The notes under the pieces: model-generated
Seen by the model: the letters and a program-made list of their open reading frames with translations, nothing else
Told to the model about the DNA's origin: nothing
The model's database searches: none
Assembly: GCA_965242865.1 (NCBI GenBank)
Contig: CBDETK010000013.1
Location: 4,800,001-4,864,000, forward strand
Length of the DNA stretch: 64,000 nucleotides
From: Candidatus Latescibacterota bacterium
GTDB lineage: Bacteria; Latescibacterota; UBA2968; UBA8231
Direction: 5' to 3'
Made by a program: the position numbers and the translations under genes
In this document: piece after piece, positions 1 through 64,000 of the stretch
Position numbering within the stretch: the stretch's first letter is position 1
How the letters are laid out: every line of letters starts with the position of its first letter

Positions 1-849
1 AAACCAGCGGCCGGCCGGATGGGCGAATGTGCTCGCTGCTAGACATTTGAAGTGTTGACCCGATTTCTAGGGGATTGAAACTGCATTTCTTCAATCCGCC
101 GCGCTACATGAAGTTGGTCGATTTGAAGTGTTGACCCGATTTCTAGGGGATTGAAACCGCGATCGGTGCTTGGGACAACGGCGCGCTCTTGGCCGCATTT
201 GAAGTGTTGACCCGATTTCTAGGGGATTGAAACGCGTCACCCCGTCCGCATCCCGCGCCGGTGCGCGTTTGATTTGAAGTGTTGACCCGATTTCTAGGGG
301 ATTGAAACATGTGGACCCGGGCAGCGACAGGGTCATTCACGGGCAGGGATTTGAAGTGTTGACCCGATTTCTAGGGGATTGAAACTTGAAGTGCGTGCGG
401 CAAATCAGGCCGCCCGGGTGCTCTAATTTGAAGTGTTGACCCGATTTCTAGGGGATTGAAACACCCTGCATGGCGCGTGGAAACGAGGGGAACAATTCAC
501 GGATTTGAAGTGTTGACCCGATTTCTAGGGGATTGAAACCGCGCCAAAAGCGTCTTCAATCCGCTGCAAGTTCGTCTCAAATTTGAAGTGTTGACCCGAT
601 TTCTAGGGGATTGAAACCCGATAACCCATCCGACAACATCGCCAACACAAACGGATAAATTTGAAGTGTTGACCCGATTTCTAGGGGATTGAAACCCGAC
701 CGCGACCCTTACTGGGCAGCAAAACCGCCATCTGCATTTGAAGTGTTGACCCGATTTCTAGGGGATTGAAACCGAACCAACTACGCATCCTCGAATCGAA
801 ATCGGAAAATCCATTTGAAGTGTTGACCCGATTTCTAGGGGATTGAAAC
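1..849 (+). CRISPR. CRISPR array (distal part; continues left of the window). Repeat ATTTGAAGTGTTGACCCGATTTCTAGGGGATTGAAAC (37 bp)
   Basis: 11 identical full repeats start at 45, 121, 197, 272, 349, 426, 503, 581, 659, 736 and 813, plus a partial AAAC at 1-4. The 11 spacers are unique and 38-41 nt. The 3' ATTGAAAC end is typical of Cas6-processed class 1 repeats and gives the orientation; subtype is uncertain (type III/I-like). Confidence 0.99.
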
Positions 850-1460
850 GATTAGGGGGCGAACGCCTCGCTCAACACCTGTTCGGCGACGATGCCTTGA
901 CCTTGCTCGCAGAGAATGGCGGCGACACCCACTGGCGTCTGATCCACCTCGAAGCAACCCTCGCTATTGAGCGCGGCGATCCAGTGCTGCTGCCGCCCGG
1001 CCAAACGTGGGGCCAAGCCCTGACCGAGGCTCTCACCGCCGCGCTCGCCGCTCTCAAAGAGCCCCTCGGCGACGACATGCGCCAATGGCGTTGGGGCCGC
1101 TTGCATCGCACCCAACCCCAACATCCGCTCTTCGCGCTTTTCCCGGAGGCCGCTTCCTTCCTCGACCCCCCTTCGCTCCCGGTCCACGGCGATGGCGACA
1201 CGCCCCTCGCCGGCAGCTACGCCTTTGACGACTTCGCGGTTACGGGTCTTTCGGTCAACCGCTATGTCTTCGATCCCCCCGACTGGACCCGCTCGCGCTG
1301 GATCGCACCGCTGGGGGCCTCTGGCCACCCGGCCAGCCCGCATTACGCCGACCAAGCCCGGCTTTGGGCCGATGTGGAGTTTATACCTCAGTTGTGGGAT
1401 TGGCAGGAGATTGGCGACCGGACGGAGACGACGCAGTTCCTAGGGCCGCCGGAGAGGTAG
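850..1460 (+). pseudogene. C-terminal fragment of penicillin acylase (Ntn-hydrolase) family protein
   Basis: Motifs WRWGRLH, GDGDT, GASGHPASPHYADQARLW. There is no genuine start; the frame begins at the last CRISPR repeat. Confidence 0.85.
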
Positions 1461-1468
1461 TCCTAGCA

Positions 1469-1557
1469 CTTTCAGACCCATCTTCACACTAGGTGAACAG
1501 ACGCTCCTCATGCTGTTAAGCAGAGGAGATACATACGAAGTCACAAGGGCTTTCCGC
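1469..1557 (+). repeat. Duplicated fragment of the metalloprotease gene (copy of ~3482-3570)
   Basis: TTCAGACCCATCTTCACACTAGGTGAACAGAC...GGGCTTTCCGC is near-identical in both places. Confidence 0.9.
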
Positions 1558-1577
1558 TTTGCCCCGCGCCCTGTGCT

Positions 1578-1950
1578 GCGCCATAGCTTGTCCCGCGTAT
1601 CCACATCCACGAAAATGCCCTCGTCCTCAACGGGCACTTCCACAATATGGACTGGGTTTTTTGCTAAGACCGGCCGCGCTCCTCGGTCGCCCGTCAACGC
1701 GAGCAAGGCGGCTCGATAGACCCGGCCGATGGCCACGGGGTGGCCGCGTCGTCCAGCACACATCGGCACGGAGATCGCGCGTCTGCTTTTTAACGCCCCG
1801 GCGACCTTTTCCATCGTCTCCCCAGCGACCTGCGGCATATCCCCCAGTGCCAACAGATACCCTTGCTCGCCGGCGGCTGCTTCCACGCCCACTCTGATAG
1901 AGGCGGCCATCCCCGCGGCAAAATCTGGATTGTGTGCCAGCCGCACGGGG
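1578..1950 (-). pseudogene. Partial duplicate of mocA-like gene (copy of ~6707-7078)
   Basis: About 370 bp near-identical to the 3' half of the 6670-7284 gene; the N-terminal LAAG motif is missing. Confidence 0.9.
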
Positions 1951-1951
1951 A

Positions 1952-2093
1952 TCTGGTGACCTCAGTAGAGCAGACGAGTTGGGGTCGAATTAAAGCATCT
2001 CTTGGTCGTCGCTCTATACCAGCAAGCAGGGCCTATAAAGGCCGTTAGTAGAGGCTTCAAGCGGTTGGGATCGCGCCTCTAGTCAACACTCAT
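1952..2093 (+). repeat. Diverged copy of the SWG-tag coding tail plus downstream hairpin (copy of ~2995-3153)
   Basis: Encodes TSVEQTSWGRIK versus TSVEQTSWGQVK. Both copies share GGCCTATAAAGGCCGTTAGTAGAGGC...CTAGTCAACACTCAT. Confidence 0.85.
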
Positions 2094-2113
2094 ATCAGCG
2101 TTTTCTCGAAAAA

Positions 2114-2164
2114 ATCAGGTGATCACCTGATAAGAATCGGCGAAAAATCAGGTATTTACCCGAT
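2114..2164. promoter_or_regulatory. Two 18-bp palindromic operator-like sites upstream of the 2240 gene
   Basis: ATCAGGTGATCACCTGAT (2114-2131, perfect palindrome) and ATCAGGTATTTACCCGAT (2147-2164), 33 bp apart; -10-like TATCTT at ~2187. Confidence 0.65.
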
Positions 2165-2239
2165 ACAAAAGCCGGGCGGTGGTCGCTATCTTTGTAACAA
2201 AGGGGATGTAACGAGGTATCTTGATCATATGCTTAGGCC

Positions 2240-3064
2240 ATGAGGAGTCAGAAAATGGTACTTAAATGGATCGCATTGGGAGCCTTAGTTACAGGTAGTA
2301 TGGGCACTGCCCACGCCGAGGAAGGCGATTTCTTTCCGTTAGAAGTAGGCAACCGTTGGATATTTCAGAAATATAACTCAAACATAAAATACCCAGAAAT
2401 CGTCCGCCTTGAGGAGACTGCCTCAACGGAGGTAATTGGCCAAGTTCAGTTGAAGGATCAGTCGTATTTCGTCGTGCGACAGGACTGGAGTTGGCTTCTA
2501 CTTGATACGCTCTATCTGCGAGAAGCAGGAGCTCAAGTCTTTCGCTACATAGAGCAGCCAGACACCGTAGCGTTTGGTAGCCTAGCACAGAATTGGGACA
2601 GACCGGACCCGCACCCGCTGCACCCGCTAGACCCCAATCAGACGGATTGGTTGATGTATGACTTTGGGGCATCTCAAGGAACTTTTTGGGACTTACCTCT
2701 ACCAGAAGACACTCCTTTGTCATACGTGAATATATGGTGGGTACTCGTCAATGCCCGTTGGCCGGGCGATACCGATCCGCCGAATTCGGGGTGCTGTTGG
2801 AATATTCCTTTTCAATTAGCACCCTCTCAGAGGTTTTTTCGCTTTTCAGCAACGTCCTTTGCGGCGGAATGGGATGAAGTATTTGAGGTCGGGATAGGAC
2901 CGGTCTATATCACGCATCTTACAGATGAGACTGAGAGTTGGGACTTTGGCCTTCTCAAAGAAGCTCATATAGGCGGTCAAACCATCATAAGGGCTCTGGC
3001 GACCTCAGTAGAACAGACGAGTTGGGGTCAGGTTAAGACGTCTTTCGAGGGGAGGGTTAGGTGA
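2240..3064 (+). CDS. Secreted hypothetical protein with C-terminal TSVE..SWG.VK motif
   Basis: Signal peptide ending AHA; FFPLEVGNRW N-terminal motif; C-terminus ATSVEQTSWGQVKTSF. Confidence 0.75.
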   Translation: MRSQKMVLKWIALGALVTGSMGTAHAEEGDFFPLEVGNRWIFQKYNSNIKYPEIVRLEETASTEVIGQVQLKDQSYFVVRQDWSWLLLDTLYLREAGAQVFRYIEQPDTVAFGSLAQNWDRPDPHPLHPLDPNQTDWLMYDFGASQGTFWDLPLPEDTPLSYVNIWWVLVNARWPGDTDPPNSGCCWNIPFQLAPSQRFFRFSATSFAAEWDEVFEVGIGPVYITHLTDETESWDFGLLKEAHIGGQTIIRALATSVEQTSWGQVKTSFEGRVR

Positions 3065-3173
3065 TCGCTCCACGTCAGCCTAGCGGCCTATAAAGGCCGT
3101 TAGTAGAGGCTTCGAGCGGTTGGGAATCGTTCCGCGCCGCTAGTCAACACTCATCACCTATAAGGAGAAGAAA

Positions 3174-4863
3174 ATGAAACGGCAAATGCAGTTGATCATA
3201 GTGACCCTTCTTATATTAGTAGGGTCAGTGCCTCGTTTTGCTGAGACCTATGAACCTCAGCCCATTGAGACCATGATCGAGGAATCCGATCTCGTCGTGA
3301 TCGGCATGGTAGAGAAAACGTCTGTCTATGAAAATGAAAAAGGAGACGTTAGAAGGAAAACGACGATAAGCATTAAAGAGGGTCATCAAGGGTGGAGATA
3401 AAGACAGCGGTGAAACCATCGTCGTGGACCACCTTGAAGGGACCCCAGGATCAAAGGGCGGAGCAGTCGAGCAGTACTCCTACTTCAGACCCATCTTCAC
3501 ACTAGGTGAACAGACTCTCCTCATGCTGTTAAGTAGAGGAGATACATACGAAGTCACAGGGGCTTTCCGCGGTAAAATCGATATAACCGGAGATAAGGTA
3601 GAGGGAATCGATACTAATCTTACCGCCTTCAAAGAAGCCATAAAACGAGTCGATAGGAAGGAGGTCTCGCAGTTGGAAGTCGAGCTGGTTCCTATTGAGT
3701 ACCAGTTGGATAAGGTCCGTGCAGCAAGTGGAAAGCGTGCTGCGAAAGCCACCTCTGTAAGAGGGCTTCACTTGAATGGCCGATTTAATGCTCAGGTAAG
3801 GTCTCGCCATCACCCGCCACCTCTTACCATTACCTTCCACATCAATCCAGATGGTGCTATAGATGGAAATGGCAATCCGATCCCATTCAGTGACTTGAAA
3901 ACAGCCATGGATGCCTGTGTCGCCGAGTGGAATAGCATTGAAGATGGCCATATTAGGTTTCGAGTAGCCAGTACTTCGACCAACAGAAGGCGCAATCGAT
4001 CTGATTCGTGGAGTACGGTGACGTTTGAAGCTTTCGGGAGGCCAGGAGGTACCGCAGCTTACGCAAGTTATCCGCGAGTAATCGGTGGAGTGGTTGTCTC
4101 GGATATCTACCTCAGTACGCGCTACACTTGGACTACGTCTGCGACGTATCCAAGATCAAGTTCTTGGACCGTAGCTCAGCCCAAAGATTTCAGGGATGTG
4201 ATGACCCACGAGCTAGGTCATTCTACGGGGCTTGGACATAGCGATCGGACATACCGTAATAACACCATGTACTACACCTCGGTCAGAACGGCAACAAAGC
4301 GCCGTACGCTAGCATGGGGGGACAAGGCTGGCGGCGTCTATATGACTACATCACCCGGTAGAGCTGGAGACGGCGTTTTAGATTTTAACCAAGATTGGTC
4401 CGCCTTCACCGGTAGCAGCGAAGCAATCACCCTACACCAAGATATAACCGTTCCCTCGGGGAGAACGCTAACCATAGAGTCAGGTCTCTCCATCAATATG
4501 AATGGATATACGATCACATCTACAGGGGGCACAATTAACGGGAGAGTACCTGCCAAATCCGTAACTGTAACCAGTCCGCCCGCCGACCCAGCTACCCTAA
4601 GTGTTGCGCCCAATCCCTTTAACCCTTCTACAACCATTCGATTTAATCTCCCCCAGCCGATGGCGGTCTCCCTCTCGGTCTACGATCTGTTGGGGCAGCG
4701 AATCCGGACGCTTATTTCTAGCGAATATCGCCGAGCAGGGAATTACTCTGCGGTGTGGAACGGACGCGATCTATTGGGGCAACGGGCCGCATCGGGAGTC
4801 TATTTTATCAATCTTCATGCCGGTAAGCAACTATATCGAGAAAAACTGACTTTAGTGCATTGA
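3174..4863 (+). pseudogene. Secreted matrixin-like (M10 metzincin) metalloprotease with FlgD/T9SS-like C-terminal domain; frameshifted at ~3381
   Basis: RBS AAGGAG and signal peptide at 3174. Removing one G from GGG 3380-3382 gives IKEVIKGG.. in frame with 3424-4863. Zinc motif HELGHSTGLGH, Met-turn NNTMY, C-terminal PNPFNP...YDLLGQRIRTL...WNGRD..G...ASGVY. Confidence 0.8.
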
Positions 4864-4893
4864 ACTCAGGGCGTGGGGGAGGAGGGTGGCTTC

Positions 4894-5541
4894 TTAGAGC
4901 GGCTCGTCCTCCTCCATCAGTCCTTCTCTGATCGCGTACGCTGTCAATGCGGTCGCACTGTGCAAGTCGAGCTTATCCATTATGTGCTGGCGATGAGTGC
5001 TGATGGTCTTTTCACTCACGTGGAGTGCCTCGGCTATTTGCGCGGTTGTCTTTCCTTCGGCGACGCAGCGCAGCACCATGCGCTCGCGTGCCGTCAAGGG
5101 AGACGGTTTGCTGGGAATGGTAGCGTTATGTGCGTGACTGGCGACGATGGGGTTGGTCAATTGCGAACTCACGTACTCGCGGCCGGCCTGGACCTCCCAT
5201 AGTGCTTCTACCAACTCGTTGACGAAATTCGTTTTCAGCAGGTACGCCGATCCACCCGCCTCGAATAGGCCGTCCACAAAACGCTTGTCCGCGTGTTCCG
5301 ACAGCGCGACGAACTTCATACGCGGATACGTAGCCCGTATCTGGCGCGCCACCTCGATGCCGCTCAGATCGGGTAGCCCTATGTCCACGATCACAATGTC
5401 GGGTTGATAGGCAGCGATCAAGTCGATGGCCGTGCGACCATCGGCAGCCTCGCCGATTACCTCGATCCCGCTTTCTCGTTCGAGCTGCGCGTACAATACT
5501 TGGCGCACTATAGTGTGGTCTTCCACCAGAAAAACCTTCAT
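4894..5541 (-). CDS. NarL/FixJ-family DNA-binding response regulator
   Basis: Receiver domain (EDH, VDIGLP, YLLK) plus LuxR HTH (LTARE...IAEALHVSEKTISTHR). Confidence 0.95.
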   Translation of the reverse strand: MKVFLVEDHTIVRQVLYAQLERESGIEVIGEAADGRTAIDLIAAYQPDIVIVDIGLPDLSGIEVARQIRATYPRMKFVALSEHADKRFVDGLFEAGGSAYLLKTNFVNELVEALWEVQAGREYVSSQLTNPIVASHAHNATIPSKPSPLTARERMVLRCVAEGKTTAQIAEALHVSEKTISTHRQHIMDKLDLHSATALTAYAIREGLMEEDEPL

Positions 5542-6611
5542 GAGGAATGGCCCTCCTCTTCAGCCAAGGTACTCGGAAGCGTTATCAGGCAGCGCGTGCC
5601 TTTTCCGGGCGTCGATTCGATCGTCAAATGACCACCGATATGGAGCAGATGCTCTTGAATACTGAACAGACCGAAGTGATTGCCTTGGATCATCTGGTCC
5701 AGATGCGCGACATTAAAGCCCGCGCCCGCGTCTTCCACCACCACCTGCAACTGGTCTCCAGCTCGACGTAGGGAAACGGTGGCTTGGTCTGTGTTGGCGT
5801 GCCGGGCGACATTGACCAGTAACTCGCGAATGGACCTGTACACTAAGCCGCGTATGTCGTGGCTGTGTATTTCCCATTTATCCTCGACTTCCACGCGCAC
5901 GGTCAACCCGTTCTGGGAATGGATGAGGTCGCCGAGAGCCTCTAGGCCTGGTGCGAACCCTATGCCGTAGAGCACGGGCGAACTGCTGTCGAATGTCATG
6001 CCCCGGATGATGTGAGCCATCTCGTCAATTTTTTTCTCTAATGCATCAATCAAGGCTTCGCGCTCTGTGTCGTCAGCCTGCCGTAGTGCAGCGATATTGA
6101 CCTTCGACAGCACCAGCATCTGTCCGATGGAATCGTGGAGAGCACTCCCAAGGCACACCCGCTCGTGCTCTCTGTCGATTAAGAGCTTGGCCGCCAGCGT
6201 CTGCAACTTCTGGATATGTCTCTCCATGCGCTTGTGCTGGCTGATTTTGCGGATAACGCCTTGATAGTATATGGGGGTGCCGTCCGCGGCTCGCCAAATT
6301 GAGGCCGTTATTAGCGAATCGAAGTGGTGCCCGGTGCGGGTTCTAAACGTCGCGGCAAAGTCGCGCACGAACTCTTCCCGCTCAATCGCTTCCCGAAATC
6401 GCTCGTACTCGTCTAGACTTGTGCAGAGGCTGCGGATGTTCGATCCGAGCAAACCGGCGCGTTCGTAGGCAAACAGGACGTTGGCGGCCTTGTTGGCATC
6501 GACGATGGTCCCGTCCTGCTCGGCGATGACGAGAGCGTCGGGAGACGCTTCAAACAGGCCGCGATAGAGGGCCGGGGCGCGTCTCATTTTCTTTAGCTTG
6601 GGCTTGCACAT
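5538..6611 (-). CDS. Cytoplasmic PAS-domain sensor histidine kinase (HisKA_3 type)
   Basis: PAS domain (LFEASPDA..), LHDSIGQ H-box, ELLVNVARHA, EDAGAGF, FGL, GKGT. RBS AAGGAG precedes the ATG at 6611; stop overlaps the regulator start. Confidence 0.9.
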   Translation of the reverse strand: MCKPKLKKMRRAPALYRGLFEASPDALVIAEQDGTIVDANKAANVLFAYERAGLLGSNIRSLCTSLDEYERFREAIEREEFVRDFAATFRTRTGHHFDSLITASIWRAADGTPIYYQGVIRKISQHKRMERHIQKLQTLAAKLLIDREHERVCLGSALHDSIGQMLVLSKVNIAALRQADDTEREALIDALEKKIDEMAHIIRGMTFDSSSPVLYGIGFAPGLEALGDLIHSQNGLTVRVEVEDKWEIHSHDIRGLVYRSIRELLVNVARHANTDQATVSLRRAGDQLQVVVEDAGAGFNVAHLDQMIQGNHFGLFSIQEHLLHIGGHLTIESTPGKGTRCLITLPSTLAEEEGHSS

Positions 6612-6669
6612 AGATGCTCCTTTTATGAATTCGAGTGTCCTGCTGCTAGTCCCGCTAGCTGCTTCAAAA

Positions 6670-7284
6670 CTATGTCGGTGCTTCTTCCGCCGCCAACTCT
6701 TGCGCCGCGCCATAGCTTTCCCGCGTATCCACATCCACGAAAATGCCCTCGTCCTCAACGGGCACTTCCACAATATGGGCTGGGTTTTTTGCTAAGACCG
6801 GCCGCGCTCCTCGGTCGCCCGTCAACGCGAGCAAGGCGTCTCGATAGGCCCGGCCCATGGCCACGGGGTGGCCGCGTCGTCCAGCACACACCGGCACGGC
6901 GATCGCGCGTCTGTTTTTTAACGCCCCGGCGACCTTTTCCATCGTCCCCCCAGCGACCTGTGGCATATCCCCCAGCGCCACCAGATACCCTGTCTCGCCA
7001 GCGGTCGCTTCCACGCCCACTCTGATAGAGGCGGCCATCCCCTCGGCAAAATCTGGATTGTGTGCCAGCCGCACGGGGTAGCGGCTCAATGCTTCCTCGA
7101 CCGCTGCCCGCTGATGCCCGGTCACCACGACCACCTCCCCCAAACCCACCGCGCAAATTCGCTCCACCACGACTTGGAGGACGCATCGCTTCAGCCAAGG
7201 CAGCAGCAACTTATTGGCCCCCTCCATCCGCGCGGAACGCCCGGCCGCCAGTACGATCCCGCTAAGGTCTGGGAATTTGGTCAT
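6670..7284 (-). CDS. mocA: Molybdenum cofactor cytidylyltransferase-like nucleotidyltransferase
   Basis: LAAGRSARM..NKLL, GMAASI, LGDMP, GHPV, GDRGAR, DVDT; divergent from the molybdoenzyme operon. Confidence 0.85.
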   Translation of the reverse strand: MTKFPDLSGIVLAAGRSARMEGANKLLLPWLKRCVLQVVVERICAVGLGEVVVVTGHQRAAVEEALSRYPVRLAHNPDFAEGMAASIRVGVEATAGETGYLVALGDMPQVAGGTMEKVAGALKNRRAIAVPVCAGRRGHPVAMGRAYRDALLALTGDRGARPVLAKNPAHIVEVPVEDEGIFVDVDTRESYGAAQELAAEEAPT

Positions 7285-7311
7285 CCCAAATTGGCCCGGC
7301 CGGCTGTTCAA

Positions 7312-7341
7312 TTGACAAGGATAGACAGAATTTTTTAATAT
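7312..7341 (+). promoter_or_regulatory. Sigma70-like promoter of the cox-like operon
   Basis: TTGACA (7312-7317), 18-bp spacer, TAATAT. Confidence 0.55.
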
Positions 7342-7385
7342 CCATCGCGTCATCCGCTTCTGGCCCTCAACCACAGCATCGGCCC

Positions 7386-7820
7386 ATGCAGTTTGCAGGC
7401 TCTCATACCTTTAGTGCCCCGCGGCAAATCCTGTGGGACTTGCTCAACGACCCCGAGGTCTTGGCGCGCATCACGCCCGGCGTCGCCACCTTGGAGCAAA
7501 CCGGCCCCAGCCAATACCGAGCCGTGCTGCACATCAAAATGGGGCCGATCAACAGTCCCTTCAACGGGGCCCTGCAAGTCGTCGATAGCAAGGAGCCGGA
7601 GAGCTATCGCCTGCTCATCGATGTCGATGGCAAGATCGGCCAGATCCGGGCCGAAGGCCGCGTCCGGCTGGCCGACCAAGGGGGCGAGACCACAGTGGCG
7701 GTCGAGGGCGGGTCCCAGTTGACGGGCCGATTGGCGAGCATGGGCCAGCGCCTGCTCTCGGGCGTGGCGCGGATGTTTACCAACCAGTTTTTCAAGGCGC
7801 TGGAGCGCGAGATACCTTAA
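7386..7820 (+). CDS. coxG: CoxG-like SRPBCC protein
   Basis: APRQILWDLLNDPEVLARITPG, GRLASMGQRL. Confidence 0.85.
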   Translation: MQFAGSHTFSAPRQILWDLLNDPEVLARITPGVATLEQTGPSQYRAVLHIKMGPINSPFNGALQVVDSKEPESYRLLIDVDGKIGQIRAEGRVRLADQGGETTVAVEGGSQLTGRLASMGQRLLSGVARMFTNQFFKALEREIP

Positions 7821-7843
7821 TTCGAATTCGATAGGAGGCGACT

Positions 7844-8308
7844 ATGGCAGTAGCGATCAAGGTCACTGTCAATGGCCAAACCCACGAGCACGAGGTGGAG
7901 CCGCGCCTTATGCTCGTCAGCTATTTGCGCGAGGAGCTGGGCCTGACCGGCACCCACGTCGGCTGCGACACGAGCAATTGCGGTGCCTGCACCGCCATCG
8001 TCGATGGCCAAGCCGTCAAGGTCTGCACCATGCTCGCGGCGCAAGCCGATGGCGCGGACATAACGACCATCGAAGGGCTGGCGGCCAACGGCGCACTGCA
8101 TCCGTTGCAGGAAGCCTTCCGCGAGACCCACGGCTTGCAGTGCGGCTTTTGTACGCCCGGCATGATTATGGCCGCTTGGCAGTTGTTAGACCGCAATGCA
8201 ATGCCCAGCGACGCGGAGATCCGCCACGCGCTCGAAGGCAACTTTTGCCGCTGCACGGGCTACGACAACATCATTAAGGCGGTCAAACGCGCCGCCGAGA
8301 GTGCCTAG
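7844..8308 (+). CDS. coxS: CoxS-like 2x[2Fe-2S] subunit
   Basis: GCDTSNCGACT, QCGFCTPG, GNFCRCTGY. Confidence 0.92.
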   Translation: MAVAIKVTVNGQTHEHEVEPRLMLVSYLREELGLTGTHVGCDTSNCGACTAIVDGQAVKVCTMLAAQADGADITTIEGLAANGALHPLQEAFRETHGLQCGFCTPGMIMAAWQLLDRNAMPSDAEIRHALEGNFCRCTGYDNIIKAVKRAAESA

Positions 8309-8317
8309 GAGGCCGCT

Positions 8318-10690
8318 ATGGGAGTCATAGGACAGTCCGTCAAGCGCGTCGAAGACCAGCGCTTTATCACCGGCAAGGGCCGCTACACCGACGACATTGC
8401 CCTGCCCAACTCGACCTTTGCGGCCATCGTGCGCAGCCCGCATGCCCACGCCGCGATCCAAGGCGTTGACACGACGGCCGCGGCCGCAGCCTCTGGCGTC
8501 GTCGCCATCTTTACGGGGGCCGACCTCGAAGCCGCGGGCGTCGGCGGCCTGCCCTGCGGTTGGCAGGTGGATTTCAAAAGCGGCGATACCATGAAGGAGC
8601 CGGCCCATCCGGTGCTGGCCACGACCAAGGTGCGCCACGTTGGCGACCCGGTTGCCATCGTCCTGGCCGAGAGCCGCGAGCAAGCCGCGGATGCCGCCGA
8701 GTTGGTGGCCGTGGAATACGAGGTCTTGGACGGGGTCGTCGCGGCAACTCAAGCCATGGCCGAGGGCGCACCGCAGTTGTTCGACGATGTGCCCAACAAC
8801 ACATCCTTCGACTGGGAGCTCGGAGATCAAGCGGCCACGGACGCGGCCTTAGCGAGTGCCGCACACGTCACCACTTTGGAGTTCGACAACCAACGCCTCA
8901 TTCCCAACGCGATTGAGTCGCGCTGCGCCTTGGGCGATTACGACGCGGCCCGCGACCACTACACGCTCTACACCTCGTCGCAGAACCCCCACGTCATTCG
9001 CCTGCTGCTGACGGCGTTTGTCCTGAATTTGCCCGAGCACAAGGTGCGCGTGGTGTCGCCGGATGTGGGCGGTGGCTTTGGCTCCAAAATTTTTCACTAT
9101 GCCGAAGAAGTCCTCGTCACGTGGTGTTCCCGCCAGATTGGCCGCCCGGTCAAGTGGACCGCCAGCCGCAGCGAGGCCTTCCTCACCGACGCCCACGGCC
9201 GCGACCACCACACCAAGGTCGAGCTCGGGCTCGACGCCGATGGCCACTTCGTGGGCCTGCGGGTCAAAACCGTCGCCAATCTCGGCGCGTACCTCTCGAC
9301 CTTCGCGCCCTGCGTACCCACGTATCTCTACGGCACGCTCTTGCAAGGGCTGTACACCACCCCGGCGGTCCACGTCGATGTCACGGGCGTTTTCACTAAT
9401 ACGACCCCGGTTGACGCGCTGCGCGGCGCGGGCCGCCCCGAGGCCACGTACGTCCTAGAGCGCATTGTCGAGCAGGCCGCCTTGGAGACGGGCCGCGACC
9501 CGGCCCAACTGCGGCTCCAAAACTTCATCTCGCCCTTTGACGGCGTCGCGCAGGAAGGCTATCAGACCCAAGTGGCCCTGCAATACGACAGCGGCAACTA
9601 CGAGGCCGCGCTCGAAAAAGCACTCGCGGTCGTGGGGTACGACGAACTGCGCCAAGAGCAGGCCACGGTGCGCGCCGCCGGCAACGGCCGCTATCTCGGC
9701 ATTGGCTTTTCGACCTATATCGAAGCCTGCGGCATTGCGCCCTCGGCCGTGGTCGGGGCCTTGGGCGCGCGCGCCGGCCTCTTTGAGAGCGCCGGCGTCC
9801 GCGTCCAGCCCACCGGCAAAATCACCGTCTTCACCGGCAGCCACTCGCACGGACAGGGCCACGAGACGACCTTCGCCCAAGTGGTAGCCGATGGGTTGGG
9901 CGTGGCGATCGAAGATGTGGACATCATTCACGGCGACACCGAGTCTGTGCCCTTTGGCATGGGCACGTACGGCTCGCGCTCGCTGGCCGTAGGCGGCACG
10001 GCCATCGTCAAGAGCATGGACAAGATCAAGGAGAAGGGGGCTAAGATCGCGGCCCACTTGCTCGAAGCCGCCGAAGAGGACCTCGAATTTGCCGAAGGAC
10101 GCTGGGCGGTCAAGGGCACCGACCAGTCGATTGCCTTTGCAGAGGTCGCGCTGGCCGCGTATGTGCCGCACAATTTTCCCGAGGGATTGGAGCCGGGGCT
10201 GGAGTTTACCAGTTTCTACGACCCGGCCAATTTTACCTTTCCCTTTGGTGCTCACATAGCGGTAGTGGAAGTGGAGGCCGAAACGGGCGTGGTCGGGGTG
10301 AGGCGCTACGTCGCCGTTGACGACGTGGGCAACATCGTCAATCCCATGATCGTCGAAGGCCAAGTCCATGGCGGCATTACGCACGGCATTGGCCAAGCCC
10401 TATTTGAGGAGGCCGTGTACGACGACAGCGGCCAGCTCATCTCTGGCTCGTATATGGATTACGTCCTGCCGCGCGCCGACGACCTGCCTTCCTTTGAAAC
10501 CGATCACACGGTCACGCCCTGCCCGCACAACCCCCTCGGCGTCAAGGGCGCTGGCGAGACCGGCACGATTGGCTCGCCGCCGGCCATTGTCAACGCCGTG
10601 CTCGACGCCCTGTGGCCTTTGGGCGTGCGCGACCTGACCATGCCGCTGACGCCGCAGAAGGTGTGGCGGGCCATCCAGCAAGTTAGCTAA
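8318..10690 (+). CDS. coxL: Xanthine dehydrogenase family Mo-binding large subunit (form II CoxL-like)
   Basis: [16 protein letters not shown] active-site loop, [20 protein letters not shown]; S-L-M gene order. Confidence 0.9.
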
Positions 10691-10703
10691 GGAGAAGCCG
10701 ACC

Positions 10704-11519
10704 ATGATACCTGCCGCGTTTGACTATCACCGCCCCTCTTCAGTAGATGAGGCGATTCAGCTCCTCGCGGGCGACGCCAAGCTCTTGGCGGGCGGCCACA
10801 GCCTGTTGCCGGCCATGAAGCTCCGCCTGTCGGCGCCGGATGCGCTGATCGACATTGGGCGGCTCGCCGAGTGCAACTACATCCGCGAGGATGGCGACGC
10901 CGTAGCCATCGGTGCTGTCACCACCCACCATCAGATTGCGACCTCGCCCCTGACCAACGGCCGGGTCGCCGCGCTGGCCCAAGCGGCCGGGGTCATCGGC
11001 GATCCTCAGGTTCGCAATAAGGGGACCATTGGCGGCTCCTTGGCGCACGCCGACCCGGCGGCCGACTACCCGGCGGCGATCTTGGCACTCGGTGCTGAGA
11101 TCAAGGTCAAGAGCGAGGCGGGCGAGCGCGTGATTCCCGCGGCCGAGTTCTTTATCGACTTGTTTTTGACCGCCCTCGCGCCGGACGAGATCATCATTGA
11201 GGTGCGAGTCCCGGCCGCGGAAAAGTCGGCGTACTGCAAGTTTCCGCATCCAGCCTCGCGCTTTGCGGTCGTCGGCTGCGCCGCGGCCGCGGTCGGAGGC
11301 GCGGTCCAGGTGGCCTTTACGGGCGTGGCCAATGCGGCCTTCCGCGATACAGAGGTTGAAGCGGCCCTCCGCGGCGGCTTGAGCGAGGACTCGATCGCCG
11401 CAGCCGCGGCCCGGGCGGCCGACGGACAGGATGTGCTCGCCGACCACTTTGCTGGCGAAGAGTACCGCCGCCACTTGGCCAAGGTTTTCGCCCGCAAGGC
11501 GCTGACGGTCATCGCCTGA
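10704..11519 (+). CDS. coxM: CoxM-like FAD-binding subunit
   Basis: LAGGHSL, QVRNKGTIGGS, ADPAAD, EYRRHL. Confidence 0.92.
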   Translation: MIPAAFDYHRPSSVDEAIQLLAGDAKLLAGGHSLLPAMKLRLSAPDALIDIGRLAECNYIREDGDAVAIGAVTTHHQIATSPLTNGRVAALAQAAGVIGDPQVRNKGTIGGSLAHADPAADYPAAILALGAEIKVKSEAGERVIPAAEFFIDLFLTALAPDEIIIEVRVPAAEKSAYCKFPHPASRFAVVGCAAAAVGGAVQVAFTGVANAAFRDTEVEAALRGGLSEDSIAAAAARAADGQDVLADHFAGEEYRRHLAKVFARKALTVIA

Positions 11520-11537
11520 GCACCCATCGCGCCTAAG

Positions 11538-11579
11538 CAGGATAGCCCCCGATGCCGGTTGAGCGTCGGGGCTATCCTG
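11538..11579 (+). terminator. Hairpin after coxM
   Basis: CAGGATAGCCCC...GGGGCTATCCTG inverted repeat; no clear U-tract. Confidence 0.55.
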
Positions 11580-11660
11580 TCTAAGAACGTCAGTTCCCGG
11601 TATATCGCCTCGCGTCGGGTTTGGCCTTGGGATCATTATCCACTATATATAATATATACT

Positions 11661-11683
11661 TTATACCTTATACCTTATACCTT
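11661..11683. repeat. (TTATACC)x3 heptamer in an AT-rich promoter region
   Basis: TTATACCTTATACCTTATACC upstream of 11706. Confidence 0.8.
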
Positions 11684-11705
11684 TGATACATTGGCTAACT
11701 AGTGT

Positions 11706-11888
11706 ATGAATTCACCCCAACAAGGGGGTTGTATGCTCAGAGGACCTAACGGCGAGGTTCGGCCCGCCGACATGAACCAATTGGCCAAGTGTGTCGTTGA
11801 TCTAGCGGCTAGGGCGACCTCTGCGAAGGAGCTCAAGCGAGTTACTCAGGCCAAGAGCCGCCCTATCGTCCGCAAGGGCAACTCATGA
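11706..11888 (+). CDS. Small basic protein, 'GP.GE.RPAD' family
   Basis: MLRGPNGEVRPADMNQLAKCVVDLA resembles small proteins commonly seen in mobile regions; ATGA overlap with the next gene. Confidence 0.55.
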   Translation: MNSPQQGGCMLRGPNGEVRPADMNQLAKCVVDLAARATSAKELKRVTQAKSRPIVRKGNS

Positions 11889-12388
11889 TACGTGACGAAA
11901 TCTGGGATCAGATGATAGAGGCGGAATGCCTCGTTCGATACTATGACGCTTTGACCCAGCGATACCGCGTCTACCACAAGATACTGAGGGCTGTCATTCT
12001 TCTGTCCTCTATGATGGCCATAGGGGCGCTGTTGGAGCAATTTCCTCCAAATGTATACCTCGTAATAGGTGCTTTGTTAGCCGTTGCCGTTGTTTGGGAT
12101 ATGCTCGCCGACTATTCTGCGAAGAGTGCTCTCCTAAGCGTCATTTGTATGGAATGTATGGGTCTGCTAAACGAGTGGCGTACCTTGTGGGAGGATGTCA
12201 ATCAAGAGGAGATAAATGAATCGTCGCTTAGGCAGAGAACTCGTGAACTAGCAAAAAGACTGACTGACGTGACTAGTCGAGCCATTCCTGCCAATATTGC
12301 CGGCAATAAGAGTCTTTATGAAAAAGAGGCCGAAGCCGCATATCAGGTTGTAAAGGATCGTTATTATGTCGAAGAAACCACTGTCTGA
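11885..12388 (+). CDS. SLATT-like two-TM membrane protein
   Basis: N-terminal helix, two adjacent hydrophobic segments, helical cytoplasmic tail; lower GC than the flanks. Confidence 0.6.
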   Translation: MIRDEIWDQMIEAECLVRYYDALTQRYRVYHKILRAVILLSSMMAIGALLEQFPPNVYLVIGALLAVAVVWDMLADYSAKSALLSVICMECMGLLNEWRTLWEDVNQEEINESSLRQRTRELAKRLTDVTSRAIPANIAGNKSLYEKEAEAAYQVVKDRYYVEETTV

Positions 12389-12491
12389 GCGGATAGGAGG
12401 TTATCCCCCACGGACTCCAAGTCCCCGCCGACCCAAGCCGCCACCTAAACCCCTATCCAAGCCGCCACCTAAATCGCCACCTAAAACATAG
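12366..12491 (+). CDS. 41-aa Pro/Lys-rich peptide (not in the ORF track)
   Basis: MSKKPLSERIGGYPPRTPSPRRPKPPPKPLSKPPPKSPPKT*; AAGGA upstream; overlaps the end of the SLATT-like gene; internal GCCACCTAAA repeats. Confidence 0.45.
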   Translation: MSKKPLSERIGGYPPRTPSPRRPKPPPKPLSKPPPKSPPKT

Positions 12492-12492
12492 A

Positions 12493-12702
12493 TCAAAAGC
12501 CATTCGCGCCCAGTACGGCAACGTCAAACTCGGCACTTCGCACGACGCTGTCTTCCACGTCGTGAAACCCATCGAGGTCCTCGGAAAAACGCGGACTATC
12601 GGGGAATTGGTGCAAAACCGTAGCACCCGCTACATAGCTCTCTGGGCTGCGGTTTTGTGCTAACAAACGCAGGATAGATTGCTGAAACGCGCTTAGGGGC
12701 AT
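12493..12702 (-). pseudogene. Truncated AbiEii-like nucleotidyltransferase toxin (N-terminus only)
   Basis: YVAGATVL..RFSEDLD nucleotidyltransferase motif; stops after 69 aa. Confidence 0.7.
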
Positions 12703-12878
12703 AGCCGGGCGGCCAAGATGAATCCCGGCCGGCCTCCGTGTAGCCGCAAACCTCGGGCGATCTCGGGTATATCTTCGACGCCAATTTCCAAATCCCGGCG
12801 CAAATACCAGAAACAGCGGGCGTAGTAATCGGCAAAGGCTTGGCGGGCGAGTTGCAGCCGCTCGGTGTCGCTCAACAT
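12693..12878 (-). CDS. Small putative antitoxin partner of the nucleotidyltransferase
   Basis: ARQAFADYYARCFW...LRLHGG; overlaps the toxin start. Confidence 0.6.
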   Translation of the reverse strand: MLSDTERLQLARQAFADYYARCFWYLRRDLEIGVEDIPEIARGLRLHGGRPGFILAARLCP

Positions 12879-13200
12879 CTTTGGGTTTTGTTCCACTTGC
12901 AAGGTTAGCGTCTTTTGGGAGGGTACGCGAAAAACAGCGATTGGGTGTAAGCCTTTCGGTTTCATCTCATACGCTGTCCTAGCCTCTTGCTGATTTCCAC
13001 TGCCGCAAAATGGTTGGAGATCGTCCTGACTCTCTCGCAAGCCGCTCTGCTTTATCATTCTTAATACCCATCTCGGCGCTTGGTCTCGTTATGGGGTCTC
13101 CAGTTGGTGAGTTTGGCTCAAGCCTGAACTTGATTTAGGGGTTCGCACGGGCATTGGGACGCGAGGGATGGCTAACCAGACGCACACGCGCTCCCGGTCG

Positions 13201-13284
13201 TCACTGGGTGCGGGCGTGTAGGAAGACCATGAGCGAAGAGATGTCGGCGGGCGAGACCCCGGAAATGCGCGACGCCTGTCCTAA
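13201..13284 (-). pseudogene. mnmG: Isolated 3' end of mnmG (gidA)
   Basis: Translates LGQASRISGVSPADISSLMVFLHARTQ*, the conserved MnmG C-terminus; cut at the IS end. Confidence 0.8.
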
Positions 13285-14208
13285 GAAGCCTTTTTAAAAC
13301 TCCTTTTTTGCTTGGATTTGACGTTGGCGTATTCACCGCACCCCTTCAGGTTTCGCCTAAGACCCCTGAACGAAAGGTCTCCGATGAGTACGCCCTATCA
13401 ATATCCGACCGACCTAACAGACGCGCCATGGCAGCGGCGGTCTCCCCTCGTACCCTCTCGTCGTTGGCGTCGGGGGGGTCCGGGTCGTCCTCCCCGTACT
13501 CTACGTTTGGTGCTCAATGGGATTCTCTATCGAGCTAAAACCGGTTGCCCGGGGCCGATGCTACCGCCGACGTTTGGCCCTTGGCAAACAGTGTATGGAT
13601 ACTTCAACCGATGGCGGCGAGCCGGACCCTGGCAGCGGATATTGGACGCCTTGACCCGCCAACAGCGCACCCGTCGATGCCGCCGGCCAACCCCTTCGGC
13701 CGGCGGCATCAACGCTCAGCGTGTCAAGACCGCCACGCAAGGCCGAGCTATAGGGTATGACGCCGGGAAACGGGTCAAAGGACGCAAACGCCACCTGTTC
13801 GTCGATAGCCAAGGCTCGATCCTGCAAGGCAAGGTCACCGCCGCCCACATCTCCGACGCCGACGGCTTAAAGGCCCTGTTGAGGGACTATTTCGCCGCCG
13901 GCGTCCAACGGCTGAGAAGCGTGTGGGTCGATGCCGGCTATCGAGGCGAAGCCCTCAACGCATGGGGCGCCGGATTAAAACAAACCTATAAAATCCGATT
14001 GGAGGGCAGCGAAAAACCACGACCCGGCTTTACTCTACTCAAACGCCGGTGGGTCGTAGAACGAACCTTTGCTTGGTTGGGCAACTATCGTATCCACGCC
14101 AAAGATTATGAGATCGTAACCGACAATAGCCAAGCCTTTATACATATCGTTATGATCCATCTGTTGCTCAAGCGAAAAAACAAAAAAAAAGAATTTTAAA
14201 AAGGCTTC
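13285..14208 (+). mobile_element. IS5 family (IS1031-like) insertion sequence
   Basis: Terminal inverted repeats GAAGCCTTTTTAAAA (13285-13299) and TTTTAAAAAGGCTTC (14194-14208), each flanked by TAA. Confidence 0.9.
13384..14199 (+). CDS. IS5 family transposase, probably inactive
   Basis: YPTDLTD, GKRVKGRKRH, VDAGY, RRWVVERTFAW. The first catalytic Asp (consensus IDSQS) reads INAQR. Confidence 0.85.
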   Translation: MSTPYQYPTDLTDAPWQRRSPLVPSRRWRRGGPGRPPRTLRLVLNGILYRAKTGCPGPMLPPTFGPWQTVYGYFNRWRRAGPWQRILDALTRQQRTRRCRRPTPSAGGINAQRVKTATQGRAIGYDAGKRVKGRKRHLFVDSQGSILQGKVTAAHISDADGLKALLRDYFAAGVQRLRSVWVDAGYRGEALNAWGAGLKQTYKIRLEGSEKPRPGFTLLKRRWVVERTFAWLGNYRIHAKDYEIVTDNSQAFIHIVMIHLLLKRKNKKKEF

Positions 14209-14211
14209 TAA

Positions 14212-15058
14212 GCGCGTCGCGGCAAGACACTGCGGCGACTAGACAAGAGATTGCCAATAGCCCGCTGCTGGTAGGTGCTGCTCAAAGACTGCACCGCTTT
14301 TTCGAGCAAGTCGTTGTATCGCGTCATGTCAGCACCGTCGTTCGTCTGCGCGTCGAACAGGGCGCACAATTCCTCATGCGGACTTTCCTCCCCTGCACAC
14401 AACAGCCGATACAACTCTAGTATCTGCTGGTTGGGCAAAAGTAAAGCGCACCTCGCCGCTCTTGCGGACATAGACGAGAAAATAGGGATGCAGCGGGTTT
14501 ATCTGCTCATTGCCCGTTGAATCGCCTTGCTGCCGGAGACAGAAAACAACGCCGGCCGTGATCATTGGATAATCCGCGTACGGTGGAACAACAGCATAAA
14601 GCCCCAAAGGAGCGTCTGCAAGGATTTGCCGATTGCTCTCGAATCGGCGGCCCTTCGTATTGTGAACGGTATTGAGGGAGGACGTACCGCGAAGGATTGA
14701 ACAGGGAAAGCTGGTACTTAGAGATTTCGTCGTTCAGATCGTCGTACGACATAAATCCACCTTGCCGCAAGTCAATGTTCGCATAGACGGCCTGCGGCTG
14801 ACCGCGCTCGGGGAATCCACCCAGTTCCGCCAGCGAGTCCGGGTAGTATCGCTCGATGTGCTTGCGGGAACGGGCAATGGTCAACTCGTCGAGCAGCTTA
14901 AAAAAAGTGGAACTGAGCCGTTCCAAGAGCTCGCGGGTTTGGCGAGCGTCCGACCGCTTGGCCCATTCCGTAAAGGTGCGTTGAGCCGTGGCCAGGGTCT
15001 CTTGCAGGCTGGCCACGCCGAGCGATTCGCCGAAGGCGTCATCGCGGCCTTCGGTTTA
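14212..15058 (-). pseudogene. Fragments of a SNF2-type helicase of the kind linked to R-M operons
   Basis: TIARSRKHIERYY..FPER and C-terminal NPLHPYFLVYV..GEV..F segments in different frames with an internal deletion. Confidence 0.65.
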
Positions 15059-16252
15059 GGAAGCTTCTGATTAAGTCTCACTTTAGAAGGCTTGTATCTT
15101 CTGTTTGTTTTTGTTGGATTCCACTCTGTCAAAAAGGCTCTATTTCGTGGTATATTTTTTGCTCTTTGTTTCCTCGCTATCGATTCGGGACGGATTCGTC
15201 CCTAGGCTGCCCGAAGTGGTCTACGGACGAGGTATAAGTTGGCTAGCGCAAACAAGATAACGAGTTGAGCGGCATTGTTGGCCAAGCCTCGATAGCGTAC
15301 CTTACGATAGCCCCAGCGGTGCTTGATGATGCCAAAGACGTGTTCGACCCGGGCTCGGACGCGGTGGCTCTTGCGGTTAAACGAGCGGTCGGCACAGGTT
15401 AGTTTTCGATGGCGGGTTGCCTTGCGATGGACCTGCCACTTGATGCCTTGGGCTTGGGCTTCCTGCGGCCATTGGGCATCGGCATCGGCTTTGTCGCCAT
15501 AGATAACCTGTTCGTCGCCATGCAAACAGTCGGCCATGACTTGCGAATCATGGACGGAGGCCGAGGTCACTACCACGCGATGCACCCGTCCATGCGGATC
15601 ACGGCCAATATGTGCTTTGAGGCCAAAGTGCCACGTCGTCCCCTTCTTCGTCGTCCCCATCTCCAGATCCCGGGCGCGATCCCGATTCTGGGTCGAAGTC
15701 GGGGCCGCCACAATCGTCGCATCTACAATCGTCCCTGCGCGCATCAGCAACCCGCGTTCCGACCGATGCTGTACGGTGCGCTCAAACAACACCTCGGTCA
15801 AACCATGTGTGCGCAAAAAATGACGAAATTTGCCGATCGTCGTCTCATCTGGGATGTCGTCCAACGACACCCCCGCAAAACGCCGCATCGATTCCACATC
15901 ATACAGACTATCCTCCATCGCCGGATCACTCAGATTATACCCTTGTTGCATGAAGTAAACACGCAACATCACGTCCACCGCCATCGGACGACGACCCCGG
16001 CCGGGTTTCGGATACTTCTGCAAAATGGGTTGCAGAAGGCAATCCCAAGGTAAGACATCATTCATCTCTGAAAGAAAACGCTCTTTGCGAGTGATCTTCT
16101 TTTTTTGGGTGTACGCAACATCGGAAAAATGCATGGAAGTCATCGCTTTTTCACTCCTATCTCATTATTTATGTAGAATACATTATGATATATATCATAT
16201 AACATATAATATCGAAGAGCAAGACACACAAAGAGACTTAATCAGAGCTTCC
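15059..16252 (-). mobile_element. IS5 family (IS5 subgroup) insertion sequence
   Basis: Inverted repeats GGAAGCTTCTGATTAAGTCTC (15059-15079) and GAGACTTAATCAGAGCTTCC (16233-16252); no matching target-site duplication. Confidence 0.88.
15202..16143 (-). CDS. IS5 family transposase
   Basis: LSDPAMED.LY, PDETTI, VDATI, HFGLKAHIG, RARVEHVF, VRYRGL; some degenerate positions. Confidence 0.92.
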   Translation of the reverse strand: MTSMHFSDVAYTQKKKITRKERFLSEMNDVLPWDCLLQPILQKYPKPGRGRRPMAVDVMLRVYFMQQGYNLSDPAMEDSLYDVESMRRFAGVSLDDIPDETTIGKFRHFLRTHGLTEVLFERTVQHRSERGLLMRAGTIVDATIVAAPTSTQNRDRARDLEMGTTKKGTTWHFGLKAHIGRDPHGRVHRVVVTSASVHDSQVMADCLHGDEQVIYGDKADADAQWPQEAQAQGIKWQVHRKATRHRKLTCADRSFNRKSHRVRARVEHVFGIIKHRWGYRKVRYRGLANNAAQLVILFALANLYLVRRPLRAA

Positions 16253-16283
16253 TGTATATACTTTTAACCATTATAGTGAGGAA

Positions 16284-16372
16284 ATTTGTAATCGCCCAAG
16301 ATTGCATCTAAATCCTAAACATAGGATCCGCACCATGCTTATTTATATACAAAAAAAGCACTCACGCAAGGG
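16284..16372. repeat. ~90-bp direct repeat, copy 1
   Basis: TTTGTAATCGCCCAAGATTGCATCTAAATCCTA...CGCACCATGCTTATT...GCAAGGG; similar to 17625-17714. Confidence 0.85.
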
Positions 16373-16524
16373 CGGGTAGTGGCCACCTAGGCTGCTCCCA
16401 CAGAAAGGATAACCATGCTTGACCCATAAATTCGCAGTCGGCGACCAGCCAGCACACCCCTCGGTCGAAGTAGGACAACATTCGGGCCAGCAGGTGCATA
16501 CGTTGCTAGGTGTGCTTGATTTGC

Positions 16525-16553
16525 TTGACAAGACTCAGTATGGGAATTAAAAT
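16525..16553 (+). promoter_or_regulatory. Near-consensus sigma70 promoter upstream of carbonic anhydrase
   Basis: TTGACA-17 bp-TAAAAT. Confidence 0.7.
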
Positions 16554-16722
16554 ATAAAAATCGCTAGCCAAGGAACCCATTTGGGAGCTTCTCAAGGACA
16601 CCACGTCTGGAAATAATCTGGCAAAACCTGACTATAAAATAGAGGCCGCGAAGTACGCGACCGGAGAAGCCGCGCCGGAGCCAATCGCGGACCGCGTCCT
16701 CGCCAAACAAAAGGAGAGGAAA

Positions 16723-17502
16723 ATGACCCGATTCAAGGTTTGTCTTAGTATGATTTGTCTTGCTGCTTGTATGAATAGTTACGCCGAGTCGGAGAATGGG
16801 AATGCGTCATCCCATTCCGAACAGGCCGAATGGGGCTACGGCATCGAGAACGGCCCCGCCGTTTGGGGACAACTCAGCCCTGAATATGCCCTTTGCGCTG
16901 TGGGGATACACCAATCGCCGATTGATCTGGTGAATCCCACATCGGCAGCACTGCCTGCCATCGCCTTCAACTACCAGCCAACCGCCCTGCGTATTCAAAA
17001 TAATGGACACACCGTTGTCGTGGCGTCCTCGCAAGAAAACTGGATTGAGGTGGATAGTACCAGATACGAGCTGCTCCAGTTCCACTTTCACGCCCCGAGC
17101 GAACACACCGTGGCCGGTCAATCGTTTGCTATGGAAATGCACCTCGTCCATCAAAACGAGGACGGCGCGTTGGCGGTCATTGGGGTGCTCATTGAGCGCG
17201 GTAGGGAGCACGCCGCATTCAACTCGCTCTGGGCGCATTTACCAAGCACCCCAGGGGCTGTACAACAGATTGAGCAGGTCGCCGTTGACGCGGGCGACTT
17301 GTTGCCGAGCGCGAGGTCTTACTATCGCTACGATGGCTCGTTGACGACTCCGCCTTGTTCGGAAGGGGTCCAATGGTTTGTGCTGACGACGCCTATTACA
17401 TTGTCCGAAGCGCAAATCGCCGCATTTGCCGCTATCGTCCATGGCAACAATCGGCCCGTGCAGCCGCTCAATGGACGCCAACTCCTCGTTGATGTCCAAT
17501 AG
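16723..17502 (+). CDS. cah: Secreted alpha-class carbonic anhydrase
   Basis: QSPIDL, QFHFH, SEH, EMHLVH, GSLTTPPCSEGV, NNRPVQ; strong RBS; signal-like N-terminus. Confidence 0.95.
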   Translation: MTRFKVCLSMICLAACMNSYAESENGNASSHSEQAEWGYGIENGPAVWGQLSPEYALCAVGIHQSPIDLVNPTSAALPAIAFNYQPTALRIQNNGHTVVVASSQENWIEVDSTRYELLQFHFHAPSEHTVAGQSFAMEMHLVHQNEDGALAVIGVLIERGREHAAFNSLWAHLPSTPGAVQQIEQVAVDAGDLLPSARSYYRYDGSLTTPPCSEGVQWFVLTTPITLSEAQIAAFAAIVHGNNRPVQPLNGRQLLVDVQ

Positions 17503-17624
17503 CAATAGCTTCGCAGCAGGTAAGTGCTTGCAGCCGAAGTCGTGCAATTTTATAGATCGCCACCTAAGTACACGACAGTAATCTCAAGTGATCGTACGTT
17601 GTGGTACGGCCCTGCTTTAGGTTT

Positions 17625-17714
17625 ATTTGTAATCACCCAAGATTGCATCTAAATCCTACACACAGGAGCCGCACCATGCTTATTCATAACGTTAAAAAAA
17701 GCTCTCCGGCAAGG
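17625..17714. repeat. ~90-bp direct repeat, copy 2
   Basis: TTTGTAATCACCCAAGATTGCATCTAAATCCTA...CGCACCATGCTTATT...GCAAGGG. Confidence 0.85.
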
Positions 17715-17818
17715 GGTCACCTTCGACGACTTCCTCGAACGACAAATTCGGTTCAGCCTCCCGCTCGTCGAAGGCACTTAAATCCTCAGAGTCCTCAGAA
17801 GCGTTCTTAAAACTATTT

Positions 17819-18315
17819 TTGTTTTTCGATTCTGCGGACAGCGACGGCGATGTCGATTTGGTGGTGTTGGCTCCGGTCTTGGGCGGTGTGCATCTGCTCA
17901 AGAGTTCGCTGAGCGCTGCCGCTAACAGCAGTACTGACGCCAGCGGCAACGCAACCAGCGCAGCATCGGCTGGGCGCCAGCTATCCCAATCCGTTCAATC
18001 CGGCGGTGGTGCTGCCGCTTGATTTGGCAACGGACGCGGCGAGCGTGTCGCTGACAGTGCATGACGTGTTGGGTCGTCGAGTGCGGCAGGTATGGCAGGG
18101 GCCGCTGGGGGCGGGTAGCCATCGGTTTACTTGGGATGACCAGCACTTGCTCCGCTCCATAGCGCTCGACCAGTCGGGCCGCTGGGGGCGGGTAGCCATC
18201 GGTTTACTTGGGATGGGCGCGACGAGGAGGGTAAAGACATGGCGGCGGGCGTGTACATCTATCGGGTCGAAATCGACGGACGGGTAGAAGCGAAAAAGAC
18301 GACGAAGCTGCCTTA
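17819..18315 (+). pseudogene. 3' remnant of a secreted protein (FG-GAP-like piece plus FlgD/T9SS-like C-terminal domain), interrupted by a 77-bp insertion
   Basis: DSDGDVDLV; YPNPFNP..VHDVLGRRVR..WDGRDEEG..AAGVYIYRV..KTTKLP*. A 40-bp duplication sits at 18099-18138 and 18176-18215. Confidence 0.75.
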
Positions 18316-18444
18316 GAAGTTGTCTGCTCCGCAAATTCTACCTTGGGGCGTGTTGAACAAGCCGTAGAGCCGGTCTGCTCGGCCTTAGCCCGTTCTGCCG
18401 CGTCGCCTCAACGCCATGCAAGCCGGGCAGGTGAACCTCCATGA

Positions 18445-19719
18445 CTACCGCATCTCCAGCGCGATGTGCGATGGAGCATCTAATCCCGTGGTGATGAGGT
18501 CTTCGACCGATGAGCCATTTAGGTTGGCACGCTGAATTTTATCCGAGCCAAAGTCTGTCCAATACATCTTTCCGCCCGCCACATCCAGCGCGATGTGCGA
18601 TGGCGTTAGCAATCCCGTGGTGACGAGGTCTTCGACCGATGAGCCATTCAGGTTGGCACGCTGAATTTTATTCGAGCCAGCGTCCGTCCAGTACATCTTT
18701 CCGCTCGCTACATCTAGCGCGATACCCAATGGATTACTCAATCCCGTGACGAGGTCTTCGACCGATGAGCCATCCGGGTTGGCACGCTGAATTTTACCCG
18801 TGCCCCAGTCCGTGTAGTATAGGGCGTTCAGTACGACGGGTGGTTCCGTCGGTTCCTCTGGTTCCGGTTGGACGGTTTCGACGCGGGGGTATTTTTCTAT
18901 CACCGCTTGGACGCGGAGGCCGCTTGCTATCGAGGCGGCGAGTTGTTGGTTGGCCGCATGCTCGCCGAGGCCGTTTTCTACCACGCCCAGCCATTGCAAG
19001 TTCGTCAGGCTCGCCAACGGACTTATATCCGCAATCTCGTTGTCCCCTAGCTGGAGCCATTGCAGGTTGGTTAGGCGGGCTAACGGCTGCACGTCCGTAA
19101 TCTCGTTGCCCCACAGATCCAGTTTGCGCAGGTTGGTCAGGCTCGCCAGCGGACTCACGTCCGTAACCTCGTTCCCCCATAGCGACAGCGTGTGCAGATT
19201 GGTCAGGTTCGCCAACGGACTCACGTCGGTAATGGCGTTGTCCCGCAGATACAGCGTGTGCAGTGCCGTGGCGTGTTCGAGGCCGGCCACGCTCTCAATG
19301 TTTTTATAGCTGGCGTCAAGTTCGGTCAGGGACGCCAAGTCTGCCGGGGTCAGGGTCCCTTGCGGGTGATCTAACGCCTCCCGCACCGCCCGCTCCAAAT
19401 TGGCGTCGGCGAACTCCACGGTGGCCGATTGGGTGCTGTCAGCGTCAGCGTCAGCGTCGGTCTCGGCCTGTGTACTTGGAAGAGGGGCATGACGCACCGA
19501 AAGAGGCAGAGCTAGCCCTAGGGCGATACTTGGAGCACTCGGTACGCGCCCCTTGCTGTGGGTGCGCCTTTGCTGGTGTTCTCGCGGCGTCCGGGTCGAG
19601 GGGATTCCGCCCTCGGTCCTTAGCAGGCTGATTGCGGAGGTCGTGCAGTAAACGTGGATCAGCATAAAGGCCGCACGGTCGCGTGCGCTTGGGTTTAGGA
19701 CTGCCATATCATCCCGCAT
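18445..19719 (-). CDS. Internalin-like LRR plus YWTD (LDL-receptor class B) repeat protein; N-terminus doubtful or truncated
   Basis: FADANLERAVR cap, 22-aa LRRs (LTNLxxLxLxxNxIxDVSPLA), three YWTD-type repeats (YYTD, MYWTD). Recognisable domains start at ~19430; no signal peptide. Confidence 0.8.
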   Translation of the reverse strand: MRDDMAVLNPSARDRAAFMLIHVYCTTSAISLLRTEGGIPSTRTPREHQQRRTHSKGRVPSAPSIALGLALPLSVRHAPLPSTQAETDADADADSTQSATVEFADANLERAVREALDHPQGTLTPADLASLTELDASYKNIESVAGLEHATALHTLYLRDNAITDVSPLANLTNLHTLSLWGNEVTDVSPLASLTNLRKLDLWGNEITDVQPLARLTNLQWLQLGDNEIADISPLASLTNLQWLGVVENGLGEHAANQQLAASIASGLRVQAVIEKYPRVETVQPEPEEPTEPPVVLNALYYTDWGTGKIQRANPDGSSVEDLVTGLSNPLGIALDVASGKMYWTDAGSNKIQRANLNGSSVEDLVTTGLLTPSHIALDVAGGKMYWTDFGSDKIQRANLNGSSVEDLITTGLDAPSHIALEMR

Positions 19720-20881
19720 CGGCGTTCATCAGCACATCCTCGTACAGCGCGTGGATTCGCGCCGCCACCCGGCGATAGTCGTAACGCGCCTCGGCCTGCT
19801 GGCTGATGGCCTCGCGGTCGTAGCAATCGTATTGGTCTAGGACCGCGAGAATACCGGCGGCCAAATCCTCTGCGTCGCCGACCGCCACGAGCCGACCGAC
19901 CTCCGCATGGACGACCTCTTCCGGCCCGCCGCAGCGCGTGGCGACGACCGGCAGGCCGCAAGCCATGGCCTCAATGAGCGACGTGGTCAGGCCCTCGCTG
20001 AAGCTGGGCAGGACGAACAAATCGGCCGCGGCCATGTACTGGGGCAGGTCCTCCCAAGGCACCGCGTCTGCAAACGACACATGCGCGGACAGGTTCAGGG
20101 CCTCGACTTGCGGCAGGAACGGATGAGCCGTCCCGGTCGCCGGGTGGCCGCCGATCAAGGTCAGGGAGACGTCGCGGCCTCGACTCCGCACTTTGGCCAG
20201 CGCCGCCAGCAAGACGCGCAAGCCCTTGGCCTCGACAAATCGGCCCACATAAAGCAGACGCCACCCACCTTTGCCGGGCGGGCGCGACCCAGTCGCCGAA
20301 AAGAGCCGACAATCCACGCCATTGGGAATGCAGAAAACCCGGTCGGCCGGGACGCCCAACTGCACGACCGCACAGCGCAGCTCTTGGCTGACGGCCACGA
20401 CGGCCGCGGCGCGCGTTAGAGCTTCGACGATCAATTGCCGCAGTTGGGGCTTGAGCTGGGGCAGAATTTTAATGTCGGAGCCGTGGACCGTGATGACTAC
20501 GGGCCGGCCGGTTTGCGCGCCGTACTCAACAGCGGCCCGGCCATCGGGATAGGCGCAGTGCGCGTGAATGATGTCCGGCACACCCGCACCCGAGCCGAGC
20601 AACGCCTTGAGGTGAAAACGCCACAGCTTGGTAAAGAGCAGCCGGCGCGGCAGGGCAAAGCGGCGCGGATACCGCACCCGGATGCTGTCTAGCCCATCGA
20701 CGCGGGGAATGCGGCGGTAGGCACTCCACAAACCAAACCCGGGCAAGGGAAACCAAGGCACCGGGGCGACGACCTCTATCTGACAATGGTCTTTGAGGAG
20801 GCGCAACTGGTTGTGGACGAAACGGCCGGACATGTTGGCAATGGGGTTGGGATACAGGTGCGACAGGACTAAGACCTTCAC
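19709..20881 (-). CDS. GT4 family glycosyltransferase
   Basis: VITVHGSD, YVGRF..KG, PSFSEGL..SLIEAMACGLPVV; GTG start at 20881. Confidence 0.92.
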   Translation of the reverse strand: MKVLVLSHLYPNPIANMSGRFVHNQLRLLKDHCQIEVVAPVPWFPLPGFGLWSAYRRIPRVDGLDSIRVRYPRRFALPRRLLFTKLWRFHLKALLGSGAGVPDIIHAHCAYPDGRAAVEYGAQTGRPVVITVHGSDIKILPQLKPQLRQLIVEALTRAAAVVAVSQELRCAVVQLGVPADRVFCIPNGVDCRLFSATGSRPPGKGGWRLLYVGRFVEAKGLRVLLAALAKVRSRGRDVSLTLIGGHPATGTAHPFLPQVEALNLSAHVSFADAVPWEDLPQYMAAADLFVLPSFSEGLTTSLIEAMACGLPVVATRCGGPEEVVHAEVGRLVAVGDAEDLAAGILAVLDQYDCYDREAISQQAEARYDYRRVAARIHALYEDVLMNADAG

Positions 20882-22302
20882 GTAGGGGCCTCGCGTTTTT
20901 CTAGGGCGGGCACGGCAAACGCAATGCCCGTGAACATCCACAAGAAATTGTTGGCAAACTCGCCGGTGAAGGTGAGGCTGACCTGAAAGGTGACAAACGT
21001 CGAGACGAGCGCGATCATCACCCCGCGCAAGTACTCGTCCTGTGTATGCCTGATGTGGTAAAGGGAAAAAGCCAAGATGCGCCAGACGACCCAAGCCGCG
21101 GCCAGCAGCCCCACGAGCCCGAGCTCGGCGATGATCGTGGCAAACAGGGTGTGCGACTCGCGCGTCGGCAGCCAGTGGGGGAACCCTTCGGGCTTGTAGT
21201 CTTCAAAGACTACCGGAAATGCGCGCCAGCCGACCCCGAGCAAGGGATGGGCCAAGAACATCTTAAACCCGGCGATGGCAAAGTAAACCCGCGCCGTACT
21301 CGAAGCCCGGCTGTCGGCCCCAAACTCCACAAACAGCGAGAAGATCGAATAGAACCGCTCGAAAATGTACGCGGCAAACGGAACGTAGTTTTTTACGATC
21401 AACACGGCCGCGCAAAACGCTATTGAGACGTAGAAGAGATAGCGCAACTTACCGGCCAAAAACAGCAACACGACCACGCCGACGAACAGCGCGACCCAGT
21501 TGCCGCGGCTGAAGGTGATGACCAACGCCGCGGCCCCCAGCCCCATCGCCAGCAGCAACAAGAGCCGCTTCCACCAGCGCAGCTTGGGCACGAGAAAAAT
21601 CCCGGCCATGAAGAGAATGCCCACGGCGAGAAAGGTGCCGAAGATGTTGGGGTTGTGATACGTACCCGAAGCGCGCGGCATATTGGCGCCCACGCTAGAG
21701 ACCACGCTCGCCGGCAGGTAGAACCGCTCCGAGATGATCTGGAACACGGCCAGAATGGAGGCCCCGGTCAGGACGATGCCCAGCGACGCGATCGTCAGGT
21801 TGAGAACGCGACGCGAGTCAATGAGAATTTGGGTTATGTAGAGAAACAAGGCTAGAAAGGCGATGCGAAAAAAACTGATCGTGGCTTCGGGTTGATTGGG
21901 CGAATAGGTCAGGGAGACGGCCATACAACCGAGAAACAGCATGAGGGGGGCTTGGATTTCGAGGGGCGGGAACGCGCGGCGCTTTTGTAGGAAAATGTGG
22001 CCGGCCAACGCCGCGCAGAGCAGGACAAACGACAGGTGAAAGCCGGTTACTGGCAGCCCGAGGGCCGTCGTTTGGATGACGCGGCCGGCCGAATCCAAGG
22101 CCGTAGTCGCAATGATTACCGGGAGCACGAGCCAAGGATATACGGTCAGGAGCAAGAGCACGAGCAAGAGCACCGCGCCCCCCAAGCCCCACAATACCTG
22201 TTCGCGTGGCACAAAGAGCACACAGACCAAAATCGCCACTTGGACCAGCAGGAAAACGGCAAACCCTTTGTACCCTAGTAGGGGTTGGACCAATTGCTTC
22301 AT
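20878..22302 (-). CDS. O-antigen ligase/polymerase family membrane protein
   Basis: Multi-TM; RASGTYHNPN, TFSRG, HPLLGVG, SH..F..IIAELG. Confidence 0.88.
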   Translation of the reverse strand: MKQLVQPLLGYKGFAVFLLVQVAILVCVLFVPREQVLWGLGGAVLLLVLLLLTVYPWLVLPVIIATTALDSAGRVIQTTALGLPVTGFHLSFVLLCAALAGHIFLQKRRAFPPLEIQAPLMLFLGCMAVSLTYSPNQPEATISFFRIAFLALFLYITQILIDSRRVLNLTIASLGIVLTGASILAVFQIISERFYLPASVVSSVGANMPRASGTYHNPNIFGTFLAVGILFMAGIFLVPKLRWWKRLLLLLAMGLGAAALVITFSRGNWVALFVGVVVLLFLAGKLRYLFYVSIAFCAAVLIVKNYVPFAAYIFERFYSIFSLFVEFGADSRASSTARVYFAIAGFKMFLAHPLLGVGWRAFPVVFEDYKPEGFPHWLPTRESHTLFATIIAELGLVGLLAAAWVVWRILAFSLYHIRHTQDEYLRGVMIALVSTFVTFQVSLTFTGEFANNFLWMFTGIAFAVPALEKREAPT

Positions 22303-22306
22303 GGCG

Positions 22307-23647
22307 TCACGAGCGAATAAAGGCCAGCACCTCGTCCCGCTTCTCGGCCATGCGCTCGGCCGAGCGGGCCTCTAGGTTGAGGCGCAACAGGGGCTCGGTA
22401 TTGGAGGGCCGCACGTTGAAGTGCCAGTCGTCGTAGCGAACCGAAATCCCGTCGAGGCGCAGGATGCGGCCGTCTTGGTAGCGGTCGGCTAGGGCCGCGA
22501 TTTTGGCGGCGGGGTCCGCGACCGTGGAATTGATCTCAGAGGACGTAAAGTACTGGTGCTCTAGCGGAGCGAGCAGCTCGGAGAGCGTAACCCCCCGCTG
22601 CGATAGCAACTCCAGCATCACCAGCGACGGCACGATGCCGGAATCCGCGCCAAAGAAGTCGCGGAAGTAGTAATGACCGCTCAGCTCGCCGGCAAACACA
22701 GCGCCTTCCTCAAACATCCGCGGCTTGAGAAACGAGTGGCCGACGCGCTCGATCAGGGGCGTGCCACCGGCCGCTTTTACGAGGTCGGGCACGGCCCACG
22801 AGCAGCGCAGATCGTACACGATCTTGGTGCCGGGATGGCGTTCTAGCAGGTAGCAGGCCATCAGCGCGGTCGCAAAGTCGCCGGGCACAAAGCGGCCCCG
22901 GTCGTCGATGATGAAGAAGCGGTCGCCGTCGCCGTCAAAGGCAAAGCCCACGTCGGCGCCTTCGGCTAGGACGCGGCGCTCCAAGTCGGCGCGGTTTTCC
23001 GGCTGCATGGGATCGAGGCCGTGGTGGGGCAGGTGCCCATCCGGCTCTAGGTACAGGCCGACGAACTCAATGGGCAACCGCTCGTACACGGCTTGTAAGA
23101 CCGGCCCCACCATGCCGTTGCCCGTGTCAGCCACCACCTTGAGCCGCTCCATGCGGGCCGGGTCCACGAGGCTCAACACCTTGTCGATAAAGCCCGACGT
23201 CACCTCCGCGGTCCGAATCGCGCCCCGCCGTTGCGCGGTGCCCCAGCTTTCGGCTGCCACGAGGCGGCGCAGGTCTTGGATTCCGGACTCGCCGCTGAGC
23301 AGATAGGGCATTTGGCGCACCATCTTAAAACCGCAGTATTCGGGCGGGTTGTGCGAAGCGGTCACCATCGCGCCCGGGCGGTCCAACGTCGCGCAGGCAT
23401 AGTAGTACTGATCCGTGCCGACCATGCCGATGTCGATGACGTCCGCGCCTTGATCCACTAGGCCGCGCACGAGGTGTTCTTTGATGGCCGGGCTCGAAAG
23501 GCGCATGTCGCGCCCCACGACGACTTCCGCACACTGGAGCAGGGCCACAAAGGCGCGGCCAATGGCATACGCTGCTTCTTCGCTCAGGGGGTCGGGATAG
23601 ATGCCGCGGATGTCGTACGCTTTGAAGATGGAAGGATCGACCTGCAT
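22307..23647 (-). CDS. manB: Phosphomannomutase/phosphoglucomutase
   Basis: IFKAYDIRG, TASHNP, FDGDGDR, GELSGH, RPSNTEP. Confidence 0.93.
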   Translation of the reverse strand: MQVDPSIFKAYDIRGIYPDPLSEEAAYAIGRAFVALLQCAEVVVGRDMRLSSPAIKEHLVRGLVDQGADVIDIGMVGTDQYYYACATLDRPGAMVTASHNPPEYCGFKMVRQMPYLLSGESGIQDLRRLVAAESWGTAQRRGAIRTAEVTSGFIDKVLSLVDPARMERLKVVADTGNGMVGPVLQAVYERLPIEFVGLYLEPDGHLPHHGLDPMQPENRADLERRVLAEGADVGFAFDGDGDRFFIIDDRGRFVPGDFATALMACYLLERHPGTKIVYDLRCSWAVPDLVKAAGGTPLIERVGHSFLKPRMFEEGAVFAGELSGHYYFRDFFGADSGIVPSLVMLELLSQRGVTLSELLAPLEHQYFTSSEINSTVADPAAKIAALADRYQDGRILRLDGISVRYDDWHFNVRPSNTEPLLRLNLEARSAERMAEKRDEVLAFIRS

Positions 23648-23649
23648 GC

Positions 23650-24720
23650 TCAGACGAAGCGACGCAGGGTGACGTCGAGGGTCCGCACGCCGGCCACGGC
23701 CGGTTGGTGCTGCACCAGAATCGGGCTTTGATACGTGCCCTGTAGGATGCGCTCGGCCCCGGCTCCGGCGCGGTCTGAGACCAGCAGCCGAATGTGGCGC
23801 TTGAGGCGCAAGATGCGCTGGGCGGGCGTCGATAGGACCGAAAAGATGCGGTCGATGACCGACCGCCCCACGGGAACTTGGTCGAGCAATTCGTTGTAAA
23901 AGCGGAGGGAATCGTAGGTGGCGTAGGCGTGCATCTTGCCGGGGATGGAGGCGGGGTCTTGCAGGAGCCGCTTGCCGCGTTGGAGCACGTAGCGCAACGG
24001 GTCGCTGAGGGCCTCGGGCAAGTCGTTGCGCATCAGCAGGGTCTCGTACTCGTTGACGGTCATGCCGACGTGCTTTTCCTCCGGGGCGAGGCGAATGTCG
24101 ATGCAGCCTTTGTCGATGCCGCATTGCCGCAGCCAATCGGCGAGCGTTGCAAAGAGGCCGTAGTGCGGGTCCTTGAGGTTGAAAGCGTCGATCGCATGGC
24201 TGCCGACCACTGGAATTTCCACCCGACCGCGATGCACGATTTCGGCGCGGTTGTAGGCCATGACTGCGGTGCAGCGGCTGCGCACGTAGTGCTTGTACAT
24301 GCCGTCTAGCTCGATGAAGTACACCGGCTCTTCGGGACGGTGGATGTAGGTCACGCAGTTTTTGAGCCCCGCGGCAATAAAGGTCAGGTGCGAGTCGGCG
24401 TTGACCGGCTCCTTTTTCTTTTCGCCCTCGCTGAGCTCGGCGCGCAGCTGCATGCGGTCGTGAAAATAGCCTGCGTTGTGGGGAAATATCTTTTTAATGG
24501 CGCGAATGAAGGGGTCAATTTGCTTGCGGCTGTGGCCCAAGCGCCGACACGTGCCTTGCTCCATATAACCGGCCGTGGTGTGCAACGAACAGTACGCGGC
24601 CTTGCGAAAGGGGCGCAGTTGGTCGCCAACTTGCTGGCGGATTAGCTCGGCGATGTCAATGATGGCAAAGCGCCGCTGGGGGCGGATGGTTAGGTTGAGC
24701 TCTACGGGTTGCGGAGCCAT
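23650..24720 (-). CDS. Hypothetical protein with two YjbQ/UPF0047-like domains
   Basis: HTTAG..HD..NADSHL in the first half; HVGMTVNE..GTYQ in the second half. Confidence 0.6.
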   Translation of the reverse strand: MAPQPVELNLTIRPQRRFAIIDIAELIRQQVGDQLRPFRKAAYCSLHTTAGYMEQGTCRRLGHSRKQIDPFIRAIKKIFPHNAGYFHDRMQLRAELSEGEKKKEPVNADSHLTFIAAGLKNCVTYIHRPEEPVYFIELDGMYKHYVRSRCTAVMAYNRAEIVHRGRVEIPVVGSHAIDAFNLKDPHYGLFATLADWLRQCGIDKGCIDIRLAPEEKHVGMTVNEYETLLMRNDLPEALSDPLRYVLQRGKRLLQDPASIPGKMHAYATYDSLRFYNELLDQVPVGRSVIDRIFSVLSTPAQRILRLKRHIRLLVSDRAGAGAERILQGTYQSPILVQHQPAVAGVRTLDVTLRRFV

Positions 24721-24865
24721 AAATAAAGTCCTGAGTCGCGTTTGTATCGAGTACTGGCCTACGCTATCTTGTTGACGATAAAAATACCCGCTAGCAAACG
24801 CCCACGCAACCAAGACGTTCCCAATTCCTAAACGGACGGTACGCAACGGAAACCCAAGGCTATCC

Positions 24866-25771
24866 ATGGCCGAATACGATACCATTTCCAAGCACCTGAT
24901 CCAAGCCTACCCCGCCGACTTCGTCCGCTTCACCCTCCAACGCGACGACGTGGCGGCCTGCGAAGTCATCAACCCAGAGCAATCCACCGTCGAAACCCGC
25001 CAAACCGATAGCCTCATGCGCGCCCAGATCGCCGGCGAACAGGCGTTGGTCCATCACGAGTTTCAAACCACCGACCGCACCGACCCGCCCATGCCGCTCC
25101 GCATGGCCAGCTATATCATCCGCGCCATTGAACAACATCGCCAGCCGGTCTATTCCAGCGTGATTTACCTACGGCCCCAAGCCGGGCGGCGCGATCCGGG
25201 CTATTACGCCCAAGACCTGCCCGGCCACCGCATCTTGGTGCAATACAAGGTCATTCGGTTGAGCGAGATCGAGGGACAAGCGGTTGTCCGCGCCGGTCCG
25301 TCGGGCTTGCTTCCTTTCACACCCTTGATGAAACCGCCAGCGGGCATGGGTGAGGAAGCGTGGTTGCGCCAGTGCATTCAGGCGACCCAGGCGATGCCAT
25401 TGGATCCGGCCGTCAAGGTTGACTTTTTGGGCGGCTTGGCGATACTGAGTGGGTTGGCTTACGAGTGGACCACCATTCAGCGCATTATTTCTCAGGAGGG
25501 TCTTATGGACGCGATCATGCGCGAATCATCCTTTGCCCAACACCTCACCCAGCAGGGCATTGAGCAGGGCATTGAGCAGGGGGGCCGAAACCGCGCCGTT
25601 GAAGATATTCTCGACGTGTTGGAAATTCGCTTTGGGGCGGCCTCCGCCCATTCATTGGCTGCCCGCATTGCCGCGATTCACGATTTGCACCGGCTCAAGC
25701 AGTTGCATCGCATGGCGGTGCAAGCAGCCGATTTCGAGGGATTTCAGCGGCATTTGGATACCGCCGAGTGA
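24866..25771 (+). CDS. Rpn/YhgA-like PD-(D/E)XK nuclease
   Basis: YD..SK, TDSL..HHEFQ, MPLRM..Y, VIYL, C-terminal (GIEQ)n, LEIRFG. Confidence 0.85.
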   Translation: MAEYDTISKHLIQAYPADFVRFTLQRDDVAACEVINPEQSTVETRQTDSLMRAQIAGEQALVHHEFQTTDRTDPPMPLRMASYIIRAIEQHRQPVYSSVIYLRPQAGRRDPGYYAQDLPGHRILVQYKVIRLSEIEGQAVVRAGPSGLLPFTPLMKPPAGMGEEAWLRQCIQATQAMPLDPAVKVDFLGGLAILSGLAYEWTTIQRIISQEGLMDAIMRESSFAQHLTQQGIEQGIEQGGRNRAVEDILDVLEIRFGAASAHSLAARIAAIHDLHRLKQLHRMAVQAADFEGFQRHLDTAE

Positions 25772-25813
25772 CGCGAGGTGTCGGGCCGGCCAGCGGCATG
25801 TCAAAAGGTTGTC

Positions 25814-26314
25814 ATGAAAACGTTGCTGATCATGCGCCACGCCAAGTCGGATTATCCCCCCGGGATAAGCGACGATTTCGACCGTCCGCTCAACAAGCGC
25901 GGCCGCGCGGATTTGCCGCGCATCGCCCACCTACTCGCCGCTTATGGTCCGCGCCCCGAAGTCGTGCTGGCCTCGGCCGCGCACCGGGCGCACCAGACAG
26001 CCTCCGGCTTGGCCGAATCCCTCGGCCTGCCAGCGAGCGTCCTGCACTTGGACGACGCGCTTTATCTCGCGTCCCCCAGCACCTTGGCCCAAGCAGCGAC
26101 CGGCTTGCCAGACAGCGCACAGACTGGCCTCATCATCGCCCACAATCCAGGGTTAGAGGAGTGGATCCGCCAGCTAACGGGGGCGCACCTCCGCCTGCCG
26201 ACCGCCGGCCTAGCCGCGGTCGAATTGGGCAGCCACTCTTGGGCAGCAATCGGCCGCGGCCGCTTGCTCTACTTCGTGGTGCCGCGGCTGGTAAAAGCCC
26301 TAGTTCGCGATTAG
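25814..26314 (+). CDS. sixA: SixA-like phosphohistidine phosphatase
   Basis: MKTLLIMRHAKS, DFDRPLN.RG, RA.QT, AHNPG. Confidence 0.88.
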   Translation: MKTLLIMRHAKSDYPPGISDDFDRPLNKRGRADLPRIAHLLAAYGPRPEVVLASAAHRAHQTASGLAESLGLPASVLHLDDALYLASPSTLAQAATGLPDSAQTGLIIAHNPGLEEWIRQLTGAHLRLPTAGLAAVELGSHSWAAIGRGRLLYFVVPRLVKALVRD

Positions 26315-26415
26315 TCCCTACTGCTCATCGCCCCAGTGGGTGGGGATGGGACTTAGGTTGACGAATGTCGCGGGGATGGCTTATTTTTCAGCAAATCACC
26401 TTGGAGATAACGCCC

Positions 26416-26889
26416 ATGAACCTGTTGGACATTCTGTCGCCCGCATCGACCATAGTTGACCTCAAAGGAGAATCCAAAGAGGACATCATCGCCGAATTGG
26501 TCAACTCGCTCGCAGTCGGCGACGCCATCACCGACCGCGACCAAGTGCTACAAGCCGTCCTCGACCGCGAAAAGATCATGAGCACGGGCATCGGCGACGG
26601 CATTGCCATCCCCCACGGCAAGTCGGCCGCGGCCACCGAGCTCGTTGCCGCTATGGGCACTCAGCGGCGCGGGGTTGATTTCGACGCCCTCGATGGCGAG
26701 CCAGCCTTTGTGTTCTTCCTGCTGGTCTCCCCGGCCAATGTCTCTGGCCCCCACATCAAAGCACTGGCGCGGATTTCGCGGTTGCTCAAAAACGACGCGT
26801 TCAAAAAGAAGCTCATCCAAGCGAATTCAGCCGAGGAAATCATCGCTACCATCGAAGTTGCAGAGCGCGATATTCCTTCTGCGAACTAG
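26416..26889 (+). CDS. ptsN: PTS EIIA (Ntr/fructose-type) component
   Basis: DREKIMSTGIGDGIAIPHG, FDALDGEP, HIKALARISRLL. Confidence 0.85.
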   Translation: MNLLDILSPASTIVDLKGESKEDIIAELVNSLAVGDAITDRDQVLQAVLDREKIMSTGIGDGIAIPHGKSAAATELVAAMGTQRRGVDFDALDGEPAFVFFLLVSPANVSGPHIKALARISRLLKNDAFKKKLIQANSAEEIIATIEVAERDIPSAN

Positions 26890-26907
26890 CGCGGCCCCTT
26901 CCCCATC

Positions 26908-28977
26908 TTGCAGTTTCTCAACCCCGCGATCCTCGTCGGACTAGTCGCGGCCGCCTTACCTCTAGCCATCCACCTGCTGCATCGAGGGCGCACCCAACCC
27001 CATCCGTTCAGCGATTTCGCCTTTCTGCGCCAACTCCAGCAAAACCGCATGCGGCGGCTCCAACTGCGCCAGTGGCTGGTCCTCTTACTGCGGACGCTGA
27101 TCATCGCGCTCATCGTCTGCGCCTTTGCCCGCCCGACTTATCAGGCCGGCCGCGGCTGGGGCGGCGGCGATCGCCCGGTGGCCGTTCACGCGCTCTTGGA
27201 CTTGTCGTACAGCACCCGCTACCAACGGCCGGCGGGGTCCCTCTTCGACCAACTCCAGCGTCAGCTCGGCGACCTGCTGGCCGTTTTACCTTCGCGCGAT
27301 CCAGTGACCGTCCAGCCTTTTGCCCAACGGCCCCATCCTCCTTTTGCTGGCGATCGCACCTACTTGGCCGAGCGCGTTGCCGAACTCGCGCCGACGCAAG
27401 AGGCGACCGACTTACGCGCGGCCTTGCACGCGGCCGCCCAGCACCTAAACCAAGAATCCGCCCTAGCCGCGCACGAACTTTTTGTTTTTACCGATTTGGC
27501 CGCATACAACTGGGATTCGCTCGAGCTCGACGATGCGCTCCCGTCCTTTGCGTACGTCTATATCGCTGGCCCGCGCGTTCAGCCCCGGCCAAATGCTTAT
27601 GTCGAGCGGGTCGCGGCCCCAAGCTGGATGCTCGCGCCCGACGCCAAGGTCACCGTGCGAGCCGACATCGCCCACAGCGGCGCGGGCACGGCCCTCGACC
27701 TGTTTGTCGCTGGCCAGCGCATGGGCCGCCACAGCGTGGACCCCGGTGCGCCGGGCACGACCCAAGTTGCACTCCGCTTTTCGCCGCGCCGGCCCGGGCG
27801 GCTGAGCGGACACGTCGCGCTCGCCGACGATGGGCTCGCGCTCGACAACCGCCGCTTTTTCACCCTCGACCTGCCCACCGCCATCACCGCGCTGCTGTTG
27901 GGCGAGCAGCCCGAGGACGCGTACTATGCGCGTCGAGCACTTGGGGCCGCCGCGCTCGCCGATCCAGTCGTGGAAATTCGCACCGGTCTGTTTGCCGATC
28001 TCAACGCCAGTGCCCTCGCCGGCGTCGATGTGCTCGTGCTCTGCAACCTCGCCCGGCTGAGCGCAGCGCAAAAGGCGGCCTTGGCCGAGTTCGTCGCCGG
28101 CGGCGGGGGCGTAGTGCTCTTTCCCGCGCCGCACAGCGACCTCGGCTACTACAACCGCGCCCTCTTGACCGGCCTGACCCCGGGACGTTTCAAAGAGCGG
28201 ATCGGCACTCCCGGCAACGCAGCCGCCTACCAAGTCCTCGACGCCGACGGGCCGCACCACCCGCTTTTCAACGACCTCTTGGCCCGCGACAGCGATCAAC
28301 CGCGCTTTTACGCTTATTTCTCCCTAGTCCCCGCGCCCGACCTGCGGCCCTTGGCCCGCTTTGACGACGGCCAGCTCGCCATGGCCCTATCTTGGCAGGA
28401 GCAGGGGCGCGTCGCGCTCGCGGCGTTCCCCATTGACCCGCAGTGGAACGACCTGCACCGACGCGGCCTGTTCGCGCCCCTGCTGCACCGCTTGGTGCGC
28501 GAGTTGAGCCTGCCGCCCGACCGCCACGCCCCCTATTTGGTCGGGGAAACGGTCTATCGCCGCTTGGCCGAGGTGCCCATGGAAGCGGTCGTAGAGGCCG
28601 AGACGCCGTCGGGCGAGCGCCTGCGCTTGGGGCCGGAGCGCGTTGGCGGCCAATACTTGTGGAAAATTCCCCGCGTCGGCGAGGCCGGGATCTGGCGTCT
28701 GCGCGTTGCGGGTGCAGCGGTCGATGCATTCGCCGTCAATCTCGATGTCCGCGAATCCGCGCTCGCCCCCGTAGCACCCGAGCGCGTCCGGCGCGTTTTC
28801 GCGGACGCAGAGGTCCATTTCCTCGGCCCGGACGACGACCTGCGCCTCGCGGTCTTGGGCAATCGCCACGGCCGTGCGTTGTGGCGCGAATGCCTGCTTT
28901 TGGCCCTCGTCCTCCTGCTCGCCGAACAGTGGATCGCCCGCGCCCCCCGCGATGTGCCGGCGCGTCAGGCGGCTTGA
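26908..28977 (+). CDS. BatA N-terminal/vWA-like membrane-anchored protein
   Basis: FLNP..PLAIHL..LLLRTL..FARP, DLSYS, FTD, DN.R, FAVN...ES, C-terminal LW..LLL.E.W. Confidence 0.85.
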   Translation: MQFLNPAILVGLVAAALPLAIHLLHRGRTQPHPFSDFAFLRQLQQNRMRRLQLRQWLVLLLRTLIIALIVCAFARPTYQAGRGWGGGDRPVAVHALLDLSYSTRYQRPAGSLFDQLQRQLGDLLAVLPSRDPVTVQPFAQRPHPPFAGDRTYLAERVAELAPTQEATDLRAALHAAAQHLNQESALAAHELFVFTDLAAYNWDSLELDDALPSFAYVYIAGPRVQPRPNAYVERVAAPSWMLAPDAKVTVRADIAHSGAGTALDLFVAGQRMGRHSVDPGAPGTTQVALRFSPRRPGRLSGHVALADDGLALDNRRFFTLDLPTAITALLLGEQPEDAYYARRALGAAALADPVVEIRTGLFADLNASALAGVDVLVLCNLARLSAAQKAALAEFVAGGGGVVLFPAPHSDLGYYNRALLTGLTPGRFKERIGTPGNAAAYQVLDADGPHHPLFNDLLARDSDQPRFYAYFSLVPAPDLRPLARFDDGQLAMALSWQEQGRVALAAFPIDPQWNDLHRRGLFAPLLHRLVRELSLPPDRHAPYLVGETVYRRLAEVPMEAVVEAETPSGERLRLGPERVGGQYLWKIPRVGEAGIWRLRVAGAAVDAFAVNLDVRESALAPVAPERVRRVFADAEVHFLGPDDDLRLAVLGNRHGRALWRECLLLALVLLLAEQWIARAPRDVPARQAA

Positions 28978-29110
28978 CGAGTTCCGTCTTATCAGTACCA
29001 TAAATTTAACCCCTAGTGAGGAGCGGCGTTTTAGTTCGTCTGATTGTGCGAATCGGGCCTTTTTCGCTTTTTAGGGGTCGATTTTAACCCTTCAGAAAGG
29101 AGTTTGACCT

Positions 29111-29378
29111 ATGAGCACACCGACGATAGACCCAGATCGCGACCTTGAAGCAGATCGCCCGCTGCTTGGATGGGCTTGAAAGGCGGGTCGAGGCCCTTGA
29201 ACAAACCATGGCGACCGGATTTGCCGAACTGCGGCAAACCATCGCCTCGACCAATGAAGCCACCAACAACCGCATCGAGGCCACCAACAGCCGCATGGAC
29301 AAACAGTTTCGCTGGCTCATCGGCATTCAGTTTGGCATCATCGGTTTGCTTGTGACCATCCTCTTGAAAGGCGGCTGA
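29111..29378 (+). pseudogene. Coiled-coil protein with C-terminal TM helix, apparently frameshifted near 29131
   Basis: RBS AAGGAG plus ATG at 29111 is out of frame by one C (GACCCAG) with the 29145-29378 ORF ending FRWLIGIQFGII. Confidence 0.55.
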
Positions 29379-29523
29379 ACTATCGCTGCACCGGCCCAAC
29401 ATGGAATCGAGCGAAAGACCGCGAGCGGAACGTCGCCTAAAGACGAGATTATGAAAGATATCAACCGGAGCGACACATATTACACGTCGTCGCTCTTGAA
29501 GATCTAAGCCCTAGGATAGCAAG

Positions 29524-29916
29524 ATGGAGTCAAGCCCCCCTTACTTACTACACTCGGTCAGCGTCGTTACGGACGTTTACTCTATTGTAAGCGAAGCCAA
29601 GAAGCGCATATTGCATTTAGAAGAAGATTGGGACGCCGAAGGATGGCCGGCATACGAAGAAAAGACATTGGACGATGCTGCCGCATTTCTCTATAGGTTA
29701 GATCCTATGGAAGCGAAAAAGGTGCGAATCTTGCCAGCGAGTGGAGGCAGTATAGATCTGCACTGGAAGACGGAGGAGTTCGAGTTCTTGATCAATTTTA
29801 GTCCTGACGGCTCAGTTGACTACTACGGGGACGACTATAGCGGGAACTTAGTCCAAGGTGAAGCTCGTCCCAAGCCAGAGTTCATTGCCTGCTGGATGAA
29901 GTATACCAGTGAATAA
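29524..29916 (+). CDS. Acidic hypothetical protein (L..DWD.EG motif), putative antitoxin/immunity partner
   Basis: LEEDWDAEG..P.SGGSIDLHW; low GC; overlaps the next gene. Confidence 0.6.
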   Translation: MESSPPYLLHSVSVVTDVYSIVSEAKKRILHLEEDWDAEGWPAYEEKTLDDAAAFLYRLDPMEAKKVRILPASGGSIDLHWKTEEFEFLINFSPDGSVDYYGDDYSGNLVQGEARPKPEFIACWMKYTSE

Positions 29917-30283
29917 GTGGCCTGTAGAAGAAATACCGGATGGCGATGCGCTATACCATCGCGTCCACAGGAATGCGTTGCGCAAGATGCCTGCGGATAT
30001 GCCCAAAAACAAGGTGCCCCCCAATGCCTTCAGGATTGACGATGGGGATATGTCAGTTGATTGGTCGAGGTACGCAACCCCTCAAGAAGCTAAGAATCGA
30101 GCTAAAGTCCCTGCCAAAAATGGAATAGTTGAATTCACGGCTGGTGATGTGCGCGACGATGGCCATAGAGTAGTGCATTCCCCTTCCCGACATAATCAAG
30201 CCCATAGCTCTGTGCGCGGTGCTAAGGCTAGATTGCGGACTACCTTAAGTCGCGTCGCTCAATGGACGATAGAAATAACTTGA
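29909..30283 (+). CDS. Putative ADP-ribosyltransferase/RES-like fold toxin
   Basis: LYHRV..AF..MSVDW..V.H.P..N.AH pattern; basic 124-aa protein; low GC. Confidence 0.55.
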   Translation: MNKWPVEEIPDGDALYHRVHRNALRKMPADMPKNKVPPNAFRIDDGDMSVDWSRYATPQEAKNRAKVPAKNGIVEFTAGDVRDDGHRVVHSPSRHNQAHSSVRGAKARLRTTLSRVAQWTIEIT

Positions 30284-30313
30284 TAGCCATTGAGCTTCCC
30301 TAGCGGCCTTCCC

Positions 30314-30631
30314 TCACCCACCCGCGTCTAGCCCGCGAAAAAATTCAAACGTATAAATGCCGTGATCGTGTCCGTCGGCCCATTCGATGCGAAGGCCGTA
30401 GCGTCCGACGTAGCCAACCCCTCGCACTTCGGCCGTAGCCGACGCGGCCTCGGGCTGCAAAAGCGTCAACCCGCCCTCGGCTGCGTCGCGCAATTCCCGG
30501 CAGTGGGCGCAGGGACAGGCGCGCCGCAATCCCGCCAAGTCGTAGCGGCTCTCGCGGCCATTGCTCCACGCGATGACCAATTCACCGGCCCGGCCATCCA
30601 CGGCGATTTCGCGCGGCTTTGGCTTGTTCAA
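30314..30631 (-). CDS. DUF971/GBBH-like N-terminal domain protein
   Basis: LRRACPCAHC, VGRYG..I.W.DGHDHGIY. Confidence 0.88.
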   Translation of the reverse strand: MNKPKPREIAVDGRAGELVIAWSNGRESRYDLAGLRRACPCAHCRELRDAAEGGLTLLQPEAASATAEVRGVGYVGRYGLRIEWADGHDHGIYTFEFFRGLDAGG

Positions 30632-31947
30632 CGCGGCACTCCCACCACTTTAGCACTCAGCTCGTAGGGCGCGGCCGCGGTAATTTCCACCTCCACGAAA
30701 GAACCCACCGGCGGCGTACCCTCGGCGATGACGACTTGGCCATCGATTTCCGGGGCGTCGCGCTCCATCCGCCCGTAGCACACCGCCCCCTCGCGTGCGT
30801 CAACCAAGACGACCTGCCGCGTGCCCACGAGCCGGTCGTTTTTCTCCGTGCCCACGCGCTCTTGCAGTTGCGTCAGGCGGCTGTAGCGCTCCTGCTTGAC
30901 CTCCTCGGCGACCGGGTCGCCCAGCGCGTGCGCGGTCGTGCCCTCTTCCGGCGAGTAGAGAAAGCCGGTTGCGTAGTCAAAGCGCGTCTCGGCCACGAAC
31001 TCCAGCAGGGCGGCAAAATCCGCTTCGGTCTCGCCGGGGAAGCCCACGATGAACGTCGAGCGCAGCCCGGCCCCCGGCAGCCGCGTCCGCAGGCGCGCCA
31101 GCAAATCGAGCGTCTTTTGGCGGGTCGTCGCTCGCTTCATGCGCTTGAGCACTGGGTCGGCAATGTGTTGCAGCGGCATGTCGATGTACCGGCACATTTT
31201 GTCGCAGGTGGCGTAGAAGTCGATCAGTTCTTCGGTCCAGAACGCTGGATAGGTGTACATCAGGCGCAGCCACGCAATGCCTTCCACTTCGGCGAGCGCG
31301 GTTAGGAGGCGCACGAGTTGCGGCCGGCCGTAGAGATCGGCTCCGTAGCGCACGGAATCCTGCGAGACCAAAACCAGCTCCCGCACGCCATTCGCGGCCA
31401 GCCGCTCGGCTTCGGCCACGAGTGCTTTGATTGGCTCGCTTGCGTGTCGCCCGCGAATGGCGGGGATGGCGCAAAAGGCGCATTGGTGATCGCAGCCATC
31501 GGATATGCGCAAGTACGCCCAGTGCTGGGGCGAGAGCAAAGCCCGCGGCAGATCGGTTTGGTAGCCGGACCGAGCCGTGCCCAGCGCGTCGTCCACGTGG
31601 CGGACGATGTCGGCCTCGTCGGCTATCGTCAGCAGCTTGTCGGCCTCCCACAGCTCCTGTGCTAGCTCTTCGCGGTAGCGCGTCGCCAAGCAGCCGGTGA
31701 CAATGACGCCTTTGCATTGGCCGGTTGCTTTGAGGCGATGGGCGTCCATAATTGCGGCGAGGGACTCTTCTTTGGCTGGCTCGATGAAGCCGCAGGTATT
31801 GACCACCACTACTTCGGCTTCTTCTGGGGCGTCGGTTAGCTGATAGGCGTGGCCTTGGAGGAGGCCGAGCATGCGCTCGGAATCGACCGCGTTTTTGGGG
31901 CAGCCTAGGCTGACGAGGTGAACTTTGTGGGGTTGGTTTTTGTTCAT
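30628..31947 (-). CDS. rimO: Ribosomal protein S12 methylthiotransferase
   Basis: SLGCPKN.VDSE, NTCGFI, CDHQCAFC radical-SAM motif, APEIDG TRAM domain. Confidence 0.96.
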   Translation of the reverse strand: MNKNQPHKVHLVSLGCPKNAVDSERMLGLLQGHAYQLTDAPEEAEVVVVNTCGFIEPAKEESLAAIMDAHRLKATGQCKGVIVTGCLATRYREELAQELWEADKLLTIADEADIVRHVDDALGTARSGYQTDLPRALLSPQHWAYLRISDGCDHQCAFCAIPAIRGRHASEPIKALVAEAERLAANGVRELVLVSQDSVRYGADLYGRPQLVRLLTALAEVEGIAWLRLMYTYPAFWTEELIDFYATCDKMCRYIDMPLQHIADPVLKRMKRATTRQKTLDLLARLRTRLPGAGLRSTFIVGFPGETEADFAALLEFVAETRFDYATGFLYSPEEGTTAHALGDPVAEEVKQERYSRLTQLQERVGTEKNDRLVGTRQVVLVDAREGAVCYGRMERDAPEIDGQVVIAEGTPPVGSFVEVEITAAAPYELSAKVVGVPR

Positions 31948-31967
31948 TATGGATTCGGTGTGGATGG

Positions 31968-34358
31968 CTAGTAGTCGCCGTAACGGCGCAACAACTTTGC
32001 TGTTTTACCTTTTGCGCGGAGTATTGGTGATCTGTCCACAAATATACCTTTGCCGGCGTTGACGTCGGCTCCGTTTTTAAGTAGGACTTCGGCGACCTCA
32101 TAAGCGTTTGCAGATGCTGCAAAATGCAGCGGCGTATCGCCATCCTCGTCCTCCGCGTTGACTTTGGCTCCGTTTTTAAGTAGGACTTCGGCGACCTCAT
32201 AAGCGTTTGCACCCGCCGCCACATGTAGCGGCCTATCGCCATCTTCATCCTCCGTGTTGACTTTGGCTCCGTTTCGTAGCAAGACTTCGGCGACCTCATA
32301 AGCGTTTGCACCCGCCGCCACATGTAGCGGCGTAAAGTCTTTATCGCCCTTGGCGTTGACTTTGGCTCCGTTTTTGAGTAAGACCTCGGCGACCTCACAA
32401 GCACTGGCATACGCCGCCAAATGCAGCAGCGTAAGGCCCTCCTCGTCCTTGGCGTTGACTTTGGCTCCGTTTCGTAGCAAGACTTCGGCCACCTCACAAG
32501 CATTTGCCAACGCCGCAGCATGTAGCGGCCTACGGCCTTTATCGTCCTTGGCGTTGACTTTGGCTCCGTTTTTGAGCAAGACTTCGGCGACCTCATAAGC
32601 ATTGGCCAACGCCGCCAAATGCAGCAGCGTATCGCCATCCTCGTCCTTGGCATTGACGTCGGCTCCGTTTTGTATCAAGACTTCGGCCACCTCACAAGCG
32701 TTTGCAGACACCGCAGCACACAGCGGCGTATCGCCCTCCTCGTCCTTGGCGTTGACTTTGGCTCCGTTTTGTATCAAGACTTCGGCCACCTCACAAGCAT
32801 TTGCCAACGCCGCAGCATGCAGGGGTGTATTATCTGCACACTCATAATCGTCATCGTCGCTTTCCATTTTATTTAAAAATGCCGTAAGGTGCGGCGAGAT
32901 ATTGGCATGTAACGTGGCCTTCGCCTCGATGTCCGCCCCCTGATCCAGCAGGGATTGAGCGAGTGCAGGCAGGTTTAGCTGCACAGCATGATGCAGGTCG
33001 GTCACGCCTTTGTTGTACACTATATCCGGGGATGGATTGCGACCCACCTTCTCAACAAATTCCGCCTTCTCTCTCGCTTCTGCCTCTTCGCGCACCGTTC
33101 GTTCCGGGCTTGCAAGGTTTAGCGACCGGAAAATTTCATCCACTGCACTGAGCATCTTTTGCCGGATCACTCCCATCTGCTCCTTAATGGGCGCGAAATC
33201 TCGCTTTTGCGATTCTATCAGCTTGCTGACTTTTTCCCCTAAAACGTCCGCATCGTCAGCGCTCAACTCAGAAAGATGAAAGTCGATATCTGTGAGCTCG
33301 GTTGTCATCCACTTGGCCGTCCGTTCGTCTTTGAGAATGGCATTTGCATACATTTCAAAGACGTCATCAATCTCTTGCTTCAATTCCGCGCTCGCTCCTT
33401 GGGGCTGGTTTTGTGCGCGGAAAAAGTCCTCTAACGACTGCTCGTCGTAGAAGAATTCCTCGCCGCGCCGGGAGCTATACACGCTGATTCCGCAAGGCTC
33501 AATATCCGCGTCGGTCAGCGCGTTTTTCACCTCGTCCAGAATAGCCTCCAATTCGCCGCGCGGCTTGATATCCGCCTTGTTCAAAACCACGTATAACGGC
33601 AATGACCCCAACTCCAAATCCGCCAGAAATTCCAGATCCTCCTCGGGAACCGTGCCCGTCGCGTCTAGCCCAATCATCCAAATAAGCGCGTCCCGATCCT
33701 TGAGAAAAGCAGCGGCCGTCGTCCGGTCGTCGCTGCGGCCCCCCGGATTGTAGCCCGGCGTGTCGATCAAGCAGATGTTGGCAAACAGGTTGTCGCGCAA
33801 AGGAACCTCTACCGTGATGGAGGGCATGATGTGCTTGAGATTGAAGGAGAAGGTGTCGATGAAATTGTGGGACAGTTGGGAATACAGGGCCGGGTCAATA
33901 TCCACCGTATCGCCGCTGCGAGAAAAGCCCTTAATCGCCATCTCCGAATTGGCCATGACAAACGAAGGAATGGCCGTGGCCGGTTCGATTCGCTCCGGCA
34001 GCAAACGGTCGTATCCCTCGATAAAGCTATTGACGAAAGCCGACTTGCCGCTGCTGAACCCGCCGCCGATGGCAATGGCTCGCTTGGCGGAAAGGTGTGG
34101 AAAGGCGACGAGTTCCTTGAGCCGCTCGGTCAGCCGTTCCAAGCGCTCTATGGCGGTCGCTTCCTCAGCCAACGACGACTCCGCATCGGCAAACTCCCGA
34201 AACTCCCCGTTCAAGAGGGTCTCGAACTGCTTAAATTCTACGTGTTCATTGGGTTTGGCGGTGAGCAGATCGGAGACCAGTTTGTACTTTTTCTGCAAGT
34301 CCTCATGCTCTGAACGCAACCGAGCCGCGTCCTCTGCGACGAACGTACTCTCAGCCAT
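31968..34358 (-). CDS. Dynamin-like GTPase fused to a C-terminal ankyrin repeat array
   Basis: G1 GGFSSGKS, G3 DTPG, G4 NKAD; helical stalk; N-cap plus eight 33-aa ankyrin repeats plus C-cap. RBS AAGGAG; start overlaps the upstream stop. Confidence 0.88.
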   Translation of the reverse strand: MAESTFVAEDAARLRSEHEDLQKKYKLVSDLLTAKPNEHVEFKQFETLLNGEFREFADAESSLAEEATAIERLERLTERLKELVAFPHLSAKRAIAIGGGFSSGKSAFVNSFIEGYDRLLPERIEPATAIPSFVMANSEMAIKGFSRSGDTVDIDPALYSQLSHNFIDTFSFNLKHIMPSITVEVPLRDNLFANICLIDTPGYNPGGRSDDRTTAAAFLKDRDALIWMIGLDATGTVPEEDLEFLADLELGSLPLYVVLNKADIKPRGELEAILDEVKNALTDADIEPCGISVYSSRRGEEFFYDEQSLEDFFRAQNQPQGASAELKQEIDDVFEMYANAILKDERTAKWMTTELTDIDFHLSELSADDADVLGEKVSKLIESQKRDFAPIKEQMGVIRQKMLSAVDEIFRSLNLASPERTVREEAEAREKAEFVEKVGRNPSPDIVYNKGVTDLHHAVQLNLPALAQSLLDQGADIEAKATLHANISPHLTAFLNKMESDDDDYECADNTPLHAAALANACEVAEVLIQNGAKVNAKDEEGDTPLCAAVSANACEVAEVLIQNGADVNAKDEDGDTLLHLAALANAYEVAEVLLKNGAKVNAKDDKGRRPLHAAALANACEVAEVLLRNGAKVNAKDEEGLTLLHLAAYASACEVAEVLLKNGAKVNAKGDKDFTPLHVAAGANAYEVAEVLLRNGAKVNTEDEDGDRPLHVAAGANAYEVAEVLLKNGAKVNAEDEDGDTPLHFAASANAYEVAEVLLKNGADVNAGKGIFVDRSPILRAKGKTAKLLRRYGDY
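32060..32835 (-). repeat. Eight tandem 99-bp ankyrin-coding repeats
   Basis: Recurrent GTTGACTTTGGCTCCGTTT..GACTTCGGCGACCTCA at a 99-bp period. Confidence 0.95.
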
Positions 34359-36549
34359 TATCAATCTCCTTCAATTCAGCGCTAAGACGGGTGATTCGCC
34401 CCAACTCCATGGTCTTATTTGCAATCGACTTTTCAAGTGAGGCGAGTTCCTTCTCAAACTTTTCCAGCAACCGCGTATCTAAATCAACGCGCCCCATCTC
34501 GGCGGTGAGATCATCAATGTACTCAAGCACCTCCTTGCGAAAGTCTCGACAAAACTTCGTAGAATAGTCGCATGCCTGTTGAAAAAATTTCTCCGCGTCC
34601 TCCCCTTCCAATACCCCTTGAGAAGTTAGGGTTGCTGGCAGTTGGATATTGTAGGTGAATGGTGAAACGGATATGGAGTTGACGGCATTTTTGATGATCT
34701 CGCGGACCCTCCATGCTTCTATCTCTTCATCGCCCAATTCTCGTCGCAAAATTTTGGTAAGCTCCCCATTGAGTCGCGCCCGCCACTGGTCCTTTTGGGC
34801 ATCTGTTTTCTCCGCAACCGTCTCCACCATTTCTTCACAAGACTTCGCCAAGCTCTCAACGACAGCGTTCGTGCGGATAGTCTCAATCCTTATACATTTC
34901 GTCCTCTTAAAGATGCCGGTTTGAAACGTTCTAGATGTTACGCCTCTTGTTCCATCTAAATCCGCTCGTAGCTGCCGATCGCGCCTTCCCAGTTCCTTCT
35001 TAAACTGGTCTTTCAGTTCTTTATTGGTCTGGTTGACCAATTCCTCGTGCGCCTCGCGAATGAGAAACGCCGTCTTTTCCAGCGACTTGAGCAAGCTGTC
35101 GCGCCGCTTCTTAAAGCTCTCAATCTCCATGTGCTCAATTTGGGTATGCCGCTCGTTCGCATACTTGAGGAGGCCGTTCTTTAGCTCGTGCAGCGACTGG
35201 AGCTTGGCGGCGATGTACTCTGTTTGTCGGGTCTTGATGATGGCGTCCTTTTGTTCGCGCACAGTGGCGACGATTTCCCGAATGCGCGATATGTTGGACA
35301 GCTTATCCAGACTGATACGCGATAATTCTGCATTTTCAGCCGAGAAATAGTTTTGATACTCAGCCAACAAATTGCCCCAAGCATGCTGCATCCCCTCGTC
35401 CCACTCATCTTTCTGCTCAAAACGCTGCTTCAGGCTTTCGCAAATGCCCGCCGTGTGAATGATTTTACCTCGCTCAAGCAACGGATCGTACGTATCGCCC
35501 ACTTCGGGATTGCGCTCCTTCAAATCGTCAATGACCTGCTCCAGATGGCTGCCAAGCACCTCCGTAGTGAGGCGGTCCAACGCACGATCCAAATTCCCGT
35601 TGCTCTCATCCTGCAAATTGCCGTAAAGCTGCATATCGGCTTGCGACGCCACCACGTATAGCTCGCGGATGCCTTCCTTCCCAGTGATGCGATCCATCAG
35701 GTTCAGATCCACGGTAGTCATAAACTGACCGGCCGGACTGACGATCAACACCACATCGCATTGACGCAGATGTTGTTGGGTGCGCTCCTCACGCGACCGA
35801 ACCGGATCGTTAATCCCCGGCGTATCCACAATTTCTATATCCCGCAAATTCTCTTGCGGCAACCGAATGTTGACGCTTTTGGTAACGGGCATGTAGCGGC
35901 CGGTCGCGCCGACGTAATCATCCAGTTGGTGCCGCAAATCGGCAAGCCTTGCCCATTGGAGCACGGTCTTTTCCTCGAGCGTTCCGATGTTGAGCATGGA
36001 CTTTTCGATCTTATCGTATTGATCATAAGCGGCGATCAAGGCGTCGTTGCCCTCCCTCATCGCCCGCTTCGCCCTGCTGCTCGCCCGCTCTTCTGGAGAT
36101 CGGCGCGCCCGAATTTCTTTTGCTCGTTCTTCGGTTAGAAATTTCTCGTAGAGCCGCTCTTCTCGCGTCTTGTATTCGCGGTACTTGTCCCTAATATGCC
36201 GTAAGTCCTCTTGGGTAAAAAACTCCACTTCCGCCGCTGGGCTTTCGCCATAAGAAAGCGTCGTCAAGGCCGCCGTCATGGGAGTTGCCGCCTTGGGCAG
36301 AATGCTTTCCCCCTGAAAGAGCAGGGCGTTTAGCAGCGAAGATTTTCCCGATTTGACCCGCCCCACAACGCCGATCTTGAGTAGGCGATTTTCACCTTCA
36401 ATGGCCGCCAGACTTGCTTGCAACTCCTTGGCCGCGGGAACGCCGTGTTCTTGAGCGAGGCTTGCCGCTTCATCCCCAAGAAAATCCTCATAGCGACCTA
36501 CGACCCGCTCCAGCTCGTCCCTATACGCGACGATTCCACTGTGTTCCAT
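34351..36549 (-). CDS. Dynamin-like GTPase (LeoA/CrfC-like)
   Basis: G1 GRVKSGKS, TPMT, G3 DTPG, long coiled-coil C-terminus; RBS AAGGAGG. Confidence 0.88.
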   Translation of the reverse strand: MEHSGIVAYRDELERVVGRYEDFLGDEAASLAQEHGVPAAKELQASLAAIEGENRLLKIGVVGRVKSGKSSLLNALLFQGESILPKAATPMTAALTTLSYGESPAAEVEFFTQEDLRHIRDKYREYKTREERLYEKFLTEERAKEIRARRSPEERASSRAKRAMREGNDALIAAYDQYDKIEKSMLNIGTLEEKTVLQWARLADLRHQLDDYVGATGRYMPVTKSVNIRLPQENLRDIEIVDTPGINDPVRSREERTQQHLRQCDVVLIVSPAGQFMTTVDLNLMDRITGKEGIRELYVVASQADMQLYGNLQDESNGNLDRALDRLTTEVLGSHLEQVIDDLKERNPEVGDTYDPLLERGKIIHTAGICESLKQRFEQKDEWDEGMQHAWGNLLAEYQNYFSAENAELSRISLDKLSNISRIREIVATVREQKDAIIKTRQTEYIAAKLQSLHELKNGLLKYANERHTQIEHMEIESFKKRRDSLLKSLEKTAFLIREAHEELVNQTNKELKDQFKKELGRRDRQLRADLDGTRGVTSRTFQTGIFKRTKCIRIETIRTNAVVESLAKSCEEMVETVAEKTDAQKDQWRARLNGELTKILRRELGDEEIEAWRVREIIKNAVNSISVSPFTYNIQLPATLTSQGVLEGEDAEKFFQQACDYSTKFCRDFRKEVLEYIDDLTAEMGRVDLDTRLLEKFEKELASLEKSIANKTMELGRITRLSAELKEIDNG

Positions 36550-36692
36550 TTCGTCCCTCCTTATAGCCGTCCTAAACGCCTTGAAAGCATAGAATGTTCA
36601 TCGACACCGTCTTTTTGCCTACGAGGCGTCATTTGAATGTACCGCCTAAACGCCGACCACTCAAGCTATCTGCCGGTCAACGCCGACCGCGC

Positions 36693-37246
36693 TCACAGCG
36701 GCATGTACTCCAGCCCAAAGACCCGCTCGACAAACCAACCCACCCCAAAAAGCCCAATCACGGCCGACACCACCAAGACGACCGTGCGCTGATAAGGCCG
36801 CCGACTGAGCCAAGCAACCAACGGAAAGACCAGCGCGACAATACCCACTTGGCCGATTTCCACGCCGGCGTTGAACGCAAACAGCGAGGCGACCAGCCCG
36901 TGCGTGGGCAGCCCCAACTCGCGCAGCACATTGGCGAAGCCAAATCCGTGGACCAGCCCAAAGGCAAAGGTGATCATCCAGCGGTAATCCGGGCGCTTGA
37001 GCCAGAAATTTTCCGCCGCCACGTACACGATGCTCAAGGCGATGGCCGCCTCGATCCACTCGCTCGGCAGACGGACGATTTCGAGGGCCGCCAAGCAGAG
37101 GGTGATGCTGTGGGCCACGGTAAAGGCCGTGACGACCTTGACCAGACTGAGCAGCCGACCGCCGACCACAATCAGTGCCAACCAAATTCGTATAACTGGT
37201 ATTGAGCTTGTGGGCGCGAGCTGGAGTGGGGGCGGCCAAAAACAGC
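36693..37246 (-). pseudogene. HupE/UreJ family protein remnant (internal deletion)
   Basis: TAFTVAHSITL, IE..IALSI, FGLVHGFGFA, FNAGVEIGQ. A signal-peptide end (PARAH..SY) is joined out of frame. Confidence 0.75.
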
Positions 37247-37331
37247 GGAATGTCGCAACGCAGGGCGATTTGCTTTTGCGCGGCCGCTTGGCTGACCGAA
37301 CCAACGGACGCATCGATCAAGGGCTTTAGTA

Positions 37332-38217
37332 ACCAATGGTGCTAGTCTGTTGACCGTGGTCCCGGTAGTTCCTACGCTGAGAGTATCCACCCTTTCAGCC
37401 CCGGAGCGTCCTGATGACCACGGCCGAGTTTATAATAGCCCTGTTCTACCGCATTGACAATCAAATGCTTGACGTGCCGAAACATCCGCAAGCGTCCCTA
37501 TACCCCAGTGAGGTGGTCACCTTAGGGATGTTGTATGCGCTCAAAGGCGGGGGTAAACGGGCGTTTTACCGCTGGCTGGTGCGGGACTGGCACGCTTGGT
37601 TCCCGCGCCTGCCGTCGCGCACGCGCTTGTTCCGCCTCTTCGCCGCCCATGCCGATTGGACCGACCGCTTCCGCGCCGAGCCGACGCCGTTAGGGGTGGT
37701 CGACAGCTATGGCATTGAGTTGATCCATCCGGTGCGTCAGGGTCGGGCACAGCACTCCCTCGGAAAGAAAGGGCTCTCCAATCACCGCTGGATCGTCGGC
37801 GGTAAGCTCTGCGTTATCGTCAATCAGTGGGGGCGGATCGTCGATTGGGATTGGAACACGGCATAAGTCCACGATTCGGTCTTTCATCCGATGATCCGAC
37901 GCTTCCAACAGCAAATGATCGTCCTCAGCGACCCAGGCTTTCATGCCAAAACCGGCGATCCGGCCAATCTGAAAGTCTGTCCTCGCAACACGTGGAACGA
38001 GCGGATGCTCATTGAGACCGTCTTTTCCATGCTCACCCGAATTAGCCGCTTTAAGCAGCAGACCCATCGGGCTTGGGCGTATTGTACTGCCCATCTCAGC
38101 TTTGCCATGGCCGCCTTCAACCTGCTGGTGCAGTGGCATGGAAGGCAGTCCGATGAAAACGGATTCGTCCCGTTGTCTATCGCCGAGTTCGGATTGTAAA
38201 ACACTAGCACCATTGGT
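37332..38217 (+). mobile_element. IS982 family insertion sequence
   Basis: Inverted repeats ACCAATGGTGCTAGT and ACTAGCACCATTGGT; 5-bp target-site duplication TAGTA (37327-37331, 38218-38222). Confidence 0.85.
37414..38199 (+). pseudogene. IS982-like transposase with an in-frame stop at 37864
   Basis: SEVVT, FPRLPSRTR, VVDS, GGKL, A*VHD, SD.GF, R..IETVFS. Confidence 0.8.
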
Positions 38218-38313
38218 TAGTAGGCAAGGGACCCGCTCGACTTCGAGTTGGTCCGACTCCAGCCGCGACAGGTCGAGCAAGTCGCCGAGCATTGCCATGA
38301 TTTCTGCCTCTTG

Positions 38314-38592
38314 CTAGTGGTAATCGACCAAGTCAACGTCGTACGCGTCGCCTTCTTCAAAGCGGAAGCTGATCTGCCAGTTGGCGGAAATCGAGATGCT
38401 CCAAAACTCTTTTAGATCGCCTTTCAGAGGGTGAAGTCGATATCCTGGTAAATTGAGATCCGATGGCTTGCTCGCGTCGTCGAGGTCCGCCAAAGCGAGT
38501 GCGATCCGTTGTGCCTGATCAGCACGTACTTGGCTCATATCTCCGCGCTCATACAACCGCTTGAGGCCGCGGTGTCGAAACGTCCAAATCAC
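38314..38592 (-). CDS. higB: HigB (RelE/ParE superfamily) toxin, orphan
   Basis: FRHRGLKRLY, PGYRLHPLKGD, WSI.ISANWQI.FRF, VDYH. Confidence 0.9.
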   Translation of the reverse strand: MIWTFRHRGLKRLYERGDMSQVRADQAQRIALALADLDDASKPSDLNLPGYRLHPLKGDLKEFWSISISANWQISFRFEEGDAYDVDLVDYH

Positions 38593-38699
38593 AAATAAAG
38601 TCTGTCTAACTTCCCGCCTTTTTATGCTTGCTCTCAGCATGCATCTGTCGGCGAAAGGGAGGGGCTAGATTGTATCCTTGCTTAGACACTCCTTGATCA

Positions 38700-39165
38700 C
38701 GCAAGCACTGGAGCAACTCTCTTGCTTTCAGCACCTTCCTCACCAAAATTCGCGCCCAGTACTTGGGGCACGATGCCGCATCCGGCCGGGCGTGCGATCC
38801 CCTGCCGGAGCAATGCGAAAGAACGCTGGCAAGGCTGGCCGAGCTCGATGCAAAAAAAGCGATGGCCTTGCGCCGATATTTCAGCGAGATGTCCGCCGTG
38901 ATTGCGGAGATGCAGCGGGTTTTGAAAAAAGGCAAGGCGGCCGTGATTGTCGTCGGCACTTCGCATCTGCGCGGCATAGATGTCGAGACGCAAAAGGGGC
39001 TTGCCGCCATTGGCAAAAGCGTCGGTTTTGATTTGGCCGGAATCGGCGTCCGCCGCTTGGACCGCGACAAGCGCATGATGCCAGCGCGCTTGGGGCACGA
39101 AACGCCACTCGCAGATTGAGCAACGGATGCACGAAGAGTACGTGATTGGATTGGTGAAATCGTAA
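38700..39165 (+). pseudogene. C-terminal remnant of an amino-type DNA methyltransferase
   Basis: RYF.EM..V..EM.RVLK.GK.AVIVVG, DRDKRMMP, MHEEYVI; frameshifted and 5'-truncated. Confidence 0.65.
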
Positions 39166-39353
39166 TGTTGGGAAGAATCGAAGAATTGAGCAGAATCGCG
39201 TCGCTGGCAGATGGTACTGGCGACATAGACTGCATGTACCATTTTGCGCTGCGCGAATTAGCAGAATCCTCGGATGTTGAGCTATTGGAGGTGCTGGTCT
39301 CCGGCCGACGCTTGCGCGACATCAGCGACTTGCCGTTTGATTTGGCGATCTGA
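39165..39353 (+). pseudogene. NgoMIV-family restriction endonuclease remnant
   Basis: SRIASLA.GTGDIDC.YHFAL.EL..RLRDISDLP.DLAI matches the NgoMIV-type C-terminus; TAATG coupling to the methyltransferase; catalytic core deleted. Confidence 0.75.
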
Positions 39354-39405
39354 GTATCGCCTTGCAAGCATGGAATGTTTATCGGTAGCGTCTTTTTTTT
39401 GAGAA

Positions 39406-39431
39406 GTCACTCCCGTGAAAGCGGGAATCCA
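39406..39431 (+). repeat. REP-like palindrome
   Basis: GTCACTCCCGTGAAAGCGGGAATCCA; related inverted copy at 50248-50299. Confidence 0.6.
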
Positions 39432-39610
39432 ATCTTGAATGATGTAGCGTTGCTATATATCTGGAGATTGAGCCTTTGACGTAAGAACATCTACGACCAA
39501 AGATGTGGCAAAAAATAGATGTTTTTACAACGAAAGTGGAGTTACACAGCACAATGGGTTGCCTTTGTTGCTGGTTCCCGCCCACCATGTACCGTACGGA
39601 GAAAACACCT

Positions 39611-40723
39611 ATGAGTAAGGAAGCCCGCGCACTGTACGCGGCTATGGGGGCGACGCCCGTGATCAACGCCCTCGGCCCGCGCACCCTCTTAGGGGGATCG
39701 TCCCCCCACCCGGACATCATCGCCGCGATGGAACTGGCCGGCCGCTACTACGTTGATATGGATGCCTTTTTGGCGAGCACCGGGCGGGTCGTCGCCGACC
39801 TGCTCGGGGCCGAGGCCGCGCTGATTACCCCGGGCTGCGCGGCCGCGTTGGTCCTCGGCACGGCCGCTTGCATAACCGGCGTAGATCCGGAGAAAATGGC
39901 CCGCTTGCCCGATGCGACCAGCATGCCCAACCAAGTGGTCATCCAAAAGGCCCAACGCTACAAATACGACCGCATGGTGCGCCTGCCCGGGGCCACCCTC
40001 GTGGAGGCGGGCACCGAGCAGGGCACCACAGCCGACGAGCTGGCCGCAGCTTTTGGCCCCCAAACGGCCGCCCTCCTCTACCCGGCCATCGACACCCCAG
40101 CCGCCATCGTCCCGCTGGCCGAGGCCATTGCCATCGCCCACGCCCACGACGTGCCGATCTTCGTGGATGCGGCCTTCCGCGTCTATCCCCTAGCCGGCTT
40201 AACCCAATACATCGCGGCCGGGGCCGACTTAGTTGGCTACGGGGCCAAGTACGTGGGCGCGCCCAATTCTTCGGGCATCCTCTGCGGCCGCGCCGACTTA
40301 ATCGAAGCCGCCCACCTGCACAGCTTTGCCTGCTTTGAAACCCGCGACCTAGAAGGGGTTGGCCGCCCGCTCAAAATCGACCGCCAAGAAGTCGTCGGCG
40401 TGGTCGTGGCCCTGCGCCGCTGGCTGGCCATGGACCACGACGCCCGCAACCGAGGCGACGCCCGCCGCGCCGAGACCGTGCGTCAGCACTTGGGCCAACT
40501 GCCCCACGTGCAAAGCTCGGTCGATGGCGCGTCCCTGACGCTGACCTTGGACGAACCAGCCCTCGGCCGCACCGCGGCCGACCTAGAAAAAGCCCTGCGC
40601 AACGGCAATCCCTCGGTCTGGCTCTCAGCGGCCCCGGGCCAACTTCACTTGTCCATGCCCACCGTGGCCGACGGGGATGAGGAGCTTTTGGCCACGCAAT
40701 TGAAGAAGGCGTTAAGTGGTTAG
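39611..40723 (+). CDS. SelA-like PLP-dependent enzyme (DgaE-related)
   Basis: PVINALG..TLLGGS, VDAA, GADLV.YGAKY.GAP, GRPLKIDRQE. Confidence 0.82.
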   Translation: MSKEARALYAAMGATPVINALGPRTLLGGSSPHPDIIAAMELAGRYYVDMDAFLASTGRVVADLLGAEAALITPGCAAALVLGTAACITGVDPEKMARLPDATSMPNQVVIQKAQRYKYDRMVRLPGATLVEAGTEQGTTADELAAAFGPQTAALLYPAIDTPAAIVPLAEAIAIAHAHDVPIFVDAAFRVYPLAGLTQYIAAGADLVGYGAKYVGAPNSSGILCGRADLIEAAHLHSFACFETRDLEGVGRPLKIDRQEVVGVVVALRRWLAMDHDARNRGDARRAETVRQHLGQLPHVQSSVDGASLTLTLDEPALGRTAADLEKALRNGNPSVWLSAAPGQLHLSMPTVADGDEELLATQLKKALSG

Positions 40724-40732
40724 TGGGCTGGG

Positions 40733-42502
40733 ATGAGCACGCCCCAACAACAGGCCGAGGCTCTCGCGGCCGGGCTGTATGACCATCAGATCGAGGGCAT
40801 CGCCTTTTTGTTGGGTCGCCAGCGGGCGATCCTCGCCGACGACATGGGGTTGGGCAAGACGCGGCAGTCCGTGCTGGCCATGCGCCAAGCCCGCCCGGAG
40901 GGGCCGTACCTAGTCGTCTGCCCGGCTGCGGTTAAGACCAACTGGGTGCGCGAGATCGAATGGGTGCTGCCAGCGGCCGAGGTCGCCATCGTCGGCCCCG
41001 CACCCGCGCCGGCCCCCGGTTATAGCGGCTGGGTCGTCATCAACTACGACATCCTCGCCAAACACCCGCTGACAGCCCACGCTTGGAGCGGCTTAGTCTT
41101 TGACGAGGCCCACTATCTCAAAAACTACCGCAGCCAACGGCACCGCCTGTCGCTGGACTTGGTCAAAGCCGTTGGCGACGAGGCGGTGGTCCACCTTTTG
41201 ACCGGCACGCCGCTGACGAGCCGGCCGCGCGATCTCTTCCCCTTGTTGCAGTTGGTGCGCCACGCGCTCGGGCGTTCGTTCGTCGCGTTTGCCAAACGCT
41301 ATTGCGACGGGTACAAAGGCGACTACGGCTGGGTGGCCGATGGGGTCTCCAATATCGACGAATTGACCGTGCAGTTGCACGGCATCATGCTGCGCCGCAC
41401 CAAGGCCGAGGTGCTCGACCTGCCGCCCAAGATCCGCAGTTGGCTCGACGTGGAGGTCGCCAGCCGGGTGGCGCGCGAGATGAGCGAGGCGGTGATGGAG
41501 CTGTTGCACACCATCTCGCGCCGGGGCCGAGCCGAGCTCGCTGGCGAGACCGAGGCGGAGCGTCGCTCGCGCCAAGGCTGGATCATGGGCCAGCTAACCA
41601 CGGCGCGCAACCGCTTGGCCAGCACCAAGGTCCGCAGCACAATTCCCTTTGTGGAAAACGCGCTCGAACAGGGCGAGAAGGTGCTGGTCTTCTCGTGTTT
41701 TCTGGCGCCGGTCAACACGCTGCGCAAACACTTTGGCCCGCAGGCAGTCGCCATCACCGGCGAGGTGCCGGCGAGCGAGCGGCAACGCCTAGCCGACCGC
41801 TTTCAGCAGGACGACTCCGTGCAGGTGCTGGCCGCGCAGATTACGGCTGGGGGCGTCGGGCTCAACCTCACGGCCGCTCGGCAAGTGGTCTTCAACGATC
41901 TCGACTGGGCGCCGATTAACCACTGGCAGGCCGAGGACCGGGCGTACCGCATCGGGCAACGGCAAGCCGTGAACGTCACCTATATGGTCGGCAGCGGGAC
42001 CATCGACGAGTTCGTCAAGACGGTCCTCGAGACCAAGTCCACGCTGATCGACCAACTCGTCGAAGGCAGTGCCTTGCCCGAACACTTCCAGCGCGACGTG
42101 ATGGACGAGTTGCGGCGCGTAATGGAAGCGCTGCCCGCACCGTCCACTGGCGAGATGGGCGAGCGGCAAGTGGTGGAACTGTTGCGCGAGGCCGGGGCGG
42201 CCTTTGTCGCCGAGCAGCCTGCCGTTGATGCGCTGACCAAGGCGCGCTTGCCGTCGGCCGAGGCGGTGCGCGCGTTGGCCCGGGTGTTGGCCGGGCCGGA
42301 ACGGGCCTTGTACCGGGTGGATAGCTCGTCCAAGCCGGGGGCGTTCTACGAGCTGGAGGCGGTGGGAAGCGATGTAAGTTGCAGTTGTAAGGGGTTTGCT
42401 TATCGGGGGATTTGCCAACATGCGCGGGCGCTGAAGGAGGCGTTGGTCAAGGGGGAGGGCTTGCCGGAGGGATTTGTCGCCGGCCGTCAAGCCCCCGCTT
42501 AG
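40733..42502 (+). CDS. SNF2-family helicase with C-terminal SWIM zinc finger
   Basis: LADDMGLGKT, DEAH, LTGTP, GVGLNLT, QAEDRAYRIGQ; C-terminal CSCKGF..RGICQH. Confidence 0.9.
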   Translation: MSTPQQQAEALAAGLYDHQIEGIAFLLGRQRAILADDMGLGKTRQSVLAMRQARPEGPYLVVCPAAVKTNWVREIEWVLPAAEVAIVGPAPAPAPGYSGWVVINYDILAKHPLTAHAWSGLVFDEAHYLKNYRSQRHRLSLDLVKAVGDEAVVHLLTGTPLTSRPRDLFPLLQLVRHALGRSFVAFAKRYCDGYKGDYGWVADGVSNIDELTVQLHGIMLRRTKAEVLDLPPKIRSWLDVEVASRVAREMSEAVMELLHTISRRGRAELAGETEAERRSRQGWIMGQLTTARNRLASTKVRSTIPFVENALEQGEKVLVFSCFLAPVNTLRKHFGPQAVAITGEVPASERQRLADRFQQDDSVQVLAAQITAGGVGLNLTAARQVVFNDLDWAPINHWQAEDRAYRIGQRQAVNVTYMVGSGTIDEFVKTVLETKSTLIDQLVEGSALPEHFQRDVMDELRRVMEALPAPSTGEMGERQVVELLREAGAAFVAEQPAVDALTKARLPSAEAVRALARVLAGPERALYRVDSSSKPGAFYELEAVGSDVSCSCKGFAYRGICQHARALKEALVKGEGLPEGFVAGRQAPA

Positions 42503-42641
42503 CAGTTTACAAGAGCCCCGCGATTGCTCATGGTTAATGCTCAGTGCGCTACACCAGCGACCAGCCTTCCGCCCGGACAGAACAGCAAGTGTATCCCCCG
42601 TCCGAAAGGCGTCGTGCAAAAGTGCTGAGAGGAGACCGCAG

Positions 42642-43358
42642 ATGACAAGCCGCCGCTGGCGCAAAGCCCAAGTCAGCGAACGCGACTGGTGGCAGTCCCG
42701 GGCCGCCGACATGGCGCTAGATTTCTACGCGGCCTTTGCCCAAGCCCTGCGCCGGGAGCTCGACGGTGTGCTCACCTTGACGGCCGACACCCGCATCCTA
42801 GAAATCGGCAGCGGTGCGGCCGGTATCCTCACCCATCTCAGCGAAAGCAACTACCGCCACGCGGTTGATCCGCTAGAGGATTTTTACGCCTCCATCGAAC
42901 GCTTTCGCGCCTTCCGCGATCCGGCCGTGCAGTACCACGCGGGCGCGGGCGAACAACTCGACTTCCCGGCCGACCACTTCGACTTAGTCATCATGGATAA
43001 TGTCCTCGACCATTGCGCCGACCCCGAGCAGGTCCTCCTTGAAATGCACCGCGTGCTCAAGCCGGAAGGCACGGCCTATTTCCGCCAGAACACGTACCAC
43101 CTTTGGGGTCGCTTGGTGCGCGGGCTGATGGAGTGCTTTCAGATAGACCGGGGGCATCCCCATACCTTTTCAAAGCGGTACTTACGGCGTCGCTTCGCTC
43201 GGCTAGGGCTGACAGTGCGCCGCTTTGAGCGCGGCGGCTATTGGGCCACTTGGCGCAAAGAAATCCGCTCATCCCGCCCGCTAGACCAAGCCAAAGCCCT
43301 GCTCTTAGCCACCCGAGACCGCACCCTGTACATCTTGCAAAAATCAGCGACGCCCTGA
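42642..43358 (+). CDS. Class I SAM-dependent methyltransferase
   Basis: ILEIGSG, VDPL, FDLV..NVLDH, RVLKPEG; RBS GAGGAG. Confidence 0.88.
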   Translation: MTSRRWRKAQVSERDWWQSRAADMALDFYAAFAQALRRELDGVLTLTADTRILEIGSGAAGILTHLSESNYRHAVDPLEDFYASIERFRAFRDPAVQYHAGAGEQLDFPADHFDLVIMDNVLDHCADPEQVLLEMHRVLKPEGTAYFRQNTYHLWGRLVRGLMECFQIDRGHPHTFSKRYLRRRFARLGLTVRRFERGGYWATWRKEIRSSRPLDQAKALLLATRDRTLYILQKSATP

Positions 43359-43429
43359 ACGTTCCGAGGTGGACGCGGCGGCTGTTTATAGGTAGGTATA
43401 TTGTGGACGCGTTGGCCCTTGGAGTAATC

Positions 43430-44554
43430 ATGCCCTACGATATATCGAAAGAAAAAAGGGATTGGTACCGGGAGATTGCTGCGCGATCTAGACAAAGAAA
43501 AAAAGCCGCGATCCGCGGTGAACTTGAGCGCGCCTCAAGCAGAATGAATAAACCCGTTCTGGAACCCAGTGCCCTAATGCCCCAACATCGCCCACAAGGC
43601 TTGCGGGCGATGTCCCTGTTTTCGGGGGGTGGCGGCTTGGACCTCGGGTTTGAGCGAGCCGGGTTTGAGCATGTTGTCAGTTGCGACCTATTGGATATTT
43701 GCGGTGCCACGCTGCGGCGCAATCGCCCCCAATGGAAGGTGCTGGCGGGTCTAGCTGGTGATGTGACAAAGGTCCATTGGGCCGCCTATAAAGGCACTGT
43801 CGATCTCATCCACGGCGGCCCTCCATGCCAGCCTTTTTCGGTAGCTGGCAGACAAGGTGGAAGCGAGGATACTAGAGATATGTGGCCGGCGTTTATCGAC
43901 GCCGTGCTGGCGGTCCAGCCCGATGCGTTCGTAGCCGAAAACGTTCCGGGACTGCTCAACCCTAAGTTCAATAAATATGTGAACAAGGCGATCCTAGCGC
44001 CGTTAGAGCCAAGTTATCACATCGCCAAGTTCAAGGCCGTTGCCTCTGAGTTTGGCGTCCCTCAAGTGCGAAAGCGGGTCATTTTCGTCGGGTTTAGATC
44101 GCCCAAAGCCGCCCGCGAATTCGAGGTTCCACCGGCAACGCACTTTCTCAACGACAGTCTGTTTGCATCGGGGCACTGGGCGCTGGGTGCTAGGGCGGCT
44201 TTGGGCTTAGACGACATTGGATTCGATTGCTTCGCGCCGACTCTCCGCTCTGGCTTTACTGGCCCGAGAAAAACGACGAGTGTTCTCAACAGCAAGGCGA
44301 GTCAAAAGGTTTGGCAAAGGCTACAGATTTGGCCGAATGGCGTCCAAAAGTCGAGAGAGGAAGCCGCGATGTTCCCTCCCGAAAACGGACACTTCCGGCT
44401 TTCCGTCCAAGACTGTGCCCTCCTGCAAGGGTTTCCAGCCGATTGGCTCTTCGCCGGTGCTGTGTACCAAATCCTTGGGCAAATCGGCAATTCCGTTTGT
44501 CCGCCGGTGGGTTATGCTATCGCAAAATCCGTAGCGAGCGCGTTGAGGGCCTAA
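43430..44554 (+). CDS. dcm: DNA (cytosine-5)-methyltransferase
   Basis: LFSGGGG, GGPPCQPFS, ENV, GVPQ.RKR, LQGFP, QIGNSV. Confidence 0.95.
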   Translation: MPYDISKEKRDWYREIAARSRQRKKAAIRGELERASSRMNKPVLEPSALMPQHRPQGLRAMSLFSGGGGLDLGFERAGFEHVVSCDLLDICGATLRRNRPQWKVLAGLAGDVTKVHWAAYKGTVDLIHGGPPCQPFSVAGRQGGSEDTRDMWPAFIDAVLAVQPDAFVAENVPGLLNPKFNKYVNKAILAPLEPSYHIAKFKAVASEFGVPQVRKRVIFVGFRSPKAAREFEVPPATHFLNDSLFASGHWALGARAALGLDDIGFDCFAPTLRSGFTGPRKTTSVLNSKASQKVWQRLQIWPNGVQKSREEAAMFPPENGHFRLSVQDCALLQGFPADWLFAGAVYQILGQIGNSVCPPVGYAIAKSVASALRA

Positions 44555-45253
44555 ATGGCTGTCCAAGACGATAGACGAGAAAAGGAAATGTGCCGGCTCT
44601 TGGGCTTGCGAGAGGGAGCAGGTCGCTCCGATGTGGACGCATTCTTTGACTTTGAAGCGTACTTTGCGCCCATAGAACTCAAATCGACGACGACAGGCTC
44701 TGTTTCAACTGCAAGAGATGTAGGCCCCACTCACATAGCAAAGTGGCGATACCGAATATGGGTTTTCGGTTTTTACGACATCTCGGGAACCGCTCTACAG
44801 AAATTACTCGCACTTGGGCCTAATGAAATGGAAAGCTGGATTGCAGAAATTGAGCTATATATTAAACCTGACCTTGCGATAGGAGACCGCGTGGCAGAGA
44901 AACTTGACTTTGAAGACTTGTACATTGTATGCAAAGAAAAGAGCAAGTACAGCTTAGAGGACGCCAAGTCCCTTCACAAGCGACAGTGGAACCAAGAGAA
45001 GTATCGTTCGGAAATGGATGATGCGAATGGTTATACCCCGGCGAAAATGCTCGAAATTCTCAAGTTGCGAGCCATTTATCTCAACCAGCGCGGTTCAACT
45101 CTGAATAACCCACATATCCCGAAGTCGTTCTTTGCAAACTTCAGGGACCGAATGATCGACGCGGTACATTGCAGGGCAGATGCCCGAGCTGCTATCCACC
45201 AGACGCTACGCGACATAACGCTTGCCAACGAGACATTGCAGTGGACTCGATAA
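44555..45253 (+). CDS. Putative type II restriction endonuclease
   Basis: Directly abuts dcm (TAA ATG); D..ELK nuclease-like motif (SDVDA..PIELKST); low GC. Confidence 0.6.
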   Translation: MAVQDDRREKEMCRLLGLREGAGRSDVDAFFDFEAYFAPIELKSTTTGSVSTARDVGPTHIAKWRYRIWVFGFYDISGTALQKLLALGPNEMESWIAEIELYIKPDLAIGDRVAEKLDFEDLYIVCKEKSKYSLEDAKSLHKRQWNQEKYRSEMDDANGYTPAKMLEILKLRAIYLNQRGSTLNNPHIPKSFFANFRDRMIDAVHCRADARAAIHQTLRDITLANETLQWTR

Positions 45254-45278
45254 TTCACTCTTAGCAAGGATCCTACAG

Positions 45279-45923
45279 ATGGCCTTTGAAATTTTCGACT
45301 TTCGCAAAGACGAGCACATCAAAAACCTGCTCGTCACCCCTCACATCCGCTCTCGCTTTCTCCGCATGCAGCCGGGCGCGGTGGCCGATCTGCACAGCCA
45401 CGATCTCGGCCACGAAATTTTCCTCATCCTGCAAGGCCGCTGCGTCTTTCACATCGCCGGCAGCGAACAGGAGCTGGGCGCAGGTCAGCTTTGCGTTGCC
45501 CTCGCCGATGAAATCCATCAGGTGCGGGCCATCGGCGACGAGCCCATGGTCATGTACCTGTCGGTAACGCCCCACATCCAGCCGACCCACACCGGTCGCG
45601 ACCCCGATGGCACCCGCCACCCGACCCGCTTCCAGCCCGCTAGCGCGTACGATGTGGAGACGGATGCCGACACGCCCATCGACGACCTCATCGACCAATT
45701 CACGGTCGCGGCGGACGCCTTGGCCCGCGCAGCCAGCGACCAAGCGACCGCACAACGCGAACGGAGCGGCCAACTCAAGGCAGCCCTCGCGGCCAGCGAC
45801 CAAGCACAGGCCACCGAGCTGCGCGAAGCTATGTGGCAAGAGGTGTATCAGAGCTTCAAGCGAGCCTACGCCTTGGCCGATCTCTGGAACGACCTGACGC
45901 CCCGCGTCGGAAAGGTGGGGTGA
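45279..45923 (+). CDS. Cupin domain protein
   Basis: LHSHD..HEIF..G..G......H motif. Confidence 0.82.
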   Translation: MAFEIFDFRKDEHIKNLLVTPHIRSRFLRMQPGAVADLHSHDLGHEIFLILQGRCVFHIAGSEQELGAGQLCVALADEIHQVRAIGDEPMVMYLSVTPHIQPTHTGRDPDGTRHPTRFQPASAYDVETDADTPIDDLIDQFTVAADALARAASDQATAQRERSGQLKAALAASDQAQATELREAMWQEVYQSFKRAYALADLWNDLTPRVGKVG

Positions 45924-45924
45924 C

Positions 45925-46995
45925 ATGGCCCCCATCCGCATCGGCGTAGTGGGCTGCGGCGCCGTCGCCCAAGTCCAGCACCTGCCCAACCTCGCCGCGC
46001 TCAAGGACCTGTTTTCCGTAGAGATGGTCTGCGACCTCTCGCCGCGCTTGGCGCAGACGGTGGCGCGAGAGTTTTACGTGCCGCACCACACCTGCGACTG
46101 GCGTGCATTGCTCGCCGCCGACCTCGACGCGGTGCTCTTGTGCCACACCGACCCCAAGACCGAGATCGCGGTCGCCGCCTTTGAGGCCGGCAAGCATGTC
46201 TTCGTTGAAAAGCCGATCTGCTTCTCCCTGCAAGAGGCCGACCGGATCATGGCCGCTCGGCAGGCGGCGGGCACGGTGGGCTTGGCCGGTTATATGAAGG
46301 TGTACGATCCGGCCTTTGAGGCGGCCGCACGCGCAACCGCCGACATGGGTGCGATCCGCTTCGCCCAGATCCACCACCTGCACACCAACAACGCGCATCA
46401 CCTCGCGCACTTCCGCCTGCACCGGGCCGACGATCTGCCCGCGGATGCCGTTGAGCAGACGCGGGCGGCCCGCACGGCGGCCGTGCGCCAAGCCATCGGC
46501 GAGGTCTCCGCCGACGTGCAGGCGGCCTTTGGCCACCTCGCCGGCAGCATGATCCACGACCTCTATGGCCTGCGCGCCATCATGGGCGTACCCGACCGGG
46601 TCGCCAGCACCGAAATCTGGTACGAAGGCTGGGGCGTCAGCACCATGCTCGTTTATGCAAACGGTGCTCGGTGTGCGGCCACTTGGGTTGAGTTGAAGGA
46701 TGTGCGCGATTTCAAGGAGACCCTCGAAGTCTGCGGGGACGACCGCCGCGTCCTGCTTTCTTATCCGACCGGCTTTTCGCGGGGGATCCTCTCCACCTTG
46801 GAGATTCAGACCCTCGACGAGGCCGGGGAGGCCATCGTCCACCGCCCGGCCATCGCGTGGGAAGGCCCCTTCGTCCGCGAGTTAAAGCACTTCCACGCCT
46901 GCATCGCCGAGGGGGCCAAGCCGCGCACTCCCTTGGAAGAGGCCCGCTGCGACATCGCCCTAATCATCGACATCGTCAAAGCCTATAGGGGTTAG
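45925..46995 (+). CDS. Gfo/Idh/MocA family oxidoreductase
   Basis: IGVVGCGAVA, AGKHVFVEKP, IHD. Confidence 0.9.
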   Translation: MAPIRIGVVGCGAVAQVQHLPNLAALKDLFSVEMVCDLSPRLAQTVAREFYVPHHTCDWRALLAADLDAVLLCHTDPKTEIAVAAFEAGKHVFVEKPICFSLQEADRIMAARQAAGTVGLAGYMKVYDPAFEAAARATADMGAIRFAQIHHLHTNNAHHLAHFRLHRADDLPADAVEQTRAARTAAVRQAIGEVSADVQAAFGHLAGSMIHDLYGLRAIMGVPDRVASTEIWYEGWGVSTMLVYANGARCAATWVELKDVRDFKETLEVCGDDRRVLLSYPTGFSRGILSTLEIQTLDEAGEAIVHRPAIAWEGPFVRELKHFHACIAEGAKPRTPLEEARCDIALIIDIVKAYRG

Positions 46996-47103
46996 TTTCT
47001 TCCGCTCTCCATCCTAGGGCTATAAACGACAATATCGAGATGTTCGTCGCTCATGTCCGATTATTCTGAGAATTTAATGGAGATGAGACTGAATAGCATA
47101 CAC

Positions 47104-47913
47104 TCAATCGGCGAAATACGCCCGCATCTTCTCCAAACCAACCCGGGCGACAGCCGCCGGATCTTGCGCCCACAGCCCCGGATTAAACAACTCCAGCGAC
47201 ACAAACCCCTCGTAGCCCTGCGCTCGCGCCAGCCGCTCGATCGCGCGCAACGGCCCGGCCCCGTCGCCCGGCATCACCCGGTCGGCGTCGCTTTGCTCGG
47301 CAAAAGGCTTGTCGCCCGGCGCGTCGTTCCAGTGCCAGACCGCGACCTTGTCGCCCGGCACCTTGGCAATGCTCTCGATGGGGCCGCCGCCGCGCAGGAT
47401 GTGGAACGGGTCCATGACCAAACTGGCATCGGCATGATCGGCGTCTTCGGCAATCTGCCAAGCTTGGTCAATGGTATGCACGCTTTGCACAAAGCCTAAG
47501 TACTCCATCGCGGGGCGCACGCCGATTTCCCGGCCCAGCTCCAGCAAGGCGCGGTACTCGGCCCCGCCCCGGCTCAGGTCGCAGGACGTCAGCGGTGGGC
47601 TGGCGACTATAAACTCGGCCCCCACCGCTGCGGCCTGCGCCAGCCGCCGCCGAACCTCCTCCATAGCCGGCCCCCGCGCCGCGCCCTCAACCCCCAACCA
47701 GCCGTGCAGCGCGATGACGGTCGGCACCGCCAGCCCGTAGTCGGCCAGTGCCTGCCGCACATCGGCGAGCGAACCGCCCTGCTGCTCGTGCGCGGTCAAG
47801 TCGTCGTTCCACAGCTCAATGCCCCGGTAGCCGGTCTGCCCGGCAATGCGGATTTTCTCCAGCAGCGCCGCCGGACGGATCGTCGATGTGTTGAGCGCGT
47901 ATTGCACCGTCAT
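47104..47913 (-). CDS. Sugar phosphate isomerase/epimerase (xylose isomerase-like TIM barrel)
   Basis: GYRGIELW, AMEY, DPFH, HWND, R..PGDG, SLELF. Confidence 0.88.
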   Translation of the reverse strand: MTVQYALNTSTIRPAALLEKIRIAGQTGYRGIELWNDDLTAHEQQGGSLADVRQALADYGLAVPTVIALHGWLGVEGAARGPAMEEVRRRLAQAAAVGAEFIVASPPLTSCDLSRGGAEYRALLELGREIGVRPAMEYLGFVQSVHTIDQAWQIAEDADHADASLVMDPFHILRGGGPIESIAKVPGDKVAVWHWNDAPGDKPFAEQSDADRVMPGDGAGPLRAIERLARAQGYEGFVSLELFNPGLWAQDPAAVARVGLEKMRAYFAD

Positions 47914-47935
47914 GTTGTTTCCTTTCTCGCTTTTG

Positions 47936-48958
47936 TTAAGCCACGCATAAAAAATCCCGCCCCTCTGTCAGCCCCAATCCAGCCAACGCTTGCCGAATCA
48001 GGGCTCGCGCCCCCCGCGACGCCACCGCCGCCAAGAGGATCGGCCGCTCGTGCCGCCCCCACCAAGCCGGCAAGTCTTCCGGCCCGAGCACCGGCTTGCG
48101 CCGCAAGGTGCCGCCGATTTTTTGGGGGGCAATATCGACAAATACATTGGGAGCCCGGCCTTCGCGCTCCAAGTGTTTGGCGAGCCGCCGGCCGGTCTTG
48201 CCCGCGCCCCAAACGGCCAGCCCGTCCCGCTCTTGCAGCGGCCCGGCGCAAAGATAGTGCGCTTTGGCGCGGAGGAAGTTTTCCACCGAGTAGCGGCCCT
48301 GTACGTGCGTGGCTCGCTGCGGGTGCTCGCGCCAGTAGTGCAAGACCTCCGGCACCTTGGCAAAGCGCCGGCCCGCCGCCCGATAGCGCAGCCACAGATC
48401 GTAGTCCTCCGGCCAGCCCCGCTCTTGGTAGCCCCCCAAGGCCACCAGTTCCTCGCGGCGCATCATGGCCGACGGATTGGCGATGGGACTCTCGATAAAA
48501 AACTCTCGTTCAATCGCCGCGCCATCCACCAAGCCGTTTAACCAAGCTTCGTACCCCAACATCCCCTCCCCGGTTGCCGCCCGCGGAAAGATCTCCACCA
48601 GACAGCTCACTACGCTCAAGCCGCGATCGGCTTCCAACCACGCGCGTTGTTTTTCCAAGCGCTCGGGGTGCATCCGGTCGTCGGCGTCCATGCGCGCCAC
48701 GTACTCGCCCCGACACCAGACCAAGCCCCGGTTCGGGGCCTTGACAATCCCTCCGTGGGCGGCGAGCAACGCCCGAAAGCGGCTATCGCGGCAGCTCCAT
48801 TCCAAGAGGATGTCGCCACTCTCGTCCTCTGAGCCGTCGTCTATGCCCACGACCTCAAAATCTTCCCAGCTCTGTGCTTGGATGCTGGCCAACGTTTCCG
48901 TCAGGGTGGCGGCCGCATTGAACACGGGCAGGAGTACGGATATGCGGGGCGTTTTCAT
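47936..48958 (-). CDS. GT2 family glycosyltransferase
   Basis: SVLLPVFN, DDGS.D, ARMDADD, EDYDLW. Confidence 0.92.
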   Translation of the reverse strand: MKTPRISVLLPVFNAAATLTETLASIQAQSWEDFEVVGIDDGSEDESGDILLEWSCRDSRFRALLAAHGGIVKAPNRGLVWCRGEYVARMDADDRMHPERLEKQRAWLEADRGLSVVSCLVEIFPRAATGEGMLGYEAWLNGLVDGAAIEREFFIESPIANPSAMMRREELVALGGYQERGWPEDYDLWLRYRAAGRRFAKVPEVLHYWREHPQRATHVQGRYSVENFLRAKAHYLCAGPLQERDGLAVWGAGKTGRRLAKHLEREGRAPNVFVDIAPQKIGGTLRRKPVLGPEDLPAWWGRHERPILLAAVASRGARALIRQALAGLGLTEGRDFLCVA

Positions 48959-49045
48959 GGTTCTGCTGTTTCCGCTGCGCCCTTGCTGGAGGGCGTCCCG
49001 TCGGTGCTTGACATTCTTTTGCTCAATGCCCGATTTTTAATCGCT

Positions 49046-49807
49046 ATGATACATCTCAAATCGCCCTTGGAAATCGACCGCATCCGCGCCAGTTGCCGCA
49101 TCGCGGCCGAAGCCATGCTCCGCGTTGAAGAAGCCCTCGCGCCCGGGGTCACCACCCGCCACCTAGACCGCATTGCCGACCGCTACATCCGCGGCCAAGG
49201 AGCCGTTGCCAGTGCCTTGGGCTACCGCGGCTTTCCCCGCAGCATCTGCGTCTCAGTCAACGACGAAGTCGTCCACGGCATCCCGGGCGACCGCGTCGTG
49301 CGAGCAGGGGACATCCTCGCCGTTGACATTGCGGTTAAAAAGGATGGCTTTCACGGCGACATGAACGTCACCATGAAAGCTGGCTGCGTATCCCCCCAAA
49401 CCCAACGCCTGCTCGACGCCACGCGCCAGAGCTTGGAGGAGGGATTGGCCGCCTGCACGCCCGGGCGACGCCTCGGCGACATTGGCCACGCCATCCAAAG
49501 CTATGTCGAAGCGCGCGGCTTTTCCATCGTGCGCACGTACTGCGGGCACGGCATTGGCCGCAACTTCCACGAGGAACCCCAGTTGCTCCACTACGGCAAG
49601 GCCGGCACGGGCCGCCGCTTGCAAACCGGCATGGTCTTCACCATCGAGCCAATGGTCAACGAGGGCGGCCACGACACCCGCGTCCTCGACGACGACTGGA
49701 CGGCCGTCACGGCCGACGGCAAGCTCTCGGCGCAATACGAGCACACCGTGGCCGTCACCCACAACGGGCCGGACGTGCTGTCGCGCTTTGCCGATCTGCC
49801 GTACTGA
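49046..49807 (+). CDS. map: Type I methionine aminopeptidase
   Basis: SVNDEVVHGIP, GFHGD, GHGIG..FHEEP, TIEPM, SAQYEHT. Confidence 0.97.
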   Translation: MIHLKSPLEIDRIRASCRIAAEAMLRVEEALAPGVTTRHLDRIADRYIRGQGAVASALGYRGFPRSICVSVNDEVVHGIPGDRVVRAGDILAVDIAVKKDGFHGDMNVTMKAGCVSPQTQRLLDATRQSLEEGLAACTPGRRLGDIGHAIQSYVEARGFSIVRTYCGHGIGRNFHEEPQLLHYGKAGTGRRLQTGMVFTIEPMVNEGGHDTRVLDDDWTAVTADGKLSAQYEHTVAVTHNGPDVLSRFADLPY

Positions 49808-49863
49808 GTTGCCGAGCGGCGGCATTTTCTTATTTTTTAAGTTCATTTCGCAAGGAGAACAGC

Positions 49864-50157
49864 ATGGCAAGGCCAGCAAAAACCCAATCCAACGTCGACG
49901 ACGATAACACTGAATTTTCGTTTGACCCCGGCACGCAGATCGAGCTAGAACTCGAAGACACCTGCTGCGTCACGGGCGAGGAGGTCAAATTCAGCTTTTG
50001 TCGCTTCCCCGACTACAAAAGCGGCACCCTGATGGTCATGTCCAAGCGCGCAATGCTCGAGCACCTGCGCGCCGGCGACTCCATCGCCAAGTTCAAAGAG
50101 GTGCTGGTCCAGCGCCACGGCGAGCAAGTCTTAGCCGAGCACTACTCCAACCACTAG
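49864..50157 (+). CDS. Hypothetical protein
   Basis: RBS AAGGAG, host-like codon usage, followed by a hairpin. Confidence 0.7.
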   Translation: MARPAKTQSNVDDDNTEFSFDPGTQIELELEDTCCVTGEEVKFSFCRFPDYKSGTLMVMSKRAMLEHLRAGDSIAKFKEVLVQRHGEQVLAEHYSNH

Positions 50158-50182
50158 CGCAACGCGCCACATCTACAGGCAA

Positions 50183-50217
50183 AGAAGGGATGGTCCCACA
50201 GCGGACCATCCCTTCTT
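50183..50217. terminator. Hairpin between convergent genes
   Basis: AGAAGGGATGGTCC..GGACCATCCCTTCT. Confidence 0.7.
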
Positions 50218-50247
50218 GTGCGATAGTAATCCTACGTCCTTCAAGAC

Positions 50248-50299
50248 TGGATTCCCGCCCCGTGTCGGAGCACGGGGTGACGTTCTTTCGCGGGATGAC
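50248..50299 (-). repeat. REP-like element with a second palindrome nested in its loop
   Basis: Reverse complement reads GTCATCCCGCGAAAG-[AACGTCACCCCGTGCTCCGACACGGG]-GCGGGAATCCA. Confidence 0.55.
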
Positions 50300-50322
50300 G
50301 ACTCGTAGGCAAAAAGACCGCG

Positions 50323-50886
50323 CTATGAGCGGGCCAACAGGGCCTCGATATCCTCGCCAAATACCCCGCGGGGATTGGGCCGGCCGCTCCGGTCGCGCGG
50401 TACGCCCAAGTGCATCTTGTACACGCGGCCTTCGCGATCAAAAATAAAGGTGAGCGGTACGCCCATCCTCGCCAAACTTTTTTTGTAGAAGGCGCGGAGC
50501 AGCTCGTGTTGGCTGTCGTGAACCACCGGGTAGTTGATGGCCAAGCGCTCGACGAACTCGCCTATTAGGGGGAGGACGCGCTCGGTAGGGCCTTGATCGA
50601 TGGAAATGCCAATGATCGCCACCTGCTCGGAGTCGTACTCATTGCTCATCTCGACCAAGGCTGGAATCTCGTAGCGGCACGGGCCGCACCAAGTCGCCCA
50701 GAAGTTGACTAGGACTATTTTGCCCGCGTAATCGCGCAAATCCACGCGCTGGCCCTGATAGTCGTTCCACTCCGCAGTTTGCGGCGGGAAGAGCTGGTCC
50801 CCTTTCGGCTCGGGGGCGGGAGAACTACAGCCCAGCGCGAGGAGTGCCAATCCACTGAGCACCACGGTGTGCATAATGAGTCTCAT
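50323..50886 (-). CDS. TlpA/ResA-like thioredoxin lipoprotein
   Basis: Lipobox LALGC; NFWATWCGPC; VP.TF.FDREG. Confidence 0.9.
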   Translation of the reverse strand: MRLIMHTVVLSGLALLALGCSSPAPEPKGDQLFPPQTAEWNDYQGQRVDLRDYAGKIVLVNFWATWCGPCRYEIPALVEMSNEYDSEQVAIIGISIDQGPTERVLPLIGEFVERLAINYPVVHDSQHELLRAFYKKSLARMGVPLTFIFDREGRVYKMHLGVPRDRSGRPNPRGVFGEDIEALLARS

Positions 50887-50888
50887 AT

Positions 50889-53800
50889 TCAATTGGAATT
50901 AGAATGAGAAAAGCCCACCGAGGCTTGCACCTTGGGCGTCAGCCGGGTGGCTCGGGGGCCGATCAGTTCCTCGATGCCGCGCAGCAAATCGTCGCAGGGA
51001 TCGACGCGAATGGTCTTTGAGCGCACCATTTTGTCTTGCTCGTCGCCGTTTTTGAGCTGGACCCACAGCTCGCAGGCCCCCAGGTGGCGGTCGCAGAGGT
51101 GGCGCAGCCGGCTGAGAAGGGGGTCGCCTGCGTTCTGGTAGGACAGCGACAAGGTGACGGACTGGGTCAGTTCGGCCCGCGCCGACTTGAGGGGGAGGGC
51201 GCGGTCGGCCTGTACATTCAGGCGTCCGTGCCGCTCGGAAACGCGGCCCTCGACGAGAATGGTTTCGCCCTCCACGAGCAGTTGTTGGTGGCTGGCGAAG
51301 GCTTCGGCGAAAAACGCGATGTCGCCCGTGCTGTTGAGGTCTTTGAGCGTGACAAAGGCAAAGGGGTTGCCCCGGCGGTCAAAGAGCTTGCGGACCTCCT
51401 CGACGAGACCGCCAACCCGCAGCGGCGCTCCGTTGCGCTGCCCCTCTATCTCGCTTAGAGGCTGGGCGAAGTTTTTTAGGTCGCGGGCGTAGGGCGCGAG
51501 CGGATGGCTGGACAGGTAGAACCCCAAGAGGTCGCGTTCCTTGGCCAGCTTTTCGCGCTCGGACCACTCCTCGACTTCGGGCAACTCCTGCACCAGCTCG
51601 ACCGAGCCGCCGGCGTCGAAGAGGCTAATCTGCCCCCGCTCGCGGTTTTCTTGGGCCTTGCCGGCGGCCTTTAAGGCCGACTCGAGCCCGTCCATTTGCT
51701 GGGCGCGATGCCCTTCGAGCCCGTCCAATGCTCCCGCCGCGATCAAGCTCTCGACCACGCGCCGGTTGACGGCCTGTAGGTCAATGCGCTCGCAAAATTC
51801 AAATAGGGTCGTAAAAGGGCCATCGGCAATCCGCGTATCGACCATGCTCTGCGCGGCCCCCTCGCCGACGTTTTTGACCGCGGCTAGGCCGTAGCGAATG
51901 CCCCCAGCGGTCGGCGTAAAGTTGAGCGTGCTTTCATTGACATCGGGGGGCAGGACCGGGACGCCCATGCGGCGACACTCATCCAAAAGCACGGTGAGTG
52001 TATCGGTGTTTTTGCGCGCTATCGTCAGGGAGGCCGCCATGTATTCCTTGGGATAGTGGGCCTTGAGGTACGCGTTTTTGTACGCGCCTTCGGCGTAGCA
52101 GGCCGCGTGCGACTTGTTGAAGGCGTAGCCGGCAAAAATCTCAATCTCGCCGAACAGCTTGTTGGCCAAGGCCCTTTCGACCTCGTGGGCGACGCAGCCG
52201 CCGACGAAGTCCTTTTTGACCTTGGCCATTTCCTCGGGCTTTTTCTTGCCCATGGCCTTCCGCAAGATGTCGGCTTGCCCGAGGGTGAAACCGGCCAGCT
52301 CTTGGGCGATGCGCATGACCTGCTCCTGATAGACCATAATGCCGTACGTTGGCTCCAAAATCGACTCCAACTTGGGGTGGTCGTAGGAGACGGCCTCTTG
52401 GCCGCGCTTGCGGGCGATGAAGGTCGGGATATTGTCCATCGGCCCCGGGCGGTAGAGGGCGTTCATGGCGATAATGTCTTCGATGTCGTCCGGCTTGAGC
52501 TTGCTCAAGTAGTCGCGCATCCCCGGGGACTCAAACTGGAAAACGCCGATCGTATCGCCGCGCCCAAACAGGTCGAACGTGGCCCGGTCATCCCACGGAA
52601 TGGCTTCCAAATCAAAGGCTGGCTCCTTGAGCTGAATCAGGCGCACGGCCTCATCGACCAGCGAAAGCTCCTTCAAGCCCAAGATGTCCATCTTGAGCAA
52701 GCCGATGTCCATGCAGGTCTCGCCGACGAACTGAGTGGTTATGGTCCCGTCTTTGGGGGCGCGATAGAGCGGCACGTAATTGGTCAGTTCGCCCGGGGCG
52801 ATGATGACGGCGCAGGCGTGAACTGAGGCGTGGCGCGCCATGCCTTCCAACCGGCGGGCGTATTCGACTAGCTTGCCCTCGTCGCCGGATGCTTCGGCGA
52901 GCTGCTGGAGCTCAGGCACCCGCTCAATGGCCGTGTCGAGGGTGATTTTCAGTTCGGCCGGCACCTGCTTGGCAATGCGATCGACCTCGCCAAAGGGCAG
53001 GCCCAAGACTCGCCCCACATCGCGCACGACCGCTTTGGCGCCCATCGTCCCAAACGTGATGACCTGCGAGACATTGTCCTTGCCGTACGTATCCACCACG
53101 TAGCGCAGCACCTCGTCGCGCCGGGTGTCGTCAAAGTCGATGTCGATGTCGGGCGGCTCAATGCGCTCGGGATTGAGGAAGCGCTCAAAGATCAGGTCGT
53201 ACTTGATGGGATCTACATTGGTAATGCCAAGGCAATACGAGGCCAAACAGCCCGCGGCCGAGCCGCGCCCCGGCCCCACGGAGATGCCCTGCTGGCGGGC
53301 GTAGTTGACCATATCCCAGACGATGAGGAAATAACCGGCAAAATCTTGGCTGGTGATGACGCTTAGCTCGTAGTCGAGCCGCTCTTGCACGGCCGGATCG
53401 ACCGTGCCGTAGCGCCGCTCCAGCCCCTCCTGCGCCAGTTGGGTCAGATAGTCGTCGCTGGAGGCGTAGCCCGTTGGGATGGGAAAATCCGGCATATAGG
53501 TCTTGCCGAATTCGAGCTCGACGTTGCACTTGTCGGCAATCTCGAGGGTCCGCTCCAGCGCGTCGGGCAAATCCGCAAACAGGGACCGCATCTCGTCCGG
53601 GCTCTTCATGTAGAGGCCGTCGGGATAGCACAGGCGATTTTTTTCGCCCACGGTCTTGCCGGTCTGGATGCAGATCAGGGCGTCGTGGGCCGCGTGGTCT
53701 GTGGCGTGGAGGAAGTGGAAGTCGTTGGTGGCCACCAGCGGCACCCCCAGCTTGCGATGCAGCTTGAGCAGGCCGTCGTTTACCTTGGCTTCCGGGTCGA

Positions 53801-54347
53801 TGTCGTGGCGCTGGATCTCCAAGTAGTAATCCTCGCCAAACAGGTCCATAAACTCGCGGGCGACCTTTTCGGCCGCGGCCATGCCCTCGCGCTGAATGAG
53901 ATGCGGAATCTCGCCGCCGATGCAGGCCGACATGCAGATTAGGCCCTCGGCGTGTTCGCGCAACAGCTCCTTGTCGATGCGGGGATTGTAGTAGTAGCCT
54001 TCGAGATAGCCCTTGGAGACCAGCTTGGTCAGATTGCGGTAGCCGGTGGCGTTTTTGGCCAGCAAAACTAGGTGGTTGGAAGCGTGCGTTAGGCCGCGGG
54101 CGGCTTGGCGCCGGTGGCGGCTATCAATCGCCACATAGACCTCGCAGCCGATGATGGGGTTAATGCCTGCGTCGCGGCAGGCCTTGTAGTGCTCGATGAC
54201 GCCGAAGAGGTTGCCGTGGTCGGTGAGTGCCAAGGCCGGCATGCCCTGTTCGGCCGCTAACTCGGCCATCTCGCCGATGCGACACGCTCCGTCGAGCAGG
54301 CTGTATTCGCTGTGACCGTGTAAATGGACGAAACCAGCCGAAGCCAT
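50889..54347 (-). CDS. dnaE: DNA polymerase III alpha subunit
   Basis: FVHLH.HSEYSLLDG, GPGRGSAAG, PDIDIDF, AFNKSH, C-terminal OB fold. Confidence 0.98.
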   Translation of the reverse strand: MASAGFVHLHGHSEYSLLDGACRIGEMAELAAEQGMPALALTDHGNLFGVIEHYKACRDAGINPIIGCEVYVAIDSRHRRQAARGLTHASNHLVLLAKNATGYRNLTKLVSKGYLEGYYYNPRIDKELLREHAEGLICMSACIGGEIPHLIQREGMAAAEKVAREFMDLFGEDYYLEIQRHDIDPEAKVNDGLLKLHRKLGVPLVATNDFHFLHATDHAAHDALICIQTGKTVGEKNRLCYPDGLYMKSPDEMRSLFADLPDALERTLEIADKCNVELEFGKTYMPDFPIPTGYASSDDYLTQLAQEGLERRYGTVDPAVQERLDYELSVITSQDFAGYFLIVWDMVNYARQQGISVGPGRGSAAGCLASYCLGITNVDPIKYDLIFERFLNPERIEPPDIDIDFDDTRRDEVLRYVVDTYGKDNVSQVITFGTMGAKAVVRDVGRVLGLPFGEVDRIAKQVPAELKITLDTAIERVPELQQLAEASGDEGKLVEYARRLEGMARHASVHACAVIIAPGELTNYVPLYRAPKDGTITTQFVGETCMDIGLLKMDILGLKELSLVDEAVRLIQLKEPAFDLEAIPWDDRATFDLFGRGDTIGVFQFESPGMRDYLSKLKPDDIEDIIAMNALYRPGPMDNIPTFIARKRGQEAVSYDHPKLESILEPTYGIMVYQEQVMRIAQELAGFTLGQADILRKAMGKKKPEEMAKVKKDFVGGCVAHEVERALANKLFGEIEIFAGYAFNKSHAACYAEGAYKNAYLKAHYPKEYMAASLTIARKNTDTLTVLLDECRRMGVPVLPPDVNESTLNFTPTAGGIRYGLAAVKNVGEGAAQSMVDTRIADGPFTTLFEFCERIDLQAVNRRVVESLIAAGALDGLEGHRAQQMDGLESALKAAGKAQENRERGQISLFDAGGSVELVQELPEVEEWSEREKLAKERDLLGFYLSSHPLAPYARDLKNFAQPLSEIEGQRNGAPLRVGGLVEEVRKLFDRRGNPFAFVTLKDLNSTGDIAFFAEAFASHQQLLVEGETILVEGRVSERHGRLNVQADRALPLKSARAELTQSVTLSLSYQNAGDPLLSRLRHLCDRHLGACELWVQLKNGDEQDKMVRSKTIRVDPCDDLLRGIEELIGPRATRLTPKVQASVGFSHSNSN

Positions 54348-54633
54348 GATCACCTCCGCTACCTGTATGCGTTAGAAAACTCTGGACTCGTTAGAAAGCA
54401 CGGCCGAACAACGGGCCAAATTGCCTTGGGGAAGGGCATCGCCTCTTGGGAAACATAGCCAATTCAACAGGGGCTGTCAATGACGTACCGCCGGGATTGT
54501 TGTTTTTATAAAATACTGTTATTATTTGACTTAACTTCAATCCAAAATTATTTGCGCCGCGGGCAGAACCGGCCGCAACTCGCGGCTGGGCCTAGACCGG
54601 CCTATCTTTGATTTTTTGCCGAGGAGACCTCTG

Positions 54634-54882
54634 ATGATTGACGAAGAGCTATTGGCGATTCTCGCCTGTCCCGAAACCAAAGAGCCGGTCGCCCTCGCCG
54701 AGGACGACCTCATTGCCGCGCTCAACAGCCGCATTGCGCGCGGCCAAGTCAAGAACCGGGCCGGCAAGACCGTAGAAGGCAAAATCGATGGCGGCCTAGT
54801 CCGTGCAGACGGCGCGTACCTCTACCCGATCCAAGACCAAATCCCCATCCTGCTCCTCGACGAGGCCATTCCGCTCCGCTAG
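54634..54882 (+). CDS. Trm112/UPF0434-like protein
   Basis: LLAILACP, YPI.D.IPILL.DEA; RBS GAGGAG. Confidence 0.85.
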   Translation: MIDEELLAILACPETKEPVALAEDDLIAALNSRIARGQVKNRAGKTVEGKIDGGLVRADGAYLYPIQDQIPILLLDEAIPLR

Positions 54883-54885
54883 CAC

Positions 54886-54917
54886 AAAAAAAGGGACTGT
54901 ACCAGCGCACAGTCCCG
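54886..54917 (-). terminator. Rho-independent terminator after tRNA-Leu
   Basis: GGGACTGT..ACAGTCCC stem plus an A-run (U-tract on the minus strand). Confidence 0.7.
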
Positions 54918-54930
54918 TTGCAACGTTTAA

Positions 54931-55015
54931 TGGTGCCGAAGCGGGGATTCGAACCCCGACGCCCTAAGGCACTGCCCCCTCAAGACAGCGTGTCTACCAA
55001 TTTCACCACTTCGGC
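54931..55015 (-). tRNA. tRNA-Leu(GAG)
   Basis: GCCGAAG acceptor stem, TGGTAGAC D-loop, anticodon loop TT-GAG-GG, variable arm, GGTTCGAAT, CCA; follows secG. Confidence 0.95.
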
Positions 55016-55033
55016 ACAAAAATTAGGCTGATG

Positions 55034-55393
55034 CTACGGCTCCTCGGCCGCCTCTTCCTTCCCGCCCAGCAGATGCTCTGCCTCCGGGATGGCGGGCACT
55101 GCGGGGGCCTGTTGCTCGGCCATGGTCCGTTGCGTCGCCGTCGTCGGAGTGGTCTCGGCCGTCTGAAAGGCCACCGACTGCACCAAACAACTCAGCATAA
55201 AGGCCGTGGCCAGCACGGTCGTAGCCTTGGTCAGAAACGTGGCAGCCGTGCGGCCACCCAACACCGAGGAAGAGGCCAACCCACCGCCGATCGAGCCGGC
55301 CAAGCCGCCGCCCTTGCCCGCCTGCAAGAGCACAGTGACGACTAGGAACAAGCAAATCAGCACGTGAAAAATCGTAAATAGAATTTCAATCAT
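55034..55393 (-). CDS. secG: Preprotein translocase subunit SecG
   Basis: VLLQ.GKGGGL..GG..FLTKAT; sits between tpiA and tRNA-Leu. Confidence 0.93.
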   Translation of the reverse strand: MIEILFTIFHVLICLFLVVTVLLQAGKGGGLAGSIGGGLASSSVLGGRTAATFLTKATTVLATAFMLSCLVQSVAFQTAETTPTTATQRTMAEQQAPAVPAIPEAEHLLGGKEEAAEEP

Positions 55394-55435
55394 GGTCTCG
55401 TTCTCGCGATGGGGGTTGCACTTATTGAGGTAAAT

Positions 55436-56194
55436 TTAAGGGTAAAGGGCGGTCTTCACAATAGCGGCAAACTGCGCGGCGTCTAGCGCGGCACCGCCGA
55501 TCAAGCCGCCGTCGATGTTGTCTTGGGCCAAGAGTTCGGCTGCGTTTTCGGGCTTGACGCTGCCGCCGTACAGAATTCGCACCTCGTCATTGGCCGCTGT
55601 TCCCAATCGCCCGGCGAGGAAGCGGCGGATCATCGCATGGACCTCCTCGGCTTGCGCGGCCGTGGCCGTCACCCCGGTGCCAATCGCCCAAACCGGCTCG
55701 TACGCCCACAGCACCGCGCGGGCCGCGCCGGCCTCAATTCCCGCGAGCGCACCGCCCACTTGGCCGAGGACGACCTCCTCGATGCGGCCCTCTTCGCGCT
55801 CCTGCAAGGTCTCGCCGACGCAGACTACTGGGCGCAGGCCGGCTTGGAGGGCGCGGGCTAGCTTGCGGTTGACCAGCAAGTCGTCCTCGCCGCAAAACTG
55901 CCTTCTCTCGGAGTGCCCGAGCAAGACGTGAGAGCAACCAGCCGCCAAGAGCATGTCGGCGGATATTTCGCCGGTGAACGCGCCCTGCCGCTCCGAGTGC
56001 ATGTTCTGGCCCCCCAGCCCAATGGCGCTGTCGGCAAGGGCCGTGCGGACGGCGGGCAGACTCGTAAACGGCGGACAGACGACCACTTCCACCGCGAGCT
56101 CGGCGACGAGGGGCTTGATCCCTTCGACCAGCTCGACGGCTTCCGCAGCGGTCTTGTGCATCTTCCAGTTGCCCGCGACCATGGGTCGGCGCAT
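55436..56194 (-). CDS. tpiA: Triosephosphate isomerase
   Basis: AGNWKM, GHSERR, AYEPVWAIGTG, YGGSV. Confidence 0.98.
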   Translation of the reverse strand: MRRPMVAGNWKMHKTAAEAVELVEGIKPLVAELAVEVVVCPPFTSLPAVRTALADSAIGLGGQNMHSERQGAFTGEISADMLLAAGCSHVLLGHSERRQFCGEDDLLVNRKLARALQAGLRPVVCVGETLQEREEGRIEEVVLGQVGGALAGIEAGAARAVLWAYEPVWAIGTGVTATAAQAEEVHAMIRRFLAGRLGTAANDEVRILYGGSVKPENAAELLAQDNIDGGLIGGAALDAAQFAAIVKTALYP

Positions 56195-56195
56195 C

Positions 56196-57398
56196 TCAGA
56201 GCTCCTCGTCGTCCAAGACCGCCACCCCGGGCAAGACCCGCCCGCTCATGCACTCCAGCGAAGCCCCGCCCCCCGTAGAGATGTGGGTCATCGCTGGCGC
56301 CAAGCCGGCTTGGGCGATGGCCGCGGCCGTATCCCCCCCGCCAATAATGCTCAACGCGCCCGCGCTGGTGGCGGCCGCTAGGGCTTGAGCGACCTGTTGG
56401 GTCCCCTCCGCAAAGGGCGTCATCTCGCACACGCCGAGGGGGCCGTTCCACACGATGGTGCCGCCGCGGGCGATTTGGTCGGCATAGCACTGCCGGGTCT
56501 GGGGGCCGATGTCCATGCCCTGCCAACTGGGCGGTATGGCGTCGCGGACCACGACTTGCGCTCGGGCGTCGGCCGCAAAGCGGTCGGCCACCACGCAATC
56601 AACCGGCAGCCGGAGCTCCAACCCCTCGCGTTCGACTTGGGTCAACAACTGCCGGGCCGTATCTAGGCGGTCCGCTTCGAGCAGGGAATCCCCGATTTCT
56701 AGCCCCAGGGCCTTAAAAAAGGTATAGGCCATGCCGCCGCCGATGAGCAGGGCATCCACGCGGTTGAGCAAGTGCTCAATCAGCTCGATCTTGCCCGAAA
56801 TCTTGGCCCCGCCCAAAACCGCGGTAAAGGGCCGTTGCGGCCGGCGCAGTGCCTCGTCGAGATAGGAAATCTCCCGCTCCATCAGCAGGCCGCTGGCCCC
56901 CGCGCCCAGCCAGCGCGGCACCCCCTCGGTCGAAGCGTGGGCCCGGTGCGCGGCCCCAAAAGCGTCGTTGACGTACGCGTCGCCGAGTGCGGCCAAGTGC
57001 TGGGCAAAAGTCGGTTCGTTTTGCTCCTCTTGCGGGTGGAAGCGCACGTTTTCTAAGAGCAGGACCTGCCCCGGCTGCAGGGCCGCGGCTTGGGCCGCAA
57101 CCTCGGCCCCCACGCAGTCTGGGGCCAAGGCCACCGCGCGCTTCAACAACTGACTCAGACGCTCGGCTATCGGGGCCAGCGATAGCGCGGGCACTCGCTG
57201 GCCCCGAGGACGGCCCAAGTGCGACATGAGCAGTACAGAGGCCCCCTGCGCCAATAAGTGCTCGATGGTTGGCAGGGCGGCGCGAATTCGCGTGTCGTCG
57301 ACAATCTGGCCGGCCGGGTCGAGCGGCACGTTGAAATCCACTCGCACCAGCACCCGCTTGCCAGCGATGTCGAGGTTCCTGATGGTGCGCTTGGCCAT
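56196..57398 (-). CDS. pgk: Phosphoglycerate kinase
   Basis: RVDFNVP, SHLGRP, DAFGAAHRAHAS, STGGGASLE. Confidence 0.98.
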   Translation of the reverse strand: MAKRTIRNLDIAGKRVLVRVDFNVPLDPAGQIVDDTRIRAALPTIEHLLAQGASVLLMSHLGRPRGQRVPALSLAPIAERLSQLLKRAVALAPDCVGAEVAAQAAALQPGQVLLLENVRFHPQEEQNEPTFAQHLAALGDAYVNDAFGAAHRAHASTEGVPRWLGAGASGLLMEREISYLDEALRRPQRPFTAVLGGAKISGKIELIEHLLNRVDALLIGGGMAYTFFKALGLEIGDSLLEADRLDTARQLLTQVEREGLELRLPVDCVVADRFAADARAQVVVRDAIPPSWQGMDIGPQTRQCYADQIARGGTIVWNGPLGVCEMTPFAEGTQQVAQALAAATSAGALSIIGGGDTAAAIAQAGLAPAMTHISTGGGASLECMSGRVLPGVAVLDDEEL

Positions 57399-57402
57399 GG
57401 AT

Positions 57403-58455
57403 TTAACCGAAGAATACCGTGGCGAGGTCGTACAGCTCTTGGTCGACCACCTTGATCTGATCGACCGCCTCGGCCAGTGGGATCGCCACGATTTCGTTGC
57501 CTTGCAGGCTCACCATCTTGCCGAAGTCGCCAGCGTGAACCAAGTCGATGGCGGCAATGCCAAAGCGCGTACCCAAAACCCGGTCGAAGGCCGTGGGCGT
57601 TCCGCCGCGCTGCAAGTGCCCCAGCACCGTGACCCGGGTCTCGTAGCTCGTCGCCTGCTCCACTGCGTTGGCGACGAGCTGGCCGATGCCGCCCAGCTTG
57701 ACGTGGCCGAACTCGTCGCGCCCCCCTTCGGAGACCACGTATTCGTCCGCCCCGCCTTCCTCGGAGACGAGCTGGGCCCCCTCAGCCACGACCACGATCG
57801 AAAAGTCCTTGCCGCGCTCGTGTCGCTTGCGGATGGTGCTGACCACTTCCTCAATGGTGTATTTCTGCTCGGGGATGAGAATCATGTCGGCGCCCCCGGC
57901 CAAGCCCGCGTGCAGGGCGATCCAACCGCTATGCCGGCCCATGACCTCGACGACCATCACTCGATTGTGCGATTCGGCCGTGGTGTGAATTCGGTCGATG
58001 GCCTCGGTGACGATGTTGACGGCCGTGTCAAAGCCAAACGTGTAGTCCGTGCCGCTCAGGTCGTTGTCGATGGTCTTGGGCACTCCCACGACCGGGACGC
58101 CCAAGCTCGCGAGCTTGTTGGTCACCCCCAGCGTGTCCTCGCCGCCGATGGCCACGAGCGCGTCCAACTTCATCCGCCGCATGTTATCGACGACAATTTC
58201 GCCGCCGTCTTCTTGTTTGAACGGGTTGGTGCGCGATGTGCCGAGGATGGTGCCGCCCTTGGGCAAAATGCCAGAAATCTCTCCCAGTCCCAAGGGATCC
58301 CAGTCGCACTCCATCATCCCTTTCCAGCCCTTGAGAATGCCGCGAAAGCGGTATCGGTATGCGGTAATGCCCTTGCGCACCACAGCGCGAATGACGGCGT
58401 TGAGGCCCGGACAATCGCCGCCGCCGGTCAATATGCCGATCGTCTTTTCGGCCAT
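57403..58455 (-). CDS. pfkA: 6-phosphofructokinase (PfkA family, D/K signature)
   Basis: TGGGDCPGLNA, GGEDT, PKTIDND, EVMGR, LGHLQRGG. Confidence 0.95.
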   Translation of the reverse strand: MAEKTIGILTGGGDCPGLNAVIRAVVRKGITAYRYRFRGILKGWKGMMECDWDPLGLGEISGILPKGGTILGTSRTNPFKQEDGGEIVVDNMRRMKLDALVAIGGEDTLGVTNKLASLGVPVVGVPKTIDNDLSGTDYTFGFDTAVNIVTEAIDRIHTTAESHNRVMVVEVMGRHSGWIALHAGLAGGADMILIPEQKYTIEEVVSTIRKRHERGKDFSIVVVAEGAQLVSEEGGADEYVVSEGGRDEFGHVKLGGIGQLVANAVEQATSYETRVTVLGHLQRGGTPTAFDRVLGTRFGIAAIDLVHAGDFGKMVSLQGNEIVAIPLAEAVDQIKVVDQELYDLATVFFG

Positions 58456-58544
58456 ATTTGGACTCCTTGGCTCGTGGCCAACGCTGATTGCAGCTTGAAG
58501 TATGGGGGGGTTCAAAGAGGGCTAAATGTAGGTGCTTATTATAA

Positions 58545-59213
58545 TTAGGTCAATAGATCGCCCGCGCCCGAGCGCGCCAAGACAACAGCCCATAAGCGGT
58601 TGTCGCCCACGGCGTGGGCACAAGCCGCCATGGTCTCACCGGTCGTCCACACGTCGTCCACTAGCCCGATGCGGGCGTTGGCGGGCGGCGCGGTCAGGCG
58701 GGCAAACGCACCGCAGAGGTTGGCGCGGCGTTCCTCGGCCGACAGGAGGGCTTGCTGCCGAGTATTCCGCTGCCGGCGCACGATCCCGTGGTACACGGGA
58801 ATGCCGAGGGCAACGCCCAACCCCGCGGCGATTTCCGCGCTCTGGTTGAACCCGCGCTCCCGCAACCGGGCCGGGTGCAAGGGCACGGGCACCAAGCAAT
58901 CGAGCGGAGCGAGTTGCTCGGCCAAGCACTGCCCCATGCGCTCGCCCAACGCCCGCCCGAGCCGCGCTTGGTTGTGAAATTTGAGCGCGTAAATGGCCTG
59001 TTGCAGCGCGCCGGTGAACGGCCCCAACGCGACGACCTGTTCAAACGCGCGGCCGCCGGCCTCGGCGCGAGGCTGCGGAGGGTGCGGCTCAATCGCCGCC
59101 CAGCACGACCGACAGAGCAGGGCCGCGGCCTCGATGTCCGCTTGGCAAACCGCGCAGTGCGGCGGATAGGCAAAGTCCAACAGGGCGCGGCCCCACGTCC
59201 GTAGTGTTTCCAT
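58545..59213 (-). CDS. comF: ComF family double zinc ribbon phosphoribosyltransferase-like protein
   Basis: PPHCAVC..LCRSC, PVPLH..R.RERGFNQ, LVDDVWTTG. Confidence 0.9.
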   Translation of the reverse strand: METLRTWGRALLDFAYPPHCAVCQADIEAAALLCRSCWAAIEPHPPQPRAEAGGRAFEQVVALGPFTGALQQAIYALKFHNQARLGRALGERMGQCLAEQLAPLDCLVPVPLHPARLRERGFNQSAEIAAGLGVALGIPVYHGIVRRQRNTRQQALLSAEERRANLCGAFARLTAPPANARIGLVDDVWTTGETMAACAHAVGDNRLWAVVLARSGAGDLLT

Positions 59214-59369
59214 TTTGCCCGCTCTCGTTACCCAAAGACTACGCTCTGGGCAGCCTGCCTGCATTGCGTATAACCCAGAAAAAAACGTGCCAAACCAACT
59301 TGCCATCGTTTGTTCCTTTTTCGTATTTCCACCCAACTCACACTCCCAACACCCAACAGAGGATCGATT

Positions 59370-62258
59370 ATGTCCCTCCGGTACGCACTCGTCTTTCTCG
59401 CCTTGGCCGAGGCCCTGCCTGCGGAATACAACCTGCTGCACGGCCCCGACCCCCAAGACCCCATGCAGGCCCACATCTACCAACTCGACAACGGCCTGAC
59501 GATTTACTTGACCTCAAACAAAGAGGAGCCGCGCTTTTACGCGGAAATCGCCGTGCGCGCCGGTTCCAAGCACGACCCCCAAGACGCCACCGGCATTGCC
59601 CATTATCTGGAGCACATGCTGTTCAAGGGCAGCCAAAAAATCGGCACCCTCGACTACGAACAGGAGAAGGTTCACCTCGACCGGATCGAGGTGCTCTACG
59701 AGCAGCACTTTGGCGAGACCGACCCAGAAAAAAGGGCCGCGATCTACGCGCAGATCAACGCCGAGAACCAACGGGCCGCGGCCTACGCCATCCCCAATGA
59801 ACTCGATCGCCTCTACACCGCAATGGGCGAGCGCGGGCTCAACGCCCACACTTGGGTCGAGGAAACCGTCTATAAGGTGGAACTGCCCGCCAATCGCCTC
59901 GCGCACTGGGCCAAGACCGAGGCCGAGCGCTTTCACAAGCCCGTGTTCCGCCTCTTCCAAACCGAGTTAGAAACCGTCTATGAAGAGAAAAACCGCGCCC
60001 TCGACAACAAGGGCCGCGTCATCCGCCAAGCCGTGCAGGAGCAGCTCTACAAAGTCCATCCCTATCGCGTCACCACGCTGGGCACGGTAGAACACCTGAA
60101 AAACCCCTCGCTAAAGCGCATGTACGAATTCTACCACGCGTACTACGTGCCCAACAACATGGCGATCTTCATCTCCGGCGACATCGACCTCGACGCGACC
60201 ATCCAGCTCCTCGATCGCGAATTTTCCCTTTGGCAGCGCAGCGAGCTGCCGCCATTTCCCGCGTACCAAGAGCCGCCCCTCAGCGAAGTGGAGCGAGTCG
60301 AGGTCCAGTACCCCGGCGAGGAATACGTGCTGTTGGCCTTTCGCACGGCCGCGCGCACGCACGAGGACGCCGAGGCCCTGCAAATCCTCGATATGATCCT
60401 CGACAACGCCACGGCCGGGCTGATCAACCTCAATCTCAATCAGCAGCAGAAGGTGCGCGAAGCCGGCTCCTATCCCTATCTACTCAACGACTACGGCGCC
60501 CAGTACTTGTGGGGCATCCCCAAGCAGGGCCAGACCCTCGAGGAAGTCGAAGCCCTGCTCTTGGAGCAAATCGACCGGATCAAGGCGGGGCAATTCGAGG
60601 ACTGGATCATCCCGGCCATTGTCACTGATTTCAAAAAGAGCGTAAAGCAAGGGCAGGAAAGCAACGGCTCCCGGGTCGGCTTTATGCGCGATTCATTCCT
60701 CGGGTTTGAGGAATGGAGCCACGCGGTGCGCGCCCTCGACCGCATGGCCGCCATCGAGAAGCAAGACATTGTCGCCGTCGCCAATACCTATTTCAACGGA
60801 GGGTATGTCGCCGGCTACCGCCGCGATGGCGAGCAAGACATACCCGAGATTGACAAGCCGCCCCTTGACAAAATCGACATCGACGCCTCGCGTCAATCGG
60901 CCTTTTTTGCCGAGGTCATGGCCATGCCCTTTGCGGAGATTGAGCCGATCTATCTCGTGCCCGAGCGCGACTTTACCACCCGCGAGTTGGCGGGCGGCAA
61001 CCCGCTCTACTACGCCCGCAACCCGCTCAACGACCTGTTCAACTTTTCCATTGCGATCGACCTCGGCTCCCTAACCGAAAATCGCTTACCCATAGCCCGC
61101 GAGCTGCTCGACAAGTCCGGGACGGCGCGCTTTACGGCCGAAGCCCTGAAAAAGGAGTGGTACAAGTTGGGCACCGACTTTAGGATGAGCGTCGGCCACC
61201 AAGAGACCACGATTTCCATTTCGGGCCTCGACGACCACTTTGCCGCGTCGCTGGCCTTGTTGTCCGAGCTGATGCGCGGCCCGACCACGGACGACGCCAC
61301 GCTCGCCGAGCTTCAGGCCATCCTCATCGCTCGCCGCGACGACGCGCTCAAGGACCACCGCACCATCCACGAAGCCCTCTACCGCTACCACCGCTTAGGC
61401 GATCTGGCGTACTACCGCCGGGTGTTGTCCAACGAGGAAGTCCGGGCTTTGGGGCGTCAAGAGCTCATCGACCTACTCAGCGGCTTGCTCTCCTATCGCC
61501 AGACCCTCAGCTACACGGGGTCGAAAACCATCGAGGAAGTGCAAGCCATCCTCGCCCAGCACTATTCATTGCCCACCGCGCCGGTCGAGCCGCCGCCCTA
61601 TCGGGTCCTAGCGTTTACCCAGCCCGAAAAAACCCAGATTTACTTTTTTGACAAGGAAATGGCCCAAGCCCTCGTGCGGATCGAGTACGTGGACGTGCCC
61701 TACCAAGCAGCGCTCGAGCCCGCCGTTGAGCTGTTCAACGACTACTTCTACGGCGGCATGGCCGGCATTGTGTTCCAAGAAATTCGCGAAGCGCGTGCCC
61801 TCGCCTACTCGGTGGGTGCGCTCTACTTCAACGGCCACGACCGAGCCGATTACAACTACATGGTCGGCGGCATGGGCACGCAAGCCGACAAGACGCCCGA
61901 AGCGGTTGCGGCCTTCGTCGGCTTGCTCGACGACATACCCGCTTCGCCCGAGCGCTTTGCCGCGGCCCAGCTTTCCGTGCTCAACAAGTACCGCACGGAA
62001 CGGCTCGGGTTCCGCTCGGTGCTGGGGGCTGTGCGCGGCTGGGAGCGCAAGGGGCTGGCCGGCGACCCGCGCGCCGGGCGCTTTGAGCAGATCCAAGCGA
62101 GCAACCTCGACGAGGTGCTCAAATTCTACCGCCAGCACGTCCAAGGCCGCCCCAAGCTGATTTCGATCACGGGCGACAAGCGCAAAATGGACTTAGAGGC
62201 CCTAGCCGCACAGGGCGAGATCATCGAGTTGGGCTTGGAGGACCTGTTCGCCTTCTGA
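59370..62258 (+). CDS. M16 (insulinase family) zinc peptidase, secreted
   Basis: GIAHYLEHMLFKG, LNAHT, YVPNNM, EIRE.RALAYS. Confidence 0.93.
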   Translation: MSLRYALVFLALAEALPAEYNLLHGPDPQDPMQAHIYQLDNGLTIYLTSNKEEPRFYAEIAVRAGSKHDPQDATGIAHYLEHMLFKGSQKIGTLDYEQEKVHLDRIEVLYEQHFGETDPEKRAAIYAQINAENQRAAAYAIPNELDRLYTAMGERGLNAHTWVEETVYKVELPANRLAHWAKTEAERFHKPVFRLFQTELETVYEEKNRALDNKGRVIRQAVQEQLYKVHPYRVTTLGTVEHLKNPSLKRMYEFYHAYYVPNNMAIFISGDIDLDATIQLLDREFSLWQRSELPPFPAYQEPPLSEVERVEVQYPGEEYVLLAFRTAARTHEDAEALQILDMILDNATAGLINLNLNQQQKVREAGSYPYLLNDYGAQYLWGIPKQGQTLEEVEALLLEQIDRIKAGQFEDWIIPAIVTDFKKSVKQGQESNGSRVGFMRDSFLGFEEWSHAVRALDRMAAIEKQDIVAVANTYFNGGYVAGYRRDGEQDIPEIDKPPLDKIDIDASRQSAFFAEVMAMPFAEIEPIYLVPERDFTTRELAGGNPLYYARNPLNDLFNFSIAIDLGSLTENRLPIARELLDKSGTARFTAEALKKEWYKLGTDFRMSVGHQETTISISGLDDHFAASLALLSELMRGPTTDDATLAELQAILIARRDDALKDHRTIHEALYRYHRLGDLAYYRRVLSNEEVRALGRQELIDLLSGLLSYRQTLSYTGSKTIEEVQAILAQHYSLPTAPVEPPPYRVLAFTQPEKTQIYFFDKEMAQALVRIEYVDVPYQAALEPAVELFNDYFYGGMAGIVFQEIREARALAYSVGALYFNGHDRADYNYMVGGMGTQADKTPEAVAAFVGLLDDIPASPERFAAAQLSVLNKYRTERLGFRSVLGAVRGWERKGLAGDPRAGRFEQIQASNLDEVLKFYRQHVQGRPKLISITGDKRKMDLEALAAQGEIIELGLEDLFAF

Positions 62259-62264
62259 GTCCTA

Positions 62265-62293
62265 TTGACAAAGCTCGCCCCGCCGCCTAGCTT
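62265..62293 (+). promoter_or_regulatory. Sigma70 promoter of tRNA-Met
   Basis: TTGACA-17 bp-TAGCTT. Confidence 0.7.
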
Positions 62294-62308
62294 GTACAGC
62301 GCGTTTTT

Positions 62309-62385
62309 GGCGGCGTAGCTCAGTTGGTTAGAGCAGTGGAATCATAATCCATGGGTCGGGGGTTCGAGTCCCTTCGCCGCTACCA
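62309..62385 (+). tRNA. tRNA-Met(CAT), probably elongator
   Basis: GGCGGCG acceptor stem, AGTTGGTTAGA, anticodon CAT, GGTTCGAGTC, CCA. Confidence 0.93.
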
Positions 62386-62390
62386 TTTCC

Positions 62391-62436
62391 ACAGCAAAAG
62401 GCACTTGCGATCGCGATCGCAAGTGCCTTTTGCTGT
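62391..62436. terminator. Bidirectional terminator (perfect 46-bp palindrome)
   Basis: ACAGCAAAAGGCACTTGCGATCGCGATCGCAAGTGCCTTTTGCTGT. Confidence 0.85.
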
Positions 62437-62457
62437 GCCGGGCCTCCAGTGGCTGTC

Positions 62458-64000
62458 TCAAAACTCCGCGAGAACCGCCACCACCTCAAGGCGCGCATTC
62501 CCGTCGTCAAAACGGTAGGCGTAGCGCATGCCCATATCGAGGGGGATCGGCAGCGAAAAAAGGTGGAAATTCATCGTCAACTCGGCCCCGGCCGCTTGGT
62601 AGATTGCCGGGGGCTGGGCGTCGTCCTCGCCGCGCCCGTAGTCGTAAAAGAGGTTGGCCTTGACGCGCTTGAGATAAAACAAGGCCCCCAAGTTCCAGTC
62701 CGGGTAAAACAGCGGCAGCCCATAGTTGACCGCCCCTTGGTAGAAGCGGCCATGGAACTCGTAGCCGTAGCCGCGGACAAAGGGCTGTTCGCTGGCAAAG
62801 CGGTAGGGCTGGGCTTCAGCCGGGTCCTGCCACTCGGAGGCACCCACCAAGCGCACGCTGTGGTGGACCGCCAGCCCGGGGACGAGCAACTCCAAGCGCC
62901 CCGACAGCAAGGCACCGTCGTAATCGCCCGCCAAGGGCGTGTGGCGGTAGGTCAGTTGCAGGCTCTGGCCCCACGCCGGCGCCAGATCGCGCACGGCCGA
63001 CGGCCGCCACCGCTGAAAGGTTAGCTGGTACGTCAGCGGCGCAAAGCGGCCGTTGTGGTTTTTTGTAAACACATCTTTTACGGCTTGGTTCGCGCTGCTC
63101 GAATCGGGCCAGTAGAGGTCGTCCGCGGGCCGGTTGAGCTCGTTCCTACCGGCGATATCGGTCCATTCGGCCTTCGCGCTCAAATGGGCAGCAGCCCGAT
63201 AGGGGCCGCGCGAAAAATCCAACGGCAGTTCGACGCCGCCGCGCAGGCTTTTTTCCGTCCACTGGTCCGTTCTTTCTCGTTCTTGGACCGCGAGGCGACC
63301 GTCTTTGGCTGCTCTCGTTTTGACCGCGTAGTCTTCGGCCCGCTCGCCCCAGCGCCCGCCCACGCTGAAGACGGGATACCACGCCGCCACGCTGAAATCG
63401 CCTAACACACTGAAGGCGCGCTCGTTGCTGTTGTATTCGACCCCGCCGCGCAGGCTGCTGAGCTCGAGCAAGTCGCTGGACAGGAGACTGAGGCCATAGC
63501 GCGGCGCAACGGGCGAGAGCGACCAGCTATGGACCTTGAGCAGATGCGGTCGATAGCGGCTCACCGGGTAAGCCCGCTGCGGAATGTCCGCCAATACGGG
63601 GCCGCCCTGCTCTTGGTCGATCAGGGGTTCGTAGTAGCGCACTGGGCGGTCGGCAACCTGCTCGACCGGGGTCCAAGTCGCCGGGTCCAAAGCCATGACC
63701 GCGATGCGGTAGCCATCCACGGTGTATTCCTCGAACCACAGCGAATCGCCGGCCACGGCCGCGTGAGCAGCCGCCAGCGGCCGAGCGGTCACCGCGTAGC
63801 GGGCCGCGCTGGGCAGGTGAACGGCGTGGATGTTGTCGATGCCGGCATGCGGCGCGTCGAACAGCAGGTACGAACCCCAGAAGACCGGCCAGCCAATATC
63901 GGCGTGGGTGGGCGGCAACACGATTTCCCCACTGCCATCGGCCGCGGCAATGCGTTCGAGCGCGTTGCCGCGGCCGTCCTGCCGCACCACAGCGATGTGA
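62458..64000 (-). CDS. TolB-like propeller plus outer-membrane beta-barrel protein (5' end outside the window)
   Basis: Amphipathic beta-strands, VRGY, terminal Phe. Confidence 0.75.
   Translation of the reverse strand, partial: HIAVVRQDGRGNALERIAAADGSGEIVLPPTHADIGWPVFWGSYLLFDAPHAGIDNIHAVHLPSAARYAVTARPLAAAHAAVAGDSLWFEEYTVDGYRIAVMALDPATWTPVEQVADRPVRYYEPLIDQEQGGPVLADIPQRAYPVSRYRPHLLKVHSWSLSPVAPRYGLSLLSSDLLELSSLRGGVEYNSNERAFSVLGDFSVAAWYPVFSVGGRWGERAEDYAVKTRAAKDGRLAVQERERTDQWTEKSLRGGVELPLDFSRGPYRAAAHLSAKAEWTDIAGRNELNRPADDLYWPDSSSANQAVKDVFTKNHNGRFAPLTYQLTFQRWRPSAVRDLAPAWGQSLQLTYRHTPLAGDYDGALLSGRLELLVPGLAVHHSVRLVGASEWQDPAEAQPYRFASEQPFVRGYGYEFHGRFYQGAVNYGLPLFYPDWNLGALFYLKRVKANLFYDYGRGEDDAQPPAIYQAAGAELTMNFHLFSLPIPLDMGMRYAYRFDDGNARLEVVAVLAEF

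Follow-up and report, generated by a model that had tools for sequence, protein, structure and literature searches.

A dynamin-like GTPase cassette with an exchangeable ankyrin tail in a sponge-associated Latescibacterota genome

Bacterial dynamins have been described as pairs with a membrane-tethering or membrane-repairing role, and pairs of the Eleos type protect against phage. DynA and Cj-DLP1/2 are thought to repair or remodel the cytoplasmic membrane. Defence against phage by a two-gene dynamin system is described in 10.1101/2022.05.11.491447, and the two-headed DLP DynA has been linked to phage resistance (PMC8844932, PMC12998192). The DLP operon of Campylobacter jejuni is described as including a Sel1-type (HcpA-like) gene (PMC6104087). 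STAND receptors are described as an NTPase core joined to swappable TPR, ANK, WD-like and FGE-sulfatase-type modules (PMC7159879).

The window analysed here is a stretch of 64,000 nucleotides in which an earlier note had picked out a pair of dynamin-like GTPases with an ankyrin array. The locus consists of the two remaining genes of a conserved three-gene cassette, DLP0-DLP1-DLP2. The analysis brings out a large family with a third, truncated dynamin-like GTPase, DLP2, bearing interchangeable ligand-binding repeats. No description of a dynamin-like GTPase-ankyrin fusion was found in literature searches, in agreement with the earlier note, which had not recognised the fusion as a described system.

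Layout of the locus and its two GTPases

Table 1. Features of the locus (positions in the window; AF2, feature taken from the AF2 model)
Feature	Position	Strand	Residues	Remarks
rimO	30628..31947	-		conserved flank; starts 20 nt past DLP2 stop; Radical_SAM/UPF0004 matches
DLP2	31968..34364	-	798 aa, counted from TTG	short dynamin-like GTPase with ankyrin tail
Ankyrin C-cap and TAG stop	31968..32051	-	772-798	basic, net charge +6
Eight ankyrin repeats	32052..32843	-	508-771	each exactly 33 residues; net charge -23
Ankyrin N-cap	32844..33011	-	452-507	with insertion; AF2 helix pairs 456-474, 491-499
DLP2 core	33045..34364	-	1-440	AF2: N-terminal helices 2-92, GTPase 95-318, C-terminal helices 324-440
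DLP2 G4, NKAD	33570-33581	-	262-265	
DLP2 G3, DTPG	33753-33764	-	201-204	
DLP2 G1, GGFSSGKS	34041-34064	-	101-108	
DLP1/DLP2 junction	34351..34370	-		AGGAG Shine-Dalgarno 34366-34370; ATG 34358; DLP1 stop TGA 34351-34353
DLP1	34351..36549	-	732 aa	full-length bacterial dynamin-like GTPase
DLP1 trunk tip	34870-34953	-	533-560	basic beta-hairpin, net charge +4
DLP1 G4, SQAD	35635-35646	-	302-305	
DLP1 G3, DTPG	35815-35826	-	242-245	
DLP1 G1, GRVKSGKS	36340-36363	-	63-70	
Synteny break at DLP0 position of relatives	36550..38640	.		the next three features instead of DLP0
HupE/UreJ gene	36693-37313			Pfam
DDE transposase fragment	37414-37866			weak, E 0.004, below cut-off
HigB-like toxin	38314-38640			E 1.1e-15

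The proposed GTPase pair stood up: both reading frames are present, their stop and start overlap, and Dynamin_N scored above the Pfam cut-off of 27 bits in DLP1 (E 8.3e-24, 84.9 bits) and in DLP2 (E 4.8e-9, 36.9 bits). The word pair, though, covers only two thirds of the three-gene unit of the family. The likelier start of DLP2, read from the sequence, is the ATG, with AGGAG 7 nt upstream. An 8-nt overlap, ATGGCTGA, is common to this ATG and the DLP1 stop and makes translational coupling of DLP1 and DLP2 plausible. The junction is bridged by contigs of two studies (X1 record 8, X5 record 20). GC content is 0.50-0.55 in the insert against 0.61-0.69 in the flanks, and lies below that of the flanks in three genomes. 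The lower-GC insert adjoining rimO is thus real, and same-genus genomes exist without it. Low GC could also stem from a Lys/Glu/Ile-rich protein composition rather than from foreign origin.

DLP1 belongs to the full-length bacterial dynamin superfamily by domain, motif and fold. Its GTPase motifs (GRVKSGKS, T92, DTPG, SQAD) are invariant in 63 relatives. The AF2 model (pLDDT 84.2) has a GTPase, neck and trunk fold with a tip element, and a three-helix insert at residues 113-183. Foldseek returned SynDLP (4e-15), BDLP (1.9e-13) and Cj-DLP1/2 (1.6e-11), and also IniA and mitofusins, the matches together spanning E 4e-15 to 1e-7. The best solved sequence relative in the PDB is 5owv_A (E 3e-14; by profile 1.6e-17).

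In the DLP2 core, GGFSSGKS, T130, DTPG and NKAD are invariant or nearly so in 88 relatives, with G101, G106, K107, S108, T130, D201, P203 and G204 unchanged in all 88 sequences. Its GTPase signals in Pfam are limited to Dynamin_N, MMR_HSR1 and GTP_EFTU-type models; the PDB holds no solved sequence relative of the core, whose profile matches generic GTPases only. The AF2 model (pLDDT 89.7) consists of a G domain and one helical bundle, with no trunk, paddle or membrane-binding tip before the ankyrin units start at residue 456. The earlier note had cast the tail-bearing protein as the membrane-remodelling effector; because the model comprises only the GTPase and one bundle, this role is unsupported for DLP2 itself.

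The tail of DLP2 is an ankyrin/DARPin-like solenoid of ten units. Ank and Ank_2-5 matched at E 1e-41 to 1e-60 (Ank, 5.2e-60 in 8 stretches), and Tandem Repeats Finder gave a period of 99 bp with 7.8 copies and 82% matches. The array was modelled at pLDDT 94-98 with the TPLH and helix-turn-helix framework and capping units, and Foldseek matched it to DARPins at 40-48% identity (E 1e-22). Pfam, the 33-residue spacing and AF2 therefore agree on the N-cap, eight repeats and C-cap that had been read at the end of the protein. Across 212 repeats, variability is highest at positions 5, 10, 2, 1, 3 and 13, which map to the beta-turn/first-helix face, and the framework is nearly invariant. Ankyrin families in general vary on that face, and neutral slippage could account for the changes in repeat number. 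By hydropathy, a crude test, no signal peptide, hydrophobic or transmembrane segment was seen in DLP2 (19-residue maximum 1.36), and its N-terminus is an acidic helix. Both DLP1 and DLP2 are probably cytoplasmic.

The cassette, its insertion site and the exchange of tails

Among 77 DLP1 loci, an ORF with the DLP2 core follows in 73 and DLP0 precedes in 64, and the cassette ranges from Helicobacter to Pseudomonas. Cassette DLP0 is closest to Cj-DLP2 (5owv_C, 8.5e-7). At the present locus DLP0 was lost by rearrangement and the cassette is damaged. To the right of DLP1 no ORF is common with L010 or L011. Of DLP0 only an N-terminal piece of 127 residues is left, joined to two ankyrin repeats at a distance of about 166 kb, and the former flank gene is now at about 250 kb. 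The locus without DLP0 may be decaying. A paralogue, DLP0', which shares 58% identity with the lost type, is present at a second locus of the genome. The second copy has genes for signal peptidase and the Pup-proteasome as neighbours, and its site seems to be conserved in L014 and L015, as judged by ORF sizes only.

In cassette-free genomes rimO directly follows a gene of 370 aa. Between these two genes the cassette forms a precise insertion/deletion, and the site is empty in all five same-genus genomes examined. The cassette shares its orientation with the operon-like row of genes that surrounds it and ends in rimO, and two named chromosomes show the arrangement in synteny. Its distribution is patchy: 11 of the 168 genomes in the phylum carry it, as do 6 of the 31 in the genus.

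The mobile and defence debris reported nearby was retained in part: the HigB-like toxin is clear, the DDE transposase is weak, and the restriction-modification debris at 38763-39119 had no Pfam match. In Latescibacterota the cassette is flanked by housekeeping genes (shikimate pathway, tRNA synthetases, oxidoreductases, Pup-proteasome). These 49 ORFs, syntenic relatives included, contained no WYL gene, and in a scan without a matched control set each PADLOC family matched one ORF at most. Outside the phylum, 141 flank ORFs of 16 loci match 115 PADLOC families, likewise without a matched control set and with generic ATPase and helicase models in the PADLOC set. The matches include PglZ (E = 0), BrxL (1e-280), a type I REase (5e-168), AriA/mad-type ATPases (4 ORFs) and WYL (7 ORFs). 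A same-strand WYL homologue stands upstream of the cassette at 14 of the 56 loci with enough flank, and six of seven upstream genes outside the phylum are HTH-WYL-WCX. BrxR-type WYL regulators are described as adjoining a defence system 48% of the time (PMC9122601), and the DriD papers describe WYL regulators that control non-defence genes too. The lack of enrichment in defence islands, which the earlier note had listed among the signs against its proposal, was thus seen for the Latescibacterota copies with their housekeeping flanks; cassettes of other phyla have WYL, BREX and type I restriction enzyme genes nearby. Relatives were not found in viral contigs, which carries no weight either way.

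The nearest named relatives of the organism are Latescibacterota MAGs. Of the sampled words, 26-48% are present in runs labelled 'sponge metagenome', and X5 contigs map to the locus with a likeness of 95-99%. The genome contains 114 Ank_2 matches, spread over about 40 reading frames; ankyrin fusions may therefore simply be frequent in the lineage. The organism is sponge-associated and rich in eukaryote-like repeats.

A survey of homologues for swapped C-terminal repeats, as had been suggested, was carried out. Among the 120 core relatives listed, 63 have ANK tails and 20 HHH tails; the types confirmed are ANK with FGE-sulfatase, ANK with SWIB, and HHH_3 arrays. Another 27 long-tailed representatives included WG repeats (4), Sel1 (4), TPR (3), HEAT (1) and FGE-sulfatase (1). 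On the core tree the ANK label changes at least 5 times (3 forced by starred branches) and the HHH label at least 10 times (8 forced). Among near-identical cores (92-95%), the ankyrin tails are 63-74% identical and vary in length from 261 to 456 aa, and this contrast holds on megabase contigs too. Orthologues 91-96% identical to the locus proteins occur on many contigs. Of the 77 named DLP1-bearing loci only 4, all of Latescibacterota, have ankyrin tails, and a Gemmatimonadota record is also present among the relatives listed for the DLP2 core. The family comprises 819 representatives at E <= 1e-30. Thus, the GTPase core of DLP2 is conserved and its tail has been exchanged repeatedly and diverges faster. 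The array behaves as an exchangeable unit on a conserved core, as expected of the bolted-on module proposed before.

Possible roles of the cassette

DLP1, whose basic tip hairpin is the one hint of membrane binding, would do the mechanical work on the membrane. DLP2 would be the recognition or adaptor subunit that carries an exchangeable ligand-binding module, the ankyrin groove of which would bind a protein ligand. GTP-dependent association of DLP2 with DLP1, and with DLP0 if present, would bring the dynamin machine to the ligand or switch it on there. The tail would act as a diversifying sensor, which would put a logic like that of NLR/STAND receptors onto a dynamin chassis. The reading preferred here, with a rough probability of 0.45, is an anti-phage or anti-invader conflict system, in which the dynamin machine has a recognition subunit that can be swapped. 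The broader proposal is somewhat unlikely: that DLP0-DLP1-DLP2 is an undescribed, widespread dynamin-based immune family, often regulated by BrxR-type WYL proteins, with DLP2 as a pattern-recognition subunit whose repeat tail (ANK, TPR, Sel1, WG, HEAT, FGE-sulfatase or HHH) is freely swapped and, in sponge symbionts, is an ankyrin array that diversifies by repeat shuffling against phage (or host) ligands. Were DLP2 to guide the dynamin machine to a particular target, it would reveal how a mechanochemical GTPase gains specificity. Mx, GBP and NLR logic would then have a counterpart in bacteria, and culturable, harmless Proteobacteria would supply testable cassettes. For sponge microbiology it would mean an intracellular role for at least one ankyrin protein of a kind usually assumed to be host-facing.

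The three DLPs might instead repair or remodel the cytoplasmic membrane in housekeeping or stress, with the tail anchoring them to a lineage-specific scaffold such as nucleoid, divisome or envelope proteins. The housekeeping flanks in Latescibacterota, the second copy with its signal peptidase and Pup-proteasome neighbours at a seemingly conserved site, the co-oriented gene row ending in rimO and the size and breadth of the family are consistent with such a machine, and tails of the HHH_3, SWIB and IF2_N types hint at contact with nucleic acid or the nucleoid. It is rendered rather unlikely by the patchiness and empty sites within one genus, by a tail that is swapped repeatedly and diverges faster than the core, and by the WYL regulators and defence genes beside the cassette in other phyla. 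Symbiosis offers another role, in which the tail is one of many eukaryote-like proteins of the symbiont and the dynamin pair drives vesicle formation or envelope remodelling that presents or delivers the ankyrin module to host cells, for example to avoid digestion. The ankyrin-rich genome, the sponge metagenome matches and the near confinement of ankyrin tails to Latescibacterota loci, with the Gemmatimonadota record, fit this role. Sponge Latescibacterota MAGs are described as carrying ANK and other eukaryote-like repeats (PMC12993501), and single eukaryote-like proteins as letting bacteria escape sponge phagocytosis (PMC13747020). LeoA/LeoB are described as promoting vesicle release (PMC4159319), and cj0411 is called a colonisation factor (PMC6104087). 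However, DLP2 has an acidic N-terminal helix with neither signal peptide nor hydrophobic segment, and the GTPase requires cytoplasmic GTP. In close relatives DNA-binding HHH_3 arrays take the same position, bacteria with a wide range of lifestyles have Sel1, TPR or WG repeats there, and most same-genus genomes lack the cassette. A symbiosis factor is therefore unlikely.

Since DLP0 is destroyed, the cassette could be a relic that no longer functions in this genome, with its two remaining genes drifting. HupE, the transposase fragment and HigB in place of DLP0, and the displaced DLP0 remnant and flank gene, point that way. Yet DLP1 and DLP2 are intact with all GTPase motifs, their close orthologues are found on many contigs and DLP0' might substitute, which makes a relic quite improbable. 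Membership in Eleos (LeoA/LeoBC), raised by the earlier note, did not survive: the PADLOC models for LeoA/LeoBC fail on the locus, and gene number and order differ. Two dynamin-like genes are adjacent, LeoA (4aur) ranks 42nd in the DLP1 fold search (E 5.7e-6) and the DLP2 core gives a marginal LeoBC match (E 0.0051, 14 bits, 70 residues). Against this, neither DLP1 nor its paralogue matches LeoA, LeoB or LeoBC even at E <= 5, and partial matches (LeoA 2.6e-10, LeoBC 2.3e-8) are confined to DLP0', outside the locus. An anti-phage system of this type is highly improbable here. DLP1 and DLP2 matched no PADLOC defence model beyond ankyrin-driven matches. A chimera made in assembly from separate GTPase and ankyrin genes, invited by short-read contigs that break within the repeat array, was rejected, its probability being close to nil. 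The fusion recurs in more than half of the listed relatives and on dozens of independent contigs, up to 4 Mb in length, and is syntenic in the two named chromosomes. The core/ankyrin junction is bridged by X1 record 7 (1279 nt, 0 differences) and, from another study, X5 record 18.

Comparison with described systems

The closest parallel to the cassette is Cj-DLP1/Cj-DLP2 of C. jejuni (5OWV/5OXF, PMC6104087), whose adjacent genes lie in one operon, as here, and whose Sel1-type neighbour parallels the repeat tails of the DLP2 family. DLP1 has the fold of Cj-DLP1/2, and the 5owv_A chain also has 732 residues, but similarity to Cj-DLP1 is confined to the GTPase region. Cj-DLP1 is described as having a 119-residue N-terminal assembly domain that receives helix 1 of its partner (PMC6104087), whereas DLP1 has about 55 residues before the P-loop. 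Residue 53 of DLP1 aligns to residue 159 of 5owv_A; therefore about 100 N-terminal residues are missing, and by this alignment an assembly domain of the Cj-DLP1 type is absent. The modelled insert at 113-183 might stand in for it. Unlike the Cj pair, DLP2 has neither a trunk nor a solved relative, and the cassette has three GTPase genes instead of two. Nostoc BDLP1 and Synechocystis SynDLP (2J68/2J69, 7ZW6), the top fold matches of DLP1, have the GTPase, neck and trunk in common with it; sequence identity is 13-16%, and the DLP1 tip is a basic beta-hairpin, not a hydrophobic paddle.

Eleos (LeoA with LeoBC; ETEC LeoABC, 4AUR) resembles the cassette in its tandem dynamin-like GTPases, accessory distribution and a defence role, proposed or shown. 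It has two genes, LeoBC then LeoA, against three in another order, and the available parts of its descriptions (PMC4159319, 10.1101/2022.05.11.491447) give no repeat tail such as that of DLP2. DynA of Bacillus subtilis is likewise a machine of more than one dynamin GTPase module, but it is one fused housekeeping protein and has no repeat tail; the NCBIfam DynA match reached only E 1e-5 and 23.6 bits (cut-off 1600). With the ankyrin proteins of sponge symbionts and with DARPins, DLP2 shares the consensus-like 33-residue repeat with caps; unlike the eukaryote-like proteins of those symbionts, its array is fused to a GTPase with no secretion signal detected.

STAND/NLR receptors differ from DLP2 in their NTPase, which is NACHT or NB-ARC rather than a dynamin-like TRAFAC GTPase; neither domain was found in DLP2 by Pfam, and DLP2 has no fused death or nuclease effector. 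The word 'dynamin' is absent from the main text of the STAND survey as available (PMC7159879). The logic of the two is the same, as both the receptors described in that survey and the DLP2 family join a conserved NTPase core to exchangeable ligand-binding modules.

Two dynamin-like genes and their three-gene family

Two dynamin-like GTPases had been reported at this locus in an earlier note, and both open reading frames, the full-length dynamin-like protein DLP1 and the shorter GTPase with an ankyrin tail (DLP2-ANK), were found with their Dynamin_N matches and the motifs quoted for them. The motifs GRVKSGKS, DTPG and SQAD of DLP1 vary little or not at all among 63 relatives; the same holds for GGFSSGKS, DTPG and NKAD of DLP2 among 88 relatives. 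The second protein ends, as had been described, in an N-cap, eight ankyrin repeats and a C-cap, as seen from the exact repeat spacing and from eight ankyrin stretches recognised by Pfam (E down to 4e-60). The DNA of the array has a 99-bp tandem period, with 7.8 copies that are 82% alike. DLP2 likely starts at the ATG at 34358, which has AGGAG 7 nt upstream. The DLP1 stop is overlapped by this start (ATGGCTGA), and the DLP2 stop is separated from the rimO start by 20 nt. A repetitive, Arg/Pro/Cys-rich open frame of 558 aa (30977-32653, minus strand, other frame) crosses the ankyrin repeats into rimO; it almost certainly arises from the repeats themselves and is not a gene.

Features of the DLP genes in the window (positions without prefix) and elsewhere on the source genome's contig (G000:C13)
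Feature	Position	Strand	Remarks
DLP1, 732 aa	34351-36549	minus	Dynamin_N 84.9 bits, cut-off 27 (Pfam)
DLP2-ANK, 798 aa	31968-34364	minus	Dynamin_N 36.9 bits, cut-off 27 (Pfam)
Ankyrin N-cap with insertion	DLP2 residues 452-507	minus	
Eight ankyrin repeats	DLP2 residues 508-771	minus	Spacing exactly 33 residues
Basic ankyrin C-cap	DLP2 residues 772-798	minus	
Genes replacing DLP0 in the window			HupE/UreJ gene, weak transposase fragment, HigB-like toxin
DLP0 fragment ORF, 183 aa	G000:C13:4667082-4667635 (L006:1354-1905)	plus	About 127 residues, P-loop to switch 1; 62% identical to L010 DLP0
Second cassette, complete	G000:C13:1661-1668 kb (L009:5653-11674)	minus	DLP0' 573 aa, DLP1' 734 aa, DLP2'-ANK 692 aa

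Relatives of DLP1 were collected from one genome per species; 510 were found and the best 80 loci were kept. A DLP1 ORF is present at 77 of these best 80 of 510. The DLP2 core (residues 1-440, ahead of the ankyrin tail) has its counterpart directly after DLP1 at 73 of the 77, two of the other four being contig ends, and a third dynamin-like protein of ~570 aa, DLP0, precedes DLP1 at 64. The two DLP genes of the window belong to a unit of three genes. The nearest DLP1 relatives lie on Candidatus Latescibacterota MAG chromosomes (75% and 73% identity), and carriers of the cassette include Helicobacter pylori, Campylobacter, Neisseria, Pseudomonas, Burkholderia, Treponema, Fibrobacter and Thiothrix; Pseudomonas lactis and Marinobacter (loci L033/L024) are harmless carriers that can be cultured. 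An exhaustive profile search with the DLP2 core returned 819 cluster representatives at E <= 1e-30. When viral contigs were scanned with the same profile, none of 40 pattern matches was confirmed.

The AF2 model of DLP1 (pLDDT 84.2) matches the folds of SynDLP, Nostoc BDLP, Cj-DLP1/2, IniA and mitofusins (E 4e-15 to 1e-7). The tip of its trunk is predicted to be a basic beta-hairpin, net +4, within an otherwise acidic protein. In the DLP2 model (pLDDT 89.7) three N-terminal helices, the GTPase (95-318) and four helices (324-440) are followed by the ankyrin solenoid, and no trunk or paddle is seen. The matches listed by Foldseek for the whole DLP2 model are all ankyrin proteins. Searches of the PDB with the core, as single sequence or profile, gave no solved relative beyond generic GTPases, the profile matching EngB (1.3e-5), Der, Era and EHD2. 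DLP1 and DLP2 both lack hydrophobic segments and a signal-like N-terminus. Complex prediction for DLP1 residues 1-420 with DLP2 core 1-450, carried out without controls, scored 0.31 against a mark of 0.32.

The exchangeable tail of DLP2

The tail of DLP2 is a swappable, fast-changing module. A survey of homologues for exchanged C-terminal repeats, proposed in the earlier note, revealed ANK, TPR and Sel1 tails along with others. Ankyrin tails are carried by 63 and helix-hairpin-helix (HHH) tails by 20 of the 120 core relatives listed, and the 27 further long-tailed representatives that were new among 150 listed include carriers of WG beta-repeats (4), Sel1 (4), TPR (3), HEAT (1), FGE-sulfatase (1) and a biotin-lipoyl-like domain (1). 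Direct domain scans confirmed 2 to 4 HHH_3 stretches, ANK with FGE-sulfatase, ANK with SWIB, and N-terminal coiled-coil extensions. A core tree of 88 rows and 429 columns was computed with a quick IQ-TREE run from 87 of the 120 listed matches, after removal of near-duplicates and of P0059 (chimeric) and P0103 (partial). The tail labels were taken from precomputed Pfam matches, some rows labelled 'none' being partial proteins; on the tree the ankyrin label changes at least 5 times, with 3 changes forced by well-supported branches, and the HHH label at least 10 times, with 8 forced. The closest orthologues share 92-95% identity in the core but 63-74% in the tail, which is 261-456 aa long; protein length varies among relatives on megabase contigs too. 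Across 212 ankyrin repeats taken from 36 proteins, variability is highest at positions 5, 10, 2, 1, 3 and 13, and the framework hardly varies. Of the six, 2, 3, 5 and 13 are positions randomised in DARPin libraries; variability at such positions is common to ankyrin families generally.

The fusion is found on independent contigs of up to 4 Mb, the ankyrin repeats of the 63 relatives lying on the same polypeptide as the core. In public sequencing runs, the core/ankyrin junction (near 33011) is bridged by record 7 of run X1 (32790-34068, no differences) and by record 18 of run X5, from a separate study (32918-33319). X1 record 8 and X5 record 20 bridge the DLP1/DLP2 junction; X5 is independent, and X1 may be the source sample. 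An assembly chimera of a GTPase gene and an ankyrin gene, which the earlier note had envisaged as a fusion without spanning reads, is ruled out by the relatives with the same fusion and by the contigs that cross the junction. Short-read contigs end within the array, as expected for repeats. In one relative, P0059 (715 aa, from a contig of 4170 nt), a single ORF runs from DLP1 sequence (its C-terminal two thirds, 97% identical) into the N-terminal part of DLP2 (95% identical), likely through a frameshift or read-through where stop and start overlap, or by natural fusion.

The site beside rimO, the missing DLP0 and the second cassette

In two syntenic Latescibacterota chromosomes (L010, L011) the order is 370-aa gene, DLP0, DLP1, DLP2-ANK, rimO, DUF971-like gene and the gene of a 689-aa protein; their identity to the window is 87% for rimO and 73-75% for the DLPs. 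Five same-genus single-contig genomes without DLPs have an empty site, where rimO adjoins a block beginning with the 370-aa gene. At L111, a locus without DLPs, this gene ends 22 nt before rimO. As the same flanks occur without the cassette in five relatives, DLP0-DLP1-DLP2 is a precise insertion or deletion beside rimO. No target-site duplication or integrase was seen when filled and empty sites were compared by eye. The DLP2 core is present in 11 of 168 genomes of the phylum and in 6 of 31 of the genus. Cassette GC is below that of the flanks in the window, at L010 and at the second locus, which together with the empty sites bears out the lower-GC insert described earlier; the lower GC could reflect amino-acid composition.

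Synteny of the window with the relatives ends at the DLP1 end. Among the neighbours previously named there, the HigB-like toxin stands and the transposase fragment is weak; the supposed R-M debris at 38763-39119 has no Pfam match and was left unconfirmed. All that the genome retains of a window-type DLP0 is the first 127 residues, at a distance of 166 kb and in frame with two ankyrin repeats, and this ORF is probably the broken-off start of the DLP0 missing from the window cassette. The former right-flank gene of the cassette now lies at about 250 kb. The proteins of the second cassette are 41-51% identical to the window pair, and the cassette adjoins signal peptidase, proteasomal ATPase and Pup ligase; the same site appears, from ORF sizes, to be filled at loci L014 and L015.

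Two further stretches of the window were noted. At 29000-30300, between the 689-aa gene and the DUF971-like gene, ~1.3 kb of low GC (0.51) corresponds to a gap of ~490 bp in L010. It holds small ORFs at 29145-29378 and, overlapping and without Pfam match, at 29524-29916 and 29909-30283; the overlapping two could be a toxin-antitoxin-like pair. At 39503-42502, just past the IS/HigB patch, lie a SelA-like PLP enzyme (E 1.9e-5) and, after it, a SNF2-family helicase (589 aa) with a C-terminal SWIM zinc finger.

Neighbourhood, role and likeness to known systems

Flanking ORFs (141) at 16 loci of other phyla match 115 PADLOC families, the 16 having been picked from 77 for full flanks and taxonomic spread, not randomly, and with no control set. 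Among these families are PglZ (E = 0), BrxL (1e-280) and a type I restriction enzyme (5e-168); four ORFs match AriA/mad-type ATPases and seven match WYL proteins. Judged from ORF lengths, the BREX genes would belong to L024 and the type I enzyme to L056. Two large downstream ORFs at L024 fit BREX PglZ and BrxL by size only. HTH-WYL-WCX regulators account for 6 of 7 upstream genes. Of the 56 loci with sufficient flanking sequence, 14 have a WYL homologue on the same strand no more than 4.5 kb upstream of DLP1. HTH-WYL-WCX genes or BLAST homologues of them were seen on the same strand just upstream of the three-gene cassette, in Proteobacteria and one Phycisphaerae MAG, at L018, L024, L029, L035, L040, L042 and L047, and also at L051, L058, L071, L076, L087, L088 and L089. 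In PMC9122601 this regulator class is reported to neighbour known defence systems in 48% of cases.

Latescibacterota cassettes have housekeeping neighbours and no WYL gene. The PADLOC scan of 49 Latescibacterota flank ORFs gave no family matching more than one ORF. These were 49 of 68 listed; 11 L011 ORFs (duplicates of L010), the L014 DLP0, L015 ORFs 12952-13659, 13621-15312, 15324-16865 and 17063-17818, and three L009 ORFs scanned earlier were omitted. Absence of defence-island enrichment, named beforehand as counting against a defence role, is thus what Latescibacterota show, whereas WYL, BREX and type I genes occur in other phyla.

We tentatively favour a conflict system as the role of the cassette, with a probability of about 0.45. 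Its patchy distribution, its insertion or deletion and a swappable tail diverging faster than the core argue for this role, as do WYL regulators and defence genes near cassettes outside the phylum; the scans without control set, the generic PADLOC models, other uses of WYL regulators and the Latescibacterota cassettes amid housekeeping genes without WYL weigh against it. A housekeeping or stress role appears rather unlikely. Symbiosis, also unlikely, would agree with the 114 Ank_2 matches spread over about 40 frames of the source genome, with near-identical DNA in runs labelled sponge metagenome and with the restriction of ankyrin tails to Latescibacterota among the named loci (from the best 80 of 510), but no export signal is present, the GTPase relies on cytoplasmic GTP, and close relatives have DNA-binding tails at the same position. 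There is, separately, a small chance that the damaged window copy is a relic. Weighing the evidence for and against defence, symbiosis and housekeeping led to a mechanism in which DLP2 would serve a dynamin machine as its recognition or adaptor subunit. Several ankyrin ORFs lie side by side at each of G000:C13 478-483 kb, 4704-4711 kb and 5099-5102 kb; these clusters, which account for some of the 114 Ank_2 matches, suggest local tandem expansion of ankyrin genes.

The cassette is a variation on bacterial dynamin operons, already known; the dynamin-ankyrin fusion and the tail-swapping third DLP are apparently undescribed, as a literature search (coverage incomplete, supplements excluded) found no description of either, in line with the earlier note, which had not recognised the fusion as a described system. 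Neither PMC7159879 nor PMC9122601 uses the word 'dynamin' in its main text. Literature on bacterial dynamin with Sel1 or tetratricopeptide repeats held nothing relevant beyond PMC6104087, and that on Dynamin_N, ankyrin and bacteria only fungal NLR work. The family is large and lends itself to testing.

Eleos is defined as LeoA plus LeoBC, and its association with defence genes is reported at 60%. The LeoA/LeoBC type proposed for this locus had to be abandoned, membership being ruled out by PADLOC: DLP1 has no match at E <= 0.01, nor any Leo match with the limit relaxed to E <= 5, LeoBC is matched by the DLP2 core only at E 0.0051 (14 bits), and the strong matches of DLP2 are all ankyrin-driven. 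The DLP0 paralogue weakly matches both LeoA and LeoBC profiles, and LeoA came only at rank 42 in the DLP1 fold search. Designed DARPins share 40-48% identity with the ankyrin array of DLP2. Chain A of the Campylobacter jejuni heterotypic pair (5OWV) is the best solved sequence relative of DLP1 (E 3e-14; profile 1.6e-17), in the GTPase region only, and DLP0 is closest by sequence to Cj-DLP2 (5owv_C, 8.5e-7). From these likenesses, it seems that a Cj-type pair, DLP0 and DLP1, has been joined by a third, truncated, tail-carrying GTPase.
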